Translations under genes and position numbers: made by a program
Source of the DNA: a virus
Lineage: Duplodnaviria; Heunggongvirae; Uroviricota; Caudoviricetes
Reading direction: 5' to 3' (one strand)
Virus record (IMG/VR): IMGVR_UViG_2740892271_000013
Length of the DNA: 45,778 bases
In this document: piece by piece, positions 1-45,778 of the stretch
Layout: each line of letters begins with the position of its first letter
How positions within the stretch are numbered: the stretch's first letter is position 1
Notes under the pieces: generated by a model
The model's database searches: none
What the model saw: the letters and a program-made list of their open reading frames with translations, nothing else
Told to the model about the DNA's origin: nothing

Positions 1-7
1 AAGAAAT

Positions 8-38
8 AGGGCTTCCACCTGGGAAGCCCTTTCTTTTT
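8..38. terminator. Bidirectional rho-independent terminator downstream of pspG
   Basis: 9-bp GC-rich stem (8-16 pairs with 22-30), loop acctg, followed by TTCTTTTT on the plus strand and a U-rich stretch on the minus strand. Confidence 0.5.
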
Positions 39-165
39 ATAGTTCGGCTGTATGTAGGGTACAGCACGATGAATCTGTTAGAGGCGCAATAGTGACAGAT
101 TTGATTATCAATTCCTATTTTGTTCTAAGGATAAAACCTTAGGTTGTGATCATCCGCACAATCCC

Positions 166-408
166 TTAGTAACGCCAGCGGTCATAACGCTGATATTTCG
201 GCACTTTTGGTGCTTTAATCGCCTTAATAACCCACACCACCGCAATCGCCAGTAGTAACCACGGCAGCAACTTAATCATCAATGCCAGCATACCGCCGAG
301 GAACATAATGGCCGTCGCCACAACCAGCGCGGCGATAATGCCCAGCAACGAAACGCCGGTGACCATCAGCATGACAAAAAAGCCAATCACAAAAAGTAGT
401 TCCAGCAT
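166..408 (-). CDS. pspG: Phage shock protein G (small inner-membrane protein)
   Basis: 80-aa translation MLELLFVIGFFVMLMVTGVSLLGIIAALVVATAIMFLGG...KYQRYDRWRY recognised as PspG; the listed 150-aa ORF is an upstream in-frame extension, true start is the internal ATG at 408. Confidence 0.85.
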   Translation of the reverse strand: MLELLFVIGFFVMLMVTGVSLLGIIAALVVATAIMFLGGMLALMIKLLPWLLLAIAVVWVIKAIKAPKVPKYQRYDRWRY

Positions 409-443
409 GATGCTCTCCCAAATATGAAATCTCTTGCTGGCAT

Positions 444-459
444 TACAAGAATCATGCCA
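444..459 (-). promoter_or_regulatory. Sigma-54 type promoter (-24 TGGCAT / -12 TTGTA) upstream of pspG
   Basis: Minus-strand sequence TGGCATGATTCTTGTA has the GG-N10-G(C/T) spacing of sigma-54 promoters; psp genes are known PspF/sigma-54 targets. Confidence 0.55.
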
Positions 460-541
460 AAAATAATCTATTGATTTAACAGCAAAACGCCCCGCGACGG
501 TGCGCAGGGCGTGGTGAATTTGACTACTTTTTGGTGAAAAG

Positions 542-1579
542 TTAACGCTTATCCGCCACCAGTTTGAGCGCGTGTTCCAGCACATTAATGTCTGCACCCG
601 CTTTATGGGCATTTTCACTTAAATAACGCCGCCACTGCCGCGCGCCAGGAATACCCTGGAACAAGCCCAACATATGCCGGGTAATATGGCCGAGATACGT
701 CCCCTGGCTGAGTTCACGCTCAATGTACGGATACATGGCGCGCACTACCGCCACCGGATCGGCATCGGTATCCGAGGAACCAAAGATCTCCCGGTCTACC
801 GCCGCCAGAATACCCGGATTCTGATACGCCTCGCGCCCGACCATCACGCCATCCATATGTTGCAGGTGTGCTTTGGCCTCTTCCAGCGACTTGATACCAC
901 CGTTAATCGACATTGTCAGATGCGGAAAGTCACGCTTCAGTTGATACACACGCGGATAATCGAGTGGCGGGATTTCACGGTTTTCTTTCGGGCTTAACCC
1001 CGAAAGCCAGGCTTTACGTGCGTGGATGATAAACATCTCACACTCGCCTTTGCCGGAAACGGTGTTGATGAAATCGCAGAGAAATTCATAGCTGTCCTGG
1101 TCATCGATGCCAATACGCGTTTTCACCGTCACTGGAATCGACACCACATCGCGCATCGCTTTCACGCAGTCGGCAACCAGCTGCGCATTACCCATCAGAC
1201 ACGCACCAAACATGCCGTTCTGCACCCGGTCAGACGGGCAGCCGACATTCAGGTTGATCTCATCATATCCACGCGCTTCTGCCAGCTTCGCACACTGTGC
1301 CAGCGCCGCCGGATCGCTACCGCCGAGTTGCAACGCTACCGGATGTTCTTCTTCACTGTACGCCAGGTAATCACCTTTACCGTGAATAATCGCCCCTGTG
1401 GTCACCATTTCGGTATACAGCAACGTATTGCGGGAAAGCAGACGCAAGAAATAGCGGCAATGTCTGTCCGTCCAGTCGAGCATAGGAGCAATGCTAAACC
1501 GAGAACTCCAGTAAGCGCCAGTTTTTTCAGGCATCACGCTGGTTTGATTAGTTTTCTGTGTTTCAGGATTATCGTGCAT
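542..1579 (-). CDS. dusA: tRNA-dihydrouridine(20/20a) synthase DusA
   Basis: 345-aa translation with DusA-characteristic stretches ([49 protein letters not shown]); the first ~30 codons may be supplied by the integrated element; an alternative internal start (MPEKT...) exists. Confidence 0.9.
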
Positions 1580-1613
1580 TTTTGAACATTTCAGGCTATT
1601 TTTCTCGCGTTAG

Positions 1614-1647
1614 GTTCCCGCACAGGTTCCCACGCTTTATGGGAACC
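1614..1647. promoter_or_regulatory. Recombinase core-type site candidate: GGTTCCC direct repeat plus inverted repeat GGTTCCCA-N7-TGGGAACC
   Basis: Perfect 8-bp inverted repeat with 7-bp spacer (1625-1647) and an extra GGTTCCC copy at 1614-1620, in the 88-bp dusA-int divergent intergenic region. Confidence 0.35.
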
Positions 1648-1667
1648 CGAAATAACGAGGTCGTGTA

Positions 1668-2765
1668 ATGGCGTACTATAACATAGAGAAACGACTAAAA
1701 TCCGATGGCACACCACGCTATCGCTGTAATGTGATTATCAAAGAAAAAGGTGTTATCACTTACAGGGAAAGCAAAACATTCCCTAAACATGCTCATGCCA
1801 AAACATGGGGCGCACAGAAAGTGATGGAATTAGATCTATATGGCATTCCATCATCAAATGCTGTTGACGGACTTACAGTCCGTGACTTACTACACAAATA
1901 TTTAAATGACCCAAATGCCGGAGGTAAAGCAGGCCGTACTAAAAGATATGTGCTGGAACTGCTTATGGATAGTGACATCTCCGCGATCAAACTATCTGAA
2001 CTGACAGAAAATGACGTAATTGAACATTGCAGGCTAAGAAACAACGCTGGTGCAGGCCCAGCAACAGTCAGCCACGATGTTAGTTATCTTGGCAGTGTTC
2101 TGGATGCGGCAAAACCTGTATACGGAATCAATTACACATCAAACCCGGCGAAAAGCGCTCGTCCATATCTACTTAAACTCGGTTTGATTGGTAAATCAAA
2201 CCGTCGTAATCGTAGACCAGCATCTGATGAACTGAACATGCTCATTGAAGGCCTTCAACAACGATCTACTCATAAATGCTCAAAAATTCCGTTCGTTGAT
2301 ATCCTCAAATTTTCTGTGTGGTCCTGTATGCGAATCGGAGAAGTATGCCGGTTACGATGGGAAGATCTCGACCAGGAACAAAAATCTATACTAGTAAGAG
2401 ACAGGAAAGATCCACGTAAAAAGGAAGGCAACCATATGAAAGTTGCCTTGCTTGGGGAAGCCTGGGATATCGTCCAGCGACAACCCAAAAAATCAGAATT
2501 CATTTTTCCATATAACAGCACTTCTGTTACCGCAGGATTTCAGAGGGTAAGAAGCAAATTAGGTATTAAAGATCTGAGATACCATGATTTGCGTAGAGAA
2601 GGGGCAAGTCGCTTATTTGAGGCTGGTTTTAGTATTGAGGAAGTCGCTCAGGTTACAGGGCATCGTTCATTAAACGTGCTATGGCAGGTATATACCGAAC
2701 TGTATCCGAAATCTTTACATAATCGTTTTGAAGAACTCCAAAGGAGCAGAAATAAGACCTCTTGA
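1668..2765 (+). CDS. int: Tyrosine-type site-specific integrase (dusA-targeting family candidate)
   Basis: 365 aa; C-terminal catalytic region with HDLRREGASRLFEAG and GHRSLNVLWQVYTELY (R-H-R-Y signature); GAGG ribosome-binding site 7 nt upstream; location next to dusA 5' end. Confidence 0.85.
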   Translation: MAYYNIEKRLKSDGTPRYRCNVIIKEKGVITYRESKTFPKHAHAKTWGAQKVMELDLYGIPSSNAVDGLTVRDLLHKYLNDPNAGGKAGRTKRYVLELLMDSDISAIKLSELTENDVIEHCRLRNNAGAGPATVSHDVSYLGSVLDAAKPVYGINYTSNPAKSARPYLLKLGLIGKSNRRNRRPASDELNMLIEGLQQRSTHKCSKIPFVDILKFSVWSCMRIGEVCRLRWEDLDQEQKSILVRDRKDPRKKEGNHMKVALLGEAWDIVQRQPKKSEFIFPYNSTSVTAGFQRVRSKLGIKDLRYHDLRREGASRLFEAGFSIEEVAQVTGHRSLNVLWQVYTELYPKSLHNRFEELQRSRNKTS

Positions 2766-2813
2766 CACTGTTTATCCATACAGTTAAAAATAATACTGTA
2801 TACAAATACAGTG
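2762..2813 (+). promoter_or_regulatory. SOS-regulated promoter with two tandem LexA boxes upstream of the dinI-like gene
   Basis: TTGACA at 2762-2767; LexA boxes cactgtttatccatacagtt (2766-2785) and tactgtatacaaatacagtg (2794-2813), both CTG-N10-CAG. Confidence 0.7.
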
Positions 2814-2825
2814 TAGGGGACTTTT

Positions 2826-3074
2826 ATGCGTATTGAAATCTGCATAGCCAAAGAAAAAATGACTAAAATGCCAACCGGTGCTGTGGATGCGTTAAAGGAA
2901 GAATTAACCCGACGCATCAGTAAACGTTATGACGATGTAGAAGTGATCGTAAAAGCCACCAGCAACGATGGCCTTTCTGTTACGCGCACCGCTGATAAAG
3001 ATTCAGCTAAAACTTTTGTTCAGGAGACTCTGAAAGATACCTGGGAGTCTGCTGACGAGTGGTTTGTTCATTAA
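2826..3074 (+). CDS. DinI-like DNA-damage-inducible protein (RecA modulator family)
   Basis: 82 aa [11 protein letters not shown]...[13 protein letters not shown]...[16 protein letters not shown] resembles DinI (C-terminal TWESADxWF); LexA boxes upstream. Confidence 0.8.
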
Positions 3075-3105
3075 GTTCATCATCTCTGGACACCATTCAC
3101 TTGTA

Positions 3106-3134
3106 TTGACTTTAAGATCATTAAATTGTAATAA
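3106..3134 (+). promoter_or_regulatory. Sigma-70-like promoter (TTGACT-N17-TAATAA) for the RT cassette
   Basis: -35 TTGACT 3106-3111, 17-nt spacer, -10 TAATAA 3129-3134; predicted start near 3141. Confidence 0.45.
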
Positions 3135-3140
3135 TTCAAA

Positions 3141-3296
3141 GGGATGGGGCAGGTTTTTCCTCTTGCGCATGCAAGGGCGGCTCTGATAATGAACAGTAAT
3201 ATTTTACTGTTGAGCTTATGCTCACTGATCCTGCCGGGCAGGATGTTCAACGGTTCCAATATATCCTGCCCCTTCCGCTTTTAAAAAGGATCTTTT
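3141..3296 (+). ncRNA. Structured 5' leader / candidate RT-associated non-coding RNA with repeated GGCAGG/CCTGCC motif
   Basis: GGGGCAGG (3146-3153), palindrome ATCCTGCCgGGCAGGAT (3228-3244), ATCCTGCCCC (3263-3272) and small hairpins (CAGTAA/TTACTG 3194-3209); no ORF of 60 aa or more; immediately upstream of the membrane-protein and RT genes. Confidence 0.3.
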
Positions 3297-3848
3297 ATGC
3301 ATGACAATATTTGGTTTACATATAAAGCACGTATCCAAGCGCACCATCGACTAGAATGGCTTGAAAAACACTCTCAATTTATCCTCGTTTGGTATGCTAT
3401 ATTGAGTGCGGTACTTTCAATTGTAACGTTGCGATTTCCAAAGGTTCTAGGAGATAATACAGATGTCGTTGCGGCGATACTTTCAGTGGCTCTACTGGGT
3501 ATTTCTCTGATCGTATCTAACCTAGATTTTCGTGGTCGAGCAATAGCCATGAGAAGGAATTATATTGCACTACAGCGACTCTATTTTGACATTACCACCA
3601 GTCAACAGTTATCTCTTGAACAGAAAGAAAAATATTTTAATTTGCTCAATGAGGTTGAGAATCACCGTGACATAGATGATAAAATTTCAAGGGTAACTCA
3701 AGTTGGACTTAAGACGAGGATCCCCACACAAAAAGAAAAAATAATTGTTATTTTATGGATATTACTTCGAATATTTATTACTGCCGCACTTTATATACTC
3801 CCATTAATATATCTTTGGATTGACTATGACTGCAAGCAGAATTTTTAA
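3297..3848 (+). CDS. Small membrane protein with three predicted TM helices (SLATT-like effector candidate), overlaps the RT gene
   Basis: 183 aa; hydrophobic helices FILVWYAILSAVLSIVTL, VVAAILSVALLGISLIVSNL and IIVILWILLRIFITAALYILPLIYLWI, charged helical middle; AAGGA ribosome-binding site; 29-nt overlap with RT start. Confidence 0.6.
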   Translation: MHDNIWFTYKARIQAHHRLEWLEKHSQFILVWYAILSAVLSIVTLRFPKVLGDNTDVVAAILSVALLGISLIVSNLDFRGRAIAMRRNYIALQRLYFDITTSQQLSLEQKEKYFNLLNEVENHRDIDDKISRVTQVGLKTRIPTQKEKIIVILWILLRIFITAALYILPLIYLWIDYDCKQNF

Positions 3849-5196
3849 AAAGTCATTCTCGAAAAAAAATCTTCTAAAAGTATACTCTGAAAAAATCAAA
3901 GAATCAGGAGCGATTGGCATAGATCGGATTCGCCCATCAAAACTTGATTTGACAATAAAAAATGAGATCACTTTCATTTTTGAAAAGGTTAATTCTGGCA
4001 ATTACAAATTTACAGCATATAAAGAAAAATTAATATCTAAAGGCGCTAACTCTACACCCAGACAGATTTCCATACCAACTGCTAGGGACAGAATTACTCT
4101 TAGAGCTCTCTGTGAATGCCTTACGGAAATATATCCTAAGTCCAGATTAAAACTACCACATACAGTAATTGACTCATTGAAAGAAGCATTAAACAACAGT
4201 CTATATGCTGAATATGCAAAAATAGATCTTAAAAGTTTCTATCCTTCAATTGAACATAAATTGATAATTAATGCAATAAAAAATAAAATTAGAAAAAAAG
4301 AAATTAGACAGTTAATAACATCATCATTAATCGTGCCTACTGTAAGTGGAACCACAGGAAGCAAAGGTATCCCTAATAATACCAGAGGAGTACCTCAGGG
4401 ATTAGCGATATCAAACATTTTAGCTGAAATATCACTATCTAATTTCGATGATGAAATCAATAAAATGCATGACATATGGTACATGCGATACGTTGATGAC
4501 ATTCTTATTTTAACACCAAAATATCAAGCAACAAAAATAGCTTCTCATATCATTGATAAGCTTCAATCATTAAATTTAAACCCACATCCATTAAATGAAG
4601 AGAACTCAAAATCCAAAGTAGGCAGCTTGGATGAAAGTTTCAACTTTTTGGGCTACCACATAAAAAATCGAGAATTATTGATAAAACATGAGAGCATTCT
4701 TAGATTTGAGTCATCCTTAGCAAAAATTTTTACTGCATATAGACACGCTCTACTACAAGCTAAAAATAAGCGCGATAAAGAACGAGCTGTTGCATATTGT
4801 CAGTGGAAACTAAATCTTAGAATTACGGGATGTGTGTTTGAAGGTAAACGATTGGGATGGGTATCGTACTTCTCACAAATAACGTCAACAGCTCAACTTC
4901 GAGCTGTTAATCATACGATCAATAATCTTATCCGCCGATTCGGCCTTTCATCAGAAATAAAACCAAAGTCTTTGATTAAAACTTTCTATGAACTCCGCAG
5001 GGGTAGAGCGGAGACTTTTAAATACATACCTAACTTTGACAATCTACATATATCTCAGAAACGAGAAATTGTTTCTATGTGGATAGGGAAAGAGAATGAA
5101 AAAAAACTTAGCAATAGTGAAATAGAGAGAAAATTTAAATTTAAAATTGCGAAATCAGTAAAAGAGCTTGAAGAGGACATTTCAGGGATATCATAG
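3820..5196 (+). CDS. Reverse transcriptase (retron/Abi/UG-like, not intron-type)
   Basis: 458 aa; RT motifs seen directly: KIDLKSFYPSI (motif A), GVPQGLAISNILAEI (motif B), YMRYVDDILIL (YVDD, motif C), FNFLGYHI (motif E); about 160-aa C-terminal extension of unknown function. Confidence 0.85.
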   Translation: MTMTASRIFKKSFSKKNLLKVYSEKIKESGAIGIDRIRPSKLDLTIKNEITFIFEKVNSGNYKFTAYKEKLISKGANSTPRQISIPTARDRITLRALCECLTEIYPKSRLKLPHTVIDSLKEALNNSLYAEYAKIDLKSFYPSIEHKLIINAIKNKIRKKEIRQLITSSLIVPTVSGTTGSKGIPNNTRGVPQGLAISNILAEISLSNFDDEINKMHDIWYMRYVDDILILTPKYQATKIASHIIDKLQSLNLNPHPLNEENSKSKVGSLDESFNFLGYHIKNRELLIKHESILRFESSLAKIFTAYRHALLQAKNKRDKERAVAYCQWKLNLRITGCVFEGKRLGWVSYFSQITSTAQLRAVNHTINNLIRRFGLSSEIKPKSLIKTFYELRRGRAETFKYIPNFDNLHISQKREIVSMWIGKENEKKLSNSEIERKFKFKIAKSVKELEEDISGIS

Positions 5197-5290
5197 ATAT
5201 GTAATCCATTAAATCCTTTATATATAAAGCAATAAACACACTATTTAAATTCACAAATCAGCCGCAGTATCCTGCCATGACAAGTTGCTG

Positions 5291-5792
5291 NNNNNNNNNN
5301 NNNNNNNNNNNNNNNNNNNNNNNNNNNNNNNNNNNNNNNNNNNNNNNNNNNNNNNNNNNNNNNNNNNNNNNNNNNNNNNNNNNNNNNNNNNNNNNNNNNN
5401 NNNNNNNNNNNNNNNNNNNNNNNNNNNNNNNNNNNNNNNNNNNNNNNNNNNNNNNNNNNNNNNNNNNNNNNNNNNNNNNNNNNNNNNNNNNNNNNNNNNN
5501 NNNNNNNNNNNNNNNNNNNNNNNNNNNNNNNNNNNNNNNNNNNNNNNNNNNNNNNNNNNNNNNNNNNNNNNNNNNNNNNNNNNNNNNNNNNNNNNNNNNN
5601 NNNNNNNNNNNNNNNNNNNNNNNNNNNNNNNNNNNNNNNNNNNNNNNNNNNNNNNNNNNNNNNNNNNNNNNNNNNNNNNNNNNNNNNNNNNNNNNNNNNN
5701 NNNNNNNNNNNNNNNNNNNNNNNNNNNNNNNNNNNNNNNNNNNNNNNNNNNNNNNNNNNNNNNNNNNNNNNNNNNNNNNNNNNNNNNNNNNN
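5291..5792. other. Run of N (assembly gap or masked sequence)
   Basis: 502 consecutive n characters. Confidence 1.
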
Positions 5793-6104
5793 CCCTTCCG
5801 GGGATAACCAGGTAACATTTTCCGGTAACGGACCGAGTTCAGAAATAAATAACGCGTCCCCTGACGCTACGTCATAAACCGTTTTACCCCGATGGTCTTC
5901 AACGAGATGCCACGATGCCTCATCACTGTTGAAAACAGCCACAAAGCCAGCCGGAATATCTGGCGGTGCAATATAGGTACTGTTTGCTGGCAGACCTGTA
6001 TGAGGCGGAATATATGCGTCACCTTCACCAATAAATTCATTAGTTCCGGTCAGCAGATTATAAATTTTTATGGTCCGTGGTTGTTCACTCATTCTGAATG
6101 CCAT
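5793..6104 (-). CDS. tfa: Tail fibre assembly protein (lambda Tfa-like), 3' end lost in the N run
   Basis: N-terminal 104 aa [79 protein letters not shown]... matches lambda Tfa; start overlaps stf stop. Confidence 0.8.
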
Positions 6105-9100
6105 TATGCAAGCCTCACAATATAGTTAAATGCGATGTTTTTGACGGTGTTTTCCGCGTTACCCGCAGCGTTAACGGTGATGGTATGTCCATGTGAACCA
6201 ATCGCAACGGAGTGCGTATGAGCACCAATACCGACAGTATGCGCGTGTGCACCTGCAGATGCTGCTGTGCCGGACAGTGAGTGGCTATGATTACCATCTG
6301 TACTGGTATTCGCTAACCACCCCGTAGACATACCTACTGAGCCTTGTACACCCCAGGTATTTTGACCTGAGCTTGTATAACCATATTGATAAGTATCTTT
6401 AAAAACACTGGGGTTAAATCGACGGCCATCTCTATGGCTGTGATTACCAGCTGCATTCGTGCTGCCACTTAAACTATGGGTATGCGCACCAGTGTTATTC
6501 GTGGATTTAGTGCCGTAATCAAACGACGATGTGGTTTTCGTCCCCAAATCCGTACTGGATGCGCTGGCGCTGTGGGTATGCGATTTAATGCCGTCCTGTT
6601 CCTGAGACAATACGGCCCGACCACTGGCAGGTTTGCCCTTAATCGTCCAGCCACGCATATCAGGGATCACACCTGACGGATAAACGGCTGCAAGTTTCGG
6701 GTAAGCAGATTTGTCAAAAGTCTGTCCCTGCATCAGGGCATAACCAGACGGAACGGTATCTGATGGCCACGGGATTGGTGCACCGACTGGGTAGCTTTCT
6801 GGTGGAAGATTTTTCGAGGTATAAACTTCTGCCCAGTCTTCCTCAAAACCATAACCGTCTCTTGAAGAACGGTAGAACAGACCACCATTTCTGTAATGCG
6901 CCTTCATCTGCAAGGTCCGGCAACTTCCGACTCCGGTATAGAAGTTAACCAGAATATAGCTGTTGCCAGAGCGGGTGACATTGTAAGCGCCTGATTCGGC
7001 ATTCCATGGAACGCCACCATCCGCATCGGCATATGTATCCGTTGCCCTTCTGGCAAAAGCAGCCACATGCGCGGCGGTTAAAGTAATATCTTTGGAACCA
7101 TCAAACTCAACACCAGAAACCAGTCTTGGCGTTTGCAGCTTTGTTGCTGTCAATGCGTTACCGTTCAGACTTGCAGACAGTTTGGTTCCAATAACCAGTT
7201 CGCCGGTTGCGTTATCAATAACAAACGGTCTTAATGTATTCCAGCCACCATAAACATCACCTTGATTGGTAAGCAGCAGGTAAGTTTTAGCGCCATCATT
7301 ACGCCATAATGCACCATACTCCCCACCTATCATTCGAATCTGATTACCACCACGCGCTACAATTTCGTCTGTGGCAAAAAGTTTTTTGCACGACAAGTTA
7401 TCGTTAACGATTAACGAATGAGACTCATAAAAACCACGCCCACTCTTAAAATCAAGGATAACGTCCGCCGCGATACATTCAGTCGCCGGATTTGTTGCCC
7501 CAAACTTATAGGTCGTATCATTAACAACGAGATCAGCACCAGGTGCGGATATTGACAGGCCATCTTCGAGAAACGCAAAAACAGGGAAAGCAGCGCCATC
7601 AACATAGAACACAGAGCGCAAATCATCGCCCTTATTACTCATCATTATTGAGTGGATGGCTCGTTCATTGTTTTGATATTGCCAGAACATTCCATAAGCA
7701 TAACGCCCCCTGTCAGTCCAGCCACCAGGCATAACAAATCCGTTAAACTCGCAGTTATTCATCGGATCGCCTGCGATTCGCGTTGCCGTGGTGATAATGA
7801 CCCTTGATGCCAGTTCGCTTACTGAGCCAGCAGAACGCATAACAACAACAGGGTAATATTTTCCAGATGTTGCACCTGCAGGAGCGTTAACCCGCACATA
7901 ACGCATACCACGCTTATCAGCAAAGTCTGTTTTACTGACCGCGTTAATGTTGTTCAGGAAGCGTCCCTTATCGGGTATATCAGCGCCGTTCTGGTCTTTC
8001 TGCAGACGTTTCTCAGCATTGTCATTGGCTGCTTTTACTGCCTTTGGCGTTGCCGCCAGCGTTTCAGACGTGCTATTAGTCGCACTACTGAGCTGTACTA
8101 TCCCCTTTTTCGTCGTGCTCGCATCCTCAAGCGCCACGGCGGATGCAATATCCTCTGCACGTTTTGCCGCTGTCTCGGCGCGCGTTGCCGCGGATTCCGC
8201 CGTACTTTTGCTCTGTGCTGCCGCCGTCGCACTGCCAGCAGCCTCTGTCGCCTTCGTGGATGCTGTCGTGGCGCTGCCCTTCGCTGCGGACGCTTGTCTG
8301 GTCGCCTCATCTTTTGAAGCAGACGCCGATGATGCCGATGACGCCGCCGAACTGGCGGACGATGCGGCAGCCGTTTTTGAGGATTCTGCGCTGGTCTCCG
8401 ACGCTTTCGCGTTCGTCTCCGATGTCTTCGCTGCGGAAGCAGACCTCGCTGCTGCACTGGCCTGTTCAGTGGCTTCGCCAGCCTTCGTTGTGGCTGTTGA
8501 AGCGGACGATGCGGCGCTTTCTGCCGATTTTCCGGCGGCGCTAGCACTGGCTGAGGCCTGCCCGGCACTTGTTGACGCTGCACTGGCAGACGACGCAGCC
8601 GCTGTTTTTGAGCCTGCTGCTGCGGAGGCACTCTGTGCTGCTGCCGTTTCAGAGGACTTAGCGTTTGTCTCAGACGTCTTTGCCGCCTTCGCGGAATTTC
8701 CTGCCGCCGTTGCCGAGGAAGCGGCATTACTGGCGCTCGAAGCTGCGCTCGTTTCTGATAATTTTGCCGCCTCTTTTGAAGCCGACGCATCTCTGGCTGA
8801 GGTGGCTGCTTCTGACGCTTTCGTGGTCGCGGTGGATGCAGAAGTGGCAGCTGATTGTTGTGACGCTGCCGCATTCGTTTCTGACGTTTTCGCCGCACCG
8901 GCACTGGTGGCCGCCGCGCTTTTTGAGGACTCTGCAGCGGCAGCACTTTTTGATGCTTCAGTGGCCTTTGCTGATGCCGTTCCTGCGCTGGAAGACGCAG
9001 ACTGAGCCGACGAAGCGGCCTGTCCGGCTGACNNNNNNNNNNNNNNNNNNNNNNNNNNNNNNNNNNNNNNNNNNNNNNNNNNNNNNNNNNNNNNNNNNNN

Positions 9101-9572
9101 NNNNNNNNNNNNNNNNNNNNNNNNNNNNNNNNNNNNNNNNNNNNNNNNNNNNNNNNNNNNNNNNNNNNNNNNNNNNNNNNNNNNNNNNNNNNNNNNNNNN
9201 NNNNNNNNNNNNNNNNNNNNNNNNNNNNNNNNNNNNNNNNNNNNNNNNNNNNNNNNNNNNNNNNNNNNNNNNNNNNNNNNNNNNNNNNNNNNNNNNNNNN
9301 NNNNNNNNNNNNNNNNNNNNNNNNNNNNNNNNNNNNNNNNNNNNNNNNNCGGCATGTGACGGCGGGAATCCTTCCACCAACAGAATAACGCTGTACTGAC
9401 CGTACTCAACGTCCATGCTGTAACGCCCGGCTTCATCCGGATTTTCTGAGGCCAGCGTGTTCACCACCACCGTGGTGCTGTTACGTTTTGCTTTCAGCTG
9501 GATTGTGCAGTTCTGTACCGGTTTTCCTGTGCCGTCTTTCAGTACACCTGAAATCTTTACTGCCATATTCAC
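6104..9572 (-). CDS. stf: Side tail fibre protein (lambda Stf / Rac StfR-like), interrupted by an N run
   Basis: N-terminus [39 protein letters not shown], long Ala/Ser/Thr-rich shaft repeats, His-rich C-terminal region ending [31 protein letters not shown]; frame break across 9032-9349 is a gap artefact. Confidence 0.85.
9032..9349. other. Run of N (assembly gap or masked sequence) inside stf
   Basis: 318 consecutive n characters. Confidence 1.
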
Positions 9573-9576
9573 CCCA

Positions 9577-9603
9577 CAAAAAAGCCCGCCTGAACCGGCG
9601 GGC
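9577..9603 (-). terminator. Rho-independent terminator downstream of lom
   Basis: Stem AGCCCGCC/GGCGGGCT with 6-nt loop, followed on the minus strand by UUUUUUGUG. Confidence 0.6.
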
Positions 9604-9630
9604 TGTCATAACACTGTGTTACCTGGCTAA

Positions 9631-10230
9631 TCAGAATTTATAACCGACACCCACGATGAAACCGTCAGTGCGCCAGTCGCCACTGCCGGAGCCTTCATAA
9701 GCAATATCAATGGCCACGGATTCGGTCGGGTTAAACTGCACGCCAGCTCCCCACGCCAGAGACGTGTTGCTGTGGCGACCGTCATCACTTCCGGTCAGCA
9801 CATCGTGCGTTTTCCCCTTGTTGTCAGTTACGCGAAGATAATCCCCGGAGAAAGTCGACACACGGCTGTAAGCCACACCCGCCATCGCATACGCGCTGAA
9901 CCATTCATTCACGCGCACAGACGGCCCCGCCATTACGCTGAACCAGCGGTTACGAACGGAATCTTCATGCCAGCGGGTATCGCTGTAACGGGTCAGCTGG
10001 CGATTCTTGTCTCCTGCATAGCTGAATGACGTCACCAGCCCCAGTGTGTCCGTAAACTCATAACGGTATTTCACGTTAATCCCGTTCAGATCATCACTGC
10101 CGGGGACGTTCGTCGAGGCATGAAGATACCCCGCGCTCAGCGTGGACTGATGTTCAGACGCCCATGCAGGCGCACCGGATACGGCCAGACAAATGGCTGC
10201 GGACAAAATTGCTGCACAAACTTTACGCAT
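9631..10230 (-). CDS. lom: Outer membrane protein Lom (Ail/Lom family moron)
   Basis: 199 aa with signal peptide MRKVCAAILSAAICLAVSGAPAWA, beta-barrel-like alternating pattern, C-terminal GYKF; position between J and stf as in lambda; GAGAGG ribosome-binding site. Confidence 0.85.
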   Translation of the reverse strand: MRKVCAAILSAAICLAVSGAPAWASEHQSTLSAGYLHASTNVPGSDDLNGINVKYRYEFTDTLGLVTSFSYAGDKNRQLTRYSDTRWHEDSVRNRWFSVMAGPSVRVNEWFSAYAMAGVAYSRVSTFSGDYLRVTDNKGKTHDVLTGSDDGRHSNTSLAWGAGVQFNPTESVAIDIAYEGSGSGDWRTDGFIVGVGYKF

Positions 10231-10251
10231 AATTACCTCTCGCTTTTCTGC

Positions 10252-10278
10252 AATAAAAAAGGCGTCATTCCTGACGCC
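10252..10278 (-). terminator. Rho-independent terminator between J and lom
   Basis: Stem GGCGTCA/TGACGCC, loop ttcc, followed on the minus strand by UUUUUUAUU. Confidence 0.6.
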
Positions 10279-10300
10279 CTTTATTGGGGTTATAAATATT

Positions 10301-13300
10301 TCAACGAATACTGATGCCGGAAGCGGCTTTTTTGGTCACAATCACCGTACAGTCGGTGATATTGCCTGCCCCCTGATTGCCTTTCTGGAAAATCTTAAAC
10401 TCCAGAGTGACGCTTCCCCTGCCACTCGGCATATCAATAACTGCACTGTAACTACCGGGAATGGCCCCTTTAGTTTCTCTGGATGCGATTAATACGCCGT
10501 TTTTGCGAACTTCAAAACCATAACCCGTGTATCGCGTGCCTCCTGGGTTATTTCCGCTCCCCGGATCGTCATACGCTATACCGTTAAAAATAATGGGCGG
10601 AATAATAATCTGGCGGTCAAAGTTATGATCATCGCTGATGGTGACTGTAACCGTACCGTTTGGTGTTTCCGTGTTACCCCACGTACCGACTTTTTTCGGG
10701 AAGGCTTTTGATACAGCTTTAACGAAATCTCCTCTGACCTGGGTCGCCTCCAGCATGCCCTTAATCGTACAGTTCTGGTTAATCGTGACATTGTTGAGCG
10801 TCCCTGAATTTGCATTCACATTACCGCTGATATCCGCATTTTTAGCGGTCAGCTTTCCGTCTGGTGTCAGGGAAAATGCCGGCGGATTTCCACCGCTGGT
10901 AATGGTGGGAGCCGTCAGGCGTTTCAGGAACACGTCATTCATGAATATCTGGTTGCCCTGCGCCACAAACATCGGCGTTTCATTCCCGTTTGCCGGGTCA
11001 ATAAACGCGATACGGTTAGCGGCAACCAGAAACTGGCTCAGTTTGCCTTCCTCCGTGTCCTCCATGCTGAGGCCAATACCCGCGACATAATGTTTGCCGT
11101 CTTTGGTCTGCTCAATTTTGACGCCCCACATGGCATTCCACTTATCGTTGGCGTCCTTCCACTCTTTCGAAAACTCCTCCAGTCTGCTGGCGTTATCCTC
11201 CGTCAGGTCGACTTTTTCCAGCAGCTCCTGGCCGAGATGGGATTCGGTTATCTGGCCTTTGAAAAAATCCAGGTAACCTTCCGCATCATCGCTCGCCCGA
11301 CCGACAGCCTCCACGAATGCTGATTTGCCGACGGTGTTCACACTGCGGATATAAAAGTAATAATCATGGCCCGGCTTAATATTGATACTGGCGGCTATCC
11401 AGTACAGCCCCGTGCCAAGGTAGCGGGCTGTGGTTTCAACCTGCCTGATATCCGCAATCCGTTTTTCCGAGAACCAGAACTCAAACTGTACCGTCGGGTC
11501 ATAAACCGCAAGATGCGGCGTGGCGGTTATCTGAAAATAGCCCGGCGTCAGCTCAATCCGCGACGGCGCTGCCGGTGCGGCAATCCGGAACGATACCGAC
11601 GCCGGATCGCCCTGCTGCCCCCACGCATTTACTGCCCGGACTGTCAGCCTGTAGTTCCCCAGAGCCAGTTGTGTGAAGCGGTAAGTGGTTTCCGTCGTCC
11701 GGGCCGTGCTGACCAGCCGCTCACGGCCGTCATCCGCTGCCACGGTCAGGCGAAGCAGGAAGCTCACGCCCTTCACCACCTTCGGCGTGTCCCAGCGGGC
11801 CAGCACCTGGTATTCCCCGCTGTCTGCGGTGACTTCTGCGGTCAGGTGCTGCACCGCTGGCGGCGTGACACCATTTACCGTGCCGCTCTGGTCGCCGTCA
11901 AAGTGCGCCCCGTTATCCACGATGGCCTCTTTTTCCGGTACATGCTGCACGGCAGTGATGGCATACGTGCCGTCGTCGTTCTCACGGATACTCACGCAGC
12001 GGAACAGGCGCTGGCGCAGCGTCGGCAGCTTCAGCCCCCATACGCTGTATTCAGCAACGCCGTCAGGAACACGGCTCACTTTCACCTTCACGCCGTCGGT
12101 GACGGACTGAACCTCCACGCTGACCGGACTCCCCTGCCCGTCAACCAGGCTTATCAGCGTGGTGCCGGAAGATGGCAGCGTGATTTCACGGTCGAGCGTC
12201 AGCGTCCGGGTCTGGCTGTTTACCGCCAGCACGCGCCCGCCGGTGCGGATACCGGCATAGTCATCATCGCAGATTTCAATGACATCGCCCGGTACATGGC
12301 GAAGCCCTTCGGCACCCACGCTGAAGTCCACGGTCTGCGTTTCCAGCAGTTCTGTTTTAATCAGCCACAGCCCGGCGCGGTGTGCCTGCCCCCGGCTGGT
12401 ACAGCCAAAAGCATCCATCTTCGTGACGTTACGACCGTAACGGGCAATGGCCTGCGTGTCCTCCACAAGCTCTGTCGCCGTCTCCCAGCCGTTATTCGGG
12501 TCAATCCAGTTCACCTCAACGGCATTATGGCGGTCCTTCAGGGCGCTGAAGCTGTAGCGGAACGGCGCACCATCATCCGGCATCACCACATTACTGCGGT
12601 TATAGGTCCACACCTTATCCGACGGTCGGTCCTGCACGAACGTCAGCGTCTGCCCGTTCCATACCGGCATACAGCGCATCGCCGAGCAGAAATCACTGAG
12701 CACATCCCACGCCTTGCGCTGTGTGGTCAGGTACGCATTACAGGTGATGCGCGGCTCCGTGCCGCCAAAACCGTCCGGCACCGACTGATCGCAATGCTGG
12801 CCGATGACATACAGCGCCCATTTGTCCACATCCGCCGCACCAAGACGTTTCCCCATGCCGTAGCGCGGATGGGTCAGCATATCCCACAGACACCAGGCCA
12901 TGTTGTTGCTGTATGCTGGCTTAAACGTTCCGTCCCAGATACCGCTGTATTGCCGCGTCTGCGGGTTATAGCTCGACGGCACCTGCAGAATGCGCCCGCG
13001 CAGATGATAATTACGGCTCACCTGCTGGCTGCCGAACTGCTCCGAATCCACCTGCACGCCGACCAGTGCCGTGTTCGGGTAGCACTGTTTCACATCGATG
13101 ATTTCGGTGTATGACGACCAGAGCGTTTTGTTCTGCAGCTGGTCTGTGGTGCTGTCCGGCGTCATCCTGCGCATCCGTATATTGAACGGGCGCGGCGGCA
13201 GGTTACCCACCACCACCGAGGCCAGATACTGCGAGGTGGTTTTGCCCTTAATGGTGATGTCTTTTTCCGTCACCCAGCCACCATTACGTTGTATCTGAAC

Positions 13301-13714
13301 CAGCAGGCGGACTTCCGACGGATTCCTGTCCCCCTTTGAGGTGGTTTCCACCAGTGCCTGCACACCGAAGGTAAAGCGCAGACGGTCAATGTTTGCCGAC
13401 GTGATGGTCCGGGTGATCGGCGTGTCGTATTTCACTTCCGTACCCAGTACCGTCTCGGAACCTGATGATTCAAATCCCTCCGGCGGTGTCTGTTCCTGCT
13501 CACCTGCCCGGAACACCACCGTGACACCAGAGATGTTGGTATTCCCCTCACTGTCCAGCACCGGTGTACTGTTCAGCAGCACGCTTTTTAATCCATCCAC
13601 CGGACCTTCAACCGGCCCTTCGCTGATGGTATCGATCACACTCAGCAACTGCGTGGACTTCAGGTTGTCCTTTGCTTCGCGCGGGGTATGCCCCTTACTG
13701 CTGCCTTTACCCAT
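10301..13714 (-). CDS. J: Tail tip / host-specificity protein J
   Basis: 1137 aa; N-terminal and central regions closely resemble lambda gpJ ([34 protein letters not shown]...); C-terminal receptor-binding part diverges. Confidence 0.9.
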
Positions 13715-13774
13715 TCCTCACGCTCCATAAACGACAAAACCGCCCGCAGGCGGTTTCACATAAAACATTTTGCA

Positions 13775-14422
13775 TCAGCGACCAATCACCACAACCTGAC
13801 CACCATCCCCTTCGTCTGCCGTGCTGATCTCCTGAGAAACCACACGTGACCCCACGCGCATTTCACCGTACAGAACAGGCAGAACATTGCCCTGGGCAAC
13901 CATGTTATCCAGTGAGGAGAAATAGGTGTTCTGTTTGCCGTTATCTGTACTGGCTGCCGTGGGCGTCCTGGCTTTCGGTGCCAGCATCTGCGCCACTCCG
14001 CCCAGGATCATACTGGCCCCTGCCGCATACATGCCCGATACAGCCGCGGCCCCCAGCCAGCCCACAGGGTTCCACCATGCCACCGCAATCAGCGCCGCCC
14101 CAAGCACCACCTGAAACACACCGCCACTTTTAGCTCCCGCCAGACGCGGCACGATGTGGATCACGGCACCATTTGCCAGCGGCTCATTAAGACGGGCAGA
14201 TAATTCATTTTCGCCTGCATCACGCCCGGCAATGCGCACCTGATACCAGCCCTCATTCAGTTTCTGACGAAACGCCGGGATCTGCATGGCCAGCGCCCGG
14301 ATGGCTTCGGACCCCGTTTTCACTCGAAGGTCGATGCGGCGGCCAAATCGTTGTAAATCCCCGTAAAGGCAGATGCGTGCCATGCCCGGTGACGCCAGAG
14401 GGAGTGTGTGCGTCGCTGCCAT
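13775..14422 (-). CDS. I: Tail assembly protein I
   Basis: 215 aa; C-terminal NGKQNTYFSSLDNMVAQGNVLPVLYGEMRVGSRVVSQEISTADEGDGGQVVVIGR as in lambda gpI; start may be the internal Met at 14383. Confidence 0.8.
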   Translation of the reverse strand: MAATHTLPLASPGMARICLYGDLQRFGRRIDLRVKTGSEAIRALAMQIPAFRQKLNEGWYQVRIAGRDAGENELSARLNEPLANGAVIHIVPRLAGAKSGGVFQVVLGAALIAVAWWNPVGWLGAAAVSGMYAAGASMILGGVAQMLAPKARTPTAASTDNGKQNTYFSSLDNMVAQGNVLPVLYGEMRVGSRVVSQEISTADEGDGGQVVVIGR

Positions 14423-15063
14423 TTGTCGGTATACCTCTCTCGTTTGCTCAGTTGTTCAGGAATATGGTGCAGCAGCTCGCCGTCACCACAGTAAATGGCG
14501 GCATGATTCGGCACCGATGAACCAAAACAGCACAGCAGCACATCGCCCGGCTGCGCCGCTGACAACGGCACCTGATACAGCCCTGTAGCCTCCAGATTAT
14601 CCAGATAGAGATTCTGACCGTGACGCCACCAGTCATCCCCGCGATGAAAATCCGGCATCTCAATCCCCGCCAGATGGTAAGCATCCCGGAACAGCGTGTA
14701 ACAGTCCGTCACCCCGTGCTCAAAGCGCCGCCCGGTAAGATGTGGCACACAGCGGAACTTGTGAATCGCCCCCCGGCAGACCAGCCACCACGGCAAATCA
14801 CTCTGCACCTGCAGCCGCCGGTCGGCCTCACTCAGCCAGGGCAGACCACCGGGGTGGCTGTGGACCAGCGCCACAATCTCACCCTGCATCTCTGCCCGCA
14901 GCCAGTCCTCCGGCGACATCCGGAAATACTCCTCCGGCTCACCGGAGATATTCACGCAGGGAAAATATCTTTCCCCCTCCGGTGTTCTCACCACGAAGCC
15001 GCACGACTCCGCTGGCGCACATCGCCGGGCGTGCGCCAGAATCGCTGATTCTGTCTCTGTCAT
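14320..15063 (-). CDS. K: Tail assembly protein K (JAB/MPN plus NlpC/P60-like)
   Basis: 247 aa with the HSHP metal-binding motif (EIVALVHSHPGG) and a Cys/His hydrolase-like C-terminal half, in the lambda gpK position; overlaps I. Confidence 0.8.
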   Translation of the reverse strand: MTETESAILAHARRCAPAESCGFVVRTPEGERYFPCVNISGEPEEYFRMSPEDWLRAEMQGEIVALVHSHPGGLPWLSEADRRLQVQSDLPWWLVCRGAIHKFRCVPHLTGRRFEHGVTDCYTLFRDAYHLAGIEMPDFHRGDDWWRHGQNLYLDNLEATGLYQVPLSAAQPGDVLLCCFGSSVPNHAAIYCGDGELLHHIPEQLSKRERYTDKWQRRTHSLWRHRAWHASAFTGIYNDLAAASTFE

Positions 15064-15068
15064 GGGAT

Positions 15069-15806
15069 TTACTGCGAAAGTTTGTTAATGGAAAGGAAGC
15101 CGCCAAAGTTGCCGACGTTATTGCGAAACTTACAGCCGCTCAGGCATTTGCTGCATTTATCCTTCGTGATATCGGACGTCGGCTGATCATATTCATCCGC
15201 GACCGCCGGACCGTGATAACCGCACTCATCGCCGCGATAGGTCCAGGTGCAGGTGTTGGCCAGCATGATACGTCCCGGAAAAACGGCACCGTCCGTTTCC
15301 GTCGGCGTGGACAGTACAAAGGAGGCACTGACCGCGCTCAGTTCGCTGCACTGCTCGATGCGCCAGCGGCTGATCACCTCCTGCTCCGGATCGGCGTCAC
15401 TGTTTCCGTTGACGAAGTTCACCGCATCCAGAAAACGGGCGTAAACCTTACGCCGGACCACCGTTCCGCCGACCAGACTCTGCAGATCTTCCGCCATCCC
15501 GGTGACCATGCCGTGCAGGTTAGAAACCGTCAGTGTCGGACGGGCAGCACTGCCCTTGCCGTTCAGTTCAANNNNNNNNNNNNNNNNNNNNNNNNNNNNN
15601 NNNNNNNNNNATCCCGTCCCCTGAATGGGATACGCCTGATACTGTCGCCCCTGCCAGGTGACCGGCTCACCTTTTTCGTTCTGCTCATTACAGAAAAAAT
15701 AACGTTCTCCACCGACCTCTGTCAGATCGATTTCCCAGAGCACCACCTGGGCTGACTGAGTGAGGCGTGTCGTCTCATGATGTGTTTCCTGTGGAATATC
15801 CTGCAT
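15069..15806 (-). CDS. L: Minor tail protein L
   Basis: 245 aa resembling lambda gpL including C-terminal Cys cluster (CSKCLSGCKF); contains a 39-nt N run. Confidence 0.8.
   Translation of the reverse strand: MQDIPQETHHETTRLTQSAQVVLWEIDLTEVGGERYFFCNEQNEKGEPVTWQGRQYQAYPIQGTGXXXXXXXXXXXXXXELNGKGSAARPTLTVSNLHGMVTGMAEDLQSLVGGTVVRRKVYARFLDAVNFVNGNSDADPEQEVISRWRIEQCSELSAVSASFVLSTPTETDGAVFPGRIMLANTCTWTYRGDECGYHGPAVADEYDQPTSDITKDKCSKCLSGCKFRNNVGNFGGFLSINKLSQ
15572..15610. other. Run of N inside gene L
   Basis: 39 consecutive n characters. Confidence 1.
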
Positions 15807-15815
15807 CAGAGACTC

Positions 15816-16145
15816 CTATGCCACGACCTGTTCAAAATCTGCCGTTATGGTTACCCACAACGCCCCCACGCTTGCCGACCATTTACGACAAACCACCCTG
15901 ATCGGCTTCCAGTCATAAGGTGGCGTCCACTGAAATGCGCGGACGCCACCGTGCCGTTCCAGAAAGGCTTTTAAAGATGGGTGTTCACATTTACGAACAC
16001 GTATCGTCACGCTGTAAGTCGACAACTGGTTATTCAGTCCCGCCGCACGACGCTGTTCATAACCATCGCCCAGCTTCACTGTCACCACTTTCGGCTCTGA
16101 TACCACATTCATATCCGGGCGCACTTTCCAGTGAAACGTCTCCAT
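15816..16145 (-). CDS. M: Minor tail protein M
   Basis: 109 aa METFHWKVRPDMNVVSEPKVVTVKLGDGYEQR... resembling lambda gpM. Confidence 0.8.
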   Translation of the reverse strand: METFHWKVRPDMNVVSEPKVVTVKLGDGYEQRRAAGLNNQLSTYSVTIRVRKCEHPSLKAFLERHGGVRAFQWTPPYDWKPIRVVCRKWSASVGALWVTITADFEQVVA

Positions 16146-19100
16146 TACCGATATGCTCCACTTAACCGACCACCATCACGGGCCTGCTGTTGCATAAAGT
16201 CCGCTGCCGCTTTTTTCCCAAGGTCATAAACCACCTTCAGGGCAGCCGGACCTATCTGCCCGTTCGTGCCATCGTTATTGATCTCGATGTTGTACTGCGG
16301 GGCAAACATCGCCATACCTGAACCACCAATATCCGCCACAACCCCCAGCTTACCGTCAGCACCACGACGCAGTGGCAGAATGGCTTCAGGTCCCGCTTCC
16401 CCCATCACACCCGCGCCTTTTGCAAAAGCAAAAAACGTCGGACGGTTAACCACCGTGCCACTGTAACGACTCAAATCAGCAGACTGATAAATCCCCCCAT
16501 TGGCATTCAGGGAAAGGCTGCTGAGATCAAATCCCAGTACACTGCCAATCCCTTTTATCGATTTCATCATGGTTGCCTGCGCCAGGATTTTCGCCATATC
16601 TGACAGCACAGAAGAGGTGAAGGATTTGAAATTGAGTTTGCCGGTAGTGACAAAAGTTGCCAGGCCATTTCCCATGTTGCTGAAGGCTGACGAGAACACC
16701 TGTTCTGCTGTTCCTGCCGTATTATCTGCATCCACGGTAAAATCCTGAAATGCACGCAGGACTCCGTTTTTCCAGTTACCCTGCACAACTTCAAGCTGTT
16801 GCCAGTAACGGCGATTCTCATTCAGTTGTCGGTTCAGGCTCTCCGTCAGCGCCTGCTCGGCCTTTCTGTAGTCATCCGTGTTATATGTTCCTTTCTGCTC
16901 ACTATCCCGCCTCAACTGCTCCAGCTGTTGCTGGTATTTCTGGCGAAGACTCAGTTGTACCTGATATCGCTGCCGCTGCTGATCACCCATACCCACCGTG
17001 GCGATATCCAGGTCATGTTGCTGACGCTGAGCGCGCTCTTCTTCAGCCAGTTGACTGGTCAGCTGAATTGTTTTTTTCTTCAGCTCGTTGAGTGCCGTCT
17101 GTTTCTGAAGCTCCTGCTGTTTTACATCCAGCAGCGTCAGTGCCTGAATCAGTTCATCTTTACGGGCCAGCACACTCTTTTCATCTGCCGTCAGTTTTTT
17201 CCCGTCCAGGTCGCTGATGCGCTGCTGCAGAGCCAGAAGCTGTTTATGCGCTTCTGTCATCCTTTCCGTGGCAATGCCTGCTGACTGTCTGGCAGCAGCA
17301 ATCTGTCCTTCCACCTGTGCCTGTTGCTGACTGTACTGCAGCAATAACCGGGTGGCCTCATCATTACGGGGTTCGCGTGTTTTTTTCTTACCGGATGCCA
17401 GGGCTTTCTCGTAACGTTCATTTTCACGTTGTATCGCCGCATCCCTGACAGCCTGATCGGCGTACTGCATGGAATTAATACGCGCAATTTCACGCTGATG
17501 TCGTGCTGCTTCCGTTTCATTCATCCGGTTCAGTGCAGCATTTTCAGCATTACGGCGTTTCTGTTGCTCCTGATAATTCCGCTCTGCCTGCTCTTTTGCA
17601 TCCTGCAAATCCTTCTGGCGTTTTTTCTCCTGAAGCTCGTTAAGACGCTGCTGATCGTACTCAACCTGAGAAGATGATGCCGTCCAGGGGAGTCTTTTCG
17701 CCCGCGACACTTTCTCCTGTAAAGCGGAAATCTGTTCATCCAGCGAGTCTTCACGACCAATATTCATGGCCGCATCCCAGAAACGACTCCATAAATCAGA
17801 CAGATACTTCAGCGTACTGCCCAGCGCATTGAGGTTATTATCAATATCCGCAGTACGCCGACCGGTTTCCTCTGCCAGTGCAGACATGGCTATCCGTGCC
17901 GCATCACTGGACCGCCCCTGTTCCCCAAGGACGCGTATCTGCTCAAGCTGAGTGGCAGTAAGAAAATGCAGCTCATTGTCCAGAGCCTTCGCGGCATTTA
18001 CAGGATCATCCTTCAGCCGCTTAAACTGATTTATGGTATCGCTGACCGACTGGCCAACCGATCGCTCCATCTGTGCGGCAGCTCTCGCCACCATACCGAT
18101 ATCGTTTCCACGAAATGCACCACTCCCCACCACCTGAGCCAGCGCACCGGCTGCAGCATGTTGCGTAATACCATTCCCGGAAATAGCACGACTGAGCGTC
18201 CACAGCTGCCCGGCAGTGACTCCGGCATAATGCCCCGTCAGCGACAACTGGCGGTTAAATTCTTCCCCCTCCTTCTGACCGTCATACCAGGCTTTACCCA
18301 GACCATAGACAGCCGCGGCAATACCGCCAATAACCCCGCCCAGCATCATGCCTTTCGGTGACATCAGTGTGTCTATCCATCCGGCACGGTTAGCCAGCGT
18401 TATTCCGGACCCCCTCAGCGCCCCTAAATTGCCGCGGGCCAGTTCACCTATCAGAACGCCTATCTCCTGGCGGGCTGCTGCACTTTTCAGACCCAGCGAA
18501 TGCGTGGCTTTTCCTGCCTGCTCCATTTTGCGGATATACACTTCTGCAGCACTGCTTACCCCCAGCTGGGCAGCCTTAGCACGAAGCAACTCAGAAGATG
18601 AAAGATTCTGGCGGGTTGCCTGCTCTTTAAGCTGACGGATAAACGCCACTTTCTGTCGGGTAGCCTCTTCCTCAGCCTGTGTAAGAACACGGGTTTTCGC
18701 CGTAACCTCAGAAATCAGCGCCAGATAATCCTGCTGACCAATCCCGCCACTGTTTCTGGCCTGTCGGATCTGCTGCTGAATACGCTGTAATTCCTGCAGC
18801 CCCGCACTGGCCTGTTTCACACTGTCAATCTGACGATAAAACGCAGCAGCCGCTTTATCCTGAGCCTCCGCCAGAGCCATGGCCTGCGCCTGTTCCTCGC
18901 GCATTTTCTGGCTCAGTGCCTCCATGCGCTGGCGGGTTTTCTCCACCTCGCGGGACATGCGTTCATGAGCCTGTGCGTTCTTCTCCACCGTCTGCGCATG
19001 GACGGATGCGGCTGTTGCAGCCGAAGAAGCCGCCTGCGTTGTCTGCCGGGCGGCCTGAGTCTGACGCTCCATAAAACGCTGCATACGGGCAGAAGACCGT

Positions 19101-19210
19101 TCTGCATCGCTGGCTGCACCATTCAGAAGGTTTTTGATACGGGGAATTTCATTTTTAAACTCTGCCGCATCAATCCCCAAATCAATGACCAGGTTGGCTA
19201 TCTGGTCCAT
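16145..19210 (-). CDS. H: Tail length tape measure protein H
   Basis: About 1020 aa, coiled-coil-rich Ala/Gln/Arg/Glu composition, lambda H position; start chosen at the Met (19210) preceded by GGAGGTG, the longer ORF start at 19240 is an upstream extension. Confidence 0.8.
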   Translation of the reverse strand: MDQIANLVIDLGIDAAEFKNEIPRIKNLLNGAASDAERSSARMQRFMERQTQAARQTTQAASSAATAASVHAQTVEKNAQAHERMSREVEKTRQRMEALSQKMREEQAQAMALAEAQDKAAAAFYRQIDSVKQASAGLQELQRIQQQIRQARNSGGIGQQDYLALISEVTAKTRVLTQAEEEATRQKVAFIRQLKEQATRQNLSSSELLRAKAAQLGVSSAAEVYIRKMEQAGKATHSLGLKSAAARQEIGVLIGELARGNLGALRGSGITLANRAGWIDTLMSPKGMMLGGVIGGIAAAVYGLGKAWYDGQKEGEEFNRQLSLTGHYAGVTAGQLWTLSRAISGNGITQHAAAGALAQVVGSGAFRGNDIGMVARAAAQMERSVGQSVSDTINQFKRLKDDPVNAAKALDNELHFLTATQLEQIRVLGEQGRSSDAARIAMSALAEETGRRTADIDNNLNALGSTLKYLSDLWSRFWDAAMNIGREDSLDEQISALQEKVSRAKRLPWTASSSQVEYDQQRLNELQEKKRQKDLQDAKEQAERNYQEQQKRRNAENAALNRMNETEAARHQREIARINSMQYADQAVRDAAIQRENERYEKALASGKKKTREPRNDEATRLLLQYSQQQAQVEGQIAAARQSAGIATERMTEAHKQLLALQQRISDLDGKKLTADEKSVLARKDELIQALTLLDVKQQELQKQTALNELKKKTIQLTSQLAEEERAQRQQHDLDIATVGMGDQQRQRYQVQLSLRQKYQQQLEQLRRDSEQKGTYNTDDYRKAEQALTESLNRQLNENRRYWQQLEVVQGNWKNGVLRAFQDFTVDADNTAGTAEQVFSSAFSNMGNGLATFVTTGKLNFKSFTSSVLSDMAKILAQATMMKSIKGIGSVLGFDLSSLSLNANGGIYQSADLSRYSGTVVNRPTFFAFAKGAGVMGEAGPEAILPLRRGADGKLGVVADIGGSGMAMFAPQYNIEINNDGTNGQIGPAALKVVYDLGKKAAADFMQQQARDGGRLSGAYR

Positions 19211-19511
19211 AACGCACACCTCCGGAAATACCTTCCCCAAGATGCATCAGTTCTTCGTCCGTTCGCTCCGGTATCCCGTTCTCTTCCGGTAAAAGGCTGA
19301 AATCAGCCACCGCAGCATCACTGCTGCCGGACACCATTCTCACGATCAATGCCTTCAGCGAGGCAAACTGCGCATCCATCCACACATCACTGAAGCTCTG
19401 CATCCGGAAATAATCGCCCCACTGACCAAGCTCAGTGGCCGACATTTCCGACAGCATCCGCCGCCAGTCTGCCCGCCGGAACTCCCGGGCAAGCCGCATG
19501 ACAAACTGCAT
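19182..19511 (-). CDS. T: Tail assembly chaperone T segment (predicted to be made as a G-T fusion by -1 frameshift)
   Basis: ORF in the -1 frame relative to G, overlapping its 3' end, exactly the lambda G/T arrangement; 109-aa frame. Confidence 0.6.
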   Translation of the reverse strand: MQFVMRLAREFRRADWRRMLSEMSATELGQWGDYFRMQSFSDVWMDAQFASLKALIVRMVSGSSDAAVADFSLLPEENGIPERTDEELMHLGEGISGGVRYGPDSQPGH

Positions 19512-19519
19512 TTCCCGCG

Positions 19520-19909
19520 TCAGGACTTTTCCGGCGTCAGCCCCTCATGCTCCAAATCCCCGGCATTATCAATGGCCCCCATACCGCTCAGCGACAGAAC
19601 CATCTCCGCCCCCGCACCCAGGGCATCATACGACCATGTTGTAATAACGGATGCGTAAAGCGTCTCAACATCCTGAGACTGTTCCGCATTCCACAGTGAG
19701 CGGGAAACCAGCCAGGCATTGATATCCATCCCCATCCGCAGAAAAGCAATCTGTCGTTCAGCCTCCGGCAGTTCTCCCTCCCCGGCATCAAACTTTGCCG
19801 TTCGCTGCTGAACAAACGTCAGATATTCAATTCTCTGCAGCCCGGACAGCTCACTGAGCACCACGGACTGTTTTTCATAATTAAACGTGTCCTGTTTCAG
19901 AAACATCAT
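19520..19909 (-). CDS. G: Tail assembly chaperone G
   Basis: 129 aa from ATG at 19909 (MMFLKQDTFNYEK...), AGGTGGAG ribosome-binding site; position between V and H; T frame overlaps its end. Confidence 0.75.
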   Translation of the reverse strand: MMFLKQDTFNYEKQSVVLSELSGLQRIEYLTFVQQRTAKFDAGEGELPEAERQIAFLRMGMDINAWLVSRSLWNAEQSQDVETLYASVITTWSYDALGAGAEMVLSLSGMGAIDNAGDLEHEGLTPEKS

Positions 19910-19921
19910 GTTCTCCACCTG

Positions 19922-19946
19922 TAAAAAAGCCCCGAATAACCGGGGC
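19922..19946 (-). terminator. Rho-independent hairpin between V and G (possible attenuator)
   Basis: Stem GCCCCGG/CGGGGC with loop ttatt followed on the minus strand by UUUUUUAC. Confidence 0.5.
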
Positions 19947-19966
19947 AAATGATGAGTATCGTCCTG

Positions 19967-20710
19967 TTAACCTGCTGCGCTGACAGTCACCGTAGCCACT
20001 GCCACAAAATTCCCGTCAGCGGTCATGCCCACAATGCTGACACTGCCCTGCTTCACGCCTTTCACCGTGGCCACAAGCCCGTTCAGGGTCACCGTGGCAG
20101 TCTGTGGATCTGTCGAATGCACACTGATCGCTTTGTCACTGGCTCCGTCAGGTTTTACTGTAAAGGTCAGCGTGGTGGTTGCTCCCACTTTTACACTGGC
20201 AGATGCCGGTGCCACCGTCAGCCCGGTAACGCTCACTGTTTCAGTGCCTTCCTCTGCCAGATACGGACGCCCCACACCGCTGATTTTCACTGTGCGGGTC
20301 ATCACGTCTTTTGAGGCAATGGTTTTACCCAGTGAACTCAGCCAGCCACGGAAAACATCAACAGTACCGTTGGGATATTTGATACGAAACGCGCAGACTT
20401 CACCGGAGTCGAACAACTGAACCAGTTTTTTCTGCCCGCTGTCACCCGGACGCCAGGCCAGCGTCGCCGAAGTATCACCAACGGATTTCTGCCCCTGGGT
20501 TGTCGTTTTCCAGTCTGCATCTTCATCATCGAGATAAGTGTCATCTTCTGCATCAGCGGTCATTTCGCCAGGTTGCAGATCCTTCACCATCGCAAGACGC
20601 AGCCAGTCAGTGTCCGATAAAGGGTTCGCAAACGCATCGCCCTTGCCGGTATACATCCAGAACGTCGTTCCCGCACCTTTCGTTTTTGCCAGTGGATTTG
20701 GTGTGGTCAT
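19967..20710 (-). CDS. V: Major tail protein V (with C-terminal Ig-like domain)
   Basis: 247 aa from the internal Met MTTPNPLAKTKGAGTTFWMY... preceded by GGAGGTGG; C-terminal Thr/Val-rich Ig-like stretch as in lambda gpV. Confidence 0.85.
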   Translation of the reverse strand: MTTPNPLAKTKGAGTTFWMYTGKGDAFANPLSDTDWLRLAMVKDLQPGEMTADAEDDTYLDDEDADWKTTTQGQKSVGDTSATLAWRPGDSGQKKLVQLFDSGEVCAFRIKYPNGTVDVFRGWLSSLGKTIASKDVMTRTVKISGVGRPYLAEEGTETVSVTGLTVAPASASVKVGATTTLTFTVKPDGASDKAISVHSTDPQTATVTLNGLVATVKGVKQGSVSIVGMTADGNFVAVATVTVSAAG

Positions 20711-20720
20711 TACCACCTCC

Positions 20721-21122
20721 TTAATTCGTGTACGTGATCTGGTACGTGATTTCCGCCATCGCCCAGGTGGCCATCTCATTATCACGTTGATAGTTAAAAC
20801 CGAGTGGGATCAGGGTGTCGATGAGTCCGGAAAGTGCTGGTACATCATTCAAGGCCGGGAAAATGGTGCTCTCCATCCACATATCCAGCTCTGAATCCGG
20901 TGCCTGTGCCCGGATGAAGACAGCAATATGCAGAACAGCCTGCCAGTCATCTTCATCCGTCATTTTTCCGGTGTACTGAGCATCACTCAGCCACACCGCC
21001 ACGGCAGGCAGTTCCTGCGCATCAACAAATGCCGGAAGCCCGTCAAAAAACGTGGCGCTGTCTCCACACTGTTCCCGAAGGCGTGCCAGTACGACCTGGC
21101 GGATTTGTGTATGTCGGTTCAT
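20721..21122 (-). CDS. U: Tail terminator protein U
   Basis: Starts MNRHTQIRQVVLARL, aligns with lambda gpU including ATFFDG and AVAV motifs; ATGA overlap with Z stop. Confidence 0.8.
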   Translation of the reverse strand: MNRHTQIRQVVLARLREQCGDSATFFDGLPAFVDAQELPAVAVWLSDAQYTGKMTDEDDWQAVLHIAVFIRAQAPDSELDMWMESTIFPALNDVPALSGLIDTLIPLGFNYQRDNEMATWAMAEITYQITYTN

Positions 21123-21697
21123 CGGGTCAGCCATAACCTCAGTTGTTGTTTCAGTGCATACCCCAGCTGTTTCGGCATTTCCGCAGCAATGATGCGGTCG
21201 CGGGCATCTTCAAATGCCTGTGTCAGCGGTCCGGACAGCGGGATTTTCACCACATCAATGGGGTAACGATTTTTGCCATCAATACGCCGCATCACATGCC
21301 AGCGACCATTCGCCAGTTGCTGAATAAACGCATCCCGGAAAAGATATTTACCCACCTTCAGCACACTGCCACGGTACTGCAGTTTTCCACCACGCCGGGC
21401 CAGTCTGACCCGGGCTGTCCCCAGCTTAATGGCGGGCAGATTGCCCCGGTTAACGCGGATCCTGGCCGTCATTTTTCCTGACGGACTGGCTTTAAACACC
21501 CGGACACGCTGACGTACCAGTTTCAGGGGGATCCCTTTCACCTGGTTATCTCCCGCAACGGTATTCCCGGCAACCTGCCGGGTGGCAACCGAGACCGCTT
21601 TCTGTGCCACACGGTTTATCGCCCATGCGCTGGCCTGTGGCACCATACGGGTATCAAGGCTGTTCAGATTGCGGATGGCATTCTCAAGCCCCTTCAT
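21119..21697 (-). CDS. Z: Tail completion protein Z
   Basis: 192 aa MKGLENAIRNLN...NGRWHVMRRIDGKNRYPIDVVKIP as in lambda gpZ. Confidence 0.8.
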   Translation of the reverse strand: MKGLENAIRNLNSLDTRMVPQASAWAINRVAQKAVSVATRQVAGNTVAGDNQVKGIPLKLVRQRVRVFKASPSGKMTARIRVNRGNLPAIKLGTARVRLARRGGKLQYRGSVLKVGKYLFRDAFIQQLANGRWHVMRRIDGKNRYPIDVVKIPLSGPLTQAFEDARDRIIAAEMPKQLGYALKQQLRLWLTR

Positions 21698-21708
21698 CCC
21701 ACACCTCT

Positions 21709-21984
21709 TTACTCAATAAAGATCATTGGCTTACCGTTAAAGCGTTCATGCCGTGTGACCGTCCATTGTTGTCCGTCATAAACAACGCGATCCCCGCGCC
21801 GTGGGCGGTATCCCGAAGAAAACACCACCAGAGAGACCGCAGGTCCGGACAGAGCATTCAGCTCTGCCAGTGTTTCTCCCGGGATCACAGTCATATCGAC
21901 ATCATTAATCGAGGCTGTCTTTCCCATCTTTCTGACCGTGATCGCATCCATACGCGCTGCCAGCCGGGAAAAGGGATCAGACAT
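21709..21984 (-). CDS. Head-tail connector protein (lambda FII-like)
   Basis: 91 aa; N-terminus MSDPFSRLAARMDAITVRKMG and RRGDRVVYDGQQWTV resemble lambda gpFII; gene order position. Confidence 0.55.
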   Translation of the reverse strand: MSDPFSRLAARMDAITVRKMGKTASINDVDMTVIPGETLAELNALSGPAVSLVVFSSGYRPRRGDRVVYDGQQWTVTRHERFNGKPMIFIE

Positions 21985-22300
21985 TGAGTTTTACCGGCAC
22001 TTCTTCTGCACTGGTTCCGGCATCTGCCCAGACAACCCCGACCAGCGGATCAGAGCCGCTGTTAGTCAGCTGAACTTTTCCGGACTTCAGATAAACCTTC
22101 TTACCCGTTTTCATGTCATCCGTTTTCAGCTTAGGCAGCATAAACACACCTTCGGTCAGGCCGTCGCCTGTTTCACCCTGTGGAATATCGGTCAGTGCCA
22201 CCGCAAAAACATCACCCACCTGCACCAGATCTCCGCTGCTGATGGCTGCACTGGCAACAATCGCCACCGTTTTTCCTTCTTCTACAAAATTCTTTGCCAT
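21977..22300 (-). CDS. Small head protein (DUF2190-like, decoration/FI-position)
   Basis: 107 aa from the Met preceded by GGAGACAG (MAKNFVEEGKTVAIVASAAISSGDLVQVGD...); immediately downstream of the capsid gene. Confidence 0.5.
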   Translation of the reverse strand: MAKNFVEEGKTVAIVASAAISSGDLVQVGDVFAVALTDIPQGETGDGLTEGVFMLPKLKTDDMKTGKKVYLKSGKVQLTNSGSDPLVGVVWADAGTSAEEVPVKLNV

Positions 22301-22386
22301 AACTGTCTCCGCACAGCCCCGTTCAGGGGCTGATTTCAGGTACAAAAAAAGCCCTTACGGGCCATCAGAGTTGTTGTCTGCGACGT

Positions 22387-24345
22387 TTACGCCGTACATT
22401 TCACCAGACCGCGGTGATCAACTGGCGCGACACCGGCGTCAATACGCACTTTCGTTGTCACGCCATCCACACTGAAGCCCTCCATCTGATCAATATATGG
22501 CGTATCCACACCGTTGAGATAAGCCACTTCAATCGTATCGGAGCCTTTTGACGCAGCCAGGTAGAAGGTGGTCTGGCTGTTATCATCAAGACGAGGCTCT
22601 GCAATAACGGTCGCAAAATCTTTCACCGGGTTAATAATACCGGCGTTAATGTCGGCCCCCTTGACACTTGAGGAGCGAATGACCTGGTTAGCAACAGACT
22701 CCATCGCCGTCGGTACCAGTACGAACGCAGGACGAATATTCAGATGACGCTCCCCCTCTTTCTGAACGCGCATCAACTGGCGGGCTTTATCCAGCGATGC
22801 CACGTCCATTGCAGCGCTATCCAGTACGTTTGCATGTTTCGCTTTATCGAACAGACTTACATTATCTGTGGAGATTTTCGGGTTAGACGTCAGAATGGCA
22901 TAAACCAGATCGGCAATAGTGGATTTCGCCGCACGGCCCAGTTTCATCGGGACATCGGTCAGCATATTCAGATCATCATTGATAATGGCCTGACGGGTGA
23001 TACTGAACAGCTCGCCATAGGTCGCCAGTGCAATAGTGGCCTGTTTATCTCCGGTGGTGACGTATTTATATTCCGCCCCTTCACGCACCTGACGCAGAGC
23101 ACTGAAGCCCCCCATACCCACACGATGGGCAATTTTAAAATCAGACAACTGACCTTTCCGCGTCCACTGTTCATAGGTTTCAGGGGCATCTTCCCAGCCC
23201 TGCAGAATGGCTTTGTTCGCAACATCCAGCAGAATATTACCGAAGTCAGACGTACTGTGTGTGAACGCCGCACCGACCATCTGCATCGGGTTATAACTGG
23301 AAACCCCAATACCCCGTTCAGTCAGTGACATACGGGCATATTCACGCAGGGTCATCCCGTTGTAGACATTATCACGTTCGGTTTTTTCAAATCCGGCACG
23401 CGCCATCAGCGCCTGGCGGATCCCGTCCCCCACAAAATTACCGTTTCCGGCATAAATATGAGCCGGGGTATTTTTATTGGATGGCGTGGACTCGCGCCCC
23501 ATCTCGTTCAACAGCTTTTCGCGGGCCTGCTCCAGCGAACATTCAGGATCGGCAAGACACTGAGCCTGCAGCGTCTGATAACGCCCGCCAAACATGGCAA
23601 ACAGATCATTAATACCGTTTACACGCGCTTTTTGCTCTGCCAGTACCTGCGCACGGATACTGTTTTCATCCACCACGGGTGCTGCTGCCTGCACTGGCGT
23701 CCGGGAGGCTGCAGGTTCATCATCCTGTACGCGTGGAGCACTGTTGCGTGGCGGAGTAATCATGTTTCGAATGGATTCCGGCATCTTTTTAAATTCCTCT
23801 GTACGTTTTGACTGAATACATGCCATTGCCTTAACGGCTGGCGTCACCTGATCAGCAAATCCCTGTGCCAGACATTCGGCACCGGACATCCAGGTCTCAT
23901 CCGCCAGCATGGCAGCAATTTCATCGGTGGTTTTCCCGGTTTTCTGTGCATAAGCGGGTAACAGAACCGCCTCAACCTTATCGAGCAGGTCGGCATAGGT
24001 GCGCATGTCCTCCGCATCACCGCCCGTAAAGCCAAATGGTTTATGAATCATCATGAAGGTGTTTTCCGGCATAATGACCGGGTTTCCCACCATCGCAATG
24101 ACCGACGCCATTGACGCCGCCACACCGTCGACATAAACGGTAATGGACGCACCATGTGTTTTCAGCGCATTAAAAATGGCGATGCCTTCAAAGACATCGC
24201 CACCCGGTGAATTAATATGGAGATTAATGTGGGTGATATCGCCCAGTGCATTCAGATCACTGATAAACTGCTTCGCTGTAACACCCCAGAAACCAATCTC
24301 GTCATAAATATAAATATCCGCGTCACTCTGGTGACCAGCCTGCAT
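22387..24345 (-). CDS. Fused prohead protease (ClpP/S49-like) and HK97-fold major capsid protein
   Basis: 652 aa from the internal Met MQAGHQSDADIYIYDEIGFWG; N-terminal protease-like region (INSPGGDVFEGIAIFNALKTHGASITVYVDGVAASMASVIAM) continues without a stop into a capsid-like C-terminal half. Confidence 0.75.
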   Translation of the reverse strand: MQAGHQSDADIYIYDEIGFWGVTAKQFISDLNALGDITHINLHINSPGGDVFEGIAIFNALKTHGASITVYVDGVAASMASVIAMVGNPVIMPENTFMMIHKPFGFTGGDAEDMRTYADLLDKVEAVLLPAYAQKTGKTTDEIAAMLADETWMSGAECLAQGFADQVTPAVKAMACIQSKRTEEFKKMPESIRNMITPPRNSAPRVQDDEPAASRTPVQAAAPVVDENSIRAQVLAEQKARVNGINDLFAMFGGRYQTLQAQCLADPECSLEQAREKLLNEMGRESTPSNKNTPAHIYAGNGNFVGDGIRQALMARAGFEKTERDNVYNGMTLREYARMSLTERGIGVSSYNPMQMVGAAFTHSTSDFGNILLDVANKAILQGWEDAPETYEQWTRKGQLSDFKIAHRVGMGGFSALRQVREGAEYKYVTTGDKQATIALATYGELFSITRQAIINDDLNMLTDVPMKLGRAAKSTIADLVYAILTSNPKISTDNVSLFDKAKHANVLDSAAMDVASLDKARQLMRVQKEGERHLNIRPAFVLVPTAMESVANQVIRSSSVKGADINAGIINPVKDFATVIAEPRLDDNSQTTFYLAASKGSDTIEVAYLNGVDTPYIDQMEGFSVDGVTTKVRIDAGVAPVDHRGLVKCTA

Positions 24346-24358
24346 CCTGAACCAGGAA

Positions 24359-25867
24359 TTATTCTTCGGACTGGTCGTCGGTGTGCTGCGGCTCCTGTCG
24401 TTTCGTTGCGGCACTGCTGCCTCCTTTATCACTGGCCGGATCGGTATCAAATACCAGATCCAGCTTGCGGTTTTCATCAATTTCGGCCTTGCGCCGACGT
24501 TTGACATCATCCGGATTACGACCACCTGCACGTACCCAGTCTGATTCTGTCGCCGCTCCACCACGAATCTGGATTTTCCAGGCCTCAGCCTCCTTAACAG
24601 GGTCAATCCACGGCATCACCGGTCCGGAATACACCGCGGTATACAGTGAAGAACGGTCAAGATCGCGGGGTAGCCTGATAACACCGGATGCCACAGCCTG
24701 TTTCAGCCATGCACGATACATCGGGCGGGTGACGGCACCAATAAACCAGTCCTGCAGGATCAGGTAGCCATCAGTAGATTCAACCAGCTCCTGACGCTGG
24801 GCGCTGTAAGTGCCGTTATAGTTGCGCGCTGTACTGGAAAAACTCAGACGACTGCCCGCCGCCACGGCACGCAACTGACCATTACGAAAAGTTTCAAGGT
24901 TAGGATTGGGGCGATCCGACTTCACCATTCCGATTTCTTCGCCGGGTTTCAGATCGTCGTAAATAATGCCTGGCTGAATGGTAAGCTCGCGTTCCTTATC
25001 CTTGCTGCCATTACCATCCGGTTCATAGCTCTGCCCGTCGCCTTTGCGGATGTACATCCCCAGAGCAGCGGCGATCCTTGCTGCAGTCAGCTCATAATCT
25101 TCATAATCTTTCAGGGCACTGAGGCGGATCAGCACACCGGACAACAAAGACGTCCCGCGCATCTGGTGCAGACGGCGAACAAATTTAAGATGCAGCATTC
25201 GCTCTGCATCCACTTCTTTGGTTTCCATCTGCCGTCCGGATACGGGACGGCTTTTATACACCAGATATTTTTCGGGACGCCCCCAGTCATCAACAAACAC
25301 GCCCTGATTCAGCCTGTTGCTCTCATCACTGGTCATGGGAATAAAGTCCGGCTCGAGCGCCTCCAGCCAGAAATGAACACCGGCAGAAGGCGTCAGGCTG
25401 TTTATGCGCCCGGAAACCATCTGGGCAAACACCTCACCATCGCGCAGCCAGGTACGCAGCATCAGACGTTCCAGCATCGGACGGGTAAACTGCCCGGTGA
25501 CTTCCGGGCTGACAGACCATTCACTCCATCGGGTGCGAATCTCCGCAGCCAGGTCACGGGCAATGGCCCCATTGCGTAATACCGGATGTGGCTCGACAAT
25601 AATCCCGTTTTTCCCCACCACCCGTTCTTCCAGCTTGTCAAATACACCAATAACCAGATCGTGGTTGTTATCAAGGTAACGGGCCTGCTCACGTAACGAC
25701 ACGGCCCCGTACTGGCTTAACTGGTCGGCAGTTCGGTTTTCCCGCCGGCCTTTGTGTGTCCGCGTCGTTTTTACGGCCTCATAAGCCTGGATCACCGCAC
25801 GGGAACGCAGCCTTGCCGCTTTCCATCCTGGTGAAAAAACGCCAATCACATCATCAAGAATTGCCAT
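24359..25867 (-). CDS. Portal protein (lambda B-like)
   Basis: About 502 aa from the internal Met MAILDDVIGVFSPGW; size and position between W-like and protease-capsid genes; start overlaps W stop (TGATG). Confidence 0.75.
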   Translation of the reverse strand: MAILDDVIGVFSPGWKAARLRSRAVIQAYEAVKTTRTHKGRRENRTADQLSQYGAVSLREQARYLDNNHDLVIGVFDKLEERVVGKNGIIVEPHPVLRNGAIARDLAAEIRTRWSEWSVSPEVTGQFTRPMLERLMLRTWLRDGEVFAQMVSGRINSLTPSAGVHFWLEALEPDFIPMTSDESNRLNQGVFVDDWGRPEKYLVYKSRPVSGRQMETKEVDAERMLHLKFVRRLHQMRGTSLLSGVLIRLSALKDYEDYELTAARIAAALGMYIRKGDGQSYEPDGNGSKDKERELTIQPGIIYDDLKPGEEIGMVKSDRPNPNLETFRNGQLRAVAAGSRLSFSSTARNYNGTYSAQRQELVESTDGYLILQDWFIGAVTRPMYRAWLKQAVASGVIRLPRDLDRSSLYTAVYSGPVMPWIDPVKEAEAWKIQIRGGAATESDWVRAGGRNPDDVKRRRKAEIDENRKLDLVFDTDPASDKGGSSAATKRQEPQHTDDQSEE

Positions 25868-26085
25868 CAGAACCTCGCCAGCCGGTACCCGGGATGCCCC
25901 CGTCGTCGTGTAATCAGAGCCGCAAGGCGGCGCTCCCACTCCTGCCGTCCCTGCCGGATCTCAGATAAGTTTTCCATGGTCATCTGCTGACCATTAAAGG
26001 TGACGGATTTTCCGTCCAGCACCGCCATTTCAGCTTCCGTATAACGCTGAATCATGGCTTCAATATCATTCTGGTTCATAACCAT
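25867..26085 (-). CDS. Head-tail joining protein (lambda W-like)
   Basis: 72 aa with C-terminus ITRRRGHPGYRLARF resembling lambda gpW C-terminus (RRRGPAGFYV); located between terminase and portal. Confidence 0.6.
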   Translation of the reverse strand: MVMNQNDIEAMIQRYTEAEMAVLDGKSVTFNGQQMTMENLSEIRQGRQEWERRLAALITRRRGHPGYRLARF

Positions 26086-28178
26086 CCTCCGGAAGTCAGC
26101 CAGGGGTTAACATCGTCAGTTACTGTTTTCTTCCGTTTTTGTTTTTTAACAGGCGTGGATACCGGTTCCGGTGAGGGTGACGGTTCGGTACTGTCCGGGA
26201 CACACTCCAGCCAGGTTTCCCGGCTCGCCCACTCCGGTGCATCCGGCCAGCGGATCTTTTCGTATCCATGCAGAATGACCAGAGCCTCGGCATACACCAT
26301 CAGGTCAAAAGCTTCGTTGGCACCGCGACCCGGCTTACTCCATTTCCCGTCACTGCTCCGCTCTTCATACGTCAGTTCGTCGTAAAACCAGCTCCCCAGC
26401 CAGTCAGGGAAATGCACATAGCCGGGACCTGGCGAGTCACGCCATAACGCGTTATTCACCCGGTCTTTCAGTGCATCCGTCTGAAGAAGCCAGAGCGGCA
26501 CATCACCTGCGGCCTGCGCCCGTCGGCCCGTTCGTCCGGTGTTATCAGGGAATGTACGGGTGATCAGTTTTGCGCGCCGGATGCTGTCGCCCTTAAACAG
26601 GTAAATACGTTTACCAAGGCCATCACGACGGCAACGACGCCAGAATTTATAGGCATTATCAGTGACCCCGTCTTCACCGCCGGAGTCCACCGCCATTGCC
26701 ATCAGTCGCATTTGTTGAGAAGGATCGGAGGCCAGCGGCCAGCTTTTATGAAAAACATCCGTCAGCAGGACATCCCAGTCTTCCGGATAGCTGGCCGGAT
26801 CAATTCGCTGGCTCTCCCCGTCGCTGTCACCGCGCAATGACTGCGTGATGTTGTAACGATCAATAATCCAGCGTTCGCCACGGCTGCCATAGCCCGTTAC
26901 CTGAACCACAAAACGGCGATGACGTCCCGCCTGCACATCCACTGTCGCCACAAGGAAATTAACGCCATCCGGCACACTGCGGGAAGGAACTGGCTCTGCC
27001 CGCTGCTCAAGCAGTTCACTTTTTCGTTGCTCCATGCTGGCGCGGGGAAGATAAGGTAATCCCCAGTCGGTATTGATAACCGTCTTGAGTGTTTCTTCAC
27101 TTCCGGTTGTCTCGTATTCCTGTTCTGCAGTAAGCAGTTTGTAAACGAGTTGCGAGAGTGTCTGGTAAGCAGCTGCCGGACCCTCCATCCAGAATGACGC
27201 AATACGTGAGCGTCGGGGATCACCATAACGACTGCCATCCGCATTGATGGATTCACCATCCCGCAACCAGACCCCACGTCCGTTCAGCTCACGTTTGTGT
27301 TCAGGCATAATCCGTCCTGAACAGGAAGGACACTGAATATAAGCCGCCTCACTTGCCAGCACGGGATCGGCAATATCACGGAAACCAGCAACCACATCGC
27401 CGCAGGGCTGAAAATACTCACCACAGTGTGGACAGGGCCAGTACCAGCGACGGCGATCGCCACGGTTATAGAGCGACAGTATCCCCGTGGTTGGTGGAGC
27501 CTCATGCGGTGAAGTCCGTCGCCATTTCACATCCTTCACATCCCTGCCGGGGGAACTCTCCACAAGCGTCATACCACTGGACATAAATGTTGTGGTACGT
27601 TTTGAGGCAAGAGAGAAAGCATCCCCCTCGCCATCAATATCTTCCGGAAAACGGTCATAATCCGTCAGCGCGACGCATTTATAATCTGATGAGGACATGA
27701 TATTGACTGACGGCCAGCCGATTTTCAGGTAGTTACCAGCAAGGAATGTTCTGTCATAAACGTTGTTGTCATTTTTGTTCGGACTCAGGCGACTGACCAC
27801 TTCCGGGCTGACGCGAAACGTTCTGGCGAGTCGTTTTTTGGAGTGTTCGCGGGCTTTTTCCTCCGTCATCTGAATGATCAGCATATCAGCAGGATCGCAA
27901 ATCACGTTGTAAATCACCCAGCCGTCAATCAGGCCGATAGTCTTGCCGGTTCGTGCCGGGCCAACAAATATCACTGCGTCGTATTCACGCGAGGCCAGGC
28001 AGTTCATCGGCTCAATAACATACGGTGCCACCAGCGGATCCCACGGGACTGAGTTCCCTGCCCCCATGGGCACCCGCATATACTGAGCAACGGCATCAGC
28101 AACCCGCATTCGTCTCGGTGCGCGAAGGATATAACCTGAATCGGTTCGTGCTGCCTTTGCGGTTTCCTGATTCAGCAT
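26076..28178 (-). CDS. Terminase large subunit (lambda gpA-like)
   Basis: 700 aa; Walker A-like VGPARTGKT; size and position after the small subunit; ATGA overlap with small-subunit stop. Confidence 0.85.
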   Translation of the reverse strand: MLNQETAKAARTDSGYILRAPRRMRVADAVAQYMRVPMGAGNSVPWDPLVAPYVIEPMNCLASREYDAVIFVGPARTGKTIGLIDGWVIYNVICDPADMLIIQMTEEKAREHSKKRLARTFRVSPEVVSRLSPNKNDNNVYDRTFLAGNYLKIGWPSVNIMSSSDYKCVALTDYDRFPEDIDGEGDAFSLASKRTTTFMSSGMTLVESSPGRDVKDVKWRRTSPHEAPPTTGILSLYNRGDRRRWYWPCPHCGEYFQPCGDVVAGFRDIADPVLASEAAYIQCPSCSGRIMPEHKRELNGRGVWLRDGESINADGSRYGDPRRSRIASFWMEGPAAAYQTLSQLVYKLLTAEQEYETTGSEETLKTVINTDWGLPYLPRASMEQRKSELLEQRAEPVPSRSVPDGVNFLVATVDVQAGRHRRFVVQVTGYGSRGERWIIDRYNITQSLRGDSDGESQRIDPASYPEDWDVLLTDVFHKSWPLASDPSQQMRLMAMAVDSGGEDGVTDNAYKFWRRCRRDGLGKRIYLFKGDSIRRAKLITRTFPDNTGRTGRRAQAAGDVPLWLLQTDALKDRVNNALWRDSPGPGYVHFPDWLGSWFYDELTYEERSSDGKWSKPGRGANEAFDLMVYAEALVILHGYEKIRWPDAPEWASRETWLECVPDSTEPSPSPEPVSTPVKKQKRKKTVTDDVNPWLTSGGWL

Positions 28179-28672
28179 TACTCCTCCTGCTGTAATTCCT
28201 CCTCATCATCCGCACCTGCTTCAGTCACCCGCAGGGCTATCTGATCGCGCAGATCATCAATAATGGACTGAACACGGCTCACAGCGGCAGGCTGCAGACC
28301 GCAGTCACGTTCCAGAATATCCGGTAATGTCTCCAGCACCTGCACGACCGCTTTTGCCCAGATGGCAAACTCCCGTCTGACATCACTGGCCGGAATGAGT
28401 TGTGCCGTTTCCTGTTCGAACTTAAGACGCTCACGTTCAGACTGATACCAGGCTTTGCGCTCATGCGCGTCCATTTCGCCTTCTGCAACCGGCGGTGGCA
28501 ATGCCAGAAATGCCGACACAATATCAACCACCCGATAAAGCTTGAGGTTGCTTTCATGCCCCCCTGCAACGGGTAGATTTTGCAGCCTTGCCGCAGCAGT
28601 CTGGCGATGTACACCTGACAGTGCCGCCAGTTGACTGATATTCAGCGTCAGATTTTTTAACTCTCGATCCAT
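28178..28672 (-). CDS. Terminase small subunit (lambda Nu1-like)
   Basis: 164 aa; N-terminal helix-turn-helix (LTLNISQLAALSGVHRQTAAARL), acidic C-terminus; located next to cos. Confidence 0.8.
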   Translation of the reverse strand: MDRELKNLTLNISQLAALSGVHRQTAAARLQNLPVAGGHESNLKLYRVVDIVSAFLALPPPVAEGEMDAHERKAWYQSERERLKFEQETAQLIPASDVRREFAIWAKAVVQVLETLPDILERDCGLQPAAVSRVQSIIDDLRDQIALRVTEAGADDEEELQQEE

Positions 28673-28775
28673 ACCCGCTCCAGAATGTTTTAAACATGCA
28701 TCTCGCGAACAACTTTAGGCAAACGGTGTTAGTGATGAACAAAAAACAATCAAAATCGACACCATAAAAACAAAA

Positions 28776-28803
28776 CCACTGTAATATCAATCTATTACAG
28801 TGG
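28776..28803. promoter_or_regulatory. cosB-region palindrome CCACTGTAATA-N6-TATTACAGTGG within phased A-tracts
   Basis: Perfect 11-bp inverted repeat between cosN candidate and the small terminase start; flanking A-tract DNA. Confidence 0.4.
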
Positions 28804-28839
28804 TGGTGATGACGAATGAAATTTCAAAAACTAGCCTTT

Positions 28840-28865
28840 TTCCGCGACGCTCCCGCCCCGTGGCA
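28840..28865. other. Candidate cosN (cohesive end site)
   Basis: Minus-strand CACGGGGCGGGAGCGTCGCGG resembles lambda cosN ACGGGGCGGCGACCTCGCGGG, about 170 bp upstream of the small terminase gene. Confidence 0.5.
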
Positions 28866-29255
28866 GGCCACTCCACCGGGAGGACCCGTCAGCCTGACAG
28901 ACATGACGAACGTCTGATACAGCGCCTTGCATGAATGGCATCGGGATAATCCAGAAAGGAATAGCATCGTGCCCACAAGAATCTGTGTGAGTATCCTGTT
29001 TCTTCCACCCCCGCACAGGACTGGCGAGCATGAGGGACAAACCCGCGAACCATAAACGCGGTAAAAACCCGGTGTGCATCGTTTTTGATTATTCCCGCAC
29101 ACTCTCGCAGAAGGAGTTCCCCGTCGGGCTACGGTCTCTGTTAATACGGGAATACGGCGACGATACAGCGCATGATGTGTCAGGCTTGAATACCTTTATC
29201 CGTTAAAAGGGATATCAGTTAAGTTATCCCGTGTAGGGTATAAGCCATTATCAAA

Positions 29256-29280
29256 GCCACTCTGTAGGGAGTGGCTTTTG
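29256..29280. terminator. Hairpin with U-tract (GCCACTC/GAGTGGC + TTTTG)
   Basis: 7-bp stem, 6-nt loop, T-run on plus strand; orientation ambiguous. Confidence 0.4.
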
Positions 29281-29285
29281 TAATG

Positions 29286-29313
29286 GCAATAAAAAGCCCC
29301 GCGAATGCGAGGC
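29286..29313 (-). terminator. Rho-independent terminator downstream of the lysis cassette
   Basis: Minus strand GCCUCGC-auuc-GCGGGGC followed by UUUUUAUU. Confidence 0.55.
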
Positions 29314-29487
29314 TAAATCCAGGTATTTTTAATGACTGGCTCTTATTTCAACGCAGCCCCTTACCGCGCGCCAGATGCTCAACTTCAAGCATCAGCAATG
29401 AGATGTTTAATCTGGATTCACTCCAGAAGTGATCACCACCCTGTCTACAGAGCCAAATGTGAAGGATGATGAGTAAAATTATCGCTA

Positions 29488-29970
29488 TCATCGAAGGCAT
29501 TGCGTCCTGATATATTCCTGAAGCGTTCTCAGTGCTGTCTGGTCTCTGATGATTCCGTCCCGGATACCGAGAACGTTTCGTCCAGCAACTGGAGAGAGTT
29601 CGACGGTGGCATCATTGCCCATGCCGGAGGCGCTGGAGGTTTCGGCTGAGGATGGCACAGAGCATTTTCCTTTGACGAGCACCCGACCACCATTATCAAG
29701 CTTGCGCCGAAGAGCATCATTTTCAGCTTTCGCATCAGCCAACTCCTTCGTGTATTTAGCATCGAGTACATCAGCAGCACGCTGGCGTTGCTGCATGTCA
29801 GTAATGGTGGCGGTCGCCTGCTTCAGCTCACTGACTTTTTTATCACGCTGTTCTTTGTAGGCGATGGCGTTATCACGGTAATGATTGACCGCCCACGACA
29901 GGCAGACGATGATGCAGATAACCAGAGCATAAATAATCGCGGCGACTCTGCTCACTGATCTATCCCCCAA
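29488..29970 (-). CDS. Rz: Rz i-spanin
   Basis: 160 aa; [37 protein letters not shown] closely matches lambda Rz; ends RTQCLR; start may be GTG at 29955. Confidence 0.85.
29529..29735 (-). CDS. Rz1: Rz1 o-spanin lipoprotein embedded in the +1 frame of Rz
   Basis: [21 protein letters not shown] lipobox followed by proline-rich [11 protein letters not shown], as in lambda Rz1. Confidence 0.65.
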
Positions 29971-30485
29971 CAGGCTAATGCGCTTTCCTGGTCACGACGA
30001 ATAACCTGTCCATAGCAGTTATTTGAACGTATGCGGCAATCGCGCCCACCATCTTTTATCCACCAGCGAATCGCCTCGCATGCACCTTTACGATCACCAG
30101 CATTCAGCCGCTTATAAAACGTCGACGGAAAACACTTACCGGGGCCAATGTTATAGGGACAAAATGACGCGATACCCGCTTTTTGTGGCTCGGTCAGTGG
30201 TACTTTAATATTGCGCTCCACCCATGCCAGCGCCTTATCACGCTCAATGGCGTTGACCTGGTCGCATTTTTCCTTCGACAGTTTCATACCGGGAAAAACG
30301 GGTTTTCCATCCACCATCGTGGCACCCCGACAGATGGTCCAGATGCCGGACCCATCGCGGTATGCCGTTGTGTGGTTACCTTCTTTTTCATCCAGAAACT
30401 GGTCGAGAATATCAGGCGCGGGCGCACCGACGGCAATCAGTGCCAGAACGGCAGCCGACAGGCCGTATCTGATTTTTGCGTTCAT
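29952..30485 (-). CDS. Endolysin, lysozyme family with N-terminal SAR-like (signal-anchor-release) segment
   Basis: 177 aa; Gly/Ala-rich weakly hydrophobic N-terminus [17 protein letters not shown] then lysozyme-like body ([20 protein letters not shown]). Confidence 0.75.
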
Positions 30486-30632
30486 GGATATTTATCAGGA
30501 TTTATCGGTTTCTGCCCACGGACAGGTTTATCTGTTCCGGTCAGTGACTTAAGGTTGTGATTCCGGAGGAGTCTTCAGAGAACCAGTAATTCTTCCTGGT
30601 AGCTTTCCTTTGTAGGTTATCCAAACATTCTG

Positions 30633-30944
30633 NNNNNNNNNNNNNNNNNNNNNNNNNNNNNNNNNNNNNNNNNNNNNNNNNNNNNNNNNNNNNNNNNNNN
30701 NNNNNNNNNNNNNNNNNNNNNNNNNNNNNNNNNNNNNNNNNNNNNNNNNNNNNNNNNNNNNNNNNNNNNNNNNNNNNNNNNNNNNNNNNNNNNNNNNNNN
30801 NNNNNNNNNNNNNNNNNNNNNNNNNNNNNNNNNNNNNNNNNNNNNNNNNNNNNNNNNNNNNNNNNNNNNNNNNNNNNNNNNNNNNNNNNNNNNNNNNNNN
30901 NNNNNNNNNNNNNNNNNNNNNNNNNNNNNNNNNNNNNNNNNNNN
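30633..30944. other. Run of N inside the holin region
   Basis: 312 consecutive n characters. Confidence 1.
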
Positions 30945-31016
30945 AAACCAGTACCCGGCACTACCTGCTGAGGTGCCATAGGCGACACCCGTTGTTAACT
31001 TATCCATGGATTTCAT
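30945..31016 (-). CDS. Holin (phage 21 S21 pinholin-like), only N-terminal 24 codons visible before the N run
   Basis: [24 protein letters not shown] matches the N-terminus of S21 ([21 protein letters not shown]); GAGGTGG ribosome-binding site; alternative start at 31007. Confidence 0.65.
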
Positions 31017-31051
31017 AACCCCACCTCGCAGATGCGGGTGCTGTGTAATGG

Positions 31052-31077
31052 AAATAAAAAGGCCACCTGACGTGGCC
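31052..31077 (-). terminator. Rho-independent terminator between methyltransferase and holin
   Basis: Stem GGCCAC/GTGGCC, loop, followed on the minus strand by UUUUUAUUU. Confidence 0.6.
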
Positions 31078-31083
31078 ACCAGA

Positions 31084-32136
31084 TTATTTCCCCACCAGCT
31101 CGTTTATCTCTTTCACTGTCTGATTAAACCGCTCTGACTCAAGCTCAACACCTAAGGCCCGACGCCCCAGCGCCATTGCTGCTTTTATTGTGGAACCGGA
31201 TCCCATAAAAAAATCAGCAACCAGATCACCTGGTCGACTACTGGCATTGATTATTTGCCTGAGCATATCCGCCGGTTTCTCACACGGATGTTTCCCCGGG
31301 TAGAACTGAACGGGTTTATGCATCCAGACATCGGTATAAGGCACGGAGACTGATACGGAGAAATAGCGCCGGAGAGATTTAAACTCATCCAGCAATTCAG
31401 AATATTTACGATTCAGTGAATCATAAGATGCCACCAGCTGGTGGTGTGGTTGTTCCAGTTGTTGTTCCTGAAACTTCTCTGCCGCTATACGGGAAAACAG
31501 TGCCTGTAACTTCCGATAGTCAGCCTCATTCGGCAACTGCCACTGACTGGCACCAAACCAGTGGGAAACCATATTTTTCTTACCTGTGGCTTCGGCAATT
31601 TGTTTTGCCGTTATACCCAGTTCGGCACGAGCATCCCTGAAATACGATATCAGCGGTGCCATTATGTGCTGTTTGAGTTCCCTTTCTTTTGCCGCATAGC
31701 CGTCACTTTTGCCGCGATATGGCCCCTGGTAATGTTCAGCAAACAGAACGCGCTCTGTGGCAGGAAAATATGCGCGCAGACTTTCTTTATTACACCCATT
31801 CCAACGTCCGGACGGCTTCGCCCAGATGATATGGTTAAGCACGTTGAAACGTTCACGCATCATGATCTCAATATCAGATGCCAGGCGATGCCCACAGAAC
31901 AGGTAAAGGCTTCCGGCAGGTTTCAACACCCGCCAGAACTGGGCCAGACAGTGGTCCAGCCACTTAAGGTAATCTTCGTCCCCTTTCCACTGATTGTCCC
32001 AACCGTTGGGTTTCACCTTGAAGTAAGGCGGATCGGTAACAATCAGGTCAATGGAATCATCAGGCAGGGACTGAATAAAATGCAGGCAATCAGCGTTGAT
32101 TAAATCAACACTGTTTATTTTTACAGTATTTTTCAT
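31084..32136 (-). CDS. DNA methyltransferase (N6-adenine/N4-cytosine, DPPY motif, permuted beta-class)
   Basis: 350 aa; IVTDPPYF (motif IV) near the N-terminus and [12 protein letters not shown] (AdoMet motif I) near the C-terminus; no adjacent restriction endonuclease gene. Confidence 0.8.
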
Positions 32137-32286
32137 GGATCAGTAAGCGTAACTCTGGTAGGCTCACTCTGCTTTTGCGCTAAAGCAGTGGGCCGTGGTT
32201 CGCTTGTGACCAGTAAGCATGAGCGAATGGCTGGCAGGTGCTACCAACACCCACCAGCCGCCCATTTTCACAGCAGGAAACCGCCA

Positions 32287-32514
32287 TTACTGGCAGCGTC
32301 TGAATTTATTCCCGTACCCGCCGTTATCCTTCGCCAGACCCGCCAGAACTAACTGAGTCAGTATTAACTGGCACCGGGCTTCGCTTACTCCGGTAGTTCT
32401 CGTCATCATGCGTGGCGTTACCCACTTGTCAGCAGGTAAGAAATGAAGGACTGCGGCGGCGGTTTCTGTCATATCTTGCTGTTTTAGCATGTCTTTTTCC
32501 CTTCTGGTTAACAT
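32287..32514 (-). CDS. Hypothetical small phage protein
   Basis: 75-aa ORF with possible helix-turn-helix-like stretch; no recognised family. Confidence 0.35.
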   Translation of the reverse strand: MLTRREKDMLKQQDMTETAAAVLHFLPADKWVTPRMMTRTTGVSEARCQLILTQLVLAGLAKDNGGYGNKFRRCQ

Positions 32515-32610
32515 GACATACCAATAACTCTTGTCTAAAAAGCCAGCAAGATAAAAAGTCAGTATTCACGACCACCAGCGTGTTTACTGTACTGCACCAA
32601 GTTTACGGGT

Positions 32611-32636
32611 ACAAAAAACCCGCTCAGTGGCGGGTT
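32611..32636 (-). terminator. Rho-independent terminator downstream of the lipoprotein moron
   Basis: Stem AACCCGC/GCGGGTT with loop, followed on the minus strand by UUUUUUGU. Confidence 0.6.
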
Positions 32637-32713
32637 GCTATCACAGCTATATATTTACTTATTATGCCGTTACTAACATTTATCTTCGACATATAATCGA
32701 AAACAAGGTTTGC

Positions 32714-33139
32714 TTAAAACTCTGCTTTCATTTTATCCGGGAATTTTTTATTTGCAGCATAATAACTACCAAGTACATAAGCGTTCATTTGCTGCTCTAC
32801 ATCAACCCGACATGCCGCACTAGAACAAGCTCCACTGATAAGCCCAAAAGAACTCCCTTTAGCAGAGAGATCAGCTTTGATTTCCTCTACAGTGTTTTTC
32901 CCCATAGCAACTACACACCCTGTCACAATATATCTAGCTTTCACATCATCCATGCTAAGGATAGTAGTTTTCGCAATTTTGCTGTATCCATCATTTTTAT
33001 AAACATCCATGGCAAACGCACGGCAATCTGTATAATACGGACTTGCTTTAACTTGCGAATACTCAGGTAATTTCATACCTGCACAACCAACTAAACAAAA
33101 ACCTATCGCTGCTATTAATACCTTTTTCATTACAGTCAT
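32714..33139 (-). CDS. Lipoprotein (moron) with signal peptide and lipobox
   Basis: MTVMKKVLIAAIGFCLVGCAG (lipobox LVGC); AT-rich gene bracketed by two near-identical terminator hairpins; start could be 33130. Confidence 0.65.
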   Translation of the reverse strand: MTVMKKVLIAAIGFCLVGCAGMKLPEYSQVKASPYYTDCRAFAMDVYKNDGYSKIAKTTILSMDDVKARYIVTGCVVAMGKNTVEEIKADLSAKGSSFGLISGACSSAACRVDVEQQMNAYVLGSYYAANKKFPDKMKAEF

Positions 33140-33286
33140 AACCTAGAAGCATCATTGAAACTAATTTATTAAATAACCATCGAGTTTCTGGAATACAGAC
33201 GTTAACCATCTCTCCAAAATCTAAAAGATAATAAGAAAAAATGTTTAACGCACCAATCCATTTCATAGTTTCATGAGACATCAGGC

Positions 33287-33316
33287 ACAAAAAACCCGCT
33301 CAGCGGCGGGTTTTTG
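33287..33316. terminator. Bidirectional terminator, tR'-like, just downstream of the candidate late promoter
   Basis: AAAAAA-CCCGC-tcagcg-GCGGG-TTTTT; A-run and T-run on both sides. Confidence 0.6.
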
Positions 33317-33358
33317 ACATTTACCAACGGTAGACATACAAGGCCCATCGTTGAGAAA

Positions 33359-33388
33359 ATCTTATCCATATTTTTTGAAAAATGCAAG
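33359..33388 (-). promoter_or_regulatory. Candidate late promoter (pR'-like) downstream of Q
   Basis: Minus strand TTGCAT-N18-TAAGAT between Q stop and the terminator at 33287-33316. Confidence 0.4.
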
Positions 33389-33418
33389 TATCACGTCGAC
33401 ATCTTCGGCGAAAATTAT

Positions 33419-34171
33419 CTATCTTGTCACTTTTCTCAATTGCGATTCAGCATACGCTTCTTCCTGCCAGCACTTTGTAACCAGTTTATTAATAACGTCT
33501 GCATATCCTTTGTACCACTGATAATCCGTCAGGTCCGGTACCAGTTTCTGGACATGATGCCGCGCCAGTGTGGTTGGTAAACGGCTAAACCGGTTGCCAT
33601 TGCAACGCCCACAAATCTTATAAACAGGCACACCATGAAGCCGGGTTCTTTTTTCATCCAGGACAATACCTTTACCCTTACACCCTCTGCACGCTGTGCT
33701 GACTTCTCCCTTACCATGGCAATGCTGACATAGTTCCTTCACCCACTCTTCCTTGATAACAGATTCCCCGCTTCTGGAGTGTTTCACCACTTCGCGCAAT
33801 ACATTATGAAATCCAGTACCAGCACAATGCTCACAGCGAGCCTTACTTGCCGCAGACCTGGAATAATCAGCAAAGGCAAAATTCACAAGGTAAGGGATGA
33901 TCTGTAACCGGGTTTCTTCACTCAATTTGTTCAATGTCGGGTTATCCAGTGCCATCGCGTAATTGAGCAGACCTTCAATCGCAAATTGAGGATCCTGAAC
34001 ACCAACTTTTGCCAGGAATAAGGCAAACCCAAGCGGTGCTTTCGACTGCACCATCCCCTGCGCAGCCATCACATCCGTAATCGTTAAACCACCTGAGCCT
34101 GTCGCCGGTGCGTCATCGCTCAATTTTGGAGATTTTGGGGAGTAATATTTTGGTAAGGCTTCAAGGTTCAT
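33419..34171 (-). CDS. Late-gene antitermination protein Q
   Basis: About 250 aa from the Met preceded by GGAG; Cys-rich zinc-finger segments (CEHCAGTG, CQHCHGKG, CRGCKGKG, CGRCNG) as in the phage antiterminator Q family; position upstream of the lysis cassette. Confidence 0.7.
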   Translation of the reverse strand: MNLEALPKYYSPKSPKLSDDAPATGSGGLTITDVMAAQGMVQSKAPLGFALFLAKVGVQDPQFAIEGLLNYAMALDNPTLNKLSEETRLQIIPYLVNFAFADYSRSAASKARCEHCAGTGFHNVLREVVKHSRSGESVIKEEWVKELCQHCHGKGEVSTACRGCKGKGIVLDEKRTRLHGVPVYKICGRCNGNRFSRLPTTLARHHVQKLVPDLTDYQWYKGYADVINKLVTKCWQEEAYAESQLRKVTR

Positions 34172-34184
34172 GCTCGTTCTCCAC

Positions 34185-35180
34185 TTACGCCAATACGCCA
34201 ATTGCCAGCGCACGATCGATAAAACGAAATATCAGCTCCAGCTGGGAGCCATACTTCTCTTCAAATGCCACGGTATCCGCATGCAGCTCGTCGTGATGCT
34301 TTCTGCACAAAGGCAACACAAAGAGGTCATGCGCTTTTGTACCCATTCCACCCTGACCGTGGCCTATCAGGTGGTGGGGATCATCAGCAGGCTTTCCACA
34401 ACATGCACACGGCTGTGTCTTAACCCAGCGCGTGTACTTTTCATTAACCCAGCGGCGGCGTTTTGGGCGTAACATAAAAGACTCCGGCGACTCCGGATCC
34501 ACTTTCAGCGCCAGCACCTTTTTTGCCTTATCCTGGATGATGCTGGTGGCAGGAACCGAAGGCACAAGGTCACTTTCCCGGGTGACAGACGGCACAACAG
34601 GCTTTGGTAATCTCAGTGCCTTACGGGCTGCACTTTCCGGTAAGGCATCCGCCAGGTCATTACGAATCAGCCACCAGCACAGTTCCGGCATTGTCACAAC
34701 GTGACTATCATCAAAACCGAGATCCCGACGCACAACAGACAACACCCAGCGGGCACAGTTATCCGTTGCCATTGATTCCAGCCGTTCCGTGAACTGATCG
34801 CGCAGCTGGTTATCGCAGTGCCAGCACAGACGGATTGCGCCCGGAGCGTGTCGCATTGTGGTCATGTTCTCGCTGTGCCAGTCGGAATGAGGCCACTGGC
34901 AGCCTTTTTCACGAAGTAACCAGCTTTCAAGACATTCCACGCCACCAGCACGACGGATCACTGCCTCATTGCGGAACACGGCCCGAACGGCAGGATCATC
35001 CGCCAGCGGTTGTGATGCCGCCGGAACGGCACCACTGGCGAAAGATGAATAACGTTCCGGCTCAGGCTCCAGCAGAACACGCCCCTGCATAAACAGGGGC
35101 ATCAGCTCTGAACCTGGCCTGAACAATACGATCCCCATACGCGGGGCAATTTCAGGGGTCAGTAGTGCTCTCACGGTCAC
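34185..35180 (-). CDS. DUF968-family protein (YdfU-like) with HNH-like C-terminus
   Basis: 331 aa; C-terminal CACCGKPADDPHHLIGHGQGGMGTKAHDLFVLPLCRKHHDELH; typical nin-region neighbour of rusA and Q. Confidence 0.6.
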   Translation of the reverse strand: MTVRALLTPEIAPRMGIVLFRPGSELMPLFMQGRVLLEPEPERYSSFASGAVPAASQPLADDPAVRAVFRNEAVIRRAGGVECLESWLLREKGCQWPHSDWHSENMTTMRHAPGAIRLCWHCDNQLRDQFTERLESMATDNCARWVLSVVRRDLGFDDSHVVTMPELCWWLIRNDLADALPESAARKALRLPKPVVPSVTRESDLVPSVPATSIIQDKAKKVLALKVDPESPESFMLRPKRRRWVNEKYTRWVKTQPCACCGKPADDPHHLIGHGQGGMGTKAHDLFVLPLCRKHHDELHADTVAFEEKYGSQLELIFRFIDRALAIGVLA

Positions 35181-35181
35181 C

Positions 35182-35991
35182 TCAATGAACGGTATCGAGC
35201 AGCTTTAACAGCTCAGGGAATCGGGATTCGAAGAAATGCGGCTGCGTCTCGCGCGGATTTGCAGGACTGGTGATGTTCTTGCCGAACATGCAGCCTTTCG
35301 CCGTCAGCGACCAGAATTTTTTGATGTTGTTAATCGCGGTACGGCTGTATCGTTCGCGTTGTTCAACGATCCCCAGCTTCACCATCTGGTGATATGCCTG
35401 ATTAGCCGTCAGGCGGATACCATACTGCTTCAGCAGTGCACTCAGCGACAGCGTGGGGCGACTTGAGCCATCAGGCGCGTCAGCAGGAGCATCAATGGCA
35501 TAGCGCGGTGCCAGATTCGGTAAGCCAACAGCCTCCTGAAGCTTCTGACAGGCTCCAAGCACTGATGAGTTAGACAGATTTAATTCCCGGCGCATAAAGT
35601 CCAGCAGGATCACGCCAGCCTGCATCTTGTCAGCAGCCTGTCCGGATAATTTTTCCGGTGCGCTGGTTACCATGTCGAAAGTACGGATCACCTTCAGATG
35701 GAATGACGGGCTGATCCACATTGCATAGGCATACACCAGTTCTTTGCAGACATACGTCCCCTGGTTATTTCCGCCATTAATGACGCTAACTGGTTGATTT
35801 TGTTCCAGAGGCGGAATTCCACCCTCGGTGAAAAGTTGTTCAATCAATTCACAGGTTTGCTTATTGGAGAGCCAGTATTTCGGGCGGTTTTTTTGTTCTC
35901 CCCCGGCTGCCCTGTGCAGATCGTTCAGGCTGTAACGCCCATAAGCATCACGACGAACTTCAATACCATCAATGACCATCAGATTATTCAT
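35182..35991 (-). CDS. KilA-N domain protein (antirepressor-like)
   Basis: Start MNNLMVIDGIEV preceded by AAGAGGAG; KilA-N-like pattern GIEVRRDAYGRYSLNDL...GTYVCKELVYAYAMWISPSFHLKVI. Confidence 0.55.
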   Translation of the reverse strand: MNNLMVIDGIEVRRDAYGRYSLNDLHRAAGGEQKNRPKYWLSNKQTCELIEQLFTEGGIPPLEQNQPVSVINGGNNQGTYVCKELVYAYAMWISPSFHLKVIRTFDMVTSAPEKLSGQAADKMQAGVILLDFMRRELNLSNSSVLGACQKLQEAVGLPNLAPRYAIDAPADAPDGSSRPTLSLSALLKQYGIRLTANQAYHQMVKLGIVEQRERYSRTAINNIKKFWSLTAKGCMFGKNITSPANPRETQPHFFESRFPELLKLLDTVH

Positions 35992-36010
35992 ACTTCGTTT
36001 CTCCTCTTGA

Positions 36011-36400
36011 TCAGGCGGCTGCACCCGCCGGTTTCTCATACTTACTGATAGTGATCTCGACCTTCCCTTTCTGGATAACCGGTCCCCACTCCACCAGCAT
36101 TCTTTTCACCTGGCTGTCGTCTTCCCACACCCCCGCGTGGGTCAGGGCGTCAAACAGCGCCTTGTTATAGTTGTCCAGATCGCGGATCCGGTTATCCGGA
36201 GGAAACAACACGATCTCCACTGAAGCAGGTGCCGACGTTGGTTTTGGCAGACGACGTAACTGCTCAACTATTGCTGCGCACGCCGCGCTCTGAAATTTTC
36301 GCCCCGCCGCGCTTATCAGGCTCTTACCAGCAAATGCCCCTTTGTTGGGGTGTCGCCAGTACGTGTTCACGCTGGGCGGGAAAGGCAGGATCAGCTTCAT
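36011..36400 (-). CDS. rusA: Holliday junction resolvase RusA
   Basis: 129 aa; PFPPSVNTYWRH and IRDLDNYNKALFDALTHAGVWEDDSQV match the RusA family. Confidence 0.8.
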   Translation of the reverse strand: MKLILPFPPSVNTYWRHPNKGAFAGKSLISAAGRKFQSAACAAIVEQLRRLPKPTSAPASVEIVLFPPDNRIRDLDNYNKALFDALTHAGVWEDDSQVKRMLVEWGPVIQKGKVEITISKYEKPAGAAA

Positions 36401-36723
36401 ACTTTCAGGCCTCTCTCATGTAACCAGTGGGTTGCACGCAGCCTGGCGTTTTCCTCACCGGCAAGCAGTGAGCGGATAATCCCGACCGCCTCGCTGTCGT
36501 CGTCCTTCACCGCGGTATGAAGAGTGATACCCCGGGCCATGCCACGCTTTATCGTGATGACGCCTTTTTTCTCCAGTGCGCGAAGATGTTCCACCGCTGC
36601 ATTCACTGAACGGTATCCCAGCATGGTTGCCACCTCCTGATTGGTTGGCGGGAAGCCACGTTCTTTCTGGTAAGAAATCAGCATATCCAGCACCTGCTGC
36701 TGGCATTGAGTTAACGTCGTCAT
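36397..36723 (-). CDS. Winged-helix DNA-binding protein with LexA-type N-terminal domain
   Basis: 108 aa; LTQCQQQVLDMLISYQKERGFPPTNQEVATMLGYRSVNAAVEHLRALEKKGVI resembles the LexA DNA-binding domain; no peptidase domain. Confidence 0.55.
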   Translation of the reverse strand: MTTLTQCQQQVLDMLISYQKERGFPPTNQEVATMLGYRSVNAAVEHLRALEKKGVITIKRGMARGITLHTAVKDDDSEAVGIIRSLLAGEENARLRATHWLHERGLKV

Positions 36724-37373
36724 GCCGCCATCTCCCTGACCAGTTTTTCCGCCTGCTGGCGAACCTGCGCCAGAAACGCCTCACCACATGCCTCAAGTTC
36801 ATCGCGCCCGATGTAGCTGATTGCCGGTCCCTTCCAGGTCTTGTCGAAAACAGCAATAGCACCAGCGAAGAAAGCGCCTGTCGGCACCTGCTTCTCGTCC
36901 TTCGGGATAAACCAGGCAGGCAGTTCAAAACCAATACGCCCGCGAATAAAAGCAATATGATCTGCATCTTCCGGCCACCACACTTCGCTGGTGGCAGCTT
37001 TGATCAGGAAAACATAGCGTCCGCCCTTATCACGCATGGCACTGGCATGTTTCATGATGTAACGCATGCCGGTGATGTATTGCCCTTCATGCTGACTGGC
37101 GCGGCTGTACGGGGGATTACCAAAGGCAGCACCTTTAAGCTCCGCAAGACGTTCAGACCAGTCATGCGCCAGCGCGTTGTCTTCCGCAGTGTAATAAGCG
37201 GCACATTTGGCGTTATCACCATCAGTGAACAGATCCAGAACAAACGGGCCAAACAGGGTGTTAATTCCCCAGAAAATGTTATCCGGCGTGCGCCACTGAT
37301 CGCCCACTTCCTTCAGTTCATGGGCTGGTTTGTTCCGCAGCTCCACCAGCGCCTGGCAATATTTATTACTCAT
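36720..37373 (-). CDS. Phage N6-adenine DNA methyltransferase (Dam-like)
   Basis: 217 aa from the internal Met; GNPPYS catalytic motif; ATGA overlap with upstream gene. Confidence 0.75.
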   Translation of the reverse strand: MSNKYCQALVELRNKPAHELKEVGDQWRTPDNIFWGINTLFGPFVLDLFTDGDNAKCAAYYTAEDNALAHDWSERLAELKGAAFGNPPYSRASQHEGQYITGMRYIMKHASAMRDKGGRYVFLIKAATSEVWWPEDADHIAFIRGRIGFELPAWFIPKDEKQVPTGAFFAGAIAVFDKTWKGPAISYIGRDELEACGEAFLAQVRQQAEKLVREMAA

Positions 37374-37867
37374 TAAGCCCCCACGTAATTCCCTGACAGA
37401 TACCACTCTTCACCCGATGCAGCGCGCTTGCTGCTTTTCCGTAAGCACCGCTCACGACGCGCCAGAAAATTGTTTCGTTCTGGCTGGGAGTGGCTTTCAC
37501 GGAATGCCGCCATCCACACCGTTGCAGCACGACGGTATAAGCCCCTGGACTCCAGTTCTTCCGCCTGGCGGGTCAGGCACAAAATCACCCGGGGATCGTT
37601 AGTGCCGACATAGAAATTGCGCACAGGTCTGGTTTCACGAACTGGTTGTGGTTCCGGCTCCTGCGCTCTCTCAGTCAGGCGTGGGAAATGTCTGCGTGTA
37701 TCTCCTTCATAACGGTGAGCCACACGCCCACTCTGACGTAACTTGCTTGCTGACTGCAGAACGCGCTGCCGTGAGTAACCTGCAAAAGCATCCGCAATGT
37801 CTCCGGAAGTACACCCCGGATGGGCTTCAATGAATTTCTGAACTTCATTCAAAAGACTCATGATCAC
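37373..37867 (-). CDS. Hypothetical protein, possible winged-helix regulator
   Basis: 164-aa ORF translationally coupled on both sides; Arg-rich C-terminal half; family not recognised. Confidence 0.4.
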   Translation of the reverse strand: MIMSLLNEVQKFIEAHPGCTSGDIADAFAGYSRQRVLQSASKLRQSGRVAHRYEGDTRRHFPRLTERAQEPEPQPVRETRPVRNFYVGTNDPRVILCLTRQAEELESRGLYRRAATVWMAAFRESHSQPERNNFLARRERCLRKSSKRAASGEEWYLSGNYVGA

Positions 37868-38682
37868 CCCCTGAATCCTGCCGGGATCTGGCTGTAGTCC
37901 ACGTTGTCGTAACTGGCTTTGAAGTACGGGTCCTCGCGTCTGGCTGCAGATACCGCAGGAACTTCCCAGAATTCTTCGAAATGACGATCCGGACCAAAGA
38001 ACGTGACAGCCTGTTTCACAAATTGTGTGCCGCTGTTACCCATCGCAGATACCCATCCCGCGTAGCGTTTCACACCTTCCAGCATGGTTTCGGGGTTTAC
38101 TCCCTCATTCAAACGGGCTTTCCAGGCTTTGAAGGCTGCAGATTTTGAATTGCCACCAGCACGTTTGGGATATGCCAGCCATGCCTGCTCAAACTCCGGA
38201 GAGTATTCCGGTCGGTTTGAACGAACTCGCACGGACTCATCAACTGATGCACCAACAGCTATTGGTTCATTGACTGGTTCTTTGACTGGTTCAAAAGAGT
38301 GACTGGTTCTGGGTGAATCTCCTGCACTACCCCCTGGTGCAACTCCTGCACTACCTGGTGAATTTGCTGCACCAGATAGTGAATTATTTGCACTACCCCC
38401 TAGTGAATCTCCTGCACCATCCAGATGAAGGAGATAGATATTACTTGAGTTACCTTTTTCACCTTTCCGGGTGACTTTTTTTACCAGCCCGGACTCACAA
38501 AGGGCCGCAATATGATTCATCACAGAACGTTTGCTAATTTCGCACTGGTCAGCAATATGCTGGTAGCTGGGCCAGCACTCACCCTGATCGCTGGCATTAT
38601 CAGCCAGCTTGATCAGAACCAGTTTTCGCAATGGATTACCCACTCGAATTTTCATCGCTTTAACCATCAGCTCCATACTCAT
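37864..38682 (-). CDS. Replication initiation / replisome organiser protein (O-like)
   Basis: 272 aa; N-terminal helix-turn-helix (WPSYQHIADQCEISKRSVMNHIAALCESGLV), Gly/Ser-rich linker encoded by DNA iterons, C-terminal domain. Confidence 0.65.
   Translation of the reverse strand: MSMELMVKAMKIRVGNPLRKLVLIKLADNASDQGECWPSYQHIADQCEISKRSVMNHIAALCESGLVKKVTRKGEKGNSSNIYLLHLDGAGDSLGGSANNSLSGAANSPGSAGVAPGGSAGDSPRTSHSFEPVKEPVNEPIAVGASVDESVRVRSNRPEYSPEFEQAWLAYPKRAGGNSKSAAFKAWKARLNEGVNPETMLEGVKRYAGWVSAMGNSGTQFVKQAVTFFGPDRHFEEFWEVPAVSAARREDPYFKASYDNVDYSQIPAGFRG
38261..38422. repeat. Candidate origin of replication iterons inside the O-like gene
   Basis: Three copies of TGACTGGTTC (38271, 38283, 38300) and five tandem 21-24-bp repeats of type GTGAATnTnCTGCACnACC (38313-38422). 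Confidence 0.5.
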
Positions 38683-38915
38683 GCTGCACCTCCGAGATGC
38701 TTCATGTTTTTTCCGGAGCGAAAGGCTATAAGCGGCATACTGACGCGGTAATTACGGCCCAGCGGTTCACAAATCACCTTCTGGCATTCACGGTCAACCA
38801 GGCTAACACGTAGAACATGCCCTGCAGGCGTGGTGTACCACTGCCCAACTGTAGGAATTGATATTTTTTTACGCTGAAGCAAACGGCAAATATTGAGGAT
38901 CAACGGATTAAGCAT
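38679..38915 (-). CDS. Hypothetical small protein
   Basis: 78-aa ORF overlapping both neighbours by a few nt. Confidence 0.35.
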   Translation of the reverse strand: MLNPLILNICRLLQRKKISIPTVGQWYTTPAGHVLRVSLVDRECQKVICEPLGRNYRVSMPLIAFRSGKNMKHLGGAA

Positions 38916-39744
38916 GACGATGCCCTCCGCTGATATTCAGGAGACGGTGAATATGAAAATTAGCCTTATCCGCCAGACGAATACGTTCAGCTTGCAAGTT
39001 AAGAAGGGTTTCTACCAGAACCTGATGTGCCTGCGGATCCGAAAGAGTTACCTTGCGCAGAGCACGTAGTGCAGTTGTTACATAACTGAGTTTATGTAAG
39101 TCTTCATCATTCAGACGAGTGAGGGCTGGGACAGTAGCCATGATGGCAGCCTCCTTGATCGGTGAAATACTTCCACCACCGGAAACGCCAATTTCGCTGG
39201 TGGTGAACTGAACGGGGTTGGCGTAACCGGTGATCAAGGAAACCGGCGCATCTTTCGATGCCCCCGCCCAGCCCACCATAACTTTGATGTGAGCAAATGC
39301 GGACGATAAAAAAGACGCTGGCGCGTCATATATCGCCTTGATCAATTCCAGGACGCCAATCCCGGCACCCGCTTTATAAGGTGCCTGAACAGTGTAACGT
39401 CCCGGAATGGCAGAATCAATGTGCTGGTGGTCCTTCACACTCAACAAAATCACGCCTGAATTTCCACAAAGGACTAAAGCACTCATGCGGGTAGTCTTTG
39501 CGAAGATAGATAACGCGCTGTGTTTCTGGCTCCCAACGAATAACATGAACATAAAGTCCTCTTCCGTCACGAAACCAGCGGTTAAGTTCCTGCACAACTC
39601 GCCCCCCACAGTCAGGTAAAGTTCTCTGTGGTTACTTACAGCCAGGTGATTTGGTAATCTGCATTCATGCCGTAACAACAGGTGTTCAGCGACGCTGACC
39701 ACCAGCTGTTGCGACAAACGGTTATTTGCCGTTAAACTGTTCAT
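38908..39744 (-). CDS. Hypothetical protein of unknown family in the early-right operon
   Basis: 278-aa ORF between cII-like and O-like genes; Gly-rich segments (AGAGIGV, SGGGS); no recognised motif. Confidence 0.45.
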   Translation of the reverse strand: MNSLTANNRLSQQLVVSVAEHLLLRHECRLPNHLAVSNHRELYLTVGGELCRNLTAGFVTEEDFMFMLFVGSQKHSALSIFAKTTRMSALVLCGNSGVILLSVKDHQHIDSAIPGRYTVQAPYKAGAGIGVLELIKAIYDAPASFLSSAFAHIKVMVGWAGASKDAPVSLITGYANPVQFTTSEIGVSGGGSISPIKEAAIMATVPALTRLNDEDLHKLSYVTTALRALRKVTLSDPQAHQVLVETLLNLQAERIRLADKANFHIHRLLNISGGHRHA

Positions 39745-40304
39745 GCGTTAGTTTCTCCACAGACACAAAACGCCACGACGCCCGGAGCTGCACACTCGCG
39801 GGCGTCACTCTTTTCTGGAGCGCAAAAGATTTTGTAGACCAGTGCTGCATGCTCCTGGAGCTTCGAAATTGACAGATACAACTCATCATTAATTGCTGTC
39901 TGCTCGTGTGGCTCCACTACCCCATCTTCGATTGCCGAACGAATCTGCTTTGAGTAACTCCCGATCTGTTCGATGACTTCCAGCAGGCGCTGGTTTATAT
40001 CGGCGTTCTCTACTTCCTCAATTTCAGGAAGCGATACAAACACCCCACCAGCAGACTGTGCGACAGCATCCGCAATGTAGTGAGTGCCAGCCGCGCGCTG
40101 TAAAATCATTGCCCATCCCAGCGGGAAAATCTGATCGCCATCTGCACGAAGGCGGTTGAATAAAGCGTTCTCTGTTACATCCAGCCACTCAGCAGCTTCA
40201 GCGTAACCCCCCGGCAACGCCGCGATAGTTTTTCTGACAGCTTTCACGTACCACTCAGGCTGTTTTTCTACTTTCCAGTGATGCTTACCCACGGTTAGCC
40301 TCAT
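39741..40304 (-). CDS. CII-like regulatory protein (YdaT/Phage_CII-like)
   Basis: 187 aa; position directly downstream of cro-like gene; helix-turn-helix-like segment AEAAEWLDVTENALFNRL. Confidence 0.45.
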   Translation of the reverse strand: MRLTVGKHHWKVEKQPEWYVKAVRKTIAALPGGYAEAAEWLDVTENALFNRLRADGDQIFPLGWAMILQRAAGTHYIADAVAQSAGGVFVSLPEIEEVENADINQRLLEVIEQIGSYSKQIRSAIEDGVVEPHEQTAINDELYLSISKLQEHAALVYKIFCAPEKSDARECAAPGVVAFCVCGETNA

Positions 40305-40335
40305 CGTTCTGTGGTTAAAAATTGAAGGTGTTCTG

Positions 40336-40536
40336 TTAATCTTTCGGATAGATATCCGGTCTTAAGTCAGATTTCGTAATTGCACCTGACGTGCATTGCT
40401 CAAGTTTTTTAGCCAGCACAAAACTGGCTTTTTTATAACCATTGAAAACCAGCCGTAAGTAGCCTGGTGTTGAGCCAACTTTTCCGGCCAACTCACCCTG
40501 CTGTTCTTTGGTTAAAGAGTCCCAATACGCTTTCAT
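40336..40536 (-). CDS. cro: Cro-like repressor (helix-turn-helix)
   Basis: 66 aa MKAYWDSLTKEQQGELAGKVGSTPGYLRLVFNGYKKASFVLAKKLEQ...; GGAGGT ribosome-binding site; divergent from cI across an operator region. Confidence 0.7.
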   Translation of the reverse strand: MKAYWDSLTKEQQGELAGKVGSTPGYLRLVFNGYKKASFVLAKKLEQCTSGAITKSDLRPDIYPKD

Positions 40537-40542
40537 ACAATA

Positions 40543-40620
40543 TGTACCTCCGGTATACATATTACATGATTGAGATGAACCTTCAAGATACTTGTACCTT
40601 ATCGGTACAAAGGTTTTAAT
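40543..40620. promoter_or_regulatory. Immunity switch: operators (A/T)TGTACC-N5-GGTACA(A/T) with divergent PR-like and PRM-like promoters
   Basis: Perfect palindrome TTGTACCttatcGGTACAA (40592-40610) and related ATGTACCtccggTATACAT (40543-40559); minus-strand TTGAAG-N16-TAATAT; plus-strand TTGTAC-N17-TTTAAT ending at the cI ATG. Confidence 0.55.
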
Positions 40621-40626
40621 TTCTTT

Positions 40627-41301
40627 ATGAAAACAGTCCATGACATCCGGCGGTCTAACGCCAGAAAACTGAGAGATGGTGTTGGCGGGAATTCTTCCTT
40701 TGCCACCATGATTGATCGCGAGCCAACCCAGACCAGCAGGTTTATGGGAGATGGTGCAACTAAAAATATCGGTGACAGCATGGCACGGCACATCGAAAAA
40801 TGTTTCGACCTGCCTGTCGGATGGCTTGATCAAGAACACCAGACAACGAACATCACAAAAAAACCTGACGTTTCAATCACTAACAAACAAATAACGTTAG
40901 TCCCTGTCATATCATGGGTACAGGCCGGAGCATGGAAAGAAGTTGGCTATTCTGAGGTTGATTTGAGCACAGCAGAAACTTATCCCTGCCCTGTACCCTG
41001 TGGCGAAATGACTTATATCTTGCGGGTGATTGGTGATTCAATGATTGATGAGTACCGCCCGGGAGACATGATTTTTGTTGATCCTGAAGTCCCTGCCTGC
41101 CACGGTGACGACGTTATTGCATTGATGCACGATACAGGCGAAACCACCTTCAAGCGGTTGATAGAAGATGGAACACAGCGTTATCTCAAAGCATTAAACC
41201 CAAACTGGCCTGAGCCTTACATTAAGATTAACGGTAATTGCTCTATAATTGGTACAGTGATTTTCTCAGGAAAACCAAGAAGATACATAATAAAGGCCTA
41301 A
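40627..41301 (+). CDS. cI: CI-like repressor (XRE-type helix-turn-helix plus S24 LexA-like peptidase domain)
   Basis: 224 aa; C-terminal autocleavage domain with Ser (VIGDSM) and Lys (TTFKRL); N-terminal helix-turn-helix. Confidence 0.8.
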   Translation: MKTVHDIRRSNARKLRDGVGGNSSFATMIDREPTQTSRFMGDGATKNIGDSMARHIEKCFDLPVGWLDQEHQTTNITKKPDVSITNKQITLVPVISWVQAGAWKEVGYSEVDLSTAETYPCPVPCGEMTYILRVIGDSMIDEYRPGDMIFVDPEVPACHGDDVIALMHDTGETTFKRLIEDGTQRYLKALNPNWPEPYIKINGNCSIIGTVIFSGKPRRYIIKA

Positions 41302-41312
41302 TCAATATTTAT

Positions 41313-41337
41313 AACCTGCTTCGGCAGGTTTTTTTAT
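41313..41337 (+). terminator. Rho-independent terminator downstream of cI
   Basis: ACCTGC-ttcg-GCAGGT followed by TTTTTTTAT. Confidence 0.65.
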
Positions 41338-41339
41338 AC

Positions 41340-41367
41340 TTGACAATGTACCTTTGGGATACATAAT
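41340..41367 (+). promoter_or_regulatory. PL-like early-left promoter (TTGACA-N16-CATAAT) with embedded operator
   Basis: -35 TTGACA 41340-41345, -10 CATAAT 41362-41367; spacer holds ATGTACCtttggGATACAT, a third copy of the immunity operator. Confidence 0.6.
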
Positions 41368-41805
41368 GTATCTAAAAGAAACACAGCACAGGCAAGATTA
41401 AACAAAATTTGGTTGTAACACGGCGTATGGCACATGCGTCGTTAGCGGTCTGGGGACGTTAAAGGGGACAATCCACTCCTTGCTCGGGCAAACAAACCAG
41501 GTAGCCGGAATGTGCAAGTCAATGATGATGCTGATAAGACGCCTAACCAGCGTGGCGATTCGGTTTGACGCCTGGGAAGAGACCAGGGTGCAACGATGAG
41601 GACATTTATGGAACCGCGACAAAGTGTGGTGCCGTAACTGGCTAAGTGCTCTCAGCGTTGTGGTGAATGCGCAGGCTGATGCGCGAAAGACATTGCAGCT
41701 AATGCGGAAAAGAGCTGTTCGGCGGGGCAATTAAACGCCCGTGAGAGTCTGAAATAACCGCAAGCCGGAGATCAGCACCGGTCACCACAACAGCCACTGC
41801 TTTGG

Positions 41806-41850
41806 CGGTACCAGTTTGTACACTTGCTTCCGGCTGGTACCGCTCTTTTT
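41806..41850 (+). terminator. Strong rho-independent terminator inside the early-left leader
   Basis: 9-bp stem CGGTACCAG/CTGGTACCG with 18-nt loop followed by CTCTTTTT. Confidence 0.55.
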
Positions 41851-41936
41851 ACAAAACAGAGAAGAGCATCACCGGACGACGGGCTCATAACCAAATCCAT
41901 CCGGGCGGCTGCCACCGCAGGTGTTCTTCTCTGTTT
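41851..41936 (+). promoter_or_regulatory. Long inverted repeat (16-bp arms) forming a large stem-loop just upstream of the first early-left gene
   Basis: ACAAAACAGAGAAGAG (41851-41866) pairs perfectly with CTCTTCTCTGTTTTGT (41921-41936); GC-rich 54-nt loop. Confidence 0.45.
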
Positions 41937-41987
41937 TGTGGAGAAACCAACCGACCTTGCAGGGTCGATATGATTAGGAGCAGCAAA

Positions 41988-42350
41988 ATGGCTAGCGAAC
42001 GCAGTACTGATGTGCAGGCATTTATTGGGGAGCTGGACGGCGGCGTATTTGAAACCAAAATCGGCGCAGTTCTCAGTGAAGTCGCTTCCGGTGTGATGAA
42101 CACGAAAACCAAAGGTAAGGTCTCACTCAACCTGGAAATCGAACCATTTGATGAGAACCGTGTGAAAATCAAACACAAACTCTCATATGTTCGCCCGACT
42201 AACCGCGGGAAAATTTCCGAAGAAGACACCACCGAAACGCCGATGTATGTCAATCGCGGTGGTCGCCTGACTATTCTGCAGGAAGACCAGGGACAATTAC
42301 TGACTCTTGCCGGTGAACCTGACGGAAAACTCCGCGCAGCAGGTCATTAA
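41988..42350 (+). CDS. Early-left protein, YfdP-like (uncharacterised)
   Basis: 120 aa from the ATG preceded by AGGAG (MASERSTDVQAFIGELDGG...); the longer listed ORF uses a TTG in the leader. Confidence 0.55.
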   Translation: MASERSTDVQAFIGELDGGVFETKIGAVLSEVASGVMNTKTKGKVSLNLEIEPFDENRVKIKHKLSYVRPTNRGKISEEDTTETPMYVNRGGRLTILQEDQGQLLTLAGEPDGKLRAAGH

Positions 42351-42415
42351 TATCGTTCTTAATTAACCGATTATTTATCTCATCACTGAATATCTTTATA
42401 TAGTGAGGACTTATT

Positions 42416-43240
42416 ATGTCTCAGAACTTAGACGCAACCGCAATTAATCAAATCCATGCCCTTATTTCTGCTCAGGGTGTTAATGAAATTATCAGTAAGA
42501 TTGGTGCCGATGCTGTGGCATTGCCTGAGAATTTCCGCATTCATGATCTGGAAAAATTAAATTTAAATCGTTTCCGTTTCCGTGGTGCGCTTTCCACTGC
42601 CAGCATCGATGACTTTACTCGTTATTCTAAAGATCTTGCAGATGAAGGCACCCGCTGCTTTATCGATGCTGATAATATGCGTGCCGTCAGTGTTCTTAAC
42701 CTGGGTACTATTGATGAACCAGGTCACGCAGATAACACCGCCACTCTCAAACTGAAAAAGACAGCTCCGTTCTCTGCTCTGTTGTCTGTTAATGGCGAGC
42801 GTAACTCCCAGAAGTCACTGGCAGAATGGATTGAAGACTGGGCCGACTACCTTGTGGGCTTTGATGCTAATGGTGACGCCATTCAGGCAACCAAAGCGGC
42901 TGCGGCGATCCGTAAAATCACAATTGAAGCGAACCAGACCGCTGATTTTGAAGATAATGACTTCAGCGGCAAACGCTCCCTGATGGAGTCTGTCGAAGCG
43001 AAGACCAAAGACATTATGCCAGTGGCATTTGAATTTAAATGCGTTCCGTTTGAAGGTCTGAAAGAACGTCCGTTTAAATTACGCCTCAGCATTATCACTG
43101 GCGATCGTCCTGTACTGGTTCTGCGCATTATTCAGCTGGAAGCGGTACAGGAAGAAATGGCTAACGAATTTCGTGATCTGCTTGTTGAGAAATTCAAAGA
43201 CAGCAAAGTAGAAACCTTTATTGGTACTTTCACCGCCTGA
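42416..43240 (+). CDS. Early-left protein, YfdQ-like (DUF2303-type, uncharacterised)
   Basis: 274-aa ORF immediately downstream of the YfdP-like gene; size and neighbourhood match the CPS-53-type pair. Confidence 0.5.
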
Positions 43241-43253
43241 TTTCATTACTGCA

Positions 43254-43274
43254 AATGCCCCTGCGGGGGCATTT
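43254..43274 (+). terminator. Hairpin (weak terminator) after the YfdQ-like gene
   Basis: AAATGCCCC-tgcg-GGGGCATTT; no long U-tract. Confidence 0.35.
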
Positions 43275-43416
43275 ACGGAAGCGATAATTTTAACTATTGC
43301 CGCCCCTATAAAGAACCATTAAACAATAACGTGACGTAGCTATTGATAGTAAATGAAGCACTTGCAAAATAATTGCATTGCGTATATATACACACATGTG
43401 TTGTATTACAGCGATA

Positions 43417-44211
43417 ATGGTAAAGCAAATGATTAACTCTGAAGCAATTGAGCAACTAATGTGGCTATGGTCCTTATTTGACATTAAATTCTTATCTATT
43501 CTTGCCGCTGCCTTCACTATATATTTTGGCGTGCAAAAAATATCAAAAAAGGTGACAGTGTCGTATTCAGCAAATGCAAGTAGAATATATGACATGCATA
43601 TATCAACCATAATCCTGAATAATAAAAGAGATAATGCAATTGCTATATCTTCAATCAATATGGAGGTTGAAGGTAAAGGGATACTACAAGTTATTAAATT
43701 TGACTCCCCTCTTCTTTTAAAGAACTATGATTCTTTAAAAGTTGAACCACCAAAATTTAGCAGCCTTTACAATAATGATGGCGTAGTTAAGTTAGATATT
43801 TCTGATAAGTTTCATTTTTATATAATCACGACATCTGGAGATGAAATTAAATGTATTTCTGAAAATAAATATGTAGCACCAAACATGGAAAACAAAATAG
43901 CTACAGACATAAGAAAATTTAATGGCATTGTCTTAACAAACAGAATGTCTTATATTTTTTTCTATGCAAATGACAACGGAGAGAAATACTGCATAATAGA
44001 TGTTTCATTGTTCATAAATGGTGACAACCCATTTCATTTTAATTTTTTAAAAGAAGATGAATTAAGAGATTTTTCTAGCATCCTTATTAGTTACGGATAT
44101 CACCAACAGTTTAAAAGTTATGCATTGTTTAAAATAGACAACCATCTTGCTCCTTCTTTGGTTTTAAATAAATCAATGATAGAAAATAATATTATTGAAA
44201 TGAATAAGTAA
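43417..44211 (+). CDS. AT-rich moron: membrane-anchored protein of unknown function (candidate superinfection-exclusion or abortive-infection factor)
   Basis: About 265 aa; N-terminal TM helix LMWLWSLFDIKFLSILAAAFTIYFGV then Asn/Lys/Ile-rich domain; GC content far below the flanks; own TTGCAA-N17-TATATA promoter candidate (43362-43390); start codon uncertain (43396, 43417 or 43429). Confidence 0.55.
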   Translation: MVKQMINSEAIEQLMWLWSLFDIKFLSILAAAFTIYFGVQKISKKVTVSYSANASRIYDMHISTIILNNKRDNAIAISSINMEVEGKGILQVIKFDSPLLLKNYDSLKVEPPKFSSLYNNDGVVKLDISDKFHFYIITTSGDEIKCISENKYVAPNMENKIATDIRKFNGIVLTNRMSYIFFYANDNGEKYCIIDVSLFINGDNPFHFNFLKEDELRDFSSILISYGYHQQFKSYALFKIDNHLAPSLVLNKSMIENNIIEMNK

Positions 44212-44247
44212 CTCACCGGGTGCAGCCGGTTATGATGGAGAAATGAT

Positions 44248-44529
44248 ATGAATACCTTGTTTTTACTGATGGCTGAATTCAATACCCCAAACATTGAACT
44301 CTCAGCAGTTAGTCAAAAATACTTTGGTATGAGTCCAGCCACAGCAGAAGCAAAAGCAAACGCTTGTAAGTTGCCTGTACCTACATATCGCATCGGTACA
44401 TCACAAAAAGCAAAACGTTGCATCAATATTCAGGATCTTGCGGAATACATAGACAAAAGACGAGAAGAAGGACGTATCGAGTGGGAACAGGTCAGAACAG
44501 GCAAACAGAAGGGCAAAGAACATCACTAA
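44248..44529 (+). CDS. Small DNA-binding protein, PrtN/excisionase-like candidate
   Basis: 93 aa with GGAG ribosome-binding site; basic C-terminus; weak resemblance to excisionase/PrtN-type winged-helix proteins. Confidence 0.4.
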   Translation: MNTLFLLMAEFNTPNIELSAVSQKYFGMSPATAEAKANACKLPVPTYRIGTSQKAKRCINIQDLAEYIDKRREEGRIEWEQVRTGKQKGKEHH

Positions 44530-44559
44530 AGAAAAAACCCGCCTAAAGGCGGGTTTTCA
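44530..44559. terminator. Bidirectional rho-independent terminator
   Basis: AAAAAA-CCCGCC-taaa-GGCGGG-TTTTC; serves converging plus and minus strand units. Confidence 0.6.
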
Positions 44560-44575
44560 AAAAGCACCAGCTATG

Positions 44576-44749
44576 ATCATGCTGCTTTGCGACGACGAAG
44601 CTTACCCTGCTGCTCTTTACCAGAGACAGTAGCGTGAGTGAACGCATTAGGAGCAGCCTTCATCAGAACTTCAACAGCAGCACCCATACCTGCGAATGCT
44701 TTCATTGTGTCGAACTTAACCTGTGGCTTGGTTGCTTTTTGATCTTCCA
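44576..44749 (-). CDS. Small hypothetical protein (57 aa), last gene of the minus-strand cassette
   Basis: Hand-translated MEDQKATKPQVKFDTMKAFAGMGAAVEVLMKAAPNAFTHATVSGKEQQGKLRRRKAA; GGAG ribosome-binding site 6-7 nt upstream; followed by the terminator; below the ORF-track size cutoff. Confidence 0.45.
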
Positions 44750-44789
44750 TAGAAAACTCCAGAAGCTATACCGAAACAATTCCTGTTGT

Positions 44790-45209
44790 TTACTCATCAT
44801 CAATAGATGATACGCAATATTTATTTTTAAATTTAAGGTTCTTTGGCGTAACTTCATCAGATATATCAAAACCGTCCAGAATTCTATTGAATGTAGCTTC
44901 TGGCATATCATCATGAACGGAAATCTCACCCGATCGCTGCTTTCTAACCATGTTATCCACTCGCCAAATTATAGCTTCAGCGTAAACAACATAACTTGGA
45001 TGCTTGATAAAGCGATGATCACCAGAATTCAAGACGCAAGACGGATCGTGGGGGACACCATCCTTGATACTAGAAATATTAACAACTAAAACACAATAAC
45101 AATCGTTAACGGGGTAATAAACAGGATCATTACAAATCACATGAAGATGATTGCATGGCCCAGTTGGGGCAAGCACAGTTCCTTTCCTGTATGGCTGATA
45201 ATCCGTCAT
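44790..45209 (-). CDS. Hypothetical protein, candidate toxin partner of the Panacea-like gene
   Basis: 139-aa ORF whose ATG overlaps the upstream stop (ATGA); Cys/His-containing, no recognised family. Confidence 0.5.
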   Translation of the reverse strand: MTDYQPYRKGTVLAPTGPCNHLHVICNDPVYYPVNDCYCVLVVNISSIKDGVPHDPSCVLNSGDHRFIKHPSYVVYAEAIIWRVDNMVRKQRSGEISVHDDMPEATFNRILDGFDISDEVTPKNLKFKNKYCVSSIDDE

Positions 45210-45778
45210 GATAATTGCAAAGAAAATTCCTTAAGTTTCTGAGATTCTTCCATTTTGCCAATTATACGATTAGCCTCATCCTCGCTTTTACCCTCACTGA
45301 TCAGCATTTCTTTCAGGTCTATAGGCTTACGAGAATTGCCAGGATTGTGCCACTCTGGACAAACGCTTTCTAAATGCGTCATGTTTGCGAGATCAAATCG
45401 GTTCATATGCCCATACAGAGAATAGATTTCATCTAAAATCCGGATATCTGCACGGCTCAACTCATCAAAGACCTCGTCTGCATCCATTTCCCTCGGATCT
45501 GAACGCAACAACACATCATGCCCGTTCGTCTCTATCAGGTTGTACCAGTAGTCACCAATACCTTCAGCCTTACCACGAATCAAGTTCAGCGTATTCGACA
45601 TGACTGGACCAAATTTCATAGAGTAAAGGCTATCTTCGCCGATCATCCTGCCATGCTTCAAAATCGACTTGCGGTTAGACAGATAGAGCAGCTTCATCAA
45701 TTTCAGATATGCCATGCGCCCACCTCGCTTAAGAAGTAGGTATGCAGCCATTTGAGCTACTTTTTCTTCGCAAAACAT
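45206..45778 (-). CDS. Panacea-domain (DUF4065, SocA/GepA-like) antitoxin candidate; may be 5'-truncated by the window edge
   Basis: 190 aa; N-terminal pattern AYLKLMKLLYLSNRKSILKHGRMIGEDSLYSMKFGPVMSNTL fits the Panacea signature (L-KL-KLLYL ... GPV); ORF reaches the last base of the window. Confidence 0.55.
   Translation of the reverse strand: MFCEEKVAQMAAYLLLKRGGRMAYLKLMKLLYLSNRKSILKHGRMIGEDSLYSMKFGPVMSNTLNLIRGKAEGIGDYWYNLIETNGHDVLLRSDPREMDADEVFDELSRADIRILDEIYSLYGHMNRFDLANMTHLESVCPEWHNPGNSRKPIDLKEMLISEGKSEDEANRIIGKMEESQKLKEFSLQLS

Follow-up and report, generated by a model that had tools for sequence, protein, structure and literature searches.

An mEp460-like attL junction in Escherichia coli dusA with candidate arm-type integrase sites ahead of int

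Where does phage DNA begin at a dusA gene that stands beside a divergent integrase gene, and what are the repeats that fill the short spacer between the two? We addressed these questions in a window of 45,778 nucleotides, which is the whole stretch of DNA analysed. The dusA gene is intact, with 345 codons on the minus strand at 542–1579 (open reading frame list; Pfam Dus, E 8e-105). The int gene, on the plus strand at 1668–2765, encodes a DusA-associated tyrosine integrase of 365 amino acids (Pfam PF00589). An earlier note on this DNA had described int as divergent from dusA, 88 bp from its start codon (1579) and far from any tRNA; the reading-frame coordinates agree, the spacer being 88 bp (1580–1667) between genes on opposite strands, and an ARAGORN scan of the whole 45,778-base window returned no tRNA or tmRNA. 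An int gene divergent beside dusA is annotated in 740 of 5,426 complete E. coli genomes (~14%). DusA-associated integrases and the dusA-specific integrative elements that carry them were described by Farrugia et al. 2015 (PMC4482086), and the E. coli members of this type include phage mEp460 and the Stx phage 1720a-02 (PMC6328086).

The repeats singled out in the note, GGTTCCCA-N7-TGGGAACC and a third copy of GGTTCCC, are all present in the spacer. The inverted repeat is perfect and runs from 1625–1632 through CGCTTTA (7 nt) to 1640–1647. A count over both strands of the 45,778 bases gives just three occurrences of GGTTCCC, all inside the same 35 bp at 1613–1647. When the 88-bp spacer was shuffled, a 7-mer present at least three times was seen in 0.6% of shuffles and a perfect 8-bp inverted repeat in 0.7%. 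Among 1,005 real 88-nt tiles of the window the corresponding figures were 2% and 3.4%, and the tile starting at 1585 was the only one to hold both the 7-mer triplet and the inverted repeat. By itself the repeat pattern is only moderately unusual; its non-randomness becomes clear from the comparison of related loci presented below.

The note had recommended comparison with an uninterrupted dusA locus; alignment of the window with prophage-free K-12 and with the att sequences of relatives places the crossover at 1476–1482 and attR beyond the window. All 116 bases from 1368 to 1483 are identical to prophage-free K-12, identity stops at 1483, and sequence upstream of the start codon is unrelated. 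From 1484 to the start codon at 1579 only 78 of 96 bases are shared (81%), so the 5' end of dusA is not the one found in prophage-free strains through codon 1. The loss of K-12 identity after 1483 bears out the proposal that a prophage entered the 5' end of dusA by means of a dedicated DusA-associated integrase.

Four attachment sequences were compared. These are attL of the window (TCCAGTCGAGCATAGGAGC), attR as read in CDF6, DEC4E and GPEC620 (TCCTATCGAGCATTGGTGC), attB of K-12 (TCCAGTCGAGCATTGGTGC) and attP of free phage mEp460, which is reconstituted intact by joining the left part of attR to the right part of attL. The 8-bp sequence TCGAGCAT (1476–1483) is common to all four and is the sole stretch shared by attL, attB and attR. 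The overlap TCGAGCA (1476–1482, plus strand), corresponding to dusA codons 33–35, is placed by the attL/attB/attR alignment, the mEp460 attP and the core of 1720a-02. Strand exchange took place inside these seven bases, and all DNA to the right is phage. Two putative core-type half-sites flank the overlap on the plus strand: B on the host side (TCCAG, 1471–1475), which its geometry pairs with TAGGA across the 7 bp, and C' on the phage side (TAGGA, 1483–1487), which forms an inverted repeat with TCCTA in attP. TCCTA is the attP counterpart of TCCAG and makes the attP core a perfect inverted repeat, TCCTA-N7-TAGGA. For phage 1720a-02, which is 96.7% identical, experiment gave the same seven-base core, attP formation required int, and Int-dependent circular excision restored dusA (PMC6328086).

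At each end of the element the 5' region of dusA holds a semi-conserved att repeat, attR having been read in relatives. A direct-repeat search found no attR inside the window; CDF6 shares the window's attL and has the attR that matches it 44,430 bp away, and by this comparison attR lies ~255 bp past the window end. As judged from these alignments, 1471–2765 is the int-proximal junction attL, comprising B-O-C' and the P' arm, of an mEp460-like lambdoid prophage of roughly 44.5 kb in E. coli dusA. Prophages of this kind in dusA are already known and the junction itself is routine.

With the crossover in hand, the palindrome of the spacer can be judged as a place of strand exchange, be it a core-type or a secondary attachment site. 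That role is suggested by its geometry, two inverted 8-bp arms separated by 7 bp, which resembles a tyrosine-recombinase core. We regard this as scarcely credible. The switch from host to phage is at 1476–1483, not 1625–1647, and the palindrome is internal to the free-phage attP and on the phage side of both junctions. Moreover, a genuine core of equal geometry, TCCTA-N7-TAGGA, sits at the crossover, and published junction sequencing agrees with a crossover in dusA (PMC6328086). The note's suggestion that GGTTCCCA-N7-TGGGAACC is an att core does not hold, the actual crossover being TCGAGCA, about 135–170 bp from the repeats. A primary core at 1625–1647 is ruled out by the junction alignments, and it is TCCAG-TCGAGCA-TAGGA (1471–1487) that has the makeup of a core.

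The position of the crossover makes dusA a chimera, with codons 1–32 from the phage (1484–1579, minus strand) and host-derived sequence from about codon 33. The phage-supplied 5' end adjoins int in free phage mEp460. The 345-codon frame stays open because the phage DNA starts with a look-alike of dusA codons 1–32, as expected if the element brings a replacement 5' end. Comparison of the DusA N termini, also proposed in the note, revealed 10 amino-acid differences from K-12, every one within residues 3–30.

The attP of mEp460 gives the repeats their context. Of its five copies of the motif, which is distinct from the core, two belong to the P arm and three to the P' arm. The P arm reads GGTTCCCA-ata-GGCTCCCA, at −61 and −50 from the core; these copies, P1 (GGTTCCCA) and P2 (GGCTCCCA), lie 43–61 bp from the core, on the side away from the P' arm. 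The P' arm has GGTTCCCG, GGTTCCCA and an inverted GGTTCCCA at +137 to +171. In the window these are the proposed sites P'1 (GGTTCCCG, 1613–1620, plus strand), P'2 (GGTTCCCA, 1625–1632, plus strand), which follows P'1 by 12 bp start-to-start, and P'3 (1640–1647, minus strand, reading TGGGAACC on the plus strand), which ends 20 bp before the int ATG. P1 and P2 of the prophage are at attR, about 195–212 bp past the window end. Among E. coli prophages whose neighbouring cargo is of three unrelated kinds, shared homology starts exactly at P1. Conserved attP is bounded by P1 on this arm; on the P' side int follows directly.

The three GGTTCCC copies are most likely, on this sequence evidence, arm-type Int binding sites P'1–P'3, and this would be their primary role. 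The joint explanation that we favour, and in which we have good confidence, is an mEp460-like attL in dusA with crossover at TCGAGCA and the GGTTCCC copies as Int arm sites. The small N-terminal domain of Int would bind P'1 and P'2, in direct orientation, and P'3, which is inverted. Int would bridge arm and core sites in the manner of lambda, and the recombination complex would be assembled with DNA bending, plus RdfN for excision. Arm-type sites for the DusA-associated integrase family seem to be undescribed before: 'arm-type' has no occurrence in PMC4482086 nor 'arm' in PMC8409611, and the attP qPCR primers of PMC6328086 sit on the repeats without comment.

The repeats were then followed through 79 loci, namely the window and 78 related genome loci with Int 52–99% identical; the search for relatives had yielded 338, each represented by its int side. 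Within the 80 nt upstream of int, a homologous tandem repeat matches 8/8 in 46 of the 79 (0.4% of shuffles) and at least 7/8 in 73. Its period is 12 bp in 49 loci and 11 in 18. An inverted third copy (at least 7/8 match) is found in 23 loci compared with 0.5% of shuffles; that only about 30% of relatives have it counts against the arm-site reading. The layout is the same across at least 10 motif classes, and copies agree within each element. The motif is repeated on both attP arms in mEp460 and five further phages, each with its own version. In Yersinia phage YeP2, whose Int is 69% identical, the layout is unchanged but each of the five positions reads GCACCCC, and both arms carry GTCTCCC in Salinivibrio SMHB1, GTGCCCC in Shewanella M16-3 and TAGTACG in a Vibrio element. 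In Klebsiella Kp4887-1 the P' arm carries GCACCCC and the P arm GGACCCCA and GAACCCCA.

This survey bears on whether the palindrome acts as nucleic acid structure, that is, as a hairpin in the int 5' leader RNA or a DNA cruciform that controls translation or transcription of int, the other copies being incidental. Folding of 1606–1660 gives an 8-bp stem with a 7-nt loop and an energy of −9.4 kcal/mol, a modest result (z = −1.95) that 9 of 200 shuffles matched; the hairpin ends 9 nt ahead of a GAGG Shine-Dalgarno sequence. Such a hairpin leaves the direct copy P'1 and the two P-arm copies unexplained, however, and the inverted copy is missing from about 70% of relatives, which keep the tandem direct repeat. 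In two loci, L012 and L073, P'2 and P'3 are not complementary to each other, which fits a degenerate protein site, GGYYCCCA, with no hairpin requirement. Because of the direct and P-arm copies and the non-complementary arms in some relatives, the hairpin is rejected as the main explanation, and we consider such structural control of int very unlikely. An Rfam search of 1380–5400 gave no family match, only chance microRNA matches.

In Int, the PF00589 match (E 8e-21) covers residues 187–346, and R222, H306, R309, H332 and Y342 are invariant or nearly so in alignments of 5 and 44 relatives. AlphaFold models predict an N-terminal domain at residues 1–58 (1668–1841), a core-binding domain at ~71–171 and a catalytic domain at 186–365. 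The N-terminal domain is an extra β3-α fold of three strands and a helix, predicted at pLDDT 92.6. The full-length model gave fold matches to the Tn1549 and lambda integrases, with lambda Int aligned over 365 columns. Searches with the N-terminal domain against Pfam (E up to 10) and PDB sequences, and hhalign against the N-terminal domains of lambda and Tn916 (approximate query sequences), yielded non-significant or non-specific matches. Motif class is best predicted by alignment columns I23 (strand 2) and I30 (strand 3) of Int, and the N-terminal domain supplies 12 of the top 25 motif-predicting columns compared with 58 of the 350 columns scored, an association confounded by shared ancestry. 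We infer that the N-terminal domain is what binds the repeats.

A wider reading can be built on these observations, which we put forward tentatively and, taken as a whole, would not bet on. DusA-type integrases have hitherto been described as Rci-like and defined only by a 21-bp core. They may instead be two-handed enzymes of the lambda style, whose N-terminal domain has diversified to at least 10 arm specificities around an unchanging core target, and in which a few residues of strands 2 and 3 (~21–23 and 29–31) decide the motif. The residue–motif pairs would be G-K-Y with GCACCCC, G-K-H with GTACACC, G-K-R with GGACACC and G-V-I-T with GGTTCCC. If true, this would amount to a natural, readable recognition code for Int arm sites. 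Different elements competing for the same dusA site would be kept from cross-reacting, and the P'2/P'3 palindrome before int would turn Int into a repressor of both int and the rebuilt dusA.

Int is not the only candidate to read the motif. A PrtN-family gene at 44248–44529 (plus strand; Pfam PF11112, E 3e-23) encodes a homologue of RdfN, the recombination directionality factor whose role as excision factor of dusA-specific elements was shown in PMC8409611. In this element it lies across attP from int, and a PrtN-family gene is present in 6 of 6 comparison phages, so co-occurrence alone cannot separate Int from RdfN as motif reader. RdfN or a dedicated repressor might bind the repeats as an operator for the divergent promoters of int and dusA or as an excision-factor array, and RdfN too could co-evolve with the motif. 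The sites are 21–55 bp before the int ATG, in the one spacer where promoters for int and dusA could lie, an int promoter is active in this spacer in a Vibrio member of the family (PMC8409611), and the P'2/P'3 palindrome is typical of dimeric regulators. We nevertheless judge binding by another element protein to be unlikely. The copies are on both attP arms and the outermost is the edge of conserved attP, whereas the excision-factor sites of lambda, P2 and L5 are usually clustered on one arm beside the core. The motif is absent near cI/cro, occurring in the window only at 1613–1647, and the N-terminal domain of Int, whose strand residues follow the motif, would be left unexplained. Nor does RdfN identity appear to track the motif: the RdfN proteins of YeP2 and Kp4887-1, two elements with a common motif, are 55% identical, those of YeP2 and the window, with different motifs, 57%, and those of M16-3 and the Vibrio element, with unrelated motifs, 68%. 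As an argument against RdfN as motif reader this is weak.

Binding of Int to P'1–P'3 would have a regulatory side. The sites take up the stretch between 55 and 21 bp ahead of the int start codon, so bound Int would probably damp int expression, and possibly also expression of the chimeric dusA. The repeats may thus serve secondarily as an int operator, the alternative that the note had offered. The integrase of phage P4 is autoregulated by Int binding to attP repeats that overlap its own promoter. Here, too, int is directly preceded by candidate arm-type repeats, through which the recombinase could repress its own gene; P4-like autoregulation is offered as a lead only. Against this step, a scan of 1380–2900 found no sigma-70-like promoter in the int–dusA spacer.

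In the lambda attP the arm-type sites are P1 and P2 (P arm) and P'1–P'3 (int-proximal P' arm), as worked out by the Landy laboratory. The proposed arrangement resembles it in the division of the sites, three beside int and two on the opposite arm, and in having an arm motif unrelated to the core, a three-domain integrase with a small N-terminal domain of β-sheet plus helix (here predicted) and a separate excision factor. It differs in that P'3 is inverted, the sites come directly before int, and hhalign with the approximate lambda sequence detected no homology of the N-terminal domain. The P' sites are also 134–168 bp from the core, because the ~100-bp mimic of the dusA 5' end intervenes. The catalytic domain is classed with Rci, not lambda Int; the mEp460 annotation cites cd00796. 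Rci inverts shufflon segments and is not known to use arm-type sites. It is the closest characterised relative of DusA-associated integrases (PMC4482086). The two share a related catalytic domain with R-H-R-H-Y residues, and DusA-type integrases have in addition the extra N-terminal domain and a two-armed attP.

These results confirm an integration module that is already known and that occurs, besides its wide distribution in complete E. coli genomes, in several Shiga-toxin phages. What is new is a full attP map for the dusA module, which spans roughly 230 bp between P1 and P'3 and has five candidate Int arm sites, and the finding that the family shares one attP layout with lineage-specific motifs, a modest detail in a known system. 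If binding is confirmed, the map would set exact prophage boundaries and explain the conservation of the int–dusA spacer. Cross-mobilization or interference between dusA-targeting elements would become predictable, and orthogonal pairs of integrase and arm sites sharing one chromosomal target would be handy for integration vectors. Control of the rebuilt dusA by Int is a further possibility that the map raises.

At the junction itself the prophage shows no difference from known dusA elements. It shares with mEp460 and 1720a-02 an integrase 97–99% identical, int divergent from dusA, a 7-bp core ~100 bp into the gene, a new 5' end for dusA and a PrtN/RdfN factor. It carries extra cargo, a UG17 reverse transcriptase and a SLATT protein, that is absent from the same position in mEp460. 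A separate observation concerns AR434, which is 100% identical to the window over 1200–2000, yet carries a shorter, different element.

The window opens on E. coli chromosome, with pspG preceding dusA (542-1579, minus strand), which is followed by the integrase gene int (1668-2765, plus strand). The start codons of dusA and int are 88 bp apart, and ARAGORN found no tRNA or tmRNA in the whole window. When 1200-2000 was compared by megablast with 5,426 complete E. coli genomes, the dusA part was matched in all and the int part in only 740. The window and prophage-free K-12 are identical at 116/116 positions over 1368-1483 and at 78/96 from 1484 to the dusA start codon, past which they are unrelated (20/85). 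The ten positions at which their DusA proteins differ all fall within residues 3-30. One further genome, AR434 (NZ_CP029122.1, around 4556968), matches 1200-2000 at 100% identity, and its chromosome (lamB, malK) resumes ~36 kb downstream; hence the int module heads a much shorter element there.

The far junction lies beyond the window, the final 1,979 bases of which are found at 100% identity in several genomes. E. coli CDF6, one of these, has the left junction of the window, with zero mismatches from 966 to 5200, and a 105-bp orphan dusA 5' fragment ~255 bp past the point where the window ends; the CDF6 element measures 44,430 bp. Three-way alignment of the int-proximal junction (attL, TCCAG-TCGAGCAT-AGGAGC), the prophage-free site (attB, TCCAG-TCGAGCAT-TGGTGC) and the far junction (attR, TCCTA-TCGAGCAT-TGGTGC) leaves TCGAGCAT as the sole segment common to all three, and the crossover therefore lies at 1476-1483. 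The free phage mEp460 (97.6% identity to the window in the int region) has exactly the predicted attP, the left part of attR joined to the right part of attL, and its core, TCCTA-TCGAGCA-TAGGA, is a perfect inverted repeat. A PrtN-family protein is encoded at window 44248-44529.

This junction agrees with that of the Stx phage 1720a-02 (96.7% identical), which inserts 100 bp into dusA, has a seven-base core common to attL, attR, attB and attP, encodes the dusA 5' end and does not form attP without int (PMC6328086). It also fits what Farrugia et al. (PMC4482086) describe for the DusA-integrase family and what Durand et al. showed experimentally for a Vibrio member, in which the element brings a new dusA promoter and N terminus and excision is driven by the PrtN-like factor RdfN (PMC8409611). 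The prophage, its target, its core, the replacement 5' end and the excision factor are all already published. The earlier note's reading of a prophage in dusA that supplies a replacement 5' end is borne out by the junction alignments, the mEp460 attP and this published work.

The same note had drawn attention to a palindrome between int and dusA, GGTTCCCA (1625-1632) followed after a 7-nt spacer by TGGGAACC (1640-1647), and to a third copy of GGTTCCC in GGTTCCCG (1613-1620), all of which we find at these positions. The heptamer occurs three times in the 45,778 bases on both strands, always within one 35-bp stretch. Shuffled spacers contain any 7-mer three times in 0.6% of cases and a perfect 8-bp inverted repeat in 0.7%, and the int-dusA spacer is the only one of 1005 real 88-nt window tiles with both features. 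The repeat pattern by itself is moderately unusual. The palindrome had been proposed as an att core, which is wrong: it stands 135-170 bp from the crossover, in internal phage DNA, and the junction alignments exclude it as a core or secondary att site. Within the known system, the sequence comparisons that follow suggest that the repeats are most likely arm-type sites of a two-handed tyrosine integrase, two direct (P'1 and P'2) and one inverted (P'3), on the P' arm of attP.

Copies of the repeat are present on both arms. On the far side of the mEp460 core there are two, GGTTCCCA and GGCTCCCA, whose first bases lie 61 and 50 bp ahead of the overlap and whose orientation is that of P'1 and P'2; the same two P-arm copies (P1 and P2) are found in attR of E. 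coli CDF6, DEC4E and GPEC620. Yersinia phage YeP2, whose Int is 69% identical to that of the window and whose core TCGAGCA is unchanged, has the layout of mEp460, a direct pair on one arm and a direct pair plus an inverted copy on the int-proximal arm, with GCACCCC in place of GGTTCCC at all five. Four further complete phage records were compared, and each has its own motif on both arms: GTCTCCC in Salinivibrio SMHB1, GTGCCCC in Shewanella M16-3, TAGTACG in a Vibrio tectivirus-like element and, in Klebsiella Kp4887-1, GCACCCC on the P' arm and GGACCCCA and GAACCCCA on the P arm. The exact arm motif is nearly absent elsewhere in those whole phage genomes. A P-arm query found matches in 653 E. 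coli genomes, many of the matches starting at query position 84, the first base of P1. In four aligned contexts with three unrelated neighbouring cargos, similarity runs from exactly GGTTCCCA through to the core; the outermost repeat is therefore the edge of the conserved attP.

The repeats also recur across the integrase family. We took 80 loci from species-representative genomes (Int 52-99% identical), 78 of which were analysable, making 79 with the window. A perfect 8/8 tandem direct repeat lies in the 80 nt before int in 46/79 and a repeat of at least 7/8 in 73/79 (shuffle rates of 0.4% and ~10%, respectively), and three control regions from the same loci gave perfect repeats in 0-4%. The repeat unit recurs every 12 bp in 49 loci and every 11 bp in 18. 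In 23 loci (vs 0.5% of shuffles) there is also an inverted third copy, with a match of 7/8 or better; it usually has the motif of the direct copies, sometimes imperfectly, and the 79 loci comprise at least 10 motif classes. A rival reading, that the palindrome acts as a hairpin, draws on its predicted fold (-9.4 kcal/mol, z = -1.95), but leaves the direct and P-arm copies unaccounted for. Moreover, P'2 is GGCTCCCA and P'3 is GGTCCCCA in two loci (L012 and L073), a mismatch that favours a degenerate protein site (GGYYCCCA) over a required hairpin.

In Escherichia sp. MOD1-EC7003 (L010, 1420-1500), whose Int is 99% identical to that of the window, P'2 and P'3 share a change (GGTCCCCA and TGGGGACC) and P'1 is still GGTTCCCG; from these changes and the P-arm GGCTCCCA, site positions 3 and 4 tolerate either pyrimidine. 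Many close relatives at 52-64% identity, from Xenorhabdus, Serratia, Providencia, Raoultella, Buttiauxella, Enterobacter and Atlantibacter, lack a dusA gene upstream of int (L036, L037, L040-L048, L059, L061, L067, L082, L086) and retain a tandem GCACCCC repeat before it; presumably these integrases use arm sites of the same design to insert into other genes. Two such integrases are present in some Xenorhabdus genomes. In many marine relatives (Vibrio, Shewanella, Colwellia, Photobacterium; L006-L009, L053, L066, L070-L071, L074, L078-L080, L085, L087), a (G)TAGGAC(G/A)A block separate from the repeats is conserved 10-25 nt before the int ATG; it may belong to the ribosome-binding region or be a further site for protein binding.

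Pfam sees the catalytic domain alone in Int. In an AlphaFold model that drew on 44 relatives (mean pLDDT 85.7), Int starts with an N-terminal unit, which a lower-confidence linker joins to the core-binding and catalytic domains; as a whole, the model matches the Tn1549 and lambda integrases, with 365 columns aligned to lambda. The N-terminal unit, with pLDDT 92.6 when modelled separately, comprises strands 2-10, 16-26 and 29-38 and a helix, 41-58. The lambda and Tn916 arm-binding domains have this strand-strand-strand-helix topology, as do AP2 domains. Foldseek returned no significant match for this unit, and hhalign against approximate sequences of the lambda and Tn916 N-domains gave ~1% probability. 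We scored 350 Int columns as predictors of motif class in the 56 loci where that class is clear. The best were I23 and I30, in strands 2 and 3, and the N-domain supplies 12 of the top 25 columns yet just 58/350 of those scored. By eye, G-K-Y pairs with GCACCCC, G-K-H with GTACACC, G-K-R with GGACACC and G-V-I-T with GGTTCCC. Loci such as L008 and L067 have the motif and paired residues of YeP2 with middle domains just 33-43% identical. This tracking is confounded by shared ancestry, and is supportive rather than decisive. RdfN is a possible alternative reader of GGTTCCC, being encoded in every comparison element, but its identity does not track the motif; sites on both attP arms and a conserved edge at P1 also argue against it, and the Int N-domain would be left otherwise unexplained.

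With Int as the reader, its C-terminal domains would bind the core half-sites around TCGAGCA and its N-terminal domain the five arm sites, and the arms would be folded back to the core in the manner of lambda Int. Integration would join attP to dusA codons 33-35, such that the P' arm, carrying three sites plus the dusA 5'-end copy, would land beside int and the dusA body as the attL of the window, and the P arm, with two sites, at attR beside the orphan dusA 5' end. Excision would need RdfN in addition. The sole spacer for the int and dusA promoters contains P'1-P'3, 55 to 21 bp upstream of the int ATG, and a simple scan found no promoter-like sequence there. Int bound to these sites would plausibly limit int expression and possibly that of dusA, and the operator role also raised in the earlier note is possible as a secondary one. 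Phage P4 offers a precedent for Int occupancy limiting int expression.

In the openly searchable literature we came across no account of arm-type sites for DusA-associated integrases. The term 'arm-type' is absent from the text of PMC4482086 and 'arm' from that of PMC8409611; 'dusA' and 'arm-type' occur together only in two general papers, one of which has them in unrelated passages. The attP qPCR primers used for 1720a-02 sit on the repeats of both the P arm and the P' arm, with no remark on them (PMC6328086).

The gene directly after int is DinI-like (2826-3074; Pfam DinI, E 1e-19) and is also present in mEp460. The promoter-like TTGACA-18-AAAAAT (2762-2791) and LexA-box-like TACTGTATACAAATACAGTG (2794-2813) ahead of it suggest that this gene, at the end of the prophage, is under SOS control. 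Between this gene and the tail-fibre genes is a two-gene defence-type cargo, a SLATT_5 two-transmembrane protein (3297-3848; PADLOC RTasSLATT, E 1.5e-56) and a reverse transcriptase whose gene overlaps it (3820-5196; PADLOC RT_UG17, E 1e-158); mEp460 is without this insert at the matching position. No Rfam RNA was found in its 220-bp leader (3075-3296). Runs of N at 5291-5792, 9033-9349, 15572-15610 and 30633-30944 mask parts of tail-fibre and other genes, and ORFs crossing them are unreliable. Three copies of an iteron-like ~39-nt unit (GTGAATCTCCTGCACTACCCCCTGGTGCAACTCCTGCAC) at 38313-38417, within ORF 37864-38682, may mark a phage replication origin; the matching CDF6 gene is annotated as helix-turn-helix domain-containing. 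Between the RdfN homologue and the expected attR there are reverse-oriented cargo genes (44790-45778), among them a Panacea-domain (SocA-like antitoxin) gene at 45206-45778; PADLOC gave no match for it or for the neighbouring 139-aa gene. This P-arm slot holds different genes in other E. coli prophages that share the attP, such as a YafO-family toxin in GPEC620 (L091), and therefore looks like a cargo hotspot.

What the first reader, a model, noticed from the sequence alone, without database searches (positions are those of the whole stretch)
3075..5290. Reverse transcriptase overlapped by a 3-TM SLATT-like protein gene, behind a repeat-rich leader, in the int-proximal accessory region
The 458-aa ORF carries an unambiguous RT core (KIDLKSFYPSI, VPQGLAISNIL, YMRYVDDILIL, FNFLGYHI) of the retron/Abi/UG kind plus a 160-aa C-terminal extension. 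The upstream 183-aa gene overlaps it by 29 nt and encodes a small membrane protein (two central TM helices plus a C-terminal one), the architecture of pore-type effectors. The pair has its own promoter and a 155-nt untranslated leader. It sits between int/dinI and the tail fibre genes, the nonessential region of lambdoid phages where defence cargo accumulates. The gene order (leader, membrane protein, RT) does not match a textbook retron (ncRNA, RT, effector), so this may be an undescribed or poorly characterised RT defence module.
Basis: partly seen in the sequence, partly recalled or inferred. Interest (0 to 1): 0.88.

Follow-up and report, generated by a model that had tools for sequence, protein, structure and literature searches.

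The report
Known DRT10 reverse-transcriptase phage defence cassette
This is a prophage-borne copy of DRT10, a recently described anti-phage system in which a small RNA, a reverse transcriptase and a membrane protein act together. It is about 98% identical to the version already dissected in the laboratory, so it is real but not new.

Summary
A SLATT_5 membrane protein gene (3297-3848) overlaps a UG17 reverse transcriptase gene (3826-5196). Both lie behind a promoter (3106-3135) and a 155-nt structured "leader", between int/dinI and the tail-fibre genes of a lambdoid prophage inserted at dusA.

The interpretation needs two corrections.
- The leader is the third component, a 137-nt ncRNA (3142-3278). 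A covariance model built only from non-E. coli homologues finds it as the single hit in the window (E 5e-30). Of its 34 base pairs, 17 show compensatory changes.
- The module is not undescribed. It is DRT10 (UG17-A), covered by three preprints from 2025-2026.

The window RT differs at 8 of 397 comparable residues from Eco3DRT10, the model system of two of those preprints. Every functionally mapped nucleotide and residue is present: the C107 stop, G86/G104, the linkers, the C116 priming site, YVDD, R371, K385, Y388 and the priming Ser456.

The one difference of note is the template: CAACGGUUC here against CAAUGAUUC in Eco3. This predicts protein-primed tandem repeats of GAACCGTTG. The window allele is the commoner one, in 154 of the 188 complete E. 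coli genomes that carry the cassette.

Verdict: already known, low interest.

The parts
3106..3135 (+). Sigma-70-type promoter: -35 TTGACT 3106-3111, 18-nt spacer, extended -10 TG-AATAAT 3130-3135. It predicts an RNA start at about 3142.
   Evidence: Consensus scan, 10 of 12 matches with TG. The sequence is invariant in five E. coli alleles. The predicted start coincides with nt 1 of the ncRNA as inferred from the published Eco3 numbering.
3142..3278 (+). DRT10 ncRNA, 137 nt. SL1 (basal stem) 3142-3153/3265-3276; SL2 3158-3166/3171-3180; Loop A about 3181-3191 (U43 = 3184, G44 = 3185); SL3 3192-3199/3204-3211; SL4 3212-3215/3220-3223; SL5 3228-3234/3238-3244; Loop B (template loop) 3245-3264.
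   Evidence: MFE -59 kcal/mol, z = -4.5, 0 of 200 shuffles fold as well. On 26 homologues, 17 of 34 pairs show compensatory changes and 97.7% of cells are paired against about 50% when partners are slid; 0 of 500 shuffles reach the observed score. A CM built from 23 non-E. coli sequences gives a single window hit, 3142-3280 +, 119.8 bits, E 5e-30. No Rfam family matches.
3248..3256 (+). Predicted template (A-B): CAAC-GGUUC, Eco3 nt 107-115. Predicted cDNA repeat unit 5'-GAACCGTTG-3'. It differs from the Eco3 template CAAUGAUUC by U110C (3251) and A112G (3253).
   Evidence: Alignment with the CE10 allele, which carries the published Eco3 template. Numbering check. A-B-A' scan. Published stop at C107 and published motif GAATCATTG.
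3257..3260 (+). Realignment segment A' (CAAU, Eco3 nt 116-119). C116 (3257) is the published site of the first templated nucleotide.
   Evidence: A' begins with CAA in 24 of the 26 homologues.
3297..3848 (+). SLATT_5 membrane effector gene, 183 aa, with three hydrophobic segments. AAGGA Shine-Dalgarno sequence 8 nt upstream.
   Evidence: Pfam SLATT_5 1.3e-28; PADLOC RTasSLATT 1.5e-56. Hydropathy. Differs from the CE10 (Eco3-type) protein at 4 of 183 residues.
3826..5196 (+). UG17 (DRT10) reverse transcriptase gene, 456 aa from ATG 3826, overlapping the SLATT gene by 23 nt. YVDD at 222-225; R371, K385, Y388; C-terminal priming Ser456.
   Evidence: PADLOC RT_UG17 1.1e-158, full length. 8 differences in 397 residues from Eco3 RT OKX54664. 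Key residues present and invariant in 28 homologues.

Best explanation
The cassette is a complete, apparently intact DRT10 (UG17-A) anti-phage system, a natural allele of the Eco3DRT10 system studied by Tang, Ramirez, Sternberg and colleagues.

Shown here:
- All three components are present: ncRNA 3142-3278, SLATT 3297-3848 and RT 3826-5196.
- Every mapped functional position is conserved.

Taken from the literature on the roughly 98%-identical Eco3 system:
- Two RT monomers bind one ncRNA.
- The monomer on Loop B starts DNA synthesis from the hydroxyl of its own C-terminal Ser456, opposite C116.
- It copies the short template up to C107, where the SL5 anchor (G104/G86 and R371) stops it.
- The nascent DNA then unpairs, re-pairs with the downstream A' segment, and the cycle repeats. 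The result is kilobase-long single-stranded tandem-repeat DNA covalently attached to the RT.
- ncRNA, RT catalysis, Ser456 and SLATT are all required for defence against many BASEL phages.

Inferred for this allele:
- The repeat unit is 5'-GAACCGTTG-3' (9 nt) rather than GAATCATTG.
- Realignment uses three Watson-Crick pairs (CAA) plus a G:U wobble.

Inferred and unresolved in the field:
- The state or abundance of the repeat DNA gates the SLATT pore, giving membrane damage and abortive infection.
- In a related system, host exonuclease SbcB and phage SSB-like proteins set the threshold.
For: - HMM membership: RT_UG17 1.1e-158 over the full length, next best Drt3a 3.2e-38; RTasSLATT 1.5e-56; SLATT_5 1.3e-28.
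- Near-identity to the tested system: 8 of 397 RT differences from OKX54664. CE10 carries an RT identical to Eco3 over those 397 residues, and an ncRNA with the published template.
- ncRNA: an independent CM hit at E 5e-30, strong covariation and strong folding.
- If nt 1 is set at 3142, then U43, G44, G86, G104, U105-106, C107, G111, C116, A117, U119 and A120-U123 all fall on the published bases. RT Y222 V223 D224 D225, R371, K385, Y388 and S456 are present.
- The A-B-A' pattern occurs in the same register in 24 of 26 homologues with at least 3 nt of homology.
- Experimental basis in the papers.
Against: - Nothing was measured for this allele. No cDNA, defence or toxicity data exist for the CAACGGUUC template that I could find; Table S3 of Tang et al. 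was truncated in the held copy.
- A and A' differ at their fourth base (CAAC against CAAU). Only a U110A substitution was reported as tolerated.
- The variant also creates a perfect alternative pattern, GUUC-AACG-GUUC (3245-3256). It would give an 8-nt repeat if the RT read 3 nt past C107.
- How the cDNA connects to SLATT is unknown. The two groups report opposite changes in cDNA level on infection.
Confidence: 0.93

Rival explanations
1. It is a retron: the RT makes msDNA from an msr/msd RNA and guards a toxic effector.
For: Several database sources label homologues 'retron-type reverse transcriptase'. There is a structured RNA next to an RT and a small effector gene.
Against: No retron RT model appears among the 25 PADLOC matches shown, and RT_UG17 wins by about 120 orders of magnitude. 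No Rfam retron msr family matches, even at E <= 1. The gene order is ncRNA-effector-RT. The RNA has no long msd hairpin flanked by a1/a2 inverted repeats; it has the five-stem DRT10 fold. Priming in the near-identical Eco3 system is from a protein serine, not a 2'-OH of a branching G.
Confidence: 0.01
2. It is a group II intron (or intron-like) RT/maturase remnant, not a defence system.
For: The closest solved structures by sequence are group II intron RTs (6ar1, 4.2e-14; 7uim, 2.8e-12).
Against: Those matches cover only the generic fingers/palm region. No group II intron RNA is found by Rfam in 2700-5300 on either strand. The RT is tightly coupled to a SLATT gene. UG17 is a full-length match.
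Confidence: 0.01
3. It is a DRT10 cassette that makes a different or imprecise product in this allele, for example an 8-nt repeat CGTTGAAC from the GUUC-AACG-GUUC register, mixed repeats, or weakened synthesis because A and A' differ at the fourth base. Defence strength or spectrum might then differ from Eco3.
For: The two template substitutions create a perfect 4-nt direct repeat 8 nt apart (3245-3248 and 3253-3256) and reduce the Eco3-register homology to 3 nt plus a wobble. Cryptic realignment sites are known to reduce precision in Eco1.
Against: The 5' boundary is set geometrically from the SL5 anchor, with a stop at C107. G104 is engaged in a Hoogsteen pair and U105-U106 act as an uncopied linker. 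All of these are unchanged here. Three nucleotides of homology suffice in Eco3. The same template occurs in Xenorhabdus (83% RT identity) and in 154 of 188 E. coli carriers, which argues that it is functional.
Confidence: 0.1
4. The cassette is a decayed, non-functional passenger of a defective prophage.
For: In related genomes the neighbouring genes are often pseudogenes: a frameshifted dinI and truncated tail-fibre genes.
Against: Both ORFs are intact, all catalytic and priming residues are present, and the ncRNA keeps every stem. At least 15 complete genomes carry the 2.5-kb region at 100% identity, and intact RT and SLATT genes were annotated in all five carriers inspected.
Confidence: 0.03

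Closest known systems
Eco3DRT10 (E. coli 703491; RT OKX54664.1), Tang et al. 2025 (bioRxiv 10.1101/2025.10.16.682844) and Ramirez et al. 2026 (bioRxiv 10.64898/2026.06.29.735271)
   Same: - Same architecture: promoter, 137-nt ncRNA, SLATT, then an overlapping 456-aa RT.
- RT about 98% identical (8 differences in 397 residues). SLATT has 4 of 183 differences from the CE10 copy of the Eco3 allele.
- Identical stems and linkers, C107 stop, C116 start, R371/K385/Y388 and Ser456.
- The same association with a tyrosine recombinase.
   Different: Three ncRNA substitutions relative to the Eco3-type (CE10) allele: one in SL2 (3166) and two in the template (U110C, A112G). The predicted repeat is therefore GAACCGTTG instead of GAATCATTG, and A/A' match at 3 of 4 bases plus a wobble. 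This allele has not itself been tested, as far as I could see.
UG17-A of Escherichia sp. E3659, Sanchez-Nieto et al. 2026 (bioRxiv 10.64898/2026.04.29.721553)
   Same: Same subtype logic: ncRNA upstream, SLATT_5, then RT. It makes tandem-repeat cDNA, and all three parts are required for defence.
   Different: A different lineage: 186-aa SLATT, 445-aa RT, stop/start overlap only, 143-nt ncRNA with six stem-loops, 7-nt repeat. Regulation by SbcB and a phage SSB-like trigger was shown there, not for the Eco3 lineage.
DRT9 (UG28) and DRT2 (UG2), other Class 2 UG defence RTs
   Same: An upstream structured ncRNA templates repetitive, RT-dependent DNA synthesis. DRT9 is also protein-primed, and its ncRNA fold resembles that of DRT10.
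   Different: DRT9 makes poly-dA from a U-tract as a hexamer and primes from tyrosine. DRT2 rolls around a 120-nt template to build a gene. Neither is encoded next to a SLATT gene in this arrangement. Their PADLOC models score far lower here (Drt9 6.6e-20, Drt2 1.2e-24).
Telomerase (TERT plus telomerase RNA)
   Same: A short internal RNA template with a downstream alignment segment, a structured 5' template-boundary element, and repeat-addition processivity. The analogy and the phylogenetic link are claimed by Tang et al..
   Different: DRT10 primes from its own serine rather than from a chromosome end, is far smaller, works as 2 RT to 1 RNA, and serves immunity together with a membrane effector.

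Membership tests
DRT10 (UG17) defence system | RT belongs to the UG17 clade of UG/Abi reverse transcriptases | tested here: met
   PADLOC RT_UG17 1.1e-158, 526.6 bits, profile positions 1-429 of 429; next best Drt3a 3.2e-38. The sequence matches a row of Tang et al. Table S1 over the part of that row shown.
DRT10 (UG17) defence system | Adjacent, tightly coupled SLATT (SLATT_5) gene in SLATT-RT order | tested here: met
   Pfam SLATT_5 100.1 bits (cut-off 29.5); PADLOC RTasSLATT 1.5e-56. 23-nt overlap with the RT gene.
DRT10 (UG17) defence system | Structured ncRNA upstream of SLATT with the family's conserved multi-stem fold | tested here: met
   CM from 23 non-E. coli homologues: single hit 3142-3280 +, 119.8 bits, E 5e-30. 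17 of 34 pairs compensatory. z = -4.5.
DRT10 (UG17) defence system | [quoted passage not shown] | tested here: met
   CAAC-GGUUC-CAAU at 3248-3260, 3 nt after the 7-bp SL5. There are 3 exact nt of A/A' homology plus a possible G:U wobble. Same register as 24 of 26 homologues. Eco3 needs at least 3 nt.
DRT10 (UG17) defence system | Catalytic YVDD, C-terminal priming Ser/Tyr, and the RNA-anchoring residues R371, K385, Y388 | tested here: met
   All are present at the published positions. S456, R371, K385, Y388 and Y222-D225 are invariant in 28 homologues.
DRT10 (UG17) defence system | [quoted passage not shown] | not testable with these tools
   Shown for the 98%-identical Eco3 system. Only predicted here: (GAACCGTTG)n.
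DRT10 (UG17) defence system | Confers RT-, SLATT- and ncRNA-dependent phage resistance | not testable with these tools
   Shown for Eco1-3 and E3659. Not measured for this allele.
Retron | Retron-clade RT with an msr/msd ncRNA (a1/a2 inverted repeats, branching G, long msd hairpin) | tested here: not met
   No retron RT model appears among the 25 PADLOC matches shown. No Rfam retron family at E <= 1. The RNA fold is the five-stem DRT10 fold.
Group II intron | Intron ribozyme (domains I-VI) surrounding an RT/maturase ORF | tested here: not met
   No intron RNA match in 2700-5300 on either strand at E <= 1. Similarity to intron RTs is limited to the polymerase core.

The most novel reading that the evidence does not exclude
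The repeat sequence may matter. Between the two E. coli alleles, 2 of the 3 ncRNA substitutions fall inside the 9-nt template, and only two template alleles segregate among 188 carriers (154 against 34). If the template were evolving under selection, the cDNA sequence would be a specificity determinant rather than a neutral filler. Selection could come, for example, from matching of repeat DNA to the co-evolving SLATT or RT, or from escaping phage nucleases or ssDNA-binding anti-defence proteins. That would give a natural handle on the open question of how the repeat DNA talks to SLATT.
Probability: 0.1. Interest if true: 0.5.

Novelty: already known. Interest (0 to 1): 0.15.

Why it matters
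DRT10 is biologically striking: a telomerase-like, serine-primed repeat-DNA synthase wired to a membrane effector. This window adds no new kind of system.

Its practical value is in annotation. RefSeq still calls the genes only 'SLATT domain-containing protein' and 'reverse transcriptase domain-containing protein', and no RNA gene is annotated. Rfam 15 has no family for the ncRNA.

The survey also gives three modest facts:
- About 3.5% of complete E. coli genomes (188 of 5,426) carry this Eco3-lineage cassette.
- It travels as a dinI-ncRNA-SLATT-RT block in lambdoid prophages at two or more integration sites (dusA and next to prfC).
- The laboratory model carries the minority template allele.

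Tried and rejected
- Rfam at E <= 1 over 2700-5300 gave only a chance bantam microRNA hit. There is no curated family for this RNA.
- A sequence search of the PDB gave no DRT10 entry, only generic RT cores. I therefore did not run a structure prediction. It could not have reported the Ser456-to-active-site distance, and a cryo-EM structure is already described.
- I looked for the window's ncRNA, its template and its predicted motif in the supplementary tables of Tang et al. Tables S2 and S3 are truncated in the held copy, so I could not confirm what they predict for this allele.
- My first attempt to find the SLATT start in homologous loci by ORF walking was unreliable because of alternative start codons. 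I replaced it with tblastn anchoring.
- The single-sequence MFE fold pairs 3183-3185 with 3251-3253, that is, Loop A with the template. This pairing is absent from the consensus structure and I discarded it.
- The 8-nt register GUUC-AACG-GUUC, which I first read by eye, was demoted once the published geometric stop at C107 was mapped onto the window.
- The retron, group II intron and decayed-remnant readings were considered and rejected; see the rival explanations.
Full report
**1. What is there**

ORF listing confirms two overlapping genes on the + strand: 3297-3848 (183 aa) and 3820/3826-5196 (458/456 aa).

The first gene matches Pfam SLATT_5 (1.3e-28, 100.1 bits against a cut-off of 29.5) and the PADLOC model 'RTasSLATT' (1.5e-56). 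The second carries RVT_1 and matches the PADLOC model RT_UG17 over the whole profile (1.1e-158). The next best model, Drt3a, scores 3.2e-38.

Hydropathy gives three membrane-span-like segments in the small protein, at about residues 27-45, 55-73 and 149-167.

The RT start is almost certainly ATG 3826:
- RefSeq annotates 456 aa in every genome inspected.
- Most of the closest homologues listed are 456 aa.
- Tang et al. state that the 458-aa annotation of their Eco3 RT includes two spurious N-terminal residues.

The overlap with the SLATT gene is therefore 23 nt.

A promoter-like site (TTGACT, 18 nt, TG-AATAAT; 3106-3135) places the RNA start near 3142.

Upstream lie dusA (542-1579, -), a tyrosine integrase (1668-2765), and a DinI-like gene (2826-3074). 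Downstream on the opposite strand lie lambda-like genes for tail-fibre assembly, tail fibre, Lom, J and the rest of the tail and head.

**2. The leader is an RNA gene**

The segment 3135-3296 folds to -59 kcal/mol, against -42.9 +/- 3.6 for shuffles (z = -4.5).

I collected 44 loci encoding relatives of the RT from one genome per species. I anchored the SLATT start in each by tblastn and extracted the upstream region.

Sequences from Xenorhabdus, Photorhabdus, Buttiauxella, Pseudomonas, Stutzerimonas, Stenotrophomonas, Bordetella and a proteobacterial MAG fold into the same architecture. It consists of a long basal stem closing a ring of four smaller stem-loops and two single-stranded loops.

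On a 26-sequence alignment:
- RNAalifold predicts 34 pairs, of which 17 show compensatory double changes.
- 97.7% of cells are paired, against 48-55% when partners are slid by 1-3 columns.
- None of 500 column shuffles reaches the observed covariation.

As an independent test I built a covariance model from the 23 non-E. coli sequences only. I searched the whole 45.8-kb window on both strands. The single hit is 3142-3280 (+), 119.8 bits, E 5e-30. Rfam 15 has no matching family.

**3. It is DRT10, and specifically the Eco3 lineage**

A literature search for UG17 plus SLATT returns three relevant items:
- Mestre et al. 2022, listed in that search as mentioning both UG17 and SLATT (I did not read it).
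- Tang et al. (bioRxiv, October 2025), which named the system DRT10.
- Sanchez-Nieto et al. (bioRxiv, April 2026).

A further search found the cryo-EM study of Ramirez et al. (bioRxiv, June 2026).

Tang et al. show the following:
- UG17 operons protect E. coli against many BASEL phages.
- Defence needs the RT active site, the SLATT gene and a 137-nt ncRNA encoded upstream of SLATT.
- RT and ncRNA alone make kilobase-long single-stranded DNA, consisting of tandem copies of a short motif.
- Synthesis is primed from the RT's own C-terminal serine (S456 in Eco3).

The Eco3 RT (OKX54664.1) is printed in their Table S1. Over the 397 residues shown, the window RT differs at 8 positions. The window RT matches another row of the same table (WP_077903186.1) over the part of that row shown.

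E. coli CE10 carries an RT identical to Eco3 over those 397 residues. Its upstream RNA contains CAAUGAUUC-CAAU, the reverse complement of the published GAATCATTG motif plus A'. I therefore used CE10 as a proxy for the Eco3 ncRNA.

**4. Nucleotide-level mapping**

If ncRNA nt 1 is window 3142, the published landmarks all fall on the right bases:

| Published Eco3 feature | Window coordinate |
|---|---|
| U43/G44 in Loop A | 3184/3185 |
| G86 | 3227 |
| G104 (Hoogsteen pair with G86 at the SL5 base) | 3245 |
| 5' linker U105-U106 | 3246-3247 |
| Stop site C107 | 3248 |
| G111 | 3252 |
| Priming site C116 | 3257 |
| A117 | 3258 |
| U119 | 3260 |
| 3' linker A120-U123 (AUAU) | 3261-3264 |

The RT has YVDD at 222-225, and also R371, K385, Y388 and S456. 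All are invariant in a 28-sequence alignment spanning 59-83% identity.

**5. What differs**

Across the 137 nt, the window and the Eco3-type allele differ at three positions: one in SL2 (3166) and two in the template (U110C at 3251 and A112G at 3253).

In the Eco3 register the template is CAACGGUUC and A' is CAAU. The predicted repeat is 5'-GAACCGTTG-3'. The 3' end of each repeat (…GTTG) can re-pair with CAAU through three Watson-Crick pairs and a G:U wobble. Eco3 tolerates a substitution at this fourth position, and three nucleotides of homology are enough.

The substitutions also create a perfect GUUC-AACG-GUUC pattern (3245-3256). Using it would require reading 3 nt past C107, through the linker and into G104. 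The structural work argues that the SL5 anchor prevents this geometrically. I give this alternative about 10%.

The window template is not an oddity:
- The same nine bases occur in Xenorhabdus santafensis (RT 83% identical).
- Among the 188 complete E. coli genomes with the cassette, 154 match the window over the 40 nt around the template and 34 match CE10 exactly.

The laboratory model therefore carries the minority allele.

Other homologues have templates of 9-11 nt. [quoted passage not shown]

**6. Mechanism, with its status**

Shown here: all parts and all mapped functional positions are present.

Transferred from the near-identical Eco3 system:
- 2:1 RT:ncRNA assembly.
- Serine-primed initiation at C116.
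- Stop at C107.
- Realignment at A'.
- Kilobase-long tandem repeats.
- A short abortive product from Loop A.
- Defence that requires all three parts.

Inferred: the repeat unit of this allele.

Unresolved in the field: how the DNA controls SLATT.
- Tang et al. see less cDNA after infection. They propose that the DNA restrains SLATT until it is lost.
- Sanchez-Nieto et al., working with a different UG17-A lineage, see more first-strand cDNA after infection. [quoted passage not shown]

I commit to this reading: a constitutive repeat-DNA signal whose perturbation by infection opens a SLATT pore and aborts the infection. Confidence is high for the synthesis steps and low for the direction of the gating step.

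**7. Distribution and context**

The 2.5-kb block is present at 80% coverage or more in 188 of 5,426 complete E. coli genomes. It is always chromosomal, usually in one copy, and 100% identical in many unrelated isolates.

The same dinI-ncRNA-SLATT-RT block sits next to a dusA-specific integrase in the window, in strain 6409 and in CFIAFB20190172. In CE10, MS6192 and 01G17CRGN001 it sits directly next to prfC. In every case lambdoid tail-fibre genes follow.

**8. Verdict**

The finding is real and correctly located, and its defence reading is right. It is already known, including at the level of this particular lineage. The only increments are three:
- an exact annotation of the ncRNA and template in this window;
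- the prediction of a GAACCGTTG repeat;
- the allele frequencies.

Interest is low.

Noticed in passing
window 2768-2783 and 2796-2811: Two LexA-box-like palindromes (CTGT-N8-ACAG) lie in tandem just upstream of the DinI-like gene (ATG 2826). The whole window has 4 such matches against 0.53 expected. No terminator-like site was found between dinI (stop 3074) and the DRT10 promoter, so SOS induction might read through into the ncRNA-SLATT-RT unit.
   Followed up: partly
window 3236-3244 with 3263-3271: A perfect 9-bp alternative pairing (GGGCAGGAT / ATCCTGCCC) would enclose the template loop in a hairpin and compete with both SL5 and the basal stem SL1. SL1 and SL5 also share the GGGCAGG/CCTGCC sequence as direct repeats. 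Whether this alternative conformer has any role is unknown.
   Followed up: no
window 5291-5792, 9033-9349, 15572-15610, 30633-30944: Four runs of N (1,170 bases in all) mask parts of the tail-fibre assembly gene, the tail-fibre gene and other phage genes. ORFs crossing them, such as 5241-6104 and 6104-9436, cannot be read fully.
   Followed up: no
L045-L047 (E. coli MS6192, CE10, 01G17CRGN001) compared with window 1-3074: The same dinI-DRT10 block occurs in prophages or remnants directly adjacent to prfC with no integrase between them, and in prophages at dusA with an integrase. In several genomes dinI is frameshifted or the tail-fibre genes are truncated while DRT10 stays intact.
   Followed up: partly
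window 44790-45778 (- strand): At the far end of the window, an ORF with a SocA/Panacea antitoxin domain (45206-45778, 1.8e-18; it starts at the last bases of the window) is followed by an overlapping 139-aa ORF with no Pfam match (44790-45209). This could be a toxin-antitoxin pair in the prophage early region.
   Followed up: no
window 37864-43240: This is the prophage immunity and replication region: a CI-like S24 peptidase repressor (40627-41301, +), a divergent YdaS-like/Cro-side ORF, CII (39741-40304), an Ash-family protein, an HTH/DnaD-like replication protein, and a DUF2303 protein (42416-43240). Two further CTGT-N8-ACAG sites lie at 32111 and 39626.
   Followed up: no
window 3142-3278 and RefSeq records: None of the five RefSeq records inspected annotates an RNA gene here. 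The proteins carry only generic names, and Rfam 15 has no DRT10 ncRNA family. This is an annotation gap rather than a biological one.
   Followed up: yes

Follow-up and report, generated by a model that had tools for sequence, protein, structure and literature searches.

The leader of the reverse transcriptase (RT) cassette, between the predicted promoter (3106-3135) and the first ATG (3297), very probably encodes the ncRNA of a DRT10 (UG17) anti-phage system, located at 3142-3278 (probability about 0.93, judged by homology with characterised systems). The window, i.e., the whole stretch of 45,778 nucleotides that was analysed, is an E. coli prophage with dusA as its insertion site, and it holds the three DRT10 parts: the ncRNA, a SLATT_5 effector (3297-3848) and a UG17 reverse transcriptase (3826-5196). 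The GGCAGG/CCTGCC repeats that stand out in the leader are the arms of SL1 and SL5, two helices that flank the template. The leader ncRNA is a member of an already known family (Tang 2025; Sanchez-Nieto 2026; Ramirez 2026); it is real and functional, not new.

The DRT10 locus

The genes around the leader are listed below.

1668-2765: tyrosine integrase gene
2826-3074: DinI-like gene
3297-3848, + strand: SLATT_5 two-transmembrane effector gene, 183 aa (Pfam PF18160, E = 1.3e-28; PADLOC RTasSLATT, E = 1.5e-56)
3826-5196, + strand: UG17/DRT10 RT gene, 456 aa, ATG at 3826 (PADLOC RT_UG17, 527 bits, E = 1.1e-158)

The RT carries an RVT_1 domain (Pfam), its start at 3826 agrees with the RefSeq annotation, and its gene overlaps that of SLATT by 23 nt. 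An alignment showed residues Y222-V-D-D, R371, K385, Y388 and the C-terminal S456 to be invariant in 15 homologues; these are the RT residues that matter in Eco3 (PMC12632851; 10.64898/2026.06.29.735271). A UG17 RT encoded with SLATT defines DRT10, a three-part system of which the third part is an ncRNA directly upstream of SLATT (PMC12632851; 10.64898/2026.04.29.721553; 10.64898/2026.06.29.735271). The same three studies jointly show expression of the DRT10 RNA, RT binding, templating, protein priming, the boundary role of SL5 and a requirement for defence. An expressed, RT-bound templating RNA that defence requires has been shown for Eco3, Eco1, Eco2 and E3659 (PMC12632851; 10.64898/2026.04.29.721553).

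The leader looked unexplained in the initial annotation because Rfam 15, the PDB copy and RefSeq all lack the DRT10 ncRNA. Rfam 15 holds no DRT10 family and gave no family match in 3090-3310 even at E <= 10, noise aside, and RefSeq leaves the leader unannotated. Searching the PDB copy returned no DRT10 structure, the nearest entry being the group II intron RT 6ar1 (E = 4e-14). The stretch recorded as a 'leader' should carry the label DRT10 ncRNA, with its template at 3248-3256.

Repeats and fold of the ncRNA

A sequence check found all four repeat elements where the initial annotation had placed them.

3146-3153: GGGGCAGG
3228-3244: perfect 17-bp palindrome ATCCTGCCgGGCAGGAT with a single central base
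3263-3272: ATCCTGCCCC
5269-5276: ATCCTGCC, a further copy

With both strands counted, the window holds eight copies of the 8-mer ATCCTGCC, whereas shuffles predict 1.69 +/- 1.2 and none of 100 shuffles reached eight; three of these eight copies fall within 3228-3270. Since the 6-mer CCTGCC is generally enriched across the window (45 copies vs 25 expected), isolated copies elsewhere carry little weight.

The segment 3142-3278 folds to -57.2 kcal/mol (z = -4.6 relative to dinucleotide shuffles), and its minimum free energy (MFE) structure has five stem-loops. The outer repeat copies pair in it as a long-range stem, with GGGGCAGG and CCUGCCCC as the two SL1 arms, and the palindrome folds back on itself into a hairpin of 7 bp; the bases 'AT' in the third ATCCTGCC copy are part of the 3' linker and lie outside the SL1 stem. 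The parts are as follows, with nucleotide n of the RNA at window position 3141+n and pair counts from the alignments described below.

3142-3278, + strand: DRT10 ncRNA, 137 nt, putative ends placed by homology to Eco3DRT10
3142-3153, + strand: SL1 5' arm, nt 1-12, GGAUGGGGCAGG, which includes GGGGCAGG and pairs with 3265-3276; 9 of 11 pairs compensatory
3160-3177, + strand: SL2, nt 19-36; 5 of 7 pairs compensatory, one near-invariant U-G pair (67 of 68 distinct sequences)
3178-3191, + strand: loop A, nt 37-50, CGGCUCUGAUAAUG, including U43 and G44; nearly invariant in the alignments
3192-3211, + strand: SL3, nt 51-70, AU-rich; 100% of cells paired, 5 of 6 pairs compensatory
3212-3223, + strand: SL4, nt 71-82; 4 of 4 pairs compensatory
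3228-3244, + strand: SL5, the 17-bp palindrome, nt 87-103, with a 7-bp stem and a 3-nt loop; 4 of 6 model pairs compensatory
3245-3264, + strand: loop B (template loop), nt 104-123, consisting of G104, a UU linker, the template, A' and an AUAU linker, in the Eco3 register
3248-3256, + strand: template A-B, nt 107-115, CAACGGUUC, at the same positions as Eco3 CAAUGAUUC
3257-3260, + strand: alignment segment A', nt 116-119, CAAU, on which the cDNA 3' end would re-anneal; C116 is the published priming position
3265-3276, + strand: SL1 3' arm, nt 124-135, CCUGCCCCUUCC, which with the preceding linker bases AU makes up ATCCTGCCCC

The elements around the template keep their published places as well: SL5, the 5' template-boundary anchor in Eco3 (PMC12632851; 10.64898/2026.06.29.735271), lies between G86 and G104 (window positions 3227 and 3245), followed by UU at 3246-3247 and, after A', by AUAU at 3261-3264. 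The window locus shares with Eco3DRT10 the promoter, the 137-nt RNA, SLATT and a 456-aa RT that ends in S456 (PMC12632851; 10.64898/2026.06.29.735271). Within the RNA, the five stem-loops, U43 and G44 of loop A and the G86/G104 flanks of SL5 are the same, and so are the linkers U105-U106 and A120-U123, the template start C107, G111, the priming position C116, A117 and U119. The window RNA is also consistent with the published GC contents, 75% for SL1 and 25% for SL3.

Loop A (GGCGGYUCUGAUAAU) is far more conserved than loop B across Enterobacterales, Pseudomonas, Stenotrophomonas and Bordetella. In Eco3, loop A is copied into a short abortive product only (10.64898/2026.06.29.735271). The pairs between loop A and loop B that appear in the single-sequence MFE structure were discarded, as they do not covary and the Eco3 allele disrupts them.

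Conservation and covariation among homologous loci

We gathered 164 loci from species-representative genomes, metagenomes, viral contigs and E. coli genomes. Upstream regions of 22 diverse loci, with RTs 38-98% identical, were aligned with MAFFT, and a covariance model was built from this alignment. RNAalifold applied to the plain MAFFT alignment of the 22 homologues independently gave the same five helices. When the structure derived from the window was placed on the alignment, 95.7% of cells were paired, against 48-58% with slid partners. Both sides had changed in 20 of the 37 pairs, and none of 500 shuffles reached the observed value for any of five measures.

The covariance model matched the window once, at 3136-3282 on the + strand (133 bits, E = 1e-31), and this match stops 15 nt before the SLATT ATG. 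In the window and 117 further loci (118 sequences) it gave one match per locus, on the + strand and just 5' of SLATT, and these matches extend to loci whose RTs are about 40% identical to that of the window. The 68 distinct matches have 96.5% of cells paired and compensatory changes in 27 of 34 pairs, and all five helices covary. This 68-match alignment was fitted to the covariance model, and the count on the MAFFT alignment is the cleaner test.

As one reading, the initial annotation had proposed an RNA of about 130 nt, specific to the cassette and closed by the outer inverted copies, and had named folding and covariation across homologous loci as the check. The pairing proved to be conserved in those loci, with covariation in all five helices, which supports a structured RNA of some 130-140 nt; the closing stem corresponds to SL1, in which 9 of 11 pairs covary. 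Across the family, SL1 is usually GGCAGG/CCUGCC or one of the covarying versions GGUGGG/CCCACC, GCGCAGG/CCUGCGC and GCGUAGG/CCUACGC. SL5 mostly takes the form of a short AUCC(C)/(G)GGAU hairpin. Three extra upper SL5 pairs, UGC/GCA, are restricted to the enterobacterial clade (RTs 77% or more identical to that of the window) and make SL5 resemble SL1, while the full 8-mer identity between SL5 and SL1 is confined to E. coli. The sequence identity of the two helices is a lineage-specific trait and is not needed for the fold.

The near-invariant U-G pair of SL2 and the many other G-U pairs show that the conserved entity is a + strand RNA, not a DNA palindrome. We also considered a minus-strand reading. 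The reverse complement folds about equally well (z = -4.9), but the G-U pairs and all model matches favour the + strand.

This evidence bears directly on the suggestion that a dimeric regulator binds the palindrome and that the cassette is controlled through the GGCAGG copies as an array of operators. The palindrome is perfect, has one central base and sits between the promoter and the first gene, as such an operator might. However, the half-site is conserved only as AUCC/GGAU in the 68 distinct homologues, the SL5 stem ranges from 5 to at least 7 bp and its loop from 2 to more than 10 nt. With sequence, stem length and loop length all variable, what is kept is the pairing, through compensatory changes and U-G wobbles that break DNA symmetry. 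The conserved module contains no regulator gene, and in a published experiment a mutant with inverted SL5 kept defence whereas one with shuffled SL5 lost it (10.64898/2026.06.29.735271). We consider an operator extremely unlikely and read the palindrome as the SL5 hairpin.

The initial annotation had further supposed that the inner palindrome offers alternative pairings. The SL5 5' arm (3228-3235) is identical to the 8 nt right after the template loop (3263-3270), both reading AUCCUGCC. With this duplication the two stems could exchange partners: the 5' arms of SL1 and SL5 would pair with each other, as would their two 3' arms. In such a strand-swapped fold the template would be enclosed in a hairpin loop, and switching between it and the native fold would tune RT activity. 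The swapped fold lies at -53.9 kcal/mol, 3.3 kcal/mol above the MFE of -57.2 kcal/mol, and its predicted share of the ensemble is about 2% for the window allele and about 30% for the Eco3 allele. Furthermore, the SL5 5' arm and the segment after loop B share 4.26 nt, compared to 3.82 in permuted pairings, a value that none of 1000 permutations reached. Yet this similarity comes from 2 or 3 lineages, and relatedness can explain the permutation result. On the MAFFT alignment, paired cells make up 81.8% and 58.8% of the two swapped helices, a level that slid or shuffled controls also reach, and these helices do not covary; the full swap is predicted only for E. coli alleles. Published work points the same way, since the SL5 inversion removes the SL5/SL1 identity yet keeps defence, and the cryo-EM structure shows the native fold (10.64898/2026.06.29.735271). 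A switch of this kind is very unlikely, and the likeness of the SL5 arm to the segment after loop B is probably incidental. There is a slim chance that, within the E. coli lineage, the strand swap acts as a built-in switch that sets basal versus induced cDNA synthesis, with the template alleles shifting the equilibrium. The alternative pairings of the inner palindrome thus find no covariation behind them, and the palindrome is best described as the SL5 hairpin, the template-boundary element of the DRT10 ncRNA.

Template alleles and predicted product

In Eco3, template A-B is CAAUGAUUC (nt 107-115), A' is CAAU (nt 116-119) and the product is (GAATCATTG)n (PMC12632851). The window RNA has the A-B-A' direct repeat CAA-CGGUUC-CAA at nt 107-118, in the single-stranded loop between SL5 and the SL1 3' arm. 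Its template differs from that of Eco3 by two transitions, U110C and A112G, and the predicted cDNA repeat is 5'-GAACCGTTG-3', giving the product (GAACCGTTG)n in place of the Eco3 repeat GAATCATTG. A repeat of at least 3 nt also occurred in 57 of 68 shuffled loops (~83%), which makes the mere count of A-B-A' repeats non-discriminating as a test. Because such repeats are common in shuffled loops, it is the register and the homology that carry weight here, not the repeat count.

We recognised the Eco3 allele among the loci by its published cDNA motif. E. coli CE10 (L049) and a second locus (L048) carry the Eco3 template CAAUGAUUC unchanged, in an RNA that is nearly identical elsewhere, CE10 being 98.1% identical to the window over the 211 bases compared. 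The enterobacterial loci, with extended SL5, hold three template alleles, all with a 9-nt period and differing only by transitions at positions 110 and 112. Among 48 collected loci, the window allele CAACGGUUC was found in 33, CAACGAUUC in 11 and the Eco3 allele CAAUGAUUC in 4. The experimentally characterised Eco3 allele is the least common of the three in this collection, and the window allele is the commonest; E. coli AR434 (NZ_CP029122) is one strain that carries it.

All alleles of the clade retain CAA...CAA at a period of 9 nt. The identity between A and A' is 3 nt in the window allele and 4 nt in the Eco3 allele. The 3'-terminal TTG of the product would re-anneal on C116-A118, and the next dG would stand opposite U119 as a possible dG-rU wobble. 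Loop B of the window allele also contains GUUC...GUUC with an 8-nt period; this register could compete only if synthesis leaks past the SL5 boundary.

Taken over from the characterised system, the course of events at this locus would be the following. The ncRNA would be transcribed from its own promoter just upstream, which is visible in the sequence and presumably active. It folds into a multi-branched structure in which SL1, with GGGGCAGG paired to CCUGCCCC, closes the molecule, and four further hairpins form, among them the palindrome as SL5. By analogy with Eco3DRT10, two RT copies would bind one ncRNA, and SL5 and SL1 would serve as anchors that hold the single-stranded loop B in one active site. 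The RT would prime from its own C-terminal S456 opposite C116 and copy CAACGGUUC up to the SL5 boundary, with copying expected to halt two nucleotides from SL5. The new DNA end could then return by slippage to CAA(U) at 3257-3260, and further rounds would follow, yielding kilobases of single-stranded (GAACCGTTG)n. The repeat DNA, host SbcB and a phage trigger would together control the membrane effector SLATT; according to published experiments, repeat DNA, SbcB and a phage SSB-like protein may set the threshold for SLATT activation. The steps from RT binding to SLATT are carried over from experiments on a 98%-identical allele, the template of which differs at 110 and 112.

The register is also one of the points against a retron, which the initial annotation had brought in by comparing the outer copies to a1/a2 repeats. 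As a retron-like msr-msd, the locus would have GGGGCAGG/CCUGCCCC as a1/a2 and make a branched msDNA primed from a 2'-OH. Terminal inverted repeats around a structured RNA of about 110 nt beside an RT gene would fit this, and some database names label homologues 'retron-type RT'. SL1 is indeed formally equivalent to the a1/a2 repeats, but this feature is not retron-specific. The best model for the RT is RT_UG17 with 527 bits, the next being Drt3a with 130 bits, and no retron model was among the 25 matches listed; the gene order is ncRNA-SLATT-RT. In addition, the RNA lies in the Eco3DRT10 register, where Ser456 primes and 9 loop nucleotides are copied repeatedly. The RT is of the UG17/DRT10 type (PADLOC E = 1e-158), a type that, according to published work, primes from the protein and copies a 9-nt template in a loop, and the chance of a retron is close to nil.

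Comparison with related systems

Further close relatives are the UG17-A ncRNA of Escherichia sp. E3659 and Eco1DRT10. Like the window RNA, these are independently transcribed RNAs upstream of SLATT, with a basal SL1 formed from both ends that is essential there for RNA stability (10.64898/2026.04.29.721553; 10.64898/2026.06.29.735271). They also have a loop template with a short direct repeat, ACU...ACU in their case. In contrast, they have six stem-loops, a 7- or 8-nt repeat and a 445-aa RT, and Eco1 uses tyrosine priming. The covariance models published by others work only within subtypes (10.64898/2026.04.29.721553).

DRT9 (UG28) and DRT2 (UG2) also have class 2 UG RTs with an adjacent structured ncRNA as internal template, and the overall DRT9 fold resembles that of DRT10 (PMC12632851). 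Neither has a core SLATT effector. DRT9 makes poly-dA from a U-tract, whereas the concatemeric cDNA produced by DRT2 encodes a gene. Retron msr-msd RNAs share with DRT10 the terminal inverted repeats that close a structured RNA beside an RT, but their RTs belong to another clade, and DRT10 has neither branching-G priming nor an msd stem that is copied end to end.

Current interest in DRT10 stems from its product, a telomere-like tandem-repeat DNA made with a template and a boundary element much as in telomerase, and from the proposal that the system is a bacterial relative of that enzyme. Telomerase RNA similarly has a short internal template, separate templating and alignment segments and a 5' helix that stops synthesis, and repeats are added via slippage and re-annealing (PMC12632851). 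Unlike telomerase, DRT10 is bacterial and protein-primed, uses two RTs per RNA and releases a free ssDNA product instead of extending a chromosome end.

Promoter and upstream region

The promoter scan gave 10 of 12 matches plus a TG extension upstream of the ncRNA.

3106-3135, + strand: sigma-70-type promoter of the ncRNA, with -35 TTGACT at 3106-3111, TG extension at 3127-3128 and -10 AATAAT at 3130-3135

The spacer between TTGACT and AATAAT is 18 nt, and transcription is predicted to start near 3141-3143. In 60 of 69 distinct homologous loci there is a -10 hexamer of the type TANNNT, often carrying a TG extension, with 3-9 nt between its end and the start of SL1. The AATAAT of the window falls outside the strict TANNNT pattern and aligns with CATAAT/CATACT of its own clade. 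The -10-like hexamers 5' of SL1 agree with the published independent transcription of the ncRNA (10.64898/2026.04.29.721553). A scan of the + strand in 2700-5290 found no terminator-like site, and none is clear after the ncRNA.

The promoter of the DinI-like gene (2826-3074) lies between two sites that resemble LexA boxes (CTGT-N8-ACAG), one at 2768-2783 and the other at 2796-2811. A DinI-like gene lies directly upstream of DRT10 in all six inspected E. coli loci, which occupy three insertion sites (dusA, prfC and yecD). No terminator-like site was found between dinI and the ncRNA promoter, which makes SOS-induced read-through into the defence cassette conceivable.

Downstream copy and post-RT region

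The copy of ATCCTGCC at 5269 had been grouped with the leader repeats in the initial annotation. It lies in the loop of a hairpin that follows the RT gene.

5260-5290, + strand: 5' half of the post-RT terminator hairpin, with ATCCTGCC in the loop; the 3' half is masked by N

An unmasked counterpart in one of the collected loci (L045) reads AGCCGCAGUA...UUGCUGCGGCU followed by UUUUU, and folds to -21.3 kcal/mol (z = -3.1). The copy has no conserved counterpart in homologues, and we leave it out of the cassette; it is outside the ncRNA system and looks like chance. A conserved downstream copy of the motif was considered and rejected: of 70 loci, only 10 have their own SL1 6-mer in the 300 nt that follow the RT, at scattered positions, and we estimate that a random 6-mer would be expected there in about 7% of loci.

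Masked runs of N occur at 5291-5792, 9033-9349, 15572-15610 and 30633-30944. The first of these hides the 3' arm of the terminator and a small minus-strand ORF that is annotated as tail-fibre assembly or hypothetical protein in related E. coli loci. Elsewhere in the window, Rfam matches at gathering score were obtained on the minus strand for C4 antisense RNA (39196-39283, 82 bits) and isrK (39308-39384, 64 bits), and these two (39196-39384) probably mark the immunity region of the prophage.

Follow-up and report, generated by a model that had tools for sequence, protein, structure and literature searches.

Genes and promoters of the locus

The window, which is the whole 45,778-nucleotide stretch of viral DNA that was analysed, carries two divergent regulatory genes, cro on the minus strand and cI on the plus strand, separated by a 90-bp gap (Table 1). 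The first-pass annotation had named these genes from the sequence alone. Domain and family matches bear this out, giving an S24 cI-type repressor and a Cro-type HTH protein. No start codon lies between the preceding in-frame stop and the cI ATG at 40627; two relatives carry mis-called cI starts.

Table 1. Features of the cI/cro region and the adjoining early promoter (positions in the window).
Feature	Position	Strand	Sequence	Remarks
cro gene	40336-40536	-		YmfT/CroE type, 66 aa HTH protein; from ORF list
Operator O-a (OR1-like)	40542-40560		ATGTACCtccggTATACAT	about -8 to +11 of cro promoter
cro Shine-Dalgarno	40547-40551	-	GGAGG	within O-a spacer
Proposed cro -10	40559-40564	-	TAATAT	read from sequence; under scan threshold
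Weaker conserved site O-m (OR2-like)	40575-40593		ATGAACCttcaaGATACTT	two-mismatch match; covers cro -35
Proposed cro -35	40582-40587	-	TTGAAG	16-bp spacer to -10; read from sequence
cI -35	40592-40597	+	TTGTAC	17 bp upstream of TTTAAT; position follows from mapped K-12 start
Operator O-b (OR3-like)	40592-40610		TTGTACCttatcGGTACAA	perfect palindrome, zero mismatches; over cI -35 and spacer, centred -26
cI -10	40615-40620	+	TTTAAT	nnTAAT conserved
cI repressor gene	40627-41301	+		YmfK/CohE type, 224 aa; S24 repressor
Intrinsic terminator of cI transcript	41313-41337	+		7-bp stem, 4 G-C pairs, T-run; from terminator scan
PL-like early promoter	41340-41367	+	TTGACA-16-CATAAT	11/12 consensus match; after cI terminator
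Operator O-c	41346-41364		ATGTACCtttggGATACAT	fills spacer of PL
Possible second PL site O-c2	41366-41384		ATGTATCtaaaaGAAACAC	two-mismatch match; about -8 to +11 of PL

The cI protein matches Pfam Peptidase_S24 (1.5e-26) and PHROG repressor families. Its C-terminal domain matches the lambda cI structure 1f39 (1.8e-9), and residues 1-73 of the N-terminal domain match the SPC32H repressor 5d50 (E 9e-4), including the MKxxxDIRRxN start. No Pfam HTH_3 match was found in cI at an E value of 0.01 or better. The Ala-Gly cleavage site A100-G101, S138 (GDSM) and K176 (FKRL) are invariant in relatives. Judged from its sequence, cI is an N-terminal HTH domain joined to a LexA-type S24 self-cleaving C-terminal domain with a Ser/Lys dyad. 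The Cro protein matches Pfam YdaS_toxin and HTH_3, both under the gathering score, and PHROG 35 transcriptional repressor (3e-15), with a weak match to the solved phage Cro structures 8co2 and 8c7k. The same gene is annotated as cro in SfV and as ymfT in E. coli.

The cro and cI promoters each score 8/12, which is under the promoter-scan threshold of 9/12. In the proposed cro -10, relatives keep the A at position 2 and the T at position 6 without exception and in register, and among them the TTG of the cro -35 (CAA on the plus strand) is conserved at 1.7-2.0 bits. The cI -10 does not have A at position 2, where that base is usually essential. Its TAAT is kept 6-7 nt ahead of the cI ATG in relatives, with unconserved bases in between.

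A leaderless cI transcript had been suggested on the grounds that TTTAAT ends shortly before the start codon. The distance is six bases (40621-40626), as claimed. The transcription start of ymfK in E. coli K-12 is the A of the ATG, with a leader of 0 nt (Romero et al. 2014, dRNA-seq, PMC4681348 Table S3), and the TTTAAT-6 nt-ATG arrangement of the window recurs in K-12 e14. Both the published start and the identical promoter layout support the suggestion; together they indicate a start at or near the A without a Shine-Dalgarno sequence. The cI transcript of the window prophage is therefore predicted to start at A40627 and to be leaderless, which would place it in the class of leaderless repressor mRNAs with lambda cI, racR, dicA and ymfK. 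The supplement of PMC4681348 contains no transcription starts proximal to cro or PL. This fits repression of the two promoters in e14-carrying cells, and is not evidence for it.

The cI terminator is annotated in SfV and Ayreon and is conserved in relatives. The PL-like promoter that follows it is annotated as a promoter in phage Ayreon. Among 23 distinct relatives its TTGACA is invariant and its -10 nearly so. The first-pass annotation described this promoter as leftward, with its spacer filled by an operator. The filled spacer stands, but the promoter reads rightward in the window, as cI does. Similarity to SfV and e14 stops 10-13 bp past O-c2. Past about 41397 lies a different early-left module (leader, yfdP and yfdQ) that is common to mEp460. 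A search of 41300-42050 gave no Rfam families, and the predicted folding of the PL leader was no better than that of shuffled sequences (z = 0.01).

Predicted operator sites and their conservation

All three 19-bp palindromes reported earlier, in the cI/cro region and at the PL-like promoter, are present in the window. The earlier coordinates are right for O-b and O-c. O-a had been placed at 40543-40559, which leaves each end one base short. The total is probably five sites rather than three. O-m and O-c2 are absent from the earlier account.

The placement of the sites on the promoters also agrees with what had been proposed. O-a shares the last 2 bp of the best candidate cro -10, and it covers the predicted cro start site and the cro Shine-Dalgarno as well. 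O-b holds the cI -35 and most of the spacer. The centre of O-m is at -43 relative to the cI start. Several partially symmetric operators with one consensus (O-a, O-m and O-b) thus lie over both divergent promoters, and a second set is found at the early promoter beyond cI, with O-c in the PL spacer and O-c2 immediately after PL. The site centres lie at 40551, 40584 and 40601 in the cro-cI gap, with steps of 33 and 17 bp, and at 41355 and 41375 near PL, 20 bp from each other; 754 bp separate the two groups.

The pattern WTGTACC-N5-GGTACAW with up to two mismatches has three matches in the window, which are the three strong sites only; shuffled sequences give 0.34 on average, and 1 of 100 shuffles reaches three. 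Relaxing the pattern to WTGTAYC-N5-GRTACAW gives three matches at up to one mismatch (0.12 expected; three reached in none of 100 shuffles) and six at up to two mismatches (1.05 expected), five of them within 40542-41384. These statistics are partly circular, since the pattern was built from the same sites; the independent support for the motif comes from relatives. The sixth two-mismatch match (44383-44401) lies inside the PrtN-family gene and was taken as chance, about one such match being expected.

The comparison with related prophages that had been put forward as a check gives a consistent picture, in which half-sites are near-invariant, spacers are free and the distances between sites are fixed. 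The footprint set consists of 21-22 distinct sequences from about 15 genera, with repressor identity of 73-99%, and has no indels between sites. Conservation per column is 1.84 bits in the half-sites of O-b against 0.45 in its spacer, and 1.91 against 0.53 in O-c. The half-sites of O-a reach 1.77 bits (21 distinct relatives). Its spacer is partly conserved because the cro Shine-Dalgarno lies there; the CCTCC is invariant in the 21 relatives. Among the 81 near-identical sequences formed by the window and 80 IMG/VR loci, polymorphism sits in spacers and between sites.

The motif also tracks the repressor type. All 105 fetched loci with this type of repressor (identity of 73% or more in the genome and phage sets) contain exact matches to the core TGTAYC-N5-GRTACA, at the same fixed positions and nowhere else; the six fetched loci with other repressors lack it. 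In the relatives that keep the sites, the candidate recognition helices of both proteins (REPTQxSR in cI, GYLRLVFNG in Cro) are conserved too. No distant relatives with both an altered recognition helix and altered half-sites were found in the genome and viral-contig scans: repressor identity in the genome scan drops from 73% straight to 38% or less, and all loci found in the viral-contig scan are at least 99% identical. The loci of low identity do not have the motif.

It is possible, though unlikely, that only the three strong palindromes are operators and that the sequences at O-m and O-c2 are conserved for other reasons, such as a promoter -35, a spacer or initial transcribed region, or a regulator such as a CII-like protein. 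Each of the two has two mismatches in core positions, and chance alone should give about one two-mismatch match per window. The cro -35 falls on the spacer of O-m. In O-c2 the right half is semi-conserved, at about 1-1.34 bits per column, and is missing in some loci (L012 and L014). Against this, the ATGAACC half of O-m is near-invariant in 22 distinct sequences (GTGAACC in one) even though its position, inside the spacer of the cro promoter, is one on which RNA polymerase puts little sequence constraint, and its left flank varies. The right half of O-m is the canonical GGTAC in most relatives. The ATGTAYC left half of O-c2 is kept in nearly all relatives although it is in the PL discriminator region. 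Both extra sites hold exact register with the strong sites.

Proposed switch and its relation to known systems

The region very likely serves as the immunity switch in a lambdoid prophage of the e14/SfV type. The closest systems are Shigella phage SfV, the E. coli cryptic prophage e14 (ymfK/cohE and ymfT/croE), cdtI, Ayreon, 2H10, SfIV and the Stx2c phages. Across cro, the intergenic region, cI, the terminator and PL, nucleotide identity to this group is 95-100%; over 40300-41394 it is 95.6-100% for E. coli genomes and phages. The fetched e14/SfV-type loci have cI proteins with 99-100% identity. The genes, sites and spacing of this group are the same as in the window, and the differences are point differences only, mostly in spacers. 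The right half of O-a is TATACAT in the window and TGTACAT in K-12, and O-c2 starts with ATGTATC rather than the ATGTACC of e14/SfV. The GenBank record of SfV marks a "putative operator region" that corresponds to 40542-40610, with borders exactly at O-a and O-b.

The observed sites, their clustering and conservation, the protein families and the promoter geometry suggest the following scheme, in which the pairing of proteins with sites, the order of filling and the activation from O-m are inferred. Repressor dimers and Cro dimers would both recognise WTGTAYC-N5-GRTACAW. In a lysogen, repressor on O-a at the cro start and on O-m at the cro -35 would shut the operon of cro, the CII-like gene and the replication genes, and repressor on O-c, probably on O-c2 too, would shut the strong PL-like promoter. 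The latter would read into yfdP-yfdQ and then toward the PrtN-family (Xis-like) gene. Repressor would be supplied from the weak promoter TTGTAC-17-TTTAAT, on an mRNA beginning at the A of the AUG. O-b, lying over the -35 and spacer of this promoter, would give negative autoregulation, and O-m, centred where lambda OR2 sits, may stimulate it. Upon induction, DNA damage would cause the repressor to cleave itself at A100-G101 with stimulation by RecA, and repression would be lifted. Cro would then bind the same sites and turn the cI promoter off.

No binding experiment on these sites was found in the literature covered, and the papers in it that mention ymfK or ymfT contain nothing on the operators. 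The other literature describes YmfK/CohE only as a CI-like, SOS-sensitive repressor.

The likeness to lambda lies in the divergent cI and cro genes, the S24 self-cleaving repressor with a C-terminal domain homologous to that of lambda cI, the partially symmetric operators over PR-, PRM- and PL-like promoters, and the weak cI promoter with an mRNA from the AUG. Lambda OR2 is centred at about -42, and O-m at -43 is comparable. The operator sequence TGTACC-N5-GGTACA (19 bp) differs from that of lambda, and the N-terminal domain of cI is not detectably similar to its lambda counterpart. The window also departs from the lambda layout of three operators each at OR and OL, 23-24 bp centre to centre: its OR centre spacings are 33 and 17 bp (24 and 23 in lambda), and PL has two sites instead of three. 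According to PMC3851460, no N gene is reported for this phage group.

The best palindrome is on the cI -35, unlike in lambda, and not at the cro promoter. The position of this most symmetric site on the repressor's own promoter counts against a lambda-like scheme. If affinity follows symmetry, cI would shut itself off first. The K-12 ymfK start is detectable in e14-carrying cells despite the symmetry of O-b, so a lambda-like occupancy order is tentative. In addition, O-m and O-b abut, and their distance (about 1.6 helical turns) is awkward for lambda-type pairwise cooperativity. There is a small chance that the switch logic is different from that of lambda, with five sites whose spacing is fixed across about 15 genera. 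Such a design would place a perfectly symmetric site over the -35 of the repressor gene itself and a further site 33 bp away at the cro start. O-m would be deliberately weakened; its ATGAACC half is almost never "repaired" to ATGTACC. Since the cI N-terminal domain resembles the SPC32H repressor, a tetramer with non-lambda geometry might read the abutting O-m and O-b.

It is slightly more doubtful still that one regulator alone, either repressor or Cro, uses the sites, or that a repressor tetramer bridges the abutting sites in a way unlike lambda. Among solved structures, the closest to the cI N-terminal domain is the repressor Rep of Salmonella phage SPC32H. As summarised in PMC9638917, this repressor binds palindromic DNA as a tetramer, with DNA-binding pairs from different dimers, and is inactivated by an antirepressor. 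A second point for this reading is that O-m and O-b form a 36-bp composite of invariant spacing. However, the relation to SPC32H Rep is confined to the N-terminal domain, and the C-terminal domain of cI is of the lambda cI/LexA S24 cleavage type rather than the SPC32H type. In characterised lambdoid switches, the repressor and Cro share operators, which argues against a single regulator. The helices of both proteins are co-conserved with the sites.

The terminator scan flagged 40592-40610, a 7-bp stem with AGGTTTTAAT behind it, which raised the possibility that the palindromes work as RNA hairpins, either attenuators or terminators, and not as protein-binding DNA. This was rejected on position and conservation as extremely improbable. 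O-b is upstream of both divergent starts (the cI ATG at 40627, by the K-12 orthologue, and the cro -35 at 40587-40582), and O-c sits in PL between its -35 and -10, past the cI terminator, so these sites are outside normal transcripts. The stems are invariant, without compensatory changes, and all sites repeat one half-site sequence. Relatives do not conserve the T-run that follows O-b.

Prevalence and use of the proposed operator map

Of 5426 complete E. coli genomes, 1324 (about a quarter) carry at least 80% of the region. Carriers of the cassette include K-12 e14, Stx2c phages and cdt phages. The switch is of the ordinary, catalogued e14/SfV type, and its main features were already known. 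It follows a textbook lambdoid design and raises no new biological question, and its value is mainly for annotation. The five-site operator map with its fixed geometry, together with the leaderless start, helps gene callers to place cI starts. The map also helps to predict superinfection immunity groups and to design reporter or induction experiments.

Sites and promoters of the cI-cro region

The window has three 19-bp palindromes, the putative operators O-a, O-b and O-c, near the divergent genes cI (a YmfK/CohE-type repressor) and cro (YmfT/CroE-type). These are the only matches in the 45,778 bp searched to the strict consensus of the first-pass annotation with up to two mismatches. That annotation placed O-b and O-c correctly, but its O-a (40543-40559) was one base short at each end. 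Since the pattern was derived from those very sites, match statistics are not the footing of the case: the strict consensus gives 3 matches against 0.34 expected (three reached in 1/100 shuffles), and WTGTAYC-N5-GRTACAW gives 3 against 0.12 with at most one mismatch (three reached in 0/100 shuffles) and 6 against 1.05 with at most two, five of the six being within 40542-41384. The sixth match lies within a PrtN-family (Xis-like) gene, with a chance expectation of about 1.

Features of the region and its surroundings (window positions; conservation in bits per column, half-sites/5-nt spacer)
Feature	Position	Strand	Sequence or score	Conservation	Remark
O-a	40542-40560		ATGTACCtccggTATACAT	1.77/1.52	cro Shine-Dalgarno CCTCC in spacer
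O-m	40575-40593		ATGAACCttcaaGATACTT		conserved in relatives; absent from first-pass list
O-b	40592-40610		TTGTACCttatcGGTACAA	1.84/0.45	perfect palindrome; spacer free
O-c	41346-41364		ATGTACCtttggGATACAT	1.91/0.53	spacer free
O-c2	41366-41384		ATGTATCtaaaaGAAACAC		conserved in relatives; absent from first-pass list
Operator-like match	44383-44401		ACATATCGCATCGGTACAT		two mismatches
cro promoter, best reading	40587-40582, 40564-40559	-	TTGAAG-16-TAATAT, 8/12		below scan threshold
cI promoter	40592-40597, 40615-40620	+	TTGTAC-17-TTTAAT, 8/12		six bases, then ATG 40627
PL-like promoter	41340-41367	+	TTGACA-16-CATAAT, 11/12
Sigma-70-like sequence	41222-41249		TTAAGA-16-TATAAT, 10/12		in cI 3' end, upstream of cI terminator
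cI ORF	40627-41301	+			224 aa
cro ORF	40336-40536	-			66 aa
C4 antisense RNA	39196-39283	-	82 bits		Rfam, gathering level
isrK	39308-39384	-	64 bits		Rfam, gathering level
Mechanical ORF	38908-39744				278 aa
PL leader block 1	41645-41686
PL leader block 2	41754-41795

The cI protein has a Peptidase_S24 domain (1.5e-26). The best solved-structure similarity of its C-terminal part is to the lambda cI C-terminal domain (1f39/1kca, 1.8e-9), residues 1-73 align with the Salmonella phage SPC32H repressor (5d50, 9e-4), and relatives show no variation in the self-cleavage motifs A100-G101, GDS138M and FK176R. The cro ORF encodes a Cro-type HTH protein, and a gene of the CII (CP76) type lies downstream of it. 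In E. coli SCPM-O-B-8794 the cro frame (L006, ~1208-1410, minus strand) extends to 133 aa and diverges past ...DLRPD, which suggests fusion to downstream sequence by deletion or frameshift.

As had been proposed, one palindrome overlaps the cro -10, one contains the cI -35 and one fills the spacer of PL, the PL-like early promoter past the cI terminator. O-a reaches TAATAT and spans about -8 to +11 of the cro promoter, including the cro Shine-Dalgarno, while O-m spans -41 to -23. Relatives keep the TTG of the cro -35 and positions A2 and T6 of the cro -10 without variation and in register. O-c2 spans about -8 to +11 of PL. The cI -10 has no A at position 2.

The short distance between the cI -10 and ATG, from which a leaderless cI had been suggested, is present in the sequence and identical in K-12 e14. 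In E. coli K-12, ymfK is one of five leaderless mRNAs (Romero et al. 2014, PMC4681348); its transcription starts on the initial base of the start codon, a leader of 0 nt (Table S3, PMC4681348), which supports the suggestion. Relatives retain nnTAAT 6-7 nt upstream of the ATG, with the intervening bases free and no usable Shine-Dalgarno. In Hafnia phage yong2 (L003) cI is annotated at 1723-2280 (558 nt) from an internal ATG, the conserved MKT start being at 1606; in Edwardsiella phage EPP-1 (L004) it is annotated at 1520-2254 (735 nt), stretched upstream through the operators, with the MKT start at 1586. These inconsistent starts are probably a gene-caller artefact of a leaderless start lacking a Shine-Dalgarno.

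Conservation across genera and populations

A one-genome-per-species scan gave 19 loci (repressor identity 73-99%), including Escherichia, Atlantibacter, Pseudocitrobacter, Leclercia, Klebsiella, Phytobacter, Enterobacter, Pantoea, Trabulsiella, Kluyvera, Limnobaculum, Rahnella, Edwardsiella and others, to which yong2 and EPP-1 were added. The cro-cI intergenic alignment (22 distinct sequences) has zero indels between sites. In 23 distinct sequences the order 3' of the cI stop is constant: terminator, TTGACA, ATGTACC-N5-GrTACAT, AATGTAyC. The 81 near-identical sequences (the window and 80 IMG/VR loci) comprise 28 variants of the intergenic region and 25 of the PL region, and the polymorphisms are located in spacers and between sites.

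The exact core TGTAYC-N5-GRTACA is found in 105/105 fetched loci carrying a repressor of this type, always at one fixed set of positions and never elsewhere. It occurs in 0/6 loci with other repressors, among them mEp460, which has a downstream module in common with the window and a different immunity region. The candidate recognition helices REPTQxSR (cI) and GYLRLVFNG (Cro) are kept across relatives having the sites. The comparison with related prophages thus finds the sites in register and the motif tracking the repressor type; together with helix conservation, this is the sequence pattern expected of operators read by cI and Cro.

Proposed switch and alternatives

An ordinary lambdoid switch is very probably the arrangement here. 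With repressor bound at O-a and O-m and at O-c and O-c2, the cro and PL operons would be silent, and the weak promoter would give a leaderless cI message. O-b would mediate autorepression of the cI promoter, which O-m could stimulate; relative to a +1 at 40627, the centre of O-b falls at -26 and that of O-m at -43, and the lambda OR2 centre is at about -42 relative to PRM. RecA-stimulated self-cleavage at A100-G101 would result in prophage induction, and the same sites would then be used by Cro. There is evidence for the sites, the protein families, the promoter geometry and the start site; the order of occupancy, the cooperativity, the activation and any looping between PL and the intergenic operator set (OR) across 754 bp are inferred.

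Two features fit poorly with a simple lambda copy: unlike in lambda, the most symmetric site (O-b) is on the repressor's own promoter, and O-m adjoins O-b, 17 bp from centre to centre. An unlikely alternative is that a repressor tetramer reads the sites in a non-lambda manner; the cI N-terminal domain resembles SPC32H Rep, which according to a summary in PMC9638917 is a tetramer that binds palindromes with DNA-binding pairs from different dimers.

The lambdoid switch as drawn includes O-m and O-c2. The left half of O-m is almost invariant, with A in place of the consensus T; its right half reads GGTAC in the majority of relatives, and it overlaps O-b by two bases. O-c2 has a nearly invariant left half and an only semi-conserved right half, missing from some loci. 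It is rather unlikely that O-a, O-b and O-c are the only operators. In Pantoea stewartii and an Enterobacteriaceae MAG (L016, L017), GGTACA occurs 17 and 14 nt past the post-PL -10 half-site (standard 5), possibly the right half of the second PL site in a shifted position.

O-b as an RNA hairpin or terminator, as flagged by a terminator scan, is rejected: it is outside known transcripts, its T-run is unconserved and its stems are invariant, with no covariation.

Neighboring modules and distribution

Nucleotide similarity to SfV/e14 ends at 41394-41397, 10-13 bp past O-c2; therefore, the repressor's travelling cassette includes both PL sites. From 41401 a different module (leader, yfdP, yfdQ) is common to phages of other immunity types (mEp460, for example, at 99%), placing a mosaic joint at 41394-41401. 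A leader query (41385-41990) matches 116 phage records. The untranslated PL leader (600 nt) has two short blocks that hardly vary among widely differing phages (mEp460, Klebsiella-infecting IME207, Enterobacter phage Tyrion and Erwinia phages) and whose genomic context differs in the other phages. Rfam has no match for the blocks. Block 1 has a boxA-like TGCTCT and a GCGCA/TGCGC hairpin, or could be a tiny ORF (41624-41734, 36 aa). Most e14-type relatives (K-12 e14 (L005), L009-L015, L019, L023) have a well-conserved leader motif, CAGGCAGGACGCCCACGAAGTAGCCGCC..., ~25-55 nt past the PL -10, which the window lacks. The yong2 leader has a tRNA-Gly(CCC) gene (2472-2545) ~130 nt past the promoter; the whole window has no tRNA genes.

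The C4 and isrK matches are within the mechanical ORF, which is named 'orf37 immunity region' in SfV and split by PGAP into two genes, one ash-family and one DUF4222. The stretch 39196-39384 resembles an antisense/antirepressor module of the P1/P7 immI or Gifsy IsrK type, which would be a second immunity layer in the cro operon.

The region 40300-41450 is the immunity region of the e14/SfV phage group. It has 95-100% identity to the E. coli ymfT-ymfK region, at least 80% of it is covered at one place in 1324 of 5426 complete E. coli genomes, and its identity to phages cdtI, Ayreon, 2H10, SfV, SfIV and a series of Stx2c phages is 95-98%. The SfV GenBank entry has a 'putative operator region' mapping to 40542-40610, exactly from the first base of O-a to the last base of O-b, and the Ayreon record annotates a promoter at 41340-41367 preceded by a terminator. 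No binding experiments for these sites were found in the searched papers that mention ymfK or ymfT; later literature describes CohE/YmfK simply as SOS-sensitive and CI-like, a repressor. This very common prophage switch had been catalogued before and its leaderless start is already published, and the additions made here are modest: corrected coordinates, a cross-genus footprint and two extra conserved sites at fixed spacing.

Follow-up and report, generated by a model that had tools for sequence, protein, structure and literature searches.

Candidate RNA modules, one of them tRNA-like, in the early-left leader of a lambdoid prophage

The early-left leader and its surroundings

The window analysed here is the whole 45,778-nt stretch of the viral record IMGVR_UViG_2740892271_000013 (Caudoviricetes). 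It carries a gene for a CI-like repressor, followed by a PL-like promoter, about 600 nt without a recognisable gene, and yfdP, the first early-left gene (Table 1). The original prediction, made from the sequence alone, had described the interval 41376-41987 as an untranslated structured leader. This description stands: the region is structured and untranslated, with a repressor-controlled PL-like promoter ahead of it and the first early-left gene behind. Compared with shuffled sequences, the fold of the whole leader reaches z = -3.7 on the + strand and z = -2.5 on the - strand.

As had also been claimed, no credible ORF occupies the interval. Its ORFs measure at most 110 aa and mostly start with TTG or GTG; none of the leader ORFs, including the TTG-extended yfdP frame, has a match in Pfam, and the PGAP annotation of a 100%-identical prophage of E. 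coli 6409 places no feature between ymfK and yfdP. Replacements interrupt the interval in relatives, with lengths of 29, 34, 35, 43, 46, 47, 53 nt and others that are not multiples of three. GenBank entries annotate small ORFs at the corresponding elements of Ayreon, SfV (orf33) and P1 (plp and upl).

The operator embedded in PL is also present in two copies at OR (40543-40559 and 40593-40609). Throughout the window, the pattern TGTACC-N5-GGTACA is found at PL, twice at OR and at one site with two mismatches (12387), and nowhere else. A promoter scan downstream of PL gave no second promoter-like site before yfdP. The short terminator that ends the repressor transcript has a counterpart annotated as a terminator in both SfV and Ayreon.

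Table 1. Features of the early-left leader and its flanks; coordinates are those of the window.
Feature	Coordinates	Strand	Details and evidence
ymfK, CI-like S24/LexA-family repressor gene	40627..41301	+	ORF; in the identical prophage of E. coli 6409, PGAP calls it "ymfK: LexA family protein"
Intrinsic terminator ending the repressor transcript	41313..41337	+	7-bp stem + T7 run; -10.3 kcal/mol, z = -4.5
PL-like sigma-70 promoter, TTGACA-16-CATAAT	41340..41367	+	Consensus match 11/12
OL operator TGTACCTTTGGGATACA, inside PL	41347-41363	+	TGTACC-N5-GATACA
RNA module A, two-pseudoknot domain	41420..41589	+	Covariation, 21 diverse homologues
Module A, stem S1	41421-41425 with 41437-41441	+	
Module A, PK1	41429-41435 with 41510-41515	+	GGCACAU with AUGUGC
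Module A, stem S2, encloses variable hairpin	within 41420..41589	+	
Module A, hairpin H3	within 41420..41589	+	Loop forms PK2 (AACC with GGUU)
Module A, hairpin H4	41571-41575 with 41583-41587	+	
RNA module U, long closing helix with variable tip	41591..41660	+	CAACGAUGAGGACA with UGCUCUCAGCGUUG; covariation across loci
RNA module B, tRNA-like scaffold	41657..41791	+	Covariation, 82 distinct scaffolds
Module B, P1, acceptor-like stem	41657-41665 with 41783-41791	+	Core 7 bp
Module B, P2	41669-41673 with 41680-41684	+	Loop GGCUGA
Module B, loop-loop kissing helix	41675-41679 with 41772-41776	+	5 bp, D-like and T-like loops
Module B, cargo	41686-41761	+	76 nt, anticodon-arm slot
Module B, P3, T-like stem	41764-41768 with 41778-41782	+	5 bp; loop AGAUCAGCA
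Intrinsic terminator	41805..41850	+	13-bp stem, 15-19 nt loop, CUCUUUUU tail
Long hairpin, yfdP 5' UTR	41851..41939	+	20 contiguous pairs; -44.1 kcal/mol, z = -7.6
Small hairpin between long hairpin and RBS	41950..41969	+	Fold z-score not significant
RBS and yfdP, first early-left gene	41976..42350	+	AGGAG 41976-41980; ATG 41988; PGAP yfdP

The strong intrinsic terminator that had been predicted in the path to yfdP is present. It consists of a stable G+C-rich hairpin (arms 41805-41814 and 41834-41843) whose stem is followed immediately by the U-tract CUCUUUUU, the combination that defines intrinsic (Rho-independent) terminators. Its fold of -21.2 kcal/mol (z = -4.8) was equalled by none of 200 shuffles. 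A simple terminator scan missed it because its loop exceeds 8 nt. The words GGTACC and TGTACA, previously taken for operator-like half-sites, do occur in the terminator loop, but their order and spacing are wrong for an operator, and no operator match with up to two mismatches was found there.

The inverted repeat that follows is real and starts at 41851 as described, but its end lies at 41939 rather than 41936, and the 16 bp called perfect comprise 15 Watson-Crick pairs and one G-U. To say that it abuts the ribosome-binding site is also loose, the two being 36 nt apart. Its arms (41851-41875 and 41915-41939) are 25 nt long and 84% complementary. In the small hairpin further downstream, two substitutions in SfV preserve pairing via G-U. 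The gene yfdP itself belongs to phrog_204 and has no Pfam family. The terminator is nearly invariant in SfV and Ayreon despite their differing module-B content, and the long hairpin accompanies yfdP in prophages devoid of modules A, U and B; we take the two elements to be a separate, nearly invariant yfdP cassette. The long hairpin is likely an RNase III or 5'-stabiliser element, as a candidate; the lambda N leader contains a hairpin processed by RNase III.

Comparison with relatives places mosaic breakpoints in the leader near 41401, 41654 and 41775/41803. From this layout we read the interval as a mosaic of independent RNA modules, and not as one regulatory leader or a terminator-centred device. 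Positions 41420-41791 form a composite RNA of about 370 nt made of three modules, A, U and B, each with covariation support.

Three covarying modules

In hand-anchored alignments of 21 diverse homologues of module A, 99.4% of cells are paired and 11 pairs are changed on both sides. None of 500 shuffles paired as well, and slid controls reached at most 44%. Compensatory changes preserve six helices; PK1 is invariant among the homologues, as the search pattern imposed it. Viral contigs contain more than 130 unique copies of the module, and many of its unpaired nucleotides are invariant.

Module U is dominated by its closing helix, whose two strands change together across loci (AAGAGCA/UGCUCUU, UAGCUCAC/GUGAGCUA, GAUGACU/AGUCAUC). 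Cognate duplexes have a mean energy of -24.3 kcal/mol, against -19.0 for non-cognate ones, and the fold of the module has z = -2.7. Compared with its closest relatives, the copy in the window carries a single A-C mismatch. The 3' strand of this helix (UGCUCUUU) was considered as a boxA and rejected: it is base-paired, and it is swapped for unrelated sequences that preserve the helix.

Over 82 distinct scaffolds of module B, likewise in hand-anchored alignments, 95.2% of cells are paired and 14 pairs are changed on both sides; none of the 500 shuffles did as well and slid controls stayed at or below 51%. Compensatory changes preserve four helices, with G-U pairs on the + strand only. The kissing helix covaries too, appearing as GUCGA/UCGAC, GCCGA/UCGGC or ACUGA/UCAGU. 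A hammerhead-like CUGAUG in the P2 loop was set aside, as this loop pairs with the P3 loop and covaries.

The architecture of module B is that of a cloverleaf in its order of elements: an acceptor-type core of 7 bp is directly stacked on a T-type stem of 5 bp, with no spacer between P3 and the 3' strand of P1. P1 is 7-9 bp long in 185 of 231 elements. In 84 of the 231, a CCA begins 0-2 nt past P1, about an 8-fold excess over the roughly 5% expected; the other 147 have no CCA at that position. The element in the window has a 9-bp P1, then AG, then CCA, which thus comes two nucleotides after P1 and not one. The anticodon-arm slot is hypervariable across the family, and 60 or more distinct cargos, 29-175 nt in length, are inserted between identical frames. 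In one locus (L052) the cargo is a real tRNA-Pro, and sister variants found at the place of module B retain D- and T-arms of canonical form, one of them (L190) scoring 46 bits as a tRNA in Rfam.

In the window's own copy, the canonical D-loop and T-loop sequences are absent and the GGCUGA and AGAUCAGCA loops pair with each other; the anticodon arm is missing as well, with the 76-nt cargo in its place. ARAGORN detected no tRNA or tmRNA in the window, and the Rfam tRNA model also misses this element. We conclude that module B evidently derives from a tRNA, judging by its sister variants with canonical arms. It shares the acceptor-like/T-like stack with known tRNA-like elements (plant mitochondrial t-elements, viral 3' structures, tmRNA and YrlA), in which other RNA likewise replaces the anticodon arm, and which are likewise embedded in longer transcripts beside mRNAs. 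Unlike them, it belongs to DNA phages, encodes a CCA in only about one third of members and has as its elbow a near-invariant Watson-Crick loop-loop helix instead of a tertiary contact between D-loop and T-loop. In the 3' UTRs of tobamoviruses, the tRNA-like part is preceded by pseudoknot domains, just as module B is preceded by module A.

Distribution of the modules

Copies of the modules are present in hundreds of unrelated phages. The exact 22-nt core of B is found in 115 species genomes, in Proteobacteria and beyond, and also in P1 and in phages of the genera Taipeivirus, Webervirus and Jilinvirus, virulent Klebsiella phages among them. Outside leaders, modules are located in the ban operon of P1, in tRNA arrays and in virulent Klebsiella phages. 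Where tRNA genes lie within 1 kb of a module, they share its strand in 110 cases and oppose it in 5; such same-strand neighbours accompany 25% of A copies and 17% of B copies.

In at least five prophages, B sits between nutL (boxA/boxB) and an N-like ORF (phrog_271, E 1e-7 to 1e-28), and phi80 carries a diverged element at the corresponding place between its nutL and N, an interval that spans phi80 32790-33080. In prophages of the L030 type, about 8 nt separate the PL start from B, and the terminator and yfdP that come next are the same as here. Most copies of A and B, however, are neither promoter- nor terminator-proximal. A recognisable terminator follows within 120 nt after about one fifth of B elements, in a crude scan that misses terminators with large loops. 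All three modules are found without terminators, and the terminator-yfdP cassette is found without A and U or without all three.

The Rfam 15 covariance models, applied to the leader at E <= 10 and to the window at the gathering score, leave A, U and B unmatched, and no match to any of them was obtained in ten related loci at gathering thresholds. Across the window and these loci, the only Rfam matches are C4, isrK, tRNAs and one STnc100. The expectation that the leader holds structured RNA is supported by covariation in all three modules, but none of them belongs to a known Rfam family. Our literature searches found no prior description of them; the prophage sRNAs Pas, AgvB and AsxR were considered as relatives and dismissed, as they represent different loci and different families.

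Proposed function and its alternatives

We now propose a role for the leader in the early-left transcript. With moderate confidence, we regard the interval as the promoter-proximal part of a CI-repressed transcript that would encode a non-coding RNA, and not as a simple leader. The PL product would be a stable, tRNA-like and probably processed non-coding RNA, with read-through feeding yfdP. Of the three options offered by the original prediction, a processed regulatory RNA comes closest to this proposal, while put-like antitermination and an attenuator appear improbable.

In the lysogen, the YmfK repressor would occupy the operator inside PL, as the operator match indicates. After induction, transcription would start near 41374 and cross a 45-nt unstructured stretch before entering the abutting folds of A, U and B, the part of the scheme that covariation supports. 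The terminator, twelve nucleotides past B, is predicted to halt most polymerases and leave a primary product of about 475 nt with a tRNA-like 3' domain. Host nucleases that mature tRNAs or are specific for double strands would probably cut this RNA into stable pieces, with RNase P acting at B and RNase III at the U helix. The analogy is with C4, P4 CI and phi80 M3, phage RNAs that RNase P processes, and with the tRNA-like "t-elements"; E. coli RNase P cleaves hairpin-like phage RNAs (PMC5499578, PMC11143913). Polymerases that read through would produce the yfdP-yfdQ-...-excisionase mRNA.

As RNase P does not need sequence-invariant loops, a role in processing alone leaves the extreme conservation of the B core unexplained. 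A core that is nearly invariant across very distant hosts suggests a binding partner in the tRNA handling of the host that is itself universally conserved; B could be a "punctuation" element for processing or stability, or a decoy. A broader proposal, which we put forward only tentatively and think more doubtful than not, is that A, U and B represent an undescribed and very widespread class of phage RNA. There, B would be a tRNA-derived scaffold with an invariant kissing elbow and exchangeable cargos, including tRNAs, and would engage a universally conserved host factor of tRNA handling or defence in early infection, or else take part in assemblies of the ROOL/GOLLD kind.

Antitermination by the RNA itself had been suggested from the lack of an N-like gene, and this lack is confirmed: no N-like arginine-rich ORF follows PL among the leader ORFs, nor in the PGAP annotation of the identical prophage. 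A search for boxA (GCTCTTTAACAA-like, up to two mismatches) found none between 41300 and 42000, with a whole-window count at chance. In such a scheme, the A-U-B RNA, or B alone, would bind the elongating host RNA polymerase and carry it past 41805-41850 and later terminators in place of N. The order of promoter, structured RNA, terminator and genes agrees with it, as do the single promoter ahead of yfdP, the missing N and boxA, and the promoter-proximal B of the L030-type prophages. A near-invariant core would also suit a universally conserved enzyme, and the phages that carry the modules here are presumably dependent on the host polymerase.

The mechanism has a precedent in put of HK022, an antiterminator RNA of about 70 nt with two stem-loops (PMC9378689), which resembles our case as a promoter-proximal structured RNA in an N-less lambdoid early operon with terminators downstream. 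Yet no similarity in sequence links the leader to the immunity region of HK022: against HK022 21000-32600, which includes putL and putR, blastn with a word size of 7 returned only chance matches of 14-19 nt. Further unlike put, the modules are widespread outside leaders, many of them inside tRNA arrays or enclosing a tRNA, and the tRNA ancestry of B points to tRNA-handling factors. In the prophages with nutL and an N-like gene, B coexists with N and does not replace it, so the step from a missing N to an RNA substitute is a weak one. We judge put-like antitermination improbable for our leader. Lambda's own N leader occupies the same position in the PL transcript, and N-carrying relatives have B between nutL and the N start codon; the leader in the window also resembles it in the hairpin, here of 20 bp, that precedes the RBS of the first gene, and differs from it by lacking N, boxA and boxB and by having yfdP as first gene.

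Attenuation, the other regulatory device that had been proposed, is in our estimate very unlikely. Module A or the cargo of B would sense a ligand, a tRNA or a protein, set the read-through of the terminator and time the expression of yfdP and the excisionase. Module A does have the complexity of a riboswitch, with two pseudoknots and many invariant unpaired nucleotides, a terminator lies downstream in the same transcript, and 11 nt of the cargo (41708-41718) are complementary to the 3' arm and U-tract of that terminator (41839-41849). But A is more than 215 nt away from the terminator, with U and B intervening, and the modules and the terminator-yfdP cassette each occur without the other elsewhere. 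The complementarity, the sole candidate for an alternative antiterminator/terminator pairing, lies in the variable cargo; we rejected it, as SfV and Ayreon lack it although they retain the terminator, next to different B content. There is also no alternative pairing with the 5' arm, and no conserved structure that would compete with the terminator stem, as an attenuator would have it, was found.

That B acts as a decoy in anti-defence or host takeover seems to us quite improbable, if less so than attenuation. By displaying rapidly changing cargos, sometimes whole tRNAs, it would titrate or mislead the host's tRNA-targeting nucleases, or other tRNA-binding factors of defence and maintenance, at an early stage of infection. 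A hypervariable cargo within an invariant frame is what one would look for in such a device, and so are the location in early, repressor-controlled operons (both in this window and in the ban operon of P1), the linkage to phage tRNA genes and the spread over temperate and virulent phages of many hosts. Against it, no defence gene or target was identified, the cargo is no more complementary to other parts of the window than chance predicts (four 12-mers for about 3.4 expected), and the variability could equally mean that the slot is an unconstrained, tolerated insertion point. Still harder to maintain is a function at the level of DNA, with the frames serving, for example, to link mosaic segments in recombination or to bind proteins, or a hidden small protein. 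Module boundaries do coincide with mosaic breakpoints, the short common frames CACAAC and GTTGTG could promote module shuffling, and small ORFs are annotated in the GenBank entries named above. But these ORFs are unconserved, disrupted by indels of lengths not divisible by three and devoid of family support, and module orientation follows the neighbouring tRNA genes at 110 to 5. With compensatory changes in the four helices of B and the six of A, and with strand-specific G-U pairs, covariation appears to have largely refuted both forms of this explanation already.

If the reading as a non-coding RNA is true, annotation has passed over three families of structured RNA that are present in well over a thousand E. 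coli genomes, in P1 (ORFs "plp" and "upl") and in Klebsiella phages that are therapeutic candidates, and at least one of these families, module B, reaches bacteria of several classes. The conservation of the B core is of a degree otherwise known from tRNA and rRNA and implies that its partner in the host is conserved too. Engineered tRNA scaffolds are used for recombinant RNA expression, and a natural scaffold with swappable inserts would resemble them. The modules would also offer an enterobacterial model for the role of large phage RNAs near tRNA islands. The early-left promoter of this prophage would first yield a non-coding RNA, and expression of yfdP, yfdQ and the excisionase would depend on passing a strong terminator.

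Among known phage RNAs, GOLLD and ROOL are large multi-pseudoknot molecules of phages and prophages, often near tRNA islands and sometimes with tRNAs in a variable linker (bioRxiv 10.1101/2024.12.08.627333). The A-U-B composite is similar in its size of about 370 nt, its at least two pseudoknots plus a kissing complex, and its location in phages and prophages near same-strand tRNAs, with one tRNA cargo, the tRNA-Pro of L052. It differs in its hosts, which are Proteobacteria and especially Enterobacterales, and in being modular, with pieces that are separable and occur alone and with one domain evidently derived from tRNA. The GOLLD and ROOL models of Rfam match neither the leader, at the gathering score or E <= 10, nor the ten related loci at gathering thresholds.

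The C4 RNA of P1 and P7, P4 CI and phi80 M3 are small structured RNAs cut from early transcripts by RNase P (PMC5499578, PMC11143913). The leader RNA has in common with them a long closing helix and its place in an early transcript of an enterobacterial temperate phage; for the leader, processing is a prediction. Those substrates are hairpin-like and have no equivalent of the T-loop, whereas B is a cloverleaf with a T-like arm. The C4 model (RF01695) has no match in the leader, and possible antisense targets of the leader within the window show complementarity at chance level. Elsewhere, at 39196-39283, the window carries a true C4 RNA (RF01695).

Promoter, terminator and coding content of the leader

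The 701 bases around the leader are 100% identical in BLAST to an E. coli strain 6409 prophage of the SfV / mEp460 / cdtI type. The genes run in the order ymfT (cro-like), ymfK (CI-like, S24 family), an unannotated gap, yfdP, yfdQ, a hypothetical gene and excisionase, with ymfT transcribed divergently from the rest of the ymfT-ymfK-yfdP region. Between the hexamers of the promoter that follows ymfK lies TGTACCTTTGGGATACA, a TGTACC-N5-GGTACA operator; since the same operator is present twice between ymfK and ymfT, the label "PL-like promoter" is fair. A scan of the interval after this promoter found no further promoter-like site upstream of yfdP.

As originally predicted, the leader holds no credible ORF, be it among ORF calls, the PGAP annotation of the identical prophage or Pfam matches. 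The predicted intrinsic terminator is borne out by a 13-bp stem (-21.2 kcal/mol, z = -4.8) followed by CUCUUUUU; the GGTACC and TGTACA words of its loop, proposed as operator half-sites, do not make up the operator. The long inverted repeat also stands, with 25-nt arms and 20 contiguous RNA pairs (-44.1 kcal/mol, z = -7.6), but its "16 perfect pairs" are 15 Watson-Crick pairs and one G-U, and it ends at 41939, 36 nt from the ribosome-binding site that it was thought to abut.

Positions of features in the window
Feature	Position	Strand	Remarks
ORF of 278 aa	38908-39744		probably partly spurious
C4 antisense RNA	39196-39283	-	82 bits
isrK RNA	39308-39384	-	64 bits
ymfK 3' end	41301		
ymfK's own terminator	41313-41337		
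Promoter	41340-41367		TTGACA-16-CATAAT
Leader	41376-41987		
Module A	41420-41589	+	
Module U	41591-41660	+	
Module B	41657-41791	+	
ORF of 277 aa	43378-44211	+	phrog_14996 match; between yfdQ and the excisionase gene
Excisionase gene	44248-44529		phrog_1300
Panacea-domain protein and two small genes	44790-45778	-	

Folds of modules A, U and B

Upstream of the terminator, the leader contains three structured modules, none of which matches any Rfam 15 family. Exact motifs served as anchors for their alignments, which makes parts of each structure invariant by construction; within this frame, the covariation sought for the leader was found as compensatory changes in A and B and as co-varying strands in U. 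The helices of A and B tolerate G-U pairs as read on the + strand, and tRNA genes within 1 kb of the modules lie on the same strand in 110 cases vs 5 on the opposite one; both observations point to RNA encoded on this strand. No prior description of A, U or B was found in the accessible literature, which is not proof of novelty.

Module A, of which viral contigs contain over 130 unique copies, folds into two pseudoknots (PK1 and PK2) and four further helices, 99.4% paired in 21 diverse sequences, with 11 compensatory pairs; none of 500 shuffles was as good and slid controls reached at most 44%. PK2 has one covarying pair, and the invariance of PK1 is a product of the search pattern, so covariation neither supports nor contradicts it. 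Module U is a 16-18 bp helix whose strands change in concert across loci. At 41604 the window copy reads GAGGACA vs GAGGGCA in its 21 closest relatives, an A-C mismatch that leaves a duplex energy of -18.6 vs -25.3 kcal/mol.

Module B has a constant frame and a variable insert. Its 5' frame, GUUGUGGUGAAUGCGCAGGCUGAUGCGCG, is 100% identical among the unrelated Taipeivirus Magnus, Webervirus ZCKP8, Jilinvirus ep3 and phage P1, and direct reading of the Magnus, ZCKP8 and ep3 copies shows it together with the 3' frame GCCGGAGAUCAGCACCGG(C/U)CACCACAAC. Two collection scans, each fixing a different half of the scaffold, gave at least 120 loci each; identical frames enclose 60 or more different inserts, 29-175 nt long, one of them a bona fide tRNA-Pro. 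With inserts excised, 82 distinct frames chosen by length only were aligned to a proposed structure of four helices: P1, hairpins P2 and P3, and one of 5 bp that joins the loops of the two hairpins. Here 95.2% of cells are paired and 14 pairs have both partners changed; none of 500 shuffles did as well, and slid controls stayed at or below 51%. The loop-loop helix covaries from GCUGA/UCAGC to GUCGA/UCGAC, GCCGA/UCGGC or ACUGA/UCAGU. P1 has seven solid pairs and two weaker outer ones, and the 5 pairs of P3 continue directly into the 3' strand of P1, an arrangement that is the acceptor-plus-T-arm geometry of tRNA. CCA starts 0-2 nt past P1 in 84 of 231 B elements (AG-CCA in the window copy).

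In other phages, elements that occupy this slot share P1 and P3 yet carry canonical D- and T-arms, one scoring 46 bits on the Rfam tRNA model. B thus appears to derive from a tRNA, with a kissing complex in place of the original elbow and an open cargo site where the anticodon arm would be; the armed variants connect the kissing-loop scaffold to true tRNAs. Such variants, with a 50-70 nt insert replacing the anticodon arm, occur at positions 605-712 of locus L190 and in the same slot of loci L135, L198 and L227; Rfam takes the L190 variant for a tRNA, and ARAGORN calls none of the four.

An exact 22-nt B core is found in 115 species representatives, in all of which P1 is free to vary. The hosts are Enterobacterales, Burkholderiales, Pseudomonadales, Oceanospirillales, Xanthomonadales, some Alphaproteobacteria and a few MAGs of other phyla. 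Such near-invariance across distant hosts suggests that B binds a universally conserved host factor.

Assembly of the leader and its possible role

Compared by BLAST with phages and 5,426 E. coli genomes, the leader is a mosaic with sharp breakpoints near 41401, 41654 and 41775/41803. Its last block (terminator, long hairpin, small hairpin and ribosome-binding site) is nearly invariant and moves with yfdP, even in prophages having a different repressor and other genes upstream; it is also kept in SfV and Ayreon despite a differing preceding block. In phage P1 and P1-like plasmids, 41407-41584 has its counterpart in the non-coding stretch that separates tRNA-Ile from ban, and 41644-41792 in the region after tRNA-Asn and tRNA-Thr, annotated in phage P1 as 'plp' on the opposite strand. 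In phiV10-like phages, tRNA-Arg adjoins the first block. The modules abut without spacers, and their co-occurrence is frequent, not constant: U follows A in 86 of 134 A copies and precedes B in 82 of 167 B copies, and A precedes B in 37 of those 167. The B plus terminator/yfdP cassette occurs with A-U in 17 unique loci and without it in 9, where PL starts ~8 nt upstream of B.

The original prediction offered put-like antitermination, an attenuator or a processed regulatory RNA for this region. The HK022 region holding putL and putR has no similarity to the leader, which speaks against the first; no boxA was found in the leader, and no N gene in the PGAP annotation of the identical prophage or among leader ORFs compared with Pfam. 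Five prophages (Edwardsiella, Providencia, Rahnella, Yersinia and one further genome) have PL, boxA (CGCTCTTTAACAA), a boxB hairpin, B, ~30 nt and an N-like ORF (phrog_271) in succession. B is a frequent occupant of early-left leaders, N present or not, which argues against it as an N substitute; co-occurrence with N is nevertheless compatible with B acting on the polymerase. As for an attenuator, no conserved alternative pairing with the terminator was found.

B lies between nutL and the N-like start codon in loci L427, L458, L412, L397 and L386, and in N-carrying lambdoid prophages it terminates in ...AAUC-ACCA-AAG. Phi80, which yielded the classic RNase P substrate M3 RNA, carries a diverged element at B's place, between annotated nutL and N (L467 10791-11079, minus strand).

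Of the three options, a processed RNA comes closest to the likely mechanism. On induction, PL would yield a ~475-nt transcript mostly ending at 41850, whose modules would probably be freed or stabilised by nucleases that process tRNA or are specific for double strands. RNase P of E. coli is known to cut the phage RNAs C4, P4 CI and phi80 M3 (PMC5499578; PMC11143913). Read-through transcripts would carry yfdP mRNA, whose 20-bp hairpin would plausibly be cut by RNase III or act as a stabiliser. In context, the closest analogues of the modules are GOLLD and ROOL, phage RNAs near tRNA islands, sometimes with tRNAs in a linker (bioRxiv 10.1101/2024.12.08.627333).

Related arrays and other features of the window

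The C1-controlled ban operon of phage P1 runs Pban, a DicF-like RNA with terminator, U, tRNA-Asn, tRNA-Thr, several U and B units, tciABC, tRNA-Ile, A and ban. At 2963-3532, within 2500-3700 of this genome (NC_005856; L248), minus-strand plp and upl overlie plus-strand U- and B-type modules; both genes are probably mis-annotated. In Klebsiella phage Magnus (L007), a ~3-kb stretch (1640-4400) upstream of the tRNA cluster is annotated only with 'hypothetical proteins' of 30-60 aa. U and B modules lie there together with tRNA-like pieces and an STnc100 match (52.9 bits); the whole resembles a long array of non-coding RNA.

Elsewhere in the window, the C4 and isrK RNAs adjoin within the PGAP 'ash family protein', the 'orf37 immunity region' of SfV; this stretch, with its 278-aa ORF, is a c4/ant module of the phage P1 immI type in a lambdoid prophage. 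The 277-aa ORF, at 28-33% G+C far lower than its neighbours, resembles an acquired accessory ('moron') gene. At the prophage end, next to a dusA fragment in the host, the opposite strand encodes a Panacea-domain protein with two small genes upstream. These may form a defence or toxin-antitoxin cassette at the end with the attachment site.

Follow-up and report, generated by a model that had tools for sequence, protein, structure and literature searches.

An AT-rich replacement cassette between yfdQ and xis of a lambdoid prophage carries a candidate gene for a membrane-anchored anti-phage protein

The window analysed here, a 45,778-nucleotide stretch of viral DNA (Caudoviricetes; IMG/VR record IMGVR_UViG_2740892271_000013), holds an AT-rich segment between two conserved genes of a lambdoid E. 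coli prophage: yfdQ on the left (DUF2303; 42416–43240, + strand; PF10065, E 8e-93) and, on the right, the excisionase gene xis of the PrtN family (44248–44529, + strand; PF11112, E 3e-23; phrog_1300 'excisionase'), which would be co-transcribed with the gene that the segment carries. Blastn comparison with mEp460 and Lys8385Vzw places the breakpoints at 43289/43290 and 44215/44216, delimiting a cassette of 926 bp (43290–44215, + strand) that consists of a 139-bp 5' non-coding part and one gene. The same slot in both phages, again between yfdQ and xis, is filled by about 3.6 kb of ea-type genes (Ea22-like, Eae, DUF551 and exonuclease). Because these phages carry other genes in the slot, we regard the cassette as a replacement; no relative with an empty slot between yfdQ and xis was found.

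No stretch of the window is lower in GC than the cassette (GC 0.29 and GC3 0.26, versus a window mean of 0.50). In 300-bp windows, GC is 0.28–0.32 over 43400–44300 versus about 0.45–0.50 on both flanks, and the lowest 800-bp window begins at 43401 with a GC of 0.292, about 3 sd under the mean (mean 0.502 and sd 0.067, calculated for N-free windows only). The cassette gene itself has a GC of 0.290 and a GC3 of 0.264, and GC3 in the other prophage genes ranges from 0.31 to 0.67. A preliminary description of this DNA had reported a sharp drop in GC across about 900 bp, and both the sliding-window and GC3 comparisons bear this out. The full cassette was present in 99 of 5,426 E. coli genomes, single-copy and chromosomal every time, and these represent 99 of the 741 genomes that have this xis region. 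The gene occurs in about 2% of complete E. coli genomes, with a patchy spread over human, animal and environmental isolates. Rfam gave no RNA family match inside or near the cassette. The discrete replacement boundaries, the occurrence in 99/741 genomes and a composition alien to the prophage agree with the earlier claim of horizontal acquisition and support the view of the segment as mobile cargo.

The cassette gene (43429–44211, + strand) encodes an uncharacterised protein of 260 aa (WP_047654657.1), predicted to cross the membrane once. The preliminary description covered 43300–44211; the gene there starts at ATG 43429 (260 aa) and not at TTG 43378 (277 aa). The ATG is the PGAP-annotated start, and every close homologue begins M-I/L-N at this position, with a conserved N-terminus MINxK. 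The protein matches phrog_14996 over residues 1–260 (E 2e-178), a family with no assigned function, and its composition (Ile 12.7%, Asn 9.2%, Lys 8.5%) fits the Asn/Lys/Ile-rich domain described previously.

A transmembrane helix is predicted at residues about 12–35 (43462–43533, + strand). The best 19-mer (residues 13–31) has a mean Kyte-Doolittle hydropathy of 1.68, barely exceeding the usual threshold of 1.6, and AlphaFold models a helix at residues 4–38, in agreement with the single N-terminal helix proposed earlier. Neither a signal-peptide n-region nor a second hydrophobic segment was found in the protein. The N-terminus before the helix is short and acidic and the flank after it K-rich; Lys and Arg are more numerous in the 15 residues that follow the helix than ahead of it in 68 of 81 family members (mean 2.54 vs 0.68). 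By the positive-inside rule, an N-out/C-in topology is favoured, with the bulk of the protein predicted to be cytoplasmic. Beyond the helix, the models place a beta-sandwich (Ig-like) domain at residues about 43–141 (43555–43851, + strand), where the family motifs NK(R/K)D(N/K) and P(P/L)L(I/L)LK are found, and an alpha/beta domain at residues about 156–259 (43894–44205, + strand), the fastest-evolving part of the protein. The pLDDT is 80 for the whole protein and 95 for the C-terminal domain. No solved-fold counterpart was found for the latter, and a PDB profile search gave no match (best E 2.7).

Scans of the protein and 60 relatives against Pfam, PHROGs, NCBIfam and PADLOC matched no named family, in agreement with the initial reader, who could name none. 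PADLOC, whose documentation includes PD-lambda systems, assigned the query to 0 families, and the 60 members gave two isolated, insignificant matches. No catalytic-looking residues are conserved across the family, and enzyme, adhesin or transporter features were not found in the protein; most likely, it works by binding and not by catalysis.

An exhaustive profile search recovered 221 cluster representatives at 50% identity; profile search and alignments show that, down to about 20% identity, they share the query's length and its succession of membrane helix, beta-sandwich and alpha/beta domain. Searching for related loci with the close alignment yielded a single genome locus, and a profile built on distant members retrieved just 3 proteins; tblastn against 50,697 sequenced phage records gave no relative. 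No mention of WP_047654657.1 or the family accessions was found in the literature or in the DefensePredictor supplements. The dN/dS of the cassette gene is 0.36–0.40 versus 0.03–0.06 for its neighbour yfdQ, the excess being concentrated in the C-terminal domain (omega 0.61), and 18 of the 19 copies sampled are intact. Judged by these comparisons, the gene is real and under purifying selection.

The preliminary description proposed a self-contained moron, with its own promoter candidate and bracketed by hairpins at 43254–43274 and 44530–44559. Weak sigma-70-like hexamers do occur in the cassette's 5' region (43290–43428, + strand; consensus scan), at TTGATA-16-CAAAAT (43343–43370) and TACACA-18-GATAAT (43389–43418), and may provide a promoter of its own, but each matches the consensus at only 9/12 positions, and the DNA ahead of the gene is no richer in promoter-like hexamers than shuffled sequence (7 found vs 10.0 ± 3.4 expected). 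The 139 nt of this 5' region are well conserved, with only 1–3 substitutions between alleles that diverge by 4–7% in their coding parts.

Both hairpins exist and beat shuffles. The left one, AAATGCCCC-TGCG-GGGGCATTT (43253–43274; -19.4 kcal/mol, z -3.7 vs shuffles), lies past the yfdQ stop in a segment shared with mEp460 and Lys8385Vzw, outside the cassette; no U-tract follows it and the terminator scan did not call it. The right one is a bidirectional terminator-like hairpin past xis (44533–44558; -16.2 kcal/mol on the + strand, -18.4 on the - strand; z -5.1 vs shuffles on the + strand within 44525–44570). The - strand fold is the stronger one; the terminator scan calls the hairpin on that strand, and there it ends the convergent 57-aa, 139-aa and Panacea genes. 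Because the breakpoints at 43290 and 44215 leave both hairpins in the backbone, they bracket the gene together with xis and not the gene itself; both are also present in phages without the cassette. The 36 nt between the stop (44211) and the xis ATG (44248) contain no terminator, only the 5-bp stem of the conserved xis-leader hairpin (z -0.69, no better than shuffles) with no T-run, and the first terminator-like site downstream of the gene is the hairpin past xis. The gene has the same orientation as the early-left operon yfdP-yfdQ-xis, which is headed by a pL-like promoter, TTGACA-16-CATAAT (41340–41372, + strand; 11/12, the best right-arm site). Its hexamers (41340–41367) lie directly past the repressor-gene terminator (41313–41330), and a perfect 15-bp palindrome, GATACATAATGTATC (41358–41372), covers its -10. 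Repeats of the palindrome, as might be expected of a repressor operator, were sought; only 3-mismatch copies occur, at chance frequency. With no terminator of its own, backbone hairpins, a weakly matching promoter and an orientation shared with the pL-like operon, the cassette does not conform to a self-contained moron. Given this co-oriented, repressor-controlled operon and the missing terminator, the gene may be silent in the lysogen and expressed in lytic growth only; DNA of 29% GC is, moreover, a typical target of H-NS silencing in E. coli.

The cassette's right boundary is marked by a conserved xis-leader stem-loop, ACCGG-GTGCAG-CCGGT (44215–44230, + strand), followed by GGAG and the xis ATG. 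The same stem-loop occurs in phages without the cassette and 5' of unrelated xis genes. We found the motif on at least 120 IMG/VR contigs; in 93 of 120, an ORF of 40–170 aa comes next after it, and those with names are excisionase types. A conserved stem-loop thus precedes excisionase genes from several unrelated families and coincides with the cassette boundary, and it may help explain the shuffling of cargo beside integration modules.

The contexts seen are those of a subset of the family that takes in few of the distant relatives. Homologues in Klebsiella, Citrobacter, Raoultella, Buttiauxella, Providencia, Pseudomonas and IMG/VR contigs have a GC 14–20 points under that of their flanks, with the exception of one metagenomic locus (4 points). 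In a P2-like prophage of Pseudomonas, the homologue adjoins the portal gene GpQ and stands 41–49 nt behind a co-directional, similarly low-GC gene for an AAA_16/STAND-like ATPase with a weak PADLOC match to PDC-S59; in one of Providencia, it lies between ogr/GpQ and GpA. The GpA–GpQ interval has been described as the chief defence hotspot of P2, and among the P4 satellite defence loci, 6 of the 8 with no assigned function were reported to protect against phages (PMC13586616). Citrobacter homologues are immediately 5' of xis-int in satellite-like and CP4-like islands, with an upstream gene for a 477-aa protein that has no family match, and an Acinetobacter plasmid carries one 67 nt behind a 427-aa HNH_5-like gene and beside MazEF. 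As there, homologues occur on small, non-phage plasmids with toxin-antitoxin neighbours. Those of Klebsiella and Raoultella are co-directional inside an early-right operon, among replication and nin genes, and the homologue at a further locus (L045) is antisense to all four of its neighbours and therefore forms an independent transcription unit there. A conserved partner gene was sought and rejected, as the genes preceding the homologue in Pseudomonas, Acinetobacter, Citrobacter and Providencia bear no relation to one another. In the prophage studied here, a Panacea toxin-antitoxin pair adjoins xis, and the other AT-rich island is a recognised defence system (SLATT and a UG17 reverse transcriptase).

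Since unrelated phages, satellites and plasmids carry members of the family in their cargo and defence slots, it is reasonable to consider the gene a candidate new anti-phage gene. These homologue contexts also make superinfection exclusion or lysogenic conversion, the roles suggested in the preliminary description, plausible. Our leading interpretation, to which we would assign about even chances on the strength of genomic context, is that the gene encodes a mobile, non-enzymatic, membrane-anchored anti-phage or exclusion protein. The cassette has taken the place of other genes in the variable 'ea' slot of a lambdoid prophage integrated at dusA, from yfdQ to the conserved xis leader hairpin. 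Under this interpretation, its predicted product, with a short periplasmic N-terminus, one inner-membrane helix, a cytoplasmic beta-sandwich and a fast-evolving alpha/beta domain, would then interfere with incoming phage at the cytoplasmic face of the inner membrane. It could do so by blocking genome entry or an early membrane-associated step, a direct exclusion comparable to that of P22 SieA (or modelled, alternatively, on SNIPE minus its nuclease), or it could sense a phage protein and perturb the membrane, resulting in abortive infection. Expression would probably come by read-through from the repressor-controlled pL-like promoter after induction or infection, to which weak expression in the lysogen from the cassette's own AT-rich 5' region may add.

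[quoted passage not shown]

The alternative that best survives these data, though we consider it unlikely, is an accessory gene of the early lytic cycle, whose product would appear only once induction or infection turns on the pL-like operon, such that the lysogen is unprotected. The product would then serve the phage itself, and might act on a host membrane process, on the timing of lysis versus lysogeny, or in excluding competitors during lytic growth only. The position of the gene fits this well: it shares strand and operon with yfdP-yfdQ-xis downstream of an 11/12 promoter with a palindromic candidate operator, no terminator precedes xis, and the slot corresponds to the ea region, which in mEp460 and Lys8385Vzw is taken up by the Ea22-like, Eae, DUF551 and exonuclease genes. 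The co-directional Klebsiella and Raoultella homologues between replication and nin genes fit it as well as they fit an anti-phage role. However, read-through from such an operon cannot explain the antisense homologue at L045 or those in the P2 GpA–GpQ hotspot, on non-phage plasmids and in CP4-like islands, and alien GC with a patchy distribution fits conflict cargo better than it fits a gene for phage development.

The upstream genes in other hosts raise the question of whether the protein is instead the membrane part of a two-gene abortive-infection system whose upstream sensor (430–480 aa), which would detect infection and switch the membrane protein on in those hosts, is absent here, leaving the E. 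coli copy an orphan that is inactive or reliant on a host factor. The low-GC ATPase with its weak PDC-S59 match in Pseudomonas, the HNH_5-like protein in Acinetobacter and the 477-aa protein in Citrobacter are all suitably placed. Yet these upstream genes are not homologous to each other, and most contexts (E. coli, Klebsiella, Raoultella and the loci L039, L042 and L045) have no such partner, the STAND-like ATPase being confined to the Pseudomonas relatives among the contexts seen; the neighbours of the E. coli gene are yfdQ and xis, with no sensor or NTPase adjacent. Furthermore, the E. coli gene is intact in 18/19 sampled copies and under purifying selection, and neighbours in hotspots are often independent systems, which together make this arrangement improbable.

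We are similarly doubtful of a lysogenic conversion unrelated to defence, in which changes that the protein makes to host physiology, for example in envelope stress, transport or colonisation, would benefit the lysogen and leave phages unaffected. A membrane-anchored, AT-rich gene product that is patchy over human, animal and environmental isolates and has no recognisable defence domain would suit such a role, but most of the protein is predicted to lie in the cytoplasm, it is without features of an enzyme, adhesin or transporter, and its contexts are mostly phage and satellite hotspots with toxin-antitoxin neighbours, not virulence loci. Finally, though AT-rich DNA has few GC-rich stop-free constraints and an antisense ORF of 122 aa also lies at 43290–43658, a chance ORF in an AT-rich spacer is already refuted by family conservation (221 representatives with common length and architecture to about 20% identity), a dN/dS below 1, confident structure predictions and a conserved start position.

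If the cassette gene is indeed an exclusion or defence factor, it adds a family that is missed by current catalogues, with no Pfam, NCBIfam or PADLOC model and a C-terminal domain of no solved fold. Like SNIPE, but without a nuclease, it would then place immunity on the cytoplasmic side of the inner membrane. If it confers no phenotype, it is merely another AT-rich accessory gene. A small single gene that about 2% of complete E. coli genomes carry is cheap to test in this respect.

Among known systems, P22 SieA resembles the cassette protein in being a small, accessory, prophage-encoded protein with an N-terminal hydrophobic anchor, and its gene is likewise low in GC (0.337, versus 0.471 for its phage). 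SieA has been proposed to act at the inner membrane against incoming phage DNA and is dispensable for phage growth. The two nevertheless lack sequence or profile similarity (-0.7 bits): SieA has 164 aa and an annotated promoter of its own in the immI region, whereas the cassette protein has 260 aa and two folded domains and is encoded in the early-left operon upstream of xis. More generally, hmmsearch with the family profile scored all of P22 SieA, SieB and gp17 and lambda SieB, RexA and RexB at ≤ 0.1 bits, and homology to Sie, Rex and Ea proteins was rejected. SieB of lambda and P22 and RexAB of lambda are comparable as prophage-encoded, membrane-associated exclusion or abortive-infection functions in or beside the early-left region, with GC under the phage average. 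Apart from the missing homology, they differ in that sieB is antisense to pL with its own mapped promoter and RexB is multi-pass and works with RexA.

Classical lambdoid morons in the Hendrix/Juhala definition (e.g. HK97 gp15) are similarly segments of foreign composition between conserved genes, encoding a membrane protein not needed for phage growth, but the cassette lacks its own terminator, its candidate promoter is weak, and it replaces genes where morons are inserted between genes adjacent in relatives. A closer parallel in layout is SNIPE (PD-lambda-1), a system of one gene that works where the phage genome is injected, for which a periplasmic N-terminus, one inner-membrane helix and cytoplasmic domains were demonstrated experimentally (PMC13190303). 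The same N-out single-pass anchor with cytoplasmic domains is predicted for the cassette protein, and SNIPE offers a model of how an anchored protein facing the cytoplasm can distinguish incoming phage DNA. SNIPE, however, cleaves DNA with a GIY-YIG nuclease and contains DUF4041; in Pfam scans of the query and 60 members, the cassette family has neither domain, nor does it have conserved catalytic residues. Lastly, none of Crouga, Bandua, Aernus, Toga, Reve and Hailong (PMC13586616) is described with the architecture of the cassette protein, and the copy in the window is carried by a lambdoid phage, not P2 or P4. Family members do, however, occupy the P2 GpA–GpQ hotspot and an integrase-adjacent slot of a satellite-like element, and most of the unknown loci tested in P2 and P4 hotspots were protective (PMC13586616).

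Between yfdQ and the excisionase gene xis, this prophage carries a mobile, AT-rich cargo cassette; the cassette encodes a single-pass membrane protein, conserved and under selection, that has two folded domains and lacks any enzymatic signature, and the protein's family recurs in cargo and defense slots of unrelated mobile elements. The preliminary description is largely right: the sharp drop in GC content that it claims is real, and nowhere else in the window is the drop as extreme. GC falls to 0.28–0.32 across 43400-44300 in 300-bp windows, and in 800-bp windows with N runs excluded (mean 0.502, sd 0.067) the minimum of 0.292 starts at 43401. The cassette gene has a GC content of 0.290 and a GC3 of 0.264, compared with GC3 values of 0.425 for yfdQ, 0.351 for xis, and 0.41–0.67 for structural genes. 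Four N runs (5291-5792, 9033-9349, 15572-15610, and 30633-30944; 1,170 bases in total) skew naive GC profiles and mask sequence by the DRT module, in the tail-fiber region, and close to lysis and late genes. The prophage's only other AT-rich island (3221-5290) directly follows the integrase gene and encodes a SLATT-domain protein (3297-3848, + strand; PADLOC RTasSLATT, E 1.5e-56) and a UG17-class defense-associated reverse transcriptase (3820-5196, + strand; E 1e-158), together a recognized candidate for a DRT defense module.

The prophage itself is a ~44-kb lambdoid element of Escherichia coli integrated at dusA (542-1579, - strand), with its integrase gene at 1668-2765 (+ strand), and many complete E. 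coli chromosomes contain DNA identical to the window. The - strand carries the tail, head, and terminase genes, and the immunity region includes a LexA-family repressor gene (40627-41301). On the + strand, the right arm runs yfdP, yfdQ (DUF2303; 42416-43240), the cassette gene, and the PrtN-family xis (44248-44529), followed by a bidirectional terminator (44533-44558). Past this terminator are three - strand genes: a conserved 57-aa gene (phrog_2741; 44577-44750), a 139-aa gene (phrog_19071), and a Panacea/SocA-domain gene (PF13274, E 2e-18) that extends beyond the window end. The latter two (44790-45778) overlap by 4 nt and look like a PanA-type toxin-antitoxin pair; other dusA prophages have different Panacea pairs substituted for this end module. 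Rfam also identified a C4 antisense RNA (82 bits) adjoining an isrK Hfq-binding RNA (64 bits) at 39196-39384 (- strand), a P1/P7-type antirepressor-control RNA module within this lambdoid prophage.

In blastn comparisons with the related phages mEp460 and Lys8385Vzw, homology ends at 43289 and restarts at 44216, which delimits a foreign unit of 926 bp (43290-44215). The same interval in those phages holds ~3.6 kb of early ‘ea’-type genes (HD hydrolase, Eae, an Ea22-like gene, DUF551, and exonuclease), and by this comparison the segment appears to be a replacement cassette rather than a simple insertion. These breakpoints and the GC drop bear out the earlier suggestion of foreign cargo. The further suggestion of a self-contained moron does not hold given the corrected anatomy: the 36 nt between the cassette gene's stop and the xis ATG contain no terminator, and the two hairpins said to bracket the unit, both confirmed and folding better than shuffled sequence, lie outside it, one (43253-43274, with no U-tract behind it) past yfdQ in backbone shared with those phages and the other after xis. 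Promoter-like hexamers scoring 9/12 are present in the 139-bp 5′ part of the cassette, as proposed, but are no more frequent there than in shuffled sequence. Of the promoter-like sites in the right arm, the strongest (TTGACA-16-CATAAT, 11/12; 41340-41367) directly follows the repressor gene's terminator, and we infer from its position that it is a pL analogue heading yfdP-yfdQ-cassette-xis. A perfect 15-bp palindrome, GATACATAATGTATC, covers the -10 element of this near-consensus promoter (41340-41372). Between it and yfdP (ATG 41988) lie ~600 nt of GC-rich sequence (~0.53; 41400-41985) containing only unannotated ORFs (49, 47, and 110 aa); the stretch may represent a leader, an RNA element, or a region resembling nut.

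The frame of the cassette gene (43429-44211, + strand) opens with TTG at 43378, and PGAP places the start at ATG 43429, the position at which all close homologues begin with M-I/L-N; we therefore take the protein (WP_047654657.1) to be 260 aa. A word-indexed search returned only 11 clusters, from E. coli, Citrobacter, and Klebsiella. When 1.84 billion representatives were searched exhaustively with a profile, 221 proteins were returned at E ≤ 0.001, with named members from Raoultella, Providencia, Pseudomonas, Acinetobacter, and a Syntrophobacteraceae MAG; nearly all full-length proteins were 235–280 aa and matched across most of their length. Among E. coli alleles, dN/dS was 0.36–0.40 for the cassette gene versus 0.03–0.06 for yfdQ, and 14 of 20 non-synonymous changes fell in the C-terminal domain (omega 0.61). 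The gene was intact in 18 of 19 sampled copies; IS1 interrupts it in one genome, and a single copy in a decayed prophage carries two frameshifts. We exclude a spurious ORF. Consistent with the original remark that no family could be named, neither the protein nor 60 relatives matched Pfam, NCBIfam, PADLOC, or PDB sequences, and the PHROGs entry for the family (phrog_14996) reads ‘function unknown’.

The product is Ile/Asn/Lys-rich with a single N-terminal hydrophobic helix, as first described. AlphaFold (pLDDT 80) models a helix at residues 4–38, a beta-sandwich at ~43–141, and an alpha/beta domain at 156–259, the last two joined by a poorly predicted linker. K37 is the only residue invariant throughout the broad family (N65, P94, K98, S111, Y179, G194, and N205 are nearly so), and no acidic or histidine constellation suggestive of catalysis was found. 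The family N-terminus is short and acidic, and Lys/Arg are commoner after the helix than before it in 68 of 81 members, from which the positive-inside rule predicts that most of the protein is cytoplasmic.

Relatives occupy diverse genomic contexts. Their GC content was 14–20 points below that of their flanks in all cases examined, including Pseudomonas prophage DNA of 53–55% GC, except for one metagenomic locus (4 points below). In Pseudomonas P2-like prophages the family gene adjoins the portal gene GpQ, and 41–49 nt upstream lies a 455-aa AAA_16/NB-ARC/nSTAND-like ATPase gene (6589-7959 and 6584-7951 in loci L013 and L014) of similarly low GC, with a weak match to the PADLOC candidate PDC-S59 (E about 1e-7); the two may form a two-gene system in that branch. 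In a Providencia P2-like prophage (L020) the family gene lies between ogr/GpQ and GpA. Directly 3′ of it in this GpA-GpQ hotspot is a 361-aa gene (8831-9916; GC 0.264) whose product has a hydrophobic, possibly membrane-spanning N-terminus and no Pfam match, and which may travel with the family member because their base compositions are alike. The GpA-GpQ interval is the main P2 defense hotspot and the main P4 hotspot adjoins the integrase; six of eight loci of unknown function from the main P4 satellite defense loci protected against phages (PMC13586616). The family gene is directly upstream of xis-int in Citrobacter, both in an AlpA/Ash/primase satellite-like element and in CP4-like islands with CbtA/CbeA, in each case at the element's end, and directly upstream of a lambda-type Exc/Int pair on an IMG/VR contig (L039). 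In Klebsiella, Raoultella, and one further locus (L042), it follows the replication genes in a nin-like region; elsewhere (L045) it runs antisense to each of its four neighbors. Small Acinetobacter plasmids also carry it, one with an HNH_5-like gene upstream and MazEF adjoining. A conserved two-gene system was not evident, the upstream ‘partner’ genes of different hosts being mutually unrelated.

The cassette's right breakpoint is the 5′ edge of a 16-nt stem-loop (ACCGG-GTGCAG-CCGGT; 44215-44230, + strand), followed by GGAG (44239-44242) and the xis ATG (44248). It lies outside the cassette, is present in mEp460 and Lys8385Vzw, and also precedes unrelated excisionase genes in Citrobacter (L008, 8788) and L044 (6833). 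The element also marks the end of three homologues that lie in different integration modules. In L039 (about 6787) it carries a compensatory stem change (ATCGG...CCGAT); its recorded positions also include L002/L003 (about 4001) and L047-L166. The conserved stem-loop, CCGG(N)TGCAGCCGG and then the Shine-Dalgarno GGAG, matched at least 120 IMG/VR contigs, and among the matches listed, 93 of 120 had an ORF of 40–170 aa starting 3–13 nt past GGAG. Three ORF families matched reference excisionases (Exc-type, PrtN-type, and a Citrobacter 68-aa type); 41 ORFs among the matches listed fit none of these, and at least two more types of small protein recur among them. The stem-loop has the look of a conserved leader for xis or of a boundary between modules, and may act as an xis translational/processing element or a module-boundary recombination site. 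AT-rich DNA just before the hairpin was found at only 5 of 106 hairpin loci among the matches listed. Three IMG/VR loci (L050, L054, and L061) have a different AT-rich gene in the same slot, ending 15 nt before the hairpin and encoding a 277-aa multi-pass membrane protein (GC 0.34 versus 0.45–0.50 for the locus).

The exclusion or lysogenic-conversion role first proposed is reasonable from genomic context, and we give an anti-phage role, taking exclusion and abortive infection together, roughly even odds of being correct. The product would be an inner-membrane protein with cytoplasmic domains that acts through binding, and the fast-evolving C-domain would likely be its specificity element. It might stop an incoming phage at an early step associated with the membrane (exclusion), or it might sense infection and damage the membrane (abortive infection). 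The main rival, an early-lytic accessory function, fits the operon position of the gene, the missing terminator before xis, and the relatives in nin regions, but sits poorly with the antisense, P2-hotspot, island, and plasmid contexts; we consider it improbable, if still a real contender. An orphaned effector of a two-gene system is unlikelier again, and lysogenic conversion unrelated to defense slightly more so. The family is cheap to test.

Family accessions were not mentioned in the literature searched, and no relatives were found in 50,697 phage records. The cassette protein has no PADLOC model match and no profile similarity to SieA, SieB, gp17, RexA, RexB, or Ea proteins. It resembles SNIPE in its predicted layout, with an N-out anchor and cytoplasmic domains, but lacks the DUF4041 and GIY-YIG domains of that system. 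By the tests run, it appears to fall outside known exclusion and defense systems. In kind, it is like P22 SieA, both being accessory proteins of prophages that are small, low in GC, and anchored at the N-terminus. This uncharacterized family fits a well-known pattern of AT-rich prophage cargo, a gene for a membrane protein that probably serves in inter-phage conflict.
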